From positions 1 to 15,639 of the forward strand of contig JASMDC010000062.1 in the NCBI GenBank assembly GCA_030753015.1: a stretch of DNA of 15,639 nucleotides, written 5' to 3'. The position numbers and the translations under genes are program-made. Shown here one piece after another: positions 1 through 15,639 of the stretch (the first letter of the stretch is position 1; each line of letters starts with the position of its first letter). The DNA is from Candidatus Undinarchaeales archaeon (GTDB taxonomy: Archaea; SpSt-1190; JASMDC01). A model generated the notes under the pieces. It was not told the DNA's origin, ran no database searches, and was given only the letters and a program-made list of their open reading frames with translations.

Positions 1-42
1 CTCGCGGCCGTTGATGATCTTGATACGGGTGTACTTCTTCAT
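1..42 (-). CDS. 5' end of a gene running off the window (MKKYTRIKIINGRE...), product unknown
   Basis: ATG at 42-40 and the frame is open to the edge. TTTATAAA (65-72) lies about 23-30 nt upstream, consistent with a leaderless archaeal transcript. Basic R-x-K-x-I-N-G N-termini occur in some archaeal Fic proteins and transposases, but 14 aa is too little to assign. Confidence 0.6.
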   Translation of the reverse strand, partial: MKKYTRIKIINGRE

Positions 43-64
43 GAGCCTATTTAGGCGCATTAAT

Positions 65-72
65 TTTATAAA
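65..72 (-). promoter_or_regulatory. Archaeal TATA box for the gene starting at 42
   Basis: TTTATAAA in an AT-rich patch at the canonical distance from the ATG, within otherwise GC-rich DNA. Confidence 0.6.
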
Positions 73-248
73 CCTATGGCTGGAAAACGCGGTAATGGGC
101 GGTATCAGCCAAGAATCACGTGCCTAATTAGTGGGAGCTCAGGTAAGAAGAACACCCGGACACTCCAGGACCATGGATGTCGCCTCACTACCGACATGCG
201 GGGAAAAAGCGAAGTGACCATTACATGAAGACGAAGATGGGCATGTCC

Positions 249-364
249 GTGTAACTAGTGCATATGCGAACCCTGGATTCGCATAATCTCCCGCTGGGGG
301 AGGATATGCGATATATGGCGCATATTCCTCACTTTGTCAGCTATGTATCCATCCCCCTCGCATA
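249..364 (-). repeat. Three spaced TATGCG-N(8-11)-CGCATA palindromes ending in a GTTACAC core; candidate recombinase (att-like) site
   Basis: Units at 263-285 (TATGCGAA-N7-TTCGCATA), 305-324 (TATGCG-N8-CGCATA) and 342-364 (TATGTA-N11-CGCATA), with right ends 39-40 bp apart. The minus strand then reads TGCACTA-GTTACAC (255-249). The repeats are directly visible; the function is inferred. Confidence 0.55.
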
Positions 365-369
365 CCGCG

Positions 370-624
370 CTACCGCTTGTAGATAGTGCTCCGGTGGGCG
401 ACCGTCAGCGCGAGTATGATGAGCTTGTTCTCCTGGATGTCCAGGAGCACGCGCCAGGACCCCACCCGGAGCCGGTAGCCGGGATCGCCCACGAGCTTGG
501 TGACATGGGCATACGGTCGGATGCGCACCCGCTCCAGTGCGCCCAGGATGCGCACCCGGACCTGTTTGTCCAGCTTGCGCAACTGTCGCAGGGCAATGTC
601 GGTGAACAGGAGCTCGTACACCAT
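370..624 (-). CDS. relE: Type II toxin, RelE/ParE family mRNA interferase
   Basis: 84 aa and basic. It has the YELLFT..A.RQLRKL N-terminus, the YRLRVGSWRV motif and the C-terminal HRSTIY typical of RelE, and lies directly after an antitoxin-like gene. Confidence 0.92.
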   Translation of the reverse strand: MVYELLFTDIALRQLRKLDKQVRVRILGALERVRIRPYAHVTKLVGDPGYRLRVGSWRVLLDIQENKLIILALTVAHRSTIYKR

Positions 625-630
625 GATCGT

Positions 631-849
631 TCAGCGCCCGAGCTCCCGCTTGACCTCTGCCAGGGTATGCACCTTTCCTGCCTTCCCCTCTGCACGGGCC
701 GCGGTCAGCTCGCGCCTGGTCTCCTCGTTCAGCTCGCGAGTGTCCTCGATAATGTCCCAGATTACCTCTTCGTACGTCTCGCGAGCGAAGAGCTTGCGCG
801 AAAGCAGCTCCTGCTGGAGGGAGTCGCTGATCTGGATGGTGGTCGCCAT
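631..849 (-). CDS. Antitoxin, archaeal RelB-like (ribbon-helix-helix type N-terminus)
   Basis: 72 aa from ATG 849: MATTIQISD (beta-ribbon), ETYEEVI, C-terminal GKVHTLAEVKRELG. It ends 6 nt before the toxin start. The ORF-track start at 963 overlaps the integrase and runs through the promoter, so it is unlikely. Confidence 0.85.
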   Translation of the reverse strand: MATTIQISDSLQQELLSRKLFARETYEEVIWDIIEDTRELNEETRRELTAARAEGKAGKVHTLAEVKRELGR

Positions 850-854
850 CAATG

Positions 855-893
855 AATATAGTGGCTTATAGTATACATATAGTTTGCTATATT
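855..893 (-). promoter_or_regulatory. TA promoter/operator region
   Basis: AT-rich island with TATAGT at 857, 867 and 878 and an outer inverted pair AATATAG (855-861)/CTATATT (887-893), immediately upstream of the antitoxin ATG. Confidence 0.55.
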
Positions 894-911
894 GGACGCG
901 CCCGTCCTCCG

Positions 912-1991
912 TCACGCTCCCTTCCCGCCCCCCAGAGCGTCCAGGGGGCTTCTGATACGGCACAGGTCCCGCCGGCTCACGTGGGTGTAGATCTCGGTGG
1001 TCTTGCTGTTCTTGTGACCCAGAAGCTCCTGGATGTAGCGAAGGTCCGTGCCGTTCTCCAGCAGGTGCGTGGCGAAGCTGTGACGCAGGGAATGTACCGA
1101 GACGTCCTTGGTGATGCCCGCTGCTCGCACTGCCCGCGAGAACACCTTCTGGACGCTGCGCTCGTGCAGGTGCCCCTTACGGCCGCCGGGGAAGAGCCAT
1201 GAGGTCACGGGCGTTCCCTCGAGATACGCATCAAGGTGCGAAAGGGCCAGATCGGGAAGGAGCGTGTACCGGTCCTTGCGCCCCTTTCCGCTACGGACGC
1301 GTACCAGCATCCGCTCCCGGTCGATATCCCCGACCTTCAGCCGGACGACCTAGCCGACACGCACCCCGGCACCATAGGTGAGCATGAGGATCGCCCGGTG
1401 CTTGGGATAAGAGACCATCCCGAGGATACGTGACACCTCCCCGCAGCTCAGCACAACAGGTAGCCGCCGGTCCTTCCGCGGCCGCTTCAGCGTGTAAACG
1501 AACCGACGTCCGAGCACACGGCCGTACATGAACTTGATGGCGCTCATCGCACTGTTGAGGGTCGAGGCAGAGCATCTTCGCCCTTCTGCCAGGTACGCCA
1601 GATACCGGCTGACGTCCTCGTTGTCGACGTCCTCTGGACGCTTTCCGACCATCTCTAGCAGCCTTTCATTGAACCGCACGTACGCCTTCACGGTCCGGCG
1701 ACTGTACTTCCTGGTCACCAGCTCGCGTCGCATTCGCTCCAGCGGGCCCACGACGCCCATGAGAGCGGGGTCCACCTCGACGGCAAGGTCCGCGAAGAGC
1801 TGCTGCAGGCACTCCACCATGCCCGCTTCCCTGGGGACGGTCCAGACCTTCTCGTCCTGATGCCATCTCCTGCCCGTGACGGTCCGGATACGCTCGATGA
1901 GGTCCCTGTCATAGGGGAGCGCCAGCGATATACGGTCATCGTCGGTCTTCTGGAGCCTGATACGGATCGCCATCTCGTTCACTCTGACCAT
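912..1991 (-). pseudogene. Tyrosine recombinase (integron-integrase-like/XerD-like) with one in-frame amber stop at 1350-1352
   Basis: ORFs 1350..1991 and 912..1310 are the same frame, joined as ...YGAGVRVG*VVRLKVGDIDRERMLVRVRSGKGRKDR.... It has a SAM-like domain (YSRRTVKAY, SASTLNSAMSAIKF), LPVVLS, and catalytic R, K, HSLRH, LGH and IYTHV all present. The start may be 1991 or 1973. Confidence 0.9.
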
Positions 1992-2392
1992 GGTATGTAC
2001 GGCCTTGTAGAAAAAGTACAGTTACACCCTGAAGGGGGATATCGAGCACACTCGATCCCCAGAGACGTGTCGCGTTCCCGTCATCTGCGGAGCGATACCT
2101 GACGCGGAGTGTCGTCCTTCTCCCGCGTGCTGGTCCGATGACGAGGTTCGTTAGAAAGCGCTCTGCCGGAGGGAAGACGACATGGCCCCCGCGGTATTCT
2201 CCGATTACTTGTATTGGGTCCGATAACGCGTCCATCGTTCGTCTTCGGATATCGCCCCTGAAGCCATAGGATAGGCGAATTGGACGTCATGTGCAGATGG
2301 TCGGATATACGATATCAGGTGAAATGAACGAAGTTAATACTAGGTCGAATAGGATCAAGGCAGTACCTATGGGGGTGTCACTCTCCAGTGAG

Positions 2393-2434
2393 GTGGCAGG
2401 GCATCACGGGGCCCTCGTGATGCCATACAGCCAC
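2393..2434. repeat. GC-rich inverted repeat (hairpin)
   Basis: Perfect 9-bp stem GGCATCACG (2400-2408)/CGTGATGCC (2416-2424), extended by GTGGC (2393-2397)/GCCAC (2430-2434). Confidence 0.7.
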
Positions 2435-2453
2435 ACGCTCCGACCCAAAGGGT

Positions 2454-2476
2454 ACCTATATTAACCCTTAATAGGT
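2454..2476 (+). promoter_or_regulatory. Probable TATA region with overlapping imperfect palindrome for the gene at 2500
   Basis: ACCTATATTAA-CCC-TTAATAGGT, AT-rich, about 25-45 nt upstream of ATG 2500. Confidence 0.45.
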
Positions 2477-2499
2477 CCGCAGCAAACAGGTAATGCTAC

Positions 2500-3264
2500 A
2501 TGATCGGCGAAGTTGAGGACATCCGCATGCCCTACGAGTTCGACGTCAGCGGCGGCACGTACAGCGTGCTGGGCGCTGTTGGCGAGGCCGTGGCTGCCGA
2601 GGCCGGCCTGGAGAACAACTACGAGGGCGTAGGTACCTACGATACTGCAAGGGGATTCATCTTCCCCGTGACGGGCCCAATGAAGGAGAAGTTCAACGAG
2701 AAGGCAGTGGATATCAAGAAGACCTGCGAGGAGCAGGGCATCCACGCCAAGTTCGACTCGGACCTCATCATCGGCTACCGCCATGCGGCCTTCGATCTCG
2801 TGAAGACCGAGCGGGTGAGCAGCGAGAACACCGGTCCCTACTGGAGCCGGATCACGGAGAAGTACACCATCGATGCCGAGTACGGCAGCCTCCGCGGAAA
2901 GCTCACCGAGAACATCGACGGTCTCGAGGACCTGAGCGGTGTGAAGGCCGTCGTGGACAGCGCTGGCGCTGCGGCCGTTGCCTACGAGCTGCTCGACTCC
3001 TTCGACGGTTACGTCGACCGCCACTCGAACACAGTCGAGGTCTTCGGCCTGGACAGTGACGAGCTATATGGCGAGATCCGAGGGAAGCTCGAAGAGGACG
3101 TGAGCTCGCGTCAGGAGAAGATCGACAACGACTTCCTCGGCAAGGTCCCCCTGTTCGGCAAGTGGTACAAAGGTCGCCAGGAGACCAAGCTCGAAGATAT
3201 GCGCCTGAACAAGGAGCGTCAGATCAACGTCGTCGAGGCCATCTTCGGCCCCCGTGACGAGTGA
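2500..3264 (+). CDS. Hypothetical acidic protein, 254 aa
   Basis: Strong G/C third-position bias, own AT-rich upstream region and a downstream hairpin. No family recognised. Confidence 0.85.
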   Translation: MIGEVEDIRMPYEFDVSGGTYSVLGAVGEAVAAEAGLENNYEGVGTYDTARGFIFPVTGPMKEKFNEKAVDIKKTCEEQGIHAKFDSDLIIGYRHAAFDLVKTERVSSENTGPYWSRITEKYTIDAEYGSLRGKLTENIDGLEDLSGVKAVVDSAGAAAVAYELLDSFDGYVDRHSNTVEVFGLDSDELYGEIRGKLEEDVSSRQEKIDNDFLGKVPLFGKWYKGRQETKLEDMRLNKERQINVVEAIFGPRDE

Positions 3265-3280
3265 GCGAACCACAGATGAC

Positions 3281-3317
3281 CGGGGCGGTCCTTGCGGCCG
3301 CCCTGCACTTCCTTTTC
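3281..3317 (+). terminator. Hairpin plus pyrimidine tract between convergent genes
   Basis: GGGCGGTC (3283-3290)/GGCCGCCC (3296-3303) stem with one G-U pair, followed by CACTTCCTTTTC. Confidence 0.5.
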
Positions 3318-3343
3318 AAGGGCATCGACGCCCGTTCCCGGAT

Positions 3344-6067
3344 CTAGCACACGATGGCGGTGTCGGACCACGCACCGGGGTTCCCTTGGACCGTGATATA
3401 GATACGGTCACGGACGGTCACACCCTCGGACGTCACGGACACCTCGACCGGCACGGGATCACCGGGACGGGGCGCGTCAGGGCAAAGCTTCACACGTGAC
3501 AGGTGGAGCCGCACACCTGAGGGCGTCGACATGATGTACGCCAGCGACGACGTCACGTCCCGCTCGCCGATGCTCACCTTGAAGTCCTCCTCCCTCACCA
3601 GATCGGCCCCCTCCAGGTCGACATGGATGTCCATGTTGAACCCGATGCCCAGGAGGATGGAATAGAGCGGATTGTCACCGGTGCCCGGCCTGATGCGGCT
3701 CATCTCCAACGACAGCGGCAGGTGCTCGACGACCGAGAGGGGGCTAGACGCAGATGCTTTGCGGCCGAGCGAGTCGATCTTGAGGGTGAGCTTGTCCGCG
3801 GCGACCTTGCCTTCGAGCGTGCCCACCACGCGCCACCGCTTGCTCGCTGGCTCGAACTGGGCGGATAGGGAGCGCGCCTTGACGGCACCGAAACTGAGGA
3901 TGAAGTCCTCGGTGGCGAGGTCCGTGACAGGCTCTCCCTCGTCGTCCCGCACTTCAGCGAGCACCCGGACAGCGGTACCGATGCGCAGGCTCTCCAGGCT
4001 CACCATCTGTGGCGTGAGCACGTTAATGGACACGTTCAAGCCACGTTCGTCGACCGGAACGTGTAGCGCGAAAGGCCGGCGGACCACGTGTACCGTATCG
4101 TTCTCGTATCTGATGATGAGGAACAGGGTTGAGTGACCGGGAGGGAGAGTGTCGGTGAACCTCGCCCAGAACTGCCAGCCCTTGTCAAGCGACATGTGCT
4201 CGAAGCCCGTCTCCTCGGCCTTGAGGGAGCCGAGCTTGGCCGTGATATTGATGTCGCGGGTGGCCATCCTTCCCAAGAACCGGTCGCCACGCTTCAGGAA
4301 ACCGGTCCAGGTGACCTTGATACCGTCCTCGAGCTCGTCAACACCGGCATGTCCCGGTGTCATCCCGTCGAGCCGGAGCACGATGCCGGCGTCCTCGCAG
4401 CCGGCGGGAGCGCACACATCGCCCGTATTGCATGGCGAGAGGGGGACGTTGTTCTCGTCAAGGCAGACGCAATTGCCGAAGCACACCTCGCCCTGGCCTA
4501 TGCAGGGGAGGGTCGTGATGCCTCGTCTGGCGCGGCAGCGGGACTGCTCGAACACGATGGTGTAGGGCGAGTCGGGTCCGCCCGTACACCCGTCCGCTGC
4601 GCACCGCTGACCGAACGAGCATACGTGGGCTGGATCCCCCCCCTCGTCGAAGCAAAGGCACACGGGGATGTCGCTCGAGGTCGGTACGCACACGTCACCC
4701 TCGGCGATGCATGCGATGGAGTCGTCCTCCACAGCGAGGCTGCCCCGCGGGCAGAGCGCTGACCTGCGTGATGCTGGTTGCCATTCGGTCACATGGATTG
4801 CCCGGGAGGCCACGGCGACCACGCCCTCGTCATCGTACACCTTCGTCCTGACAACGTAGTCCCCCGGGGGAGTGTCCGGTGTGACGGGGATGACCGTTCC
4901 GTCGAGACCGTTCACCTCCTGGCTGTCAACGCTCTCGCCCGAGGTGTCCACGAGCTCCGTGACGGTGCGCTCCTTACCGGTCGCGCCCGGTACATCTATC
5001 GACGGACGGATCTCCTCGCCGGGCCCGTAGGTCTGCTTCTCCAGGGCGAGCTCGGCATCCATGAGCCCGGTGTCCTCGAGCACGACACGTATCGAGGCCA
5101 CACCGGAGACGCGTTCGGCGAACCCGCGGAGCCGGACAACGTACTCGCCGGGCTCCCAGGACGGCTGCGTGCCGAGCATCACGGTGTCGCACGCCGCGTA
5201 CGTCACCGCGTCGACGGACACCCCGTGCCGGTCGAGGATGTGGACGGAGCATCCGGTGAGCTCTTTGGAGGACGTCACGGTGAGGTTGATCGGCTCACCC
5301 AGGGCTGCACGGTCTTCCTTGAGCCGTAGGGCAAGGTCAAGTTCGGCCGCGCGGAACCGTGTGGGGAACTTGGCAACGTAGGCTATCTTGGGCTCAAGGC
5401 GCGCGATGGTCAGGGTGTGGGTACCGGGTTGGAGCTCCGCGGGGAGGGTCAGTGTGTGGTTCGAGCATCGGTAGGTCGTCAGTTTACCCTCGCCCTCCAC
5501 CATGTCCACGTGGGCCGCACAGAGCCGGCCTCCAAGTCGAGGGAGCGGGATGGCCTCACCGAGGGTGTACTCGTTCTTGTGCAGGCTGATCCCGAGAGGT
5601 CGGCGCTCGAGGCGAGTTGTGAAGGAAGTACGATAAGGGATACCCCGCACGCTACTGAAGGATGTCGTATGGCTCGGATAGAGGATCGAGAGCGAGCGCG
5701 AGCCTGTCCGCAGGCCGTCGCAAAGGACGAACTGGAGCGGAGTGTACTCCAGCAGGAGGTCAGCTACCACTTCGTTCTCGCCGATGTCCAGCGAGCGCAC
5801 ATCCAACCGGGGGTACGACAGTACGGAGAACACCACGGCGGTGCTCTCCAATGAGGCCGTGCACTCAAGGACGCCCGAGAGGGTCGCGCAGCGTGTCCGG
5901 AGATCTGCCTCGGTGAGCCCACGGACCTGATCGGGGGATAGCGCATACCGCACTGTCGTGGTCAGCAGCCCCAGGGAGGTCGCGTCCACCTTCTCGACGA
6001 TCTCGTTGACAGCGGAACCTAGGAGCAACAGGAGGCTCAGGAGGAGGACCGCCGCCCGGCGGCTCAT
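3344..6067 (-). CDS. Large secreted beta-sandwich (Ig/macroglobulin-like) protein with central Cys-rich module; paralog of 8873..11638
   Basis: Start re-assigned to ATG 6067 (MSRRAAVLLLSLLLLLGS signal peptide; ATGA overlap with the upstream stop). Motifs LHKNEYTLGEAI and LEKQTYGPGEEI, PGEY/PGDY strands and a duplicated Cys module are visible. Confidence 0.85.
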   Translation of the reverse strand: MSRRAAVLLLSLLLLLGSAVNEIVEKVDATSLGLLTTTVRYALSPDQVRGLTEADLRTRCATLSGVLECTASLESTAVVFSVLSYPRLDVRSLDIGENEVVADLLLEYTPLQFVLCDGLRTGSRSLSILYPSHTTSFSSVRGIPYRTSFTTRLERRPLGISLHKNEYTLGEAIPLPRLGGRLCAAHVDMVEGEGKLTTYRCSNHTLTLPAELQPGTHTLTIARLEPKIAYVAKFPTRFRAAELDLALRLKEDRAALGEPINLTVTSSKELTGCSVHILDRHGVSVDAVTYAACDTVMLGTQPSWEPGEYVVRLRGFAERVSGVASIRVVLEDTGLMDAELALEKQTYGPGEEIRPSIDVPGATGKERTVTELVDTSGESVDSQEVNGLDGTVIPVTPDTPPGDYVVRTKVYDDEGVVAVASRAIHVTEWQPASRRSALCPRGSLAVEDDSIACIAEGDVCVPTSSDIPVCLCFDEGGDPAHVCSFGQRCAADGCTGGPDSPYTIVFEQSRCRARRGITTLPCIGQGEVCFGNCVCLDENNVPLSPCNTGDVCAPAGCEDAGIVLRLDGMTPGHAGVDELEDGIKVTWTGFLKRGDRFLGRMATRDINITAKLGSLKAEETGFEHMSLDKGWQFWARFTDTLPPGHSTLFLIIRYENDTVHVVRRPFALHVPVDERGLNVSINVLTPQMVSLESLRIGTAVRVLAEVRDDEGEPVTDLATEDFILSFGAVKARSLSAQFEPASKRWRVVGTLEGKVAADKLTLKIDSLGRKASASSPLSVVEHLPLSLEMSRIRPGTGDNPLYSILLGIGFNMDIHVDLEGADLVREEDFKVSIGERDVTSSLAYIMSTPSGVRLHLSRVKLCPDAPRPGDPVPVEVSVTSEGVTVRDRIYITVQGNPGAWSDTAIVC

Positions 6068-7053
6068 CCCGACTCCCTCCGGCACGCCTCCTTGAGCGTG
6101 CGGTCGAGGGTCACCCGGTTGACCGCCCCCACCCGTACCTTGGCGAGAGCGCCCTTGTCCTCGAGGTCGCTCAGGAGCCGCGAGAGCTTCGACTTGGAGA
6201 ACCCGAGGGCCCTGCACAGATCGTTCTGGTTCATGGGAGCGTCATGCTTGGCCAGCTCACAGACGACGATGCGCTCGTCCAGGGAGAAGCCGGCGAGCAC
6301 CGAGGGCCTAGCCTGGAGGTGGACGAGCAGGGCGTAGCCGAAGGCACCTGTGATGATGCCGGCAACGAGGATGGACACGCCATCAGCGGAGCTCCCGCTG
6401 TCCGGTGCAGGGGCCGGAGGCCGCTTGGCACGCACGAAGATGTCCATGGTCTCACCCTTGTCGAGAGGACCCTGGTCCCAGCGGAGGATGAGATGCTTGC
6501 CGTCGGTCTCGAGCCGGGCGGCCGGTACGACCACCGATGCCACCTGTGTGACGTTCTCTGCTATGGGAAGGACGTAACCGGGAGGGAGGTCGACCCGCGC
6601 CTTGAAGTCGGCGATGGGCCACGCGGCCTTGTAGGTGGTACGCAACTCCAGCTCGTCGCCCACGACACGCGTGAACTGTGCGGTGTCGAACCGGATCATG
6701 TACGCGGCCTGTTCGCCCGGCGGTACGGGCTCGTCGAACGCGATGATGATGATCCGCGCCCAGTTCGCCTCGCGCTCGGTGACGCTCACTGGACGTGAGC
6801 CGGTCACGGTGAGGTTCGCGATGTCCTTGCCCACGGTGAACGACACCTTCTCCAGCGGTTCTGTGCCGTTGTTCACGAAGGCGGCGTCGATACGTTCCCG
6901 ACATGTACCGTCGGCATGCACGTAGAGCGACAGCTCGTAGGTGCGATAATCGAGCGAGGGAGGCAGGCCGGCCCCGGGGATGGCTACCAGCGAAAGTGTG
7001 ATGGCGAGGATGCCCAGCGTGCGCCACGCCGCGTACCTATCCATGGGCATCAT
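6064..7053 (-). CDS. Membrane-anchored winged-HTH protein (COG2512-like): signal peptide, extracellular beta domain, TM helix, C-terminal HTH
   Basis: N-terminal hydrophobic LGILAITLSLVAI, TM VSILVAGIITGAFGYALLV, and C-terminal MNQNDLCRALGFSKSKLSRLLSDLEDKG..KVRVG..NRV. ATG 7053 overlaps the upstream TGA (ATGA); alternative starts are 7050 and 7044. Confidence 0.85.
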   Translation of the reverse strand: MMPMDRYAAWRTLGILAITLSLVAIPGAGLPPSLDYRTYELSLYVHADGTCRERIDAAFVNNGTEPLEKVSFTVGKDIANLTVTGSRPVSVTEREANWARIIIIAFDEPVPPGEQAAYMIRFDTAQFTRVVGDELELRTTYKAAWPIADFKARVDLPPGYVLPIAENVTQVASVVVPAARLETDGKHLILRWDQGPLDKGETMDIFVRAKRPPAPAPDSGSSADGVSILVAGIITGAFGYALLVHLQARPSVLAGFSLDERIVVCELAKHDAPMNQNDLCRALGFSKSKLSRLLSDLEDKGALAKVRVGAVNRVTLDRTLKEACRRESG

Positions 7054-8873
7054 CCCGTGCACTCAGAGCGGGCGCTGACGTGCTCTATCTTGCCGCCGAC
7101 CTTCTCGATGAGGAGCGGTTTCATCTCGATATCAAGTGTGGTGGATTTCTCGACATCGATGATGAGGACCCGGGCCGAGACCTTGTACTGGGGGCGGCCG
7201 AGATCGTCCTCGGACGGCACGGTGAGGACTATGTACCGCCCAGGGTTGAGCTGGGGCGTGGTGTACTTCCCATCACGGTCCACTCCCACTTTCACGATGG
7301 GTCCAAGGTCATCGTGGACCGGCTTGAACAGGATGGTGACGTACCGGGCCGGATTGCCGTCGATGTGGCCGAGCGTGTCCTCACCCATTTCCACGACCTT
7401 ACCGGTGTTGGTGCAGAAGATACGCTTCTTCATGAACACCTTCCCGGTCAGTACCGCGTAGTCCTTGAGCGAGATGGTGGTGCTGAACTGGCGGTCGATC
7501 TTCACCTTATCCACATGCTTGGAGAGCCCCACCGGATCGTTGGACACGACGATGAGGTCCTGTACCTTGCAGGGAACGCCTGCCTGTTTGAGGTGGCTGT
7601 CCATGTAGGAGTAGGAGCATGCGCCGATGTAGATGGTCCCCGCGTTGGAGTTCTTGACGGTGATGTCCACATCGCAAGCGCCTCGGCAAAGATCGTCGAC
7701 GGTGGCGGGATCCATCACGCTCTCATCGGTGGCATTGGTCTGTTCTCCGACCAGCAGCGGTTGGATATAGAACCTGAACTCCAGCGGTCGCTGGCCCTCG
7801 GCACCCTCGCCGCCGATGATGAAGGAGCTCTCGTGGATGTCCCGGAGAGTCCACCGCACCGGGAACTGGGCGGAGTACGATACGGTGTATCGGGACGGGC
7901 ACAACCGCGGCTCCGCGCGCCGGTCCATCAGCGGCATCTCGAAGGGCACGTAATAGATAACTTCCGTGCTCTCCCATGTCTTGTCCAGGTAGTCGGCGTC
8001 CTTGTTGGCGATGAAAGTGAAGTTGACGTCCCTGACGTTGAGGTCAGCCGCCCACTCGACGTACTGCTCGCCGCGGAACAGCTCCTTGACCCGCTTGAGC
8101 TCCCGGGCCACGGAGAGCTGGGTGTTCTCGCGCATGGGCGAGATGATCTGCTTGCGGTAGGCGTACACCGTCTGGCTGTCGCAGTCCACGTTGCGCGAGA
8201 TCATCCCCGGCGGTGTGGGGAGTCGCTGGTCCTGGATGATACCATTGAGCAGAGCCTTCTCCATCATACGTTCCTCTGTGTAGTTCTGGATGTAACGCTC
8301 GGCGAGGTCGCGCAGGTACTTGATGCGCAAGGGGAGCTGATTGGAGTACGTGACCGATGTGCGAGCCTCACGCTCGTCGGCTATCAGGCCGATGGGGACG
8401 GACACCTCGGTCTCCACGGCATGGTCATGGAGCTTGACCTTCGCCTTGGGGTACCCGATGGCGAACAGGTCGGTCCTGACCTGGGAGCGGAGGACGTCGA
8501 GCTTTTTACCGAGCCGACGTTCGATCTCGTCGACGAGCATCTCCTCCATCACTTTGGCCGTGGGGATGCTCACGATGCGCCCGCGGTAGTACCAGTGGGG
8601 GATGCCCAGGTGGTTGAGCAACGGTGCGTTCTCTGCTGTATATCCGCCATGACGGCCCATCTCGTCCACTGACTCGTAGATCGAATCGATGAAGAGCGCC
8701 TCTACCGAGCTCTCGAGCTTCACCAGCTCGTCCTTGACCTCGACGGACTCGATCTCCTGGATGTTGAGCTCGCGTGTCTGCTGCTCTCCCGAGAGGATGA
8801 GGTAGAGTACGGCGATGACGACGATGGCGATGGCCGCCAGTGCCATGAGGTTCATCTGACCGCGTCGCGCCAT
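7050..8873 (-). CDS. Large type IV pilin-like protein with class III signal peptide, 607 aa
   Basis: MARRG/Q followed by a long hydrophobic helix (MALAAIAIVVIAVLYLIL), then an MGRHGGY..IPHWYY..IPT segment. The C-terminal DRDGKY..PGRY resembles a carboxypeptidase-regulatory-like beta sandwich. TGATG overlap with the upstream gene. Confidence 0.75.
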   Translation of the reverse strand: MARRGQMNLMALAAIAIVVIAVLYLILSGEQQTRELNIQEIESVEVKDELVKLESSVEALFIDSIYESVDEMGRHGGYTAENAPLLNHLGIPHWYYRGRIVSIPTAKVMEEMLVDEIERRLGKKLDVLRSQVRTDLFAIGYPKAKVKLHDHAVETEVSVPIGLIADEREARTSVTYSNQLPLRIKYLRDLAERYIQNYTEERMMEKALLNGIIQDQRLPTPPGMISRNVDCDSQTVYAYRKQIISPMRENTQLSVARELKRVKELFRGEQYVEWAADLNVRDVNFTFIANKDADYLDKTWESTEVIYYVPFEMPLMDRRAEPRLCPSRYTVSYSAQFPVRWTLRDIHESSFIIGGEGAEGQRPLEFRFYIQPLLVGEQTNATDESVMDPATVDDLCRGACDVDITVKNSNAGTIYIGACSYSYMDSHLKQAGVPCKVQDLIVVSNDPVGLSKHVDKVKIDRQFSTTISLKDYAVLTGKVFMKKRIFCTNTGKVVEMGEDTLGHIDGNPARYVTILFKPVHDDLGPIVKVGVDRDGKYTTPQLNPGRYIVLTVPSEDDLGRPQYKVSARVLIIDVEKSTTLDIEMKPLLIEKVGGKIEHVSARSECTG

Positions 8874-11638
8874 CAGCAGGAACCTCCCTTCATGTTCCGC
8901 CAGTTGCCCGGATTGCCGTGGAGGCGGATGGTGGTCGTGTCCTCTGCCGTCTTACCGCCCACCTCGACACCCACGCTGACCATAAGGTCGGAGTTGGGCA
9001 TCGGCGGGTCGGGACAGAGCTTTACCTCGGAGAGGTGGATGCGGATCCCCTCTGCGGTGGAGACGAGATAGGCGATATCGTCGGAGACGTCGTGCTTGCC
9101 GATCTTGACCGAGAGGTTCTCCTTGCGCACGGACATGGCGCCCTCGATGGACGTGAATATGTCCATGTCGAAGCCCATAGTGGCGAAGAGATAGAAGAGC
9201 GGCTTGTCCTTGGTCCCCGGCGTGGTGCGGGCGATGCGGATGGCGAGCGGCACCTGGTCGACGACCTCGAACTGCTCACTTGTCCTGCCCTCGCGTCCCA
9301 GGGACGAGACGCCCAAGGTGATCGAGTCGGAGCGCTGGACCGTGGCGTTGCGGAAGTTGGCGATGATGGTCCACAGCTCGGAGGTGCGGTCGTAGGTGGT
9401 GGCCACCGAGTAGGCGATGAGCTGGCCCGTGGTCACCGAGAACGCCTCGGGCGGGAGATGTGGCAGCTCTTCCTCGTTGGCGTTCACGATCTTGGCCGTG
9501 AGCTCCACGGTGCCGCCCTTCTGGAGAGTGCCGATGCTCATGGACGCAGGTGTCACCTCGGTGAGCTTGACACCCATGTCCTTCATATCCTCGGGATGCC
9601 ACACCTCGAAAGGCTTGCGTATGACGTGGACGTCACCGCGGTAGCCAACGATGAGGAACAGCTCGTGCTCACCAGGATTGAGACTGCCGGTGAAGCGAGA
9701 CGTGACCTGCCAACCCTCCTCGGGAGAGACATAGATCATGTCGATGGACTCGGCGTCCAGGTTCCCCAGCGAGGCTTCGATGGTTATGTCGGCCCGGTCG
9801 GCGGTGACGAGCTGGTTCTCCACCTGGCCCGTGCGGTAGGAGATGCGGCCCGTGGCTACCAGGTCGAACCCGGCCTCGAGCTCGTTCACGCGGATGCTCT
9901 TGGTGTAGTCTTTATCCTCGATACCCATCTCGAGCCGGAGGTCCTGGCATCCGGAGTGGGTGCACGTCTGGCCAAGCGAACAGGACGAGACAGGCCTGCT
10001 CTCCTTGTCGAGACATACGCATGTCCCAGTGCAGATCTCGCCCAGCTCGACGCAGGAGACTGTCTCGAGCCCGCGTTTAGCCAGGCAGAGGCCGCCCTCG
10101 CGGACGACGATGTAGGCGCTCTCGACGGCCCGTTCGGTACAGCCGTCCTTCGAGCAGCGGTAGCCGAACTCGCAGGCGTCCACCAGGTCGCCCGGATCGT
10201 TGAAGCATAGGCAAGAGGGCACCGACGTGGACGACGGGATGCACACGTCACCCTCAGTGACGCAGGGCAGCTTGAACGTGTCGATGTACATGTAACCGCC
10301 GCGGCAGAGCTCAGCGCGTGGCGAGCGGACCGGGGGCCGCCACTCGTGGATCTCGATCCCGCGGGACGAGACGGCGGTGAGGTCGCCCCCGCTATACACC
10401 TTGGTACGGACGATGTAGCTGCCGTTGGTGAGCGATTCGTCGCTCTCGATCTCGGCGTACCCGCACCCGGGCGCATCGGACTCGCCGACCTTGGTGTTCT
10501 CCTCGTCGAAGAGCTCGAGATCGCAGTAGTCGCCCTGGGCCTCGGTGTACACGCCGATGGTGTCACCGGCCACGTAGCTCTCCTTGTCGGTCTTGGTCTC
10601 GGCGGGAGCGTACCCCCGACCACGGAGGTCGATCGAGAAGGACGCCTGGCCCTTGACCGAGCCAACGAAACCCTCGATGCGCACCAGATACTTGCCCGGT
10701 GTCCAGGCGGTCTGTGTGCCGAGGGGGATGGAAGTGCACTTCCGCAGGGTCATGGTGTCCACACGGATGCCATTCATGTCCAGGATCGAGACGACACATC
10801 CCTCGAGCGCGGGCTCGGAGGAGACCTCGATCATGACCTCATCACCGAGGTTCACGGATGTCACCGATGGCTTTGCCTGGATGAGCAGCTGGGGCCTGGT
10901 GAGCTTGACAGGGATGCGGGCCACCGCCACACCGGCCTTTCGCACTGCCATGACGTACAGGTCGTAGTCACCCTCGGCAACGAACGCGTCCGTTCCCAGG
11001 GAGAACGTCTCGCACCCCACGGAGCTGTCCATCAGGAGAGCACGCTCGTCCTGGGCGAGGGCGGCGACGCACAACTTCCCCTCCATGTGGGGGATGGGAA
11101 GGGCCTGGCCGACCTCAAAGGTGGTGTTCTCCATCTCCAGGGTCGTGTGCTCCGGGGTACCGGACAGCGAGAACGATGCGCCGAAGGGGCGCGCGAGCAC
11201 GTCAGTGACGATTGTCATGTGGGTTGGGTACTTGATCTTGAGCTCGCGGCGCTTGACCCAGATGCCGCTCATGAGGGAGAACTGCTTGGGCTCATAGCTC
11301 ACGAAGAGGTCCACCCTGACACGTTCGTCCCCGACCTCGAAACTCTCGACCTTGAGGTCGATGCTCTCGATCATGGAGAACGAGACGGTGCCCGAGTCCA
11401 CCATGATGGACGGGCTGCACGAGCTCACCGAGGAGAGCACCGAGCACCGGCCAGCGATGGCCGACTCCGAGAGCGTCGCTACATAGTAGGGAGGGAGCTT
11501 GTAGGCGATGGAGATGCTGGCCAGCTGGAGGTTGGAGACGTCGACCGTCTCGATAGCACTCTCCGCCTCGAGCCCGACCGCTGGAGAGAGGAGAAGTGAG
11601 ACGAATAAGACCGCTACAATGCGTGAGAGAAGCCGCAT
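8873..11638 (-). CDS. Large secreted beta-sandwich (Ig/macroglobulin-like) protein with central Cys-rich module; paralog of 3344..6067
   Basis: Signal peptide MRLLSRIVAVLFVSLLLSPAVG. ATG 11638 is preceded by GAGGAGG (TTG 11650 is an alternative start). Contains a TDKESYVAGDTI MG2-like motif and aligns by eye end to end with the 3344..6067 product. Confidence 0.88.
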   Translation of the reverse strand: MRLLSRIVAVLFVSLLLSPAVGLEAESAIETVDVSNLQLASISIAYKLPPYYVATLSESAIAGRCSVLSSVSSCSPSIMVDSGTVSFSMIESIDLKVESFEVGDERVRVDLFVSYEPKQFSLMSGIWVKRRELKIKYPTHMTIVTDVLARPFGASFSLSGTPEHTTLEMENTTFEVGQALPIPHMEGKLCVAALAQDERALLMDSSVGCETFSLGTDAFVAEGDYDLYVMAVRKAGVAVARIPVKLTRPQLLIQAKPSVTSVNLGDEVMIEVSSEPALEGCVVSILDMNGIRVDTMTLRKCTSIPLGTQTAWTPGKYLVRIEGFVGSVKGQASFSIDLRGRGYAPAETKTDKESYVAGDTIGVYTEAQGDYCDLELFDEENTKVGESDAPGCGYAEIESDESLTNGSYIVRTKVYSGGDLTAVSSRGIEIHEWRPPVRSPRAELCRGGYMYIDTFKLPCVTEGDVCIPSSTSVPSCLCFNDPGDLVDACEFGYRCSKDGCTERAVESAYIVVREGGLCLAKRGLETVSCVELGEICTGTCVCLDKESRPVSSCSLGQTCTHSGCQDLRLEMGIEDKDYTKSIRVNELEAGFDLVATGRISYRTGQVENQLVTADRADITIEASLGNLDAESIDMIYVSPEEGWQVTSRFTGSLNPGEHELFLIVGYRGDVHVIRKPFEVWHPEDMKDMGVKLTEVTPASMSIGTLQKGGTVELTAKIVNANEEELPHLPPEAFSVTTGQLIAYSVATTYDRTSELWTIIANFRNATVQRSDSITLGVSSLGREGRTSEQFEVVDQVPLAIRIARTTPGTKDKPLFYLFATMGFDMDIFTSIEGAMSVRKENLSVKIGKHDVSDDIAYLVSTAEGIRIHLSEVKLCPDPPMPNSDLMVSVGVEVGGKTAEDTTTIRLHGNPGNWRNMKGGSC

Positions 11639-11665
11639 CTTCCTCCTCAACTGGGAGGGATGTTA

Positions 11666-11684
11666 CTATTTATATGTTTATATG
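11666..11684. promoter_or_regulatory. Shared AT-rich divergent promoter, TTTATATG x2
   Basis: Tandem TTTATATG at 11669-11684 reads TTTATA on + and TATAAA on -. It lies about 30-45 nt from both flanking starts (11638 and 11716). Confidence 0.6.
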
Positions 11685-11715
11685 AAGCAGGGACCCCTAT
11701 TACAGGTGCTCACCA

Positions 11716-11964
11716 ATGTCCTCTGAGAAGATCGAGAAGCTGTGCGGCCTCATACTCGGCGACCTGGACTCCGTCCGGTTCGACGTCCATGATATCCACC
11801 TCGCCCTGAGCAACAAGGACCCCAAGAACAAGGAGGACATGGAGGACATGGAGTTCGGCATCGACATCGCCAACCGCCTCCTTAGTGAGATGGGCAAGAT
11901 CCGGGGTGGGCTAAAGCAGATGCAGGACCTCATCAAGGACGTGGGCAAGGGGCCCCAGGTCTAG
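11716..11964 (+). CDS. Small hypothetical helical/coiled-coil protein, 82 aa
   Basis: Host-like codon bias, upstream TATA, TAG followed by TAA, heptad-like hydrophobic spacing. Confidence 0.75.
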   Translation: MSSEKIEKLCGLILGDLDSVRFDVHDIHLALSNKDPKNKEDMEDMEFGIDIANRLLSEMGKIRGGLKQMQDLIKDVGKGPQV

Positions 11965-11999
11965 TAACCGCTTGGTATACGTGCACGGGGCACGACGCC

Positions 12000-14900
12000 C
12001 TAGACTACCACCGCGTCCCCTTCGACCTCTTCTCCCTCTTCTCCCTCTTCTCCCTCTTCTCGCCAGAGGTGCTCGGCCTCCTCCACTTCGCCCTCACCGA
12101 ACCCTGCCATGAGCAGGAGATTGCGTAGCCAGCGCGTCTCGATATCACCGTGTGCCCGCAGGAATAGCACGCACCACGCGACGTTGTCATCGTACTCCAC
12201 GTCCGCAGGTCGCTCGGCGTGCATGGCCTCGTGAAGGGCGTGCGACCTGAGCGCCTTGATCCGCTCCCGCTCCTTGCGTGGATCGATGACCACCAGCTCT
12301 ACCATTGTCGCCTCTGCCTCCTCCTTGACCACTTCGGCAGTGGCTACCGCAGGCCCGGGCGTCTCGACGGGGGGCCCGATCCCCTCCTTATCCTCAAGGA
12401 CGATCCGTTGCTCGGCGGTATCGACCACAGCATCGTCGACATCGATGATCAACAGCAGCCCGCGGAGCCACTCCAGGTCCACCTTCCTGTAGGTCCTAAG
12501 GAAGGACGTGCACCATGTGACCTCATCCTCCTCCTTCCTCGTCGGCTCCCGGTGCATGGCGCTATGGAGCGCTCGCGTCCTGAGGCGGCGTTCCACTTCT
12601 CCCGGATCACGGTGCGGCGCTTTCTTCTCTGGTTCGGAGGGCGGCCGGTACGGGACGGGCGGAGTGAGAGTCCCAGCGACGAAGGCCGCGGTTGCCACCG
12701 GCGCGACGGCGGGCGCGGGCATGAGCATCTGGCCGGCAAGACCGTGAGGGTAGGGTGCTGCGAGCCCGGCAGCAGCGGCGATTGCATGTCCGGGGGCAAC
12801 AAGCGGTGCGGCAGGCACCTCTTCCATCTCCGTCGGCTCCACGGGCTTGGCGATGAGCGCCGGCCGTGCGATGGGCAGCTCCTCGACCACCTCGACGGTC
12901 TCACGTCTCCGCATGGTGAAGACAGCGACCATACCGGTAGCGATGATGATTGCTAGGACCGCGCCCAGGATAAGCGATGTGGGCGTTCCAGCGGCTGCCG
13001 TCTCGACCGGTGCACAGTCCCCGTCGCTGCATGCCTTTCCATCCGGGCACCCGCAGTCGTCGCAGCATGTCCCGGTGGACTCTCCTGCGTCGCACACTCC
13101 GTCACCGCACACCGGCGCGCAGATGCAGTCGCCCGGGCATGACGAGCATTCCTCACCAGCGTCGCACGTCCCGTCGCCGCACGCGGGCACCGGTGGTCCT
13201 TCCTTCTCCTCTTCGACGATGATGACCGGCCGCTGGTACGTGGTGACATCGCTGATGTCCCTGGCCACGGTATAGGTGAAGGTTATCTCCTGCCCCGGGA
13301 GCAGGTCGACGTCCCATCCGACGACGGGATCGTCCTTGAGCACGACATCAGGAGGCGGATCGAACACGAGTTGGTCGACGCTACCGGCGACGTCCTTTGG
13401 TATTGTCTCTACGATGCGCACTCGCTGTTTCTGAGTATCGCCGCTCTTCTTGACAGTGACGCTGACGGTGGACCTGACGCCGTCGGATGTCTCCCTGACG
13501 GTGACATCGCGTCCGACGCTCACCTCGCGCGTGGCCTCCACGGAGCGCTCGACCATTGCCTTGACCTGGACCGCGGACACAGCGGAACCCGTACCTCCGC
13601 CGGACTGGGCCGCCCTTGATCTCGTGACGAGCGCGGCCACGTCCGCGACCGACTGCCTGACCTCTTCGATCTCCTTCTCTGTCGCGGCCTCGGTCGACGT
13701 GGTTGCCCCCTCGCCCGTGCTGGTCCCGGTCTCTGTTCCAGTCCCAGTGTCCGGAACAGCCTCGTGATGGAAGGATATGGTCCTTTCCTTCTCGACGGTC
13801 ACACAGCTGACTGTGAGCAGATCGCAGACTTCATCCCCGAAGCAGCCGCAGTCAAGACAGCAGTCCTCACCGTCGCTACACGTCCCGTCACCGCAGGTAG
13901 CGCAATCGTCGGTACAGGTGAGCGCCTCACCCGCATCGCACGCCCCGTCGCCGCACACGGTCGGTACCTCGCACCGCCCGAGCAGGACGTTGCACTCGCC
14001 GGTCTCGCACGCGCAATCGGCGCAGCAGTTGATCTGGTCCTCACCACTTGAGCAGATACCGTCGCCACATGCCGCGCAGTCGTCGGGGCATGATCCACCT
14101 GTCTCGTCGATACCGCACGTCCCGTCGCCGCACACGTCGACCGCCCGGCAGAGGTCAAGGTCCGCGTCGCAGGCCTCGCCCTCGGTGCAACCGCAGTCAG
14201 CACAACAGCTCTCGGTCGTCTCGTCGCCGGTGCATAGGCCGTCGCCGCATGTCGTGCAGTCGCCTGGGCATGATGTGGCGTCCTCGCCCTCGTCGCATGA
14301 GCCATCGCCGCAGGCCAACGATTGCATACACCCGGCCAATGTCGCATCACACGTCATGCCGTCCGGGCAGCCGCAGTCCATGCAGCAGGCGGCCTGGCTC
14401 TCGCCGAGAGAGCACGTCCCGTCGCCGCAGGTCGCGCAGTCATCGGGGCACGAGGCTGCGTCCTCGCCGCCATCGCAGCTCCCGTCGCCGCAGGTGGCGC
14501 AGTCGCTCGGGCATGAAGCCAGGCTCTCGTCGCCGGTGCACGCACCATCGCCGCACTGTGTGCAGTCGCCGGGACAGGACGTCACGTCCTCGTCACCGGT
14601 GCACTTGGCGTCACCGCACTCGGCACAGTCGTCCGGGCACGCGTCCACGCTCTCGCGCCCGGTGCATGCGCCGTCCCCGCACTCATGGCACTCGTCATGG
14701 GACACGACGGTGACCGGGACGGTCGTGTCGTTGTACTGCGGTCCGGACCTGGTGTCGTAGGTGCCGTTCACCGCGATCGACGCTGTCGCGTCGGTACACC
14801 GGTCCAGACCTGCGGCCGAGACGGTGAGCACGACCTCCTGGACATCGGAATAATTTCCCAGGTCAGGGTCGTAGTGGTGGAGCCGGTCCACGGGGAAGGA

Positions 14901-15639
14901 CGACGGATCGACAGTGATACCGCCATCGGCGTCAGCGGTACCGTCGAGGTAGGCGATGGCGCCCTCCAGCTGTCGGAACGTGCAAGTGAGGGTTGTCGTC
15001 CCCTCGGCACGGATCGTAACGGCCGGGCACGTCACCTCGAATGTGTCAGTGACCATCCCGCCGCCGCCACCGCCACCCCCGCCGGAAACGGCACCGCCGC
15101 CACTGGTGGACGTCGATGAGGAGCTGCTGGACGAGGACGAGCTTGAGCTGGACGAGGACGAGCTTGAGCTGGACGAGCCGCCGCACCCGCCCCACATCTC
15201 GGCGAAGTCGAAGGACTTGGTGTGCTGTGTCGAGTCGTTGACCTCGGCACTGATTGTGTTGGAGAACACGTAGTTGTCGTACCCGGTCTCGAGCGCTTCG
15301 TTGTCGTCGAGGGCGGGGTTCAGTGGCGCGTAGTACTCGCCCGTTTCGAAGAGCTCGGTGGCCACGGCCACGACCTGGGTGCCGTTGAGGACCTTCACCG
15401 AACCACCGGAATTCAGTCCCTTGCATCCCTTGAACATGAACCGTAGCGTGTGGACCAACGCGTTCTGACACAAGAGGGTGGCACCGGCCGTGCATCCGCT
15501 CCCGTTGTGCCCGAAACGCACCTCCACCTGTCCCGTGTCCGGCAACGGCGTTACTATTCCTGATGTCGTCGTCAAGTAGCCCGCTTGCGTGATGCGATAG
15601 GTGTCGTTGCCTGTTGCCGCGATGTAGGCATGTCCGTTG
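12000..15639 (-). CDS. Giant membrane-anchored surface protein with Cys-rich CGDG repeats (5' end outside the window)
   Basis: The frame stays open from the TTG at 15575 to the window edge (NGHAYIAATGNDTYRITQAGY...). It has a Ser/Gly linker, 13 CGD(G/A)xC repeats, an IVETIPK..DPVVGW..FTYTV domain, a TM helix at about 12912-12974 followed by RRR, and a Pro/Ala/Glu-rich cytoplasmic tail. Confidence 0.9.
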   Translation of the reverse strand, partial: NGHAYIAATGNDTYRITQAGYLTTTSGIVTPLPDTGQVEVRFGHNGSGCTAGATLLCQNALVHTLRFMFKGCKGLNSGGSVKVLNGTQVVAVATELFETGEYYAPLNPALDDNEALETGYDNYVFSNTISAEVNDSTQHTKSFDFAEMWGGCGGSSSSSSSSSSSSSSSSSSSSSTSTSGGGAVSGGGGGGGGGMVTDTFEVTCPAVTIRAEGTTTLTCTFRQLEGAIAYLDGTADADGGITVDPSSFPVDRLHHYDPDLGNYSDVQEVVLTVSAAGLDRCTDATASIAVNGTYDTRSGPQYNDTTVPVTVVSHDECHECGDGACTGRESVDACPDDCAECGDAKCTGDEDVTSCPGDCTQCGDGACTGDESLASCPSDCATCGDGSCDGGEDAASCPDDCATCGDGTCSLGESQAACCMDCGCPDGMTCDATLAGCMQSLACGDGSCDEGEDATSCPGDCTTCGDGLCTGDETTESCCADCGCTEGEACDADLDLCRAVDVCGDGTCGIDETGGSCPDDCAACGDGICSSGEDQINCCADCACETGECNVLLGRCEVPTVCGDGACDAGEALTCTDDCATCGDGTCSDGEDCCLDCGCFGDEVCDLLTVSCVTVEKERTISFHHEAVPDTGTGTETGTSTGEGATTSTEAATEKEIEEVRQSVADVAALVTRSRAAQSGGGTGSAVSAVQVKAMVERSVEATREVSVGRDVTVRETSDGVRSTVSVTVKKSGDTQKQRVRIVETIPKDVAGSVDQLVFDPPPDVVLKDDPVVGWDVDLLPGQEITFTYTVARDISDVTTYQRPVIIVEEEKEGPPVPACGDGTCDAGEECSSCPGDCICAPVCGDGVCDAGESTGTCCDDCGCPDGKACSDGDCAPVETAAAGTPTSLILGAVLAIIIATGMVAVFTMRRRETVEVVEELPIARPALIAKPVEPTEMEEVPAAPLVAPGHAIAAAAGLAAPYPHGLAGQMLMPAPAVAPVATAAFVAGTLTPPVPYRPPSEPEKKAPHRDPGEVERRLRTRALHSAMHREPTRKEEDEVTWCTSFLRTYRKVDLEWLRGLLLIIDVDDAVVDTAEQRIVLEDKEGIGPPVETPGPAVATAEVVKEEAEATMVELVVIDPRKERERIKALRSHALHEAMHAERPADVEYDDNVAWCVLFLRAHGDIETRWLRNLLLMAGFGEGEVEEAEHLWREEGEEGEEGEEVEGDAVVV
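12026..12061. repeat. Perfect 9-nt tandem repeat (CCTCTTCTC)x4 encoding EEG repeats
   Basis: Four exact copies read directly. Confidence 0.9.
13014..14690 (-). repeat. Coding Cys-rich repeat arrays: 11 units (13803-14690) plus 2 units (13014-13181)
   Basis: Consensus CGDGxCxxxExxxxCPxDC, or an extended CCxDCxC..C..C form. The DNA echo CCGTCGCCGCA recurs on the + strand. Confidence 0.9.
15127..15177. repeat. 21-nt tandem repeat (about 2.4 copies) encoding poly-Ser linker
   Basis: CTGGACGAGGACGAGCTTGAG at 15127 and 15148, with a partial copy at 15169. Confidence 0.85.

Follow-up and report, generated by a model that had tools for sequence, protein, structure and literature searches.

Results

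Organization of the recombinase locus

On the minus strand of the window (the whole 15,639-nt stretch of DNA analysed here), a tyrosine recombinase gene (1991-912) is followed by a toxin-antitoxin (TA) pair (849-370) and a repeat array (341-252) (Table 1). The host context is archaeal, with TBP genes present on sister contigs. We refer to the genome containing the window (completeness 98.9%) as G000, to its sister genome as G001, to a distant archaeon as G017, and to a genome of the same genus as G017 as G041; C-numbers (C11, C23, C26, C31, C48, C53, C79, C82, C87 and C90) designate contigs, and those without a prefix belong to G000. A sequence-only reading of the locus had proposed two alternatives, an integron-like platform in which the att site follows the recombinase gene, or a minimal mobile recombinase element; it had missed three features listed in Table 1, namely that the TAG codon is a true fixed stop, the IS1634 end at 1-144, and a conserved 340-nt leader 5' of the recombinase gene. 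Rfam searches of window positions 1-3500 returned no family at E<=1, and PADLOC returned 0 matches among 8 window proteins.

Table 1. Coordinates of features at the recombinase locus
Feature	Position	Strand	Remarks
IS1634-family element, terminal 144 nt	1..144	-	transposase gene starts near 42 and continues on C48
Putative 107-nt remnant of first captured cassette, cut by IS	145..251	-	unique in genome
Type-1 (attI-like) site	252..341	-	TAAC junction at 252-255 (GTTA on gene strand)
ParE/RelE-superfamily toxin gene, 84 aa	370..624	-	PF05016, 3.2e-7, 31.2 bits, cut-off 23
Putative antitoxin gene, 72 aa	631..849	-	6 nt upstream of toxin gene
AT-rich spacer, three TATAGT repeats	850..911	-	read directly from sequence
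Tyrosine recombinase pseudogene	912..1991	-	~80-aa N-terminal domain, SAM-like core-binding domain and catalytic domain, without IntI insertion
In-frame TAG, codon 214	1350..1352	-	at Glu position of Arg-I motif G-x-R-x-x-E
Conserved non-coding leader	1992..2330	-	80% identical to C31:1093-1409

The recombinase lacks the IntI insertion and belongs to a separate clade

The recombinase frame comprises 359 codons with one in-frame TAG (1352-1350). The IntI-like features that had been read from the sequence are present: the frame contains the motifs RLPVVLS, GKGRKDR, TTEIYTHV and RIRSPLD and matches the Pfam domains Phage_int_SAM_4 (2.9e-18) and Phage_integrase (1.2e-41). Around patch III, IntIs carry ~35-55 inserted residues that form a domain specific to them; this domain is absent here, as had been claimed from the short distance between DRYTLLP and WLFPG (18 residues only): the spacing from GKGxKDR to HxLRHS is 65 residues, vs 107 in 7 true IntIs, and the alignment to profile TIGR02249 falls into two stretches, with profile positions ~178-232 skipped. 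The TIGR02249 score is 230.1 bits, under the curated cut-off of 265, with six relatives at 220-237 bits and four true IntIs at 428-482 bits; no canonical IntI, that is, no TIGR02249 match over this cut-off, was found in G000, G001 or G017.

A quick IQ-TREE run with 88 rows, for which comparators were taken from a genome-contig scan with the family alignment (<=45% identity among the matches listed), places the recombinase in a clade of its own, outside the IntI clade (9 rows, support 100) and also outside the short archaeal Xer-like clade (support 96). Phylogeny had been suggested as a check on the IntI-like assignment, and its outcome is a grouping with neither IntI nor short canonical XerA-like proteins. 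All Xer/IntI-like genes found in G000 belong to this family, and only one Xer-like gene was found in each of G001 and G017. We conclude that the recombinase clade, as resolved in this tree, is distinct from both.

A predicted model of the N-terminal domain (pLDDT 78) gave no Foldseek match against PDB at E<=0.001. Weak Foldseek rows named the XPB damage-recognition domain and, at rank 11, the SMARCAL1 HARP domain; Pfam HARP appeared below cut-off in 3 relatives and did not appear in the window protein.

The window copy of the recombinase is dead

Glu occupies the position of the TAG codon in 20 of 20 aligned relatives. Contigs from 4 runs of 4 independent studies cover the codon with 0 differences, and records of the 213-aa N-terminal ORF come from 15 contigs. 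Pyrrolysine read-through was considered and rejected, there being no PylS match in the 98.9%-complete genome. Because the TAG replaces an otherwise invariant Glu, because there is no PylS match, and because the TAG recurs in four independent studies, we conclude that the window copy is dead and that the TAG is a true fixed stop. The recombinase copies in G000 number two intact (tandem paralogues on C31), one with a nonsense codon (the window copy) and one deleted; the single copy of the sister genome has as its G000 ortholog a gene with an internal deletion. With the window copy dead, only the two intact C31 paralogues could supply activity, in trans.

The leader upstream of the recombinase gene has its counterpart on C31 between these two tandem paralogues. 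Its distal part (2245-2312) contains three more ATATNCGA half-sites, and we refer to 2248-2291 as block R. A 28-nt match to the leader on G001:C19 lies inside coding sequence and was taken as chance. The 7-bp inverted pair GTGTAAC (249-255)/GTTACAC (2021-2027) of the sequence-only reading was discounted, as by our own estimate such pairs are expected many times over in 2 kb, and of the pair GTTAC alone is kept in the C31 leader.

The toxin-antitoxin pair

The co-oriented TA pair that had been proposed downstream of the recombinase gene is present, with a toxin that passes the PF05016 cut-off. Similarity of the 72-aa product to known antitoxins is weak (VAPB_antitox, E 0.065); it has a TTIQ...E(S/T)Y motif in common with the DUF7557 antitoxin of a C23 cassette (E 0.069), and we call it an antitoxin because of its place 6 nt upstream of the toxin gene. 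The layout is that of a type II TA system, a small ParE/RelE-fold toxin following a small antitoxin gene in one operon. The AT-rich spacer at 850-911, with its TATAGT repeats, is likely to be the TA promoter and operator. The pair probably stabilises the locus.

Type-1 sites mark a border between conserved and variable DNA

The repeat array contains two palindromes, A (263-285) and B (305-324, extended 300-330), together with four ATAT[G/C]CG half-sites and a further one at 358-365, and on the gene strand it ends in ...CACTAGTTA. An array ending in GTT had been noted from the sequence, and the analysis indicates that it is non-random: TATGCG-N(6-13)-CGCATA has 2 occurrences (263-285 and 305-324) vs 0.01 expected, and the exact 13-mer at 253-265 has 4 in the genome vs ~0.1 expected. 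The 17-mer at the junction occurs five times in G000, corresponding to five type-1 sites, of which only two adjoin a recombinase gene. The window site is 86% identical to C11:65199-65288, and seven type-1 copies are collinear in alignment, with 25 invariant columns.

To the left of TAAC, type-1 sites are joined to foreign or low-GC DNA (IS elements, RHH-ParE, Phd-ParE, VapBC). At the orthologous permease locus, G001 retains both the type-1 site and the permease gene (85-88% identity) but has unrelated DNA on the other flank; a comparison of relatives of the kind proposed earlier thus finds that variable DNA starts exactly at the TAAC/GTTA end. The site is likewise conserved downstream of related recombinases: a type-1-like site lies downstream of the recombinase in C53/G001:C14, in G017 (recombinase 57% identical) and in metagenome loci L099 and L100, where half-site motif matches within 300 nt number 5 and 2, respectively, vs a background of 0.08. 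Of 28 full-length relatives from metagenomes, only 2 are followed by exact motif clusters. A further relative, on G049:C10, appears frameshifted and has no motif cluster downstream. A conserved GTTA-ended site beside four recombinase loci, variable DNA beyond it, and one junction at TAAC together make the type-1 site a candidate attI. We conclude that, on sequence comparison, type-1 sites mark the border between conserved and variable DNA, just downstream of members of the window recombinase's family.

The array side of the window is truncated

Window positions 1-77 overlap C48 by a 77-mer, and the C48 ORF scores 274.6 bits on the IS1634 transposase profile NF033559 (cut-off 100). C90:1-144 is 98.6% identical to the IS end at window 1-144 and then diverges, and run X10 likewise has the C90-type flank next to the IS end. 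The IS1634 element thus truncates whatever lay beyond the type-1 site: the window has one TA pair and 107 nt before the IS only, no type-2 repeat (see below) was found inside it, and the arrangement by which integrons are recognised, two or more attC sites within <4 kb of each other, is absent from it.

In run X13, one contig follows the window as far as 255 and from there runs directly into the attC-like repeat of G000:C26:428-282, beginning exactly where that repeat starts. The window's 107-nt remnant is accordingly linked, in another population, to a type-2 repeat through the same TAAC, as seen on one low-depth contig. The two regions joined in X13 have no k-mer longer than 8 nt in common, which makes an assembly chimera unlikely.

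Type-2 repeats and cassette arrays lie elsewhere in the genome

The cassette evidence lies entirely outside the window, the array side here being cut by the IS. G000 contains 28 nhmmer matches (E<1e-3), on 9 contigs, to a second repeat of ~150 nt with AAC...GTT ends, here termed type-2, with arrays on C53, C82 and C87. Its attC-like status was assessed with our own HMM and with covariation tests; Rfam returned no family for these repeats. The conserved ends are ..ATAAC/GG and TGTTA.., and 91% of cells are paired, vs 76% in shuffles and 29-45% in slid controls. Double changes number 69, vs 21.5 in shuffles, a value reached by 0 of 500 shuffles. The strand antisense to the recombinase gene keeps G-T wobbles, among them one pair that does not vary in 22 of 22 copies.

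The C53 array lies directly behind a type-1 site, a MazF TA pair and a paralogous recombinase remnant, and has five full and one partial type-2 copies at intervals of 460-890 nt, each interval holding a single gene or TA pair. On G001:C17 a type-2 repeat is followed by one gene and then by a type-1 site. Individual cassettes differ in content between G000 and G001, and cassette genes face both ways. The results indicate that type-2 repeats look like attC sites.

Discussion

The reading we prefer, and hold to be probable though well short of certain, is that positions 249-2027 hold the central part of an archaeal, integron-like platform for gene capture that has decayed. Its parts, in order, would be an insertion-less recombinase with an extra N-terminal domain, a ParE-type TA pair, and the attI-like type-1 site. 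Recombinase dimers would bind the half-sites (ATATGCGA; ATAT[G/C]CGA), and strands would be exchanged at the GTTA end between the type-1 site and ~150-nt type-2 sites borne by cassettes, so that cassettes would stack up beyond the type-1 site. We infer both the catalytic role of the recombinase family and the exact crossover point. Of the two alternatives put forward by the sequence-only reading, the platform is the one borne out, by the conserved site, by variability starting at TAAC, by the C53 arrays, and by a protein that groups with neither IntI nor short XerA-like proteins; the minimal mobile element is kept at lower weight, for reasons that follow. Further support comes from the X13 junction and from metagenome contigs, of which 13 of 28 stop within <300 nt downstream of the recombinase gene and 0 of 28 stop as near to it upstream. 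Against the platform stand the pseudogene state of the window copy, the lack of a type-2 repeat inside the window, the small share of type-1 sites in G000 (2 of 5) that adjoin a recombinase gene and of metagenome relatives (2 of 28) with motif clusters, the low depth of the X13 contig, and the two-way orientation of cassette genes. Downstream direct repeats were not seen in 6 of 7 other loci, with one weak pair in the remaining one; the same settings recovered only fragments of known arrays, so this test is uninformative.

It is unlikely, in our estimation, that the recombinase gene and the TA pair constitute a small mobile or integrative element, with the half-site arrays at 252-341 and 2245-2312 as attL and attR and C11 as the empty or excised state. 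All five ATATNCGA matches in the 15.6-kb window flank the module (0.78 expected), and block R, which is 1906 nt from the type-1 array (block L) in the window, is adjacent to it on C11. The C11 arrangement was nonetheless rejected as a clean excision scar: the two junctions have no common core or direct repeat, the blocks on C11 are separated by 38 unrelated nt, and the orthologous site of the sister genome has block L without block R. The family is multi-copy and, in metagenomes, often fragmentary; but the recombinase gene and the MazF TA pair are orthologous and of host-like GC in both species of the genus, and it is the DNA beyond the site that differs. The G017 locus bears on both readings. 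There the recombinase gene is followed by a type-1 site, restriction-modification (R-M) cargo and an 80-nt TTAACGG...TGTTAGGC hairpin, and same-genus G041 lacks, at the syntenic place, the entire 5.2-kb module together with its recombinase gene. Such an indel is as compatible with a mobile island as with a resident platform, although the type-1 site is internal to the indel and not at its ends. Because this module is missing from the sister species, a mobile recombinase element retains some probability.

An ordinary genomic-island integrase at an island edge, with TA, R-M and IS genes that arrived as one element and with repeats unrelated to it, is a quite improbable account. It would accommodate the R-M cargo in G017 and the metagenome loci, in which the recombinase gene is preceded by co-oriented housekeeping genes and followed by accessory ones (MNT/HepT, an MmeI-like methylase, a DDE transposase). 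But no tRNA or other usual target was found, the C53 island is divided by six structured repeats that share one orientation and a regular spacing and have one gene each, content differs between the sister genomes by single cassettes, and the X13 junction falls exactly at TAAC.

That the recombinase is the lineage's housekeeping XerA, and the array a dif-like site for chromosome-dimer resolution, we judge very unlikely. The resemblance to XerA is evident in the protein, which marginally passes the NF040815 XerA_Arch profile (222.7 bits vs a cut-off of 220; relatives 222-250 bits) and matches XerA structures in PDB (5hxy, 148.8 bits; 4a8e, 130.2 bits), as well as in palindrome B, whose two ~12-bp arms and 6-bp spacer are dif-like, and no Xer-like gene from outside the family was found in G000. 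According to Cortez et al. (2010; PMC2958812), archaeal XerA is single-copy and not next to dif, which is unique. G000, with four copies or fragments (including a fixed pseudogene and an internally deleted ortholog of the sister's only copy), does not have one conserved intact copy, and at least five type-1 sites per genome, several of them at synteny breakpoints, stand where dif should be single. The G017 copy, moreover, is missing from a sister species, and the family, which the tree separates from short XerA-like proteins, occurs in bacteria too. The palindromic sites are, as in XerA/dif, putative binding sites.

It is highly improbable that the palindromes are mere transcription signals, a TA-operon terminator or the next gene's operator, for while two short hairpins fold more stably than shuffled controls (z -3.7 and -3.0) and the toxin gene ends shortly before the array, this array also precedes another TA pair on C11 and neighbours trpA on C79, stands at synteny breakpoints and contig ends, and has a half-site motif that recurs beside related recombinases in distant genomes.

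The integron-like platform that we prefer has partial parallels in known systems. Ghaly et al. (2022; PMC9668308) describe archaeal integrons with attI immediately downstream of intI, most archaeal arrays having no detectable IntI; as in the integrons of that account, a tyrosine recombinase here adjoins a candidate primary site ending in GTT, small cassettes stand in rows split by structured imperfect palindromes with AAC...GTT ends, and TA and R-M genes serve as cargo. Unlike integrons, the present system has a recombinase that lacks the IntI-specific domain, scores under the TIGR02249 cut-off and carries an extra N-terminal domain; a TA pair between recombinase and site; an attI-like site that is a cluster of at least four half-sites forming two palindromes; and attC-like repeats that are ~150 nt long and branched. 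Its cassette genes, unlike those of most integrons, run in both directions. The closest published case is rAID-1 of Bacteroidales, with immunity-gene cargo and recombinases >44% identical to that of B. fragilis, for which Ross et al. (2019; bioRxiv 10.1101/471110) call the repetitive intergenic sequences reminiscent of integrons. As in the rAID-1 layout described there, a 5' XerD-like recombinase precedes co-oriented accessory genes with repetitive intergenic sequences, the window having at least two co-directional downstream genes (antitoxin and toxin). The accessory genes of rAID-1 are of low GC (<=41%); in the window the genes that come first downstream resemble the host in GC (0.61 at 501-1000), the host is archaeal, and the cargo consists of TA, R-M, TBP and cupin genes. 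The passages of Smyshlyaev et al. (2021; PMC8138268) on an 'integron-like' subgroup of simple tyrosine recombinases describe no genetic context or sites for its members. A search of the literature, supplements aside, yielded no paper on insertion-less recombinases heading cassette arrays in Archaea.

More tentatively, and as a possibility that we would not yet favour, insertion-less Xer-like recombinases with an extra N-terminal domain may be the working integrases of a separate, widespread integron class that reaches Archaea, with a multi-half-site attI and with attC-like sites that are long and branched and form on the antisense strand relative to the recombinase gene. If true, this would explain many archaeal 'attC clusters lacking IntI' and would bear on the origin of integrons from Xer/dif. 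The system is directly testable: two C31 recombinase genes are intact, sites of both the attI-like and the attC-like kind are defined, and a natural junction joins the two kinds.

Integrons are defined by an integrase domain that the window recombinase is without, and standard searches require that domain. If this family drives cassette capture, integron-type gene capture would be older or more varied than thought and would operate in Archaea with its own site grammar, and many archaeal and bacterial cassette clusters now filed as integrase-less may have an integrase.

Features of the window locus

The host assembly comprises 3.85 Mb on 117 contigs and is 98.9% complete, and the window is one entire 15.6-kb contig of it (C76). 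A sequence-only reading had placed here, in an archaeal context, an integron-like module with a recombinase, a downstream toxin-antitoxin (TA) pair and a candidate att site. TATA-binding-protein (TBP) genes on sister contigs confirm the archaeal context, every recombinase motif quoted is found in the window protein, and the TA pair is borne out by a PF05016 toxin and a preceding small ORF whose antitoxin likeness is weak.

Features of the window (G000, the window's own genome; X10, X12 and X13, metagenome runs)
Feature	Position	Strand	Remarks
IS1634-family element	1-144		continues on G000:C48:1-1700; transposase 274.6 bits on NF033559
Repeat array (type-1 site)	341-252	minus	gene-strand end ...CACTAGTTA
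ParE/RelE toxin gene	624-370	minus	84 aa; starts 6 nt past 72-aa ORF; PF05016 3.2e-7
Putative antitoxin ORF	849-631	minus	72 aa; 62 nt 3' of recombinase gene
Tyrosine recombinase gene	1991-912	minus	359 codons; one in-frame TAG at 1352-1350
Non-coding leader	1992-2330		80% identical to G000:C31:1093-1409
Recurring 45-nt stretch	2367-2411		also at G000:C78:11351-11398 (92% identity); recurs in contigs of X10, X12 and X13 that are unrelated apart from it
24-nt inverted repeat	2388-2411 / 2413-2436		overlaps the 45-nt stretch
Very large successive ORFs	3344-15575	minus	957, 607, 925 and 1191 aa, no Pfam family above cut-off; region also encodes a 332-aa protein with C-terminal winged-helix DUF7343 domain

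The recombinase is not an IntI and has decayed

Pfam detects an N-terminal SAM-like core-binding domain and a catalytic domain in the window recombinase. On TIGR02249 the protein scores 230 bits (cut-off 265), in two stretches that skip profile positions ~178-232, as compared to 428-482 bits for four true IntIs and 220-237 for six members of its own family (Xer/IntI-like tyrosine recombinases with an extra N-terminal domain and without the IntI-specific insertion). The GKGxKDR-to-HxLRHS spacing is 65 residues, vs. 107 in seven IntIs; the insertion that the earlier reading had called missing is indeed missing. The protein marginally passes NF040815 XerA_Arch (222.7 vs. a cut-off of 220), and among solved structures it comes closest to VchIntIA (156.5 bits, two stretches) and XerA (148.8 bits). 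In the phylogeny that had been proposed as a check (a quick run, 88 rows), proteins with the N-terminal extension group as a clade of their own (support 89), separate from the clades of the IntIs (100) and of the short archaeal Xer-like proteins (96), and the window protein groups with genus paralogues in a 7-row clade (99). We conclude that the window recombinase, by the tests that define IntIs, is not an IntI.

The in-frame TAG stands where 20 of 20 aligned relatives have Glu, PylS has no match in the 98.9%-complete genome, and the contigs that span the codon, in four runs from as many studies, show no difference there. We conclude that the window recombinase is a fixed pseudogene. The genome also carries two intact tandem paralogues on contig C31 (69% and 49% identical to the window recombinase) and an internally deleted remnant on contig C53; no further Xer/IntI-like genes were found in it. 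The leader copy on C31 sits between the two tandem genes, and at 80% identity it is better conserved than the genes (69% at the protein level); in a variant from run X10, window 1983-2109 is swapped for 130 other letters. Elsewhere in the family, many matches among metagenome loci L107-L178 are C-terminal pieces alone (e.g. residues 264-358), and a relative on G049:C10 appears frameshifted. Decay seems common among family genes.

The window array belongs to a site family at synteny breakpoints

The array is a type-1 site, an attI-like half-site array with junction TAAC (GTTA on the gene strand). It contains two TATGCG-N-CGCATA-type palindromes (0.01 expected) and two short DNA hairpins (z -3.7 and -3.0). 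Its exact 13-mer occurs four times in the genome (~0.1 expected) and its outer 17-mer (AACTnnTnnATAT[GC]CGA) five times, on C76, C11, C44, C53 and C79. Seven type-1 copies, two of them from G001, a sister genome of the same genus, are collinear over ~90 nt with 25 invariant columns, each with several ATAT[C/G]CGA half-sites in both orientations. Polarity is constant, with resident genes on one side of TAAC and foreign or low-GC DNA opposite.

Flanks of type-1 sites in the window's genome
Site	Resident side	Other side
Window	ParE-TA + recombinase	IS1634 element
C53	MazF-TA + recombinase remnant	Phd-ParE + 4.3-kb low-GC island
C11	permease gene	RHH-ParE
C79	trpA	VapBC
C44		IS1634 element

At the orthologous permease locus in G001, the type-1 site and permease gene are kept (85-88% identity), and the other flank holds an unrelated gene absent from G000. 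Downstream of the sole family member in G001 (C14) lie, in turn, DUF7557-MazF, another TA pair and a type-1 site, whose ...GAGTTA is exactly where the contig stops. We conclude that the window array is a member of a site family at synteny breakpoints.

In the window, the IS1634 end at 144 cuts the array side of the platform; both the assembly graph and run X10 connect that end to two different flanks, C76 and C90, and the element is therefore probably present in several copies. At G000:C11:65199-65370, between the permease gene and the RHH-ParE pair, a type-1 array is separated by 38 nt from a 44-nt block similar to window 2248-2291; the window counterpart is upstream of the recombinase, and the block is missing from the sister genome. 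A recombinase-TA module, since lost, could have left this arrangement as a scar.

attC-like repeats bound a cassette row

Tracing a repeat near a G001 type-1 site (G001:C17; order: repeat, one gene, type-1 site, permease gene) yielded a family of ~150-nt, attC-like type-2 repeats, with 28 profile matches at E<1e-3 on nine contigs and none within the window. Copies start ..ATAAC/GG and end TGTTA.., with unrelated AT-rich DNA beyond. Their common fold is branched and covaries strongly: 91% of cells are paired, vs. 76% in shuffles and 29-45% in slid controls, and double changes number 69, vs. 21.5, with 0 of 500 shuffles reaching 69. By DNA similarity the repeats are genus-specific (2 of 41 genomes), and no Rfam family matches them. 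At columns 108/176 of alignment A3, 22 of 22 copies have a G-T (G-U) pair, and the same strand tolerates more such pairs, indicating that the fold is strand-specific, on the strand antisense to the C53 recombinase gene.

Contig C53 has five full copies and a partial one, co-oriented and 460-890 nt apart, in a row that starts directly past the type-1 site, itself after the MazF-TA and recombinase remnant. Each interval holds one gene or TA pair (cupin, unknown, TBP paralogue, PKD protein, Phd-ParE). Variable genes past the site, which the sequence-only reading had looked to for support, are present in the same genome, outside the window. One TBP paralogue (G000:C53:9702-10286; PF00352 1.6e-53) lies inside a type-2-bounded cassette; the other (G000:C44:492-968; 4.3e-46) adjoins an IS1634 element that has a type-1 site nearby. 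Mobile cargo here appears to include a basal transcription factor.

A natural junction in a contig of another population

A single low-depth contig from run X13, of another study, matches the window to position 255, the C of TAAC, past which its next 30 letters are exactly those that open type-2 repeat G000:C26:428-282; the longest k-mer common to the two joined regions is 8 nt. The 107-nt stub that separates the type-1 site from the IS thus follows the attI-like site in the window, and in another population it follows an attC-like one. The arrangement in this one contig is exactly what cassette movement at a GTT core would produce.

Type-1-like sites occur beyond the genus

G017 is an archaeon from another family, with a recombinase 57% identical; the 90 nt past its recombinase stop codon are filled by a site that has the same half-sites and, distally, TAAC. 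There follow a methylase and CfrBI-type endonuclease, two further ORFs and an 80-nt hairpin running from TTAACGG to TGTTAGGC. Among 28 full-length metagenome relatives, exact half-sites within 300 nt downstream number five at L099 and two at L100 (background 0.08), and zero or one at the remaining 26. Contigs end <300 nt after the recombinase stop in 13 of the 28 and equally close upstream in none; where flanks are available, housekeeping genes lie upstream and TA, R-M or transposase genes downstream.

Genomes of other families contain counterparts of the type-1-like and attC-like sites in G017 (G042:C19:20974-21042, G057:C187:598-660, G049:C12:71870-71923) at 82-85% DNA identity, vs. 65-74% for neighbouring housekeeping genes; the G042 site has no recombinase gene within 4 kb.

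Discussion

The results suggest a module that works like an integron, yet whose recombinase fails the tests that define IntI; from association, we infer that recombinases of the window family catalyse the reaction. The data leave room for the alternative that the recombinase-TA unit is itself an element: all five matches to ATATNCGA in the window flank the module. The entire 5.2-kb module of G017, with its recombinase, is absent from same-genus G041, where the two flanking housekeeping genes lie without it, indicating that the platform itself may move.

Ghaly et al. (2022; PMC9668308) describe archaeal integrons in which attI directly follows intI, with most arrays lacking IntI, and Smyshlyaev et al. 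(2021; PMC8138268) describe an insertion not fully conserved in the integron-like subgroup. Our literature search found no description of insertion-less recombinases heading cassette arrays in Archaea. In Bacteroidales, Ross et al. (2019; bioRxiv 10.1101/471110) describe rAID-1 clusters, which have an XerD-like recombinase at the 5' end and intergenic repeats resembling those of integrons. The window case presents a defined attI-like site family and a natural junction, in Archaea.
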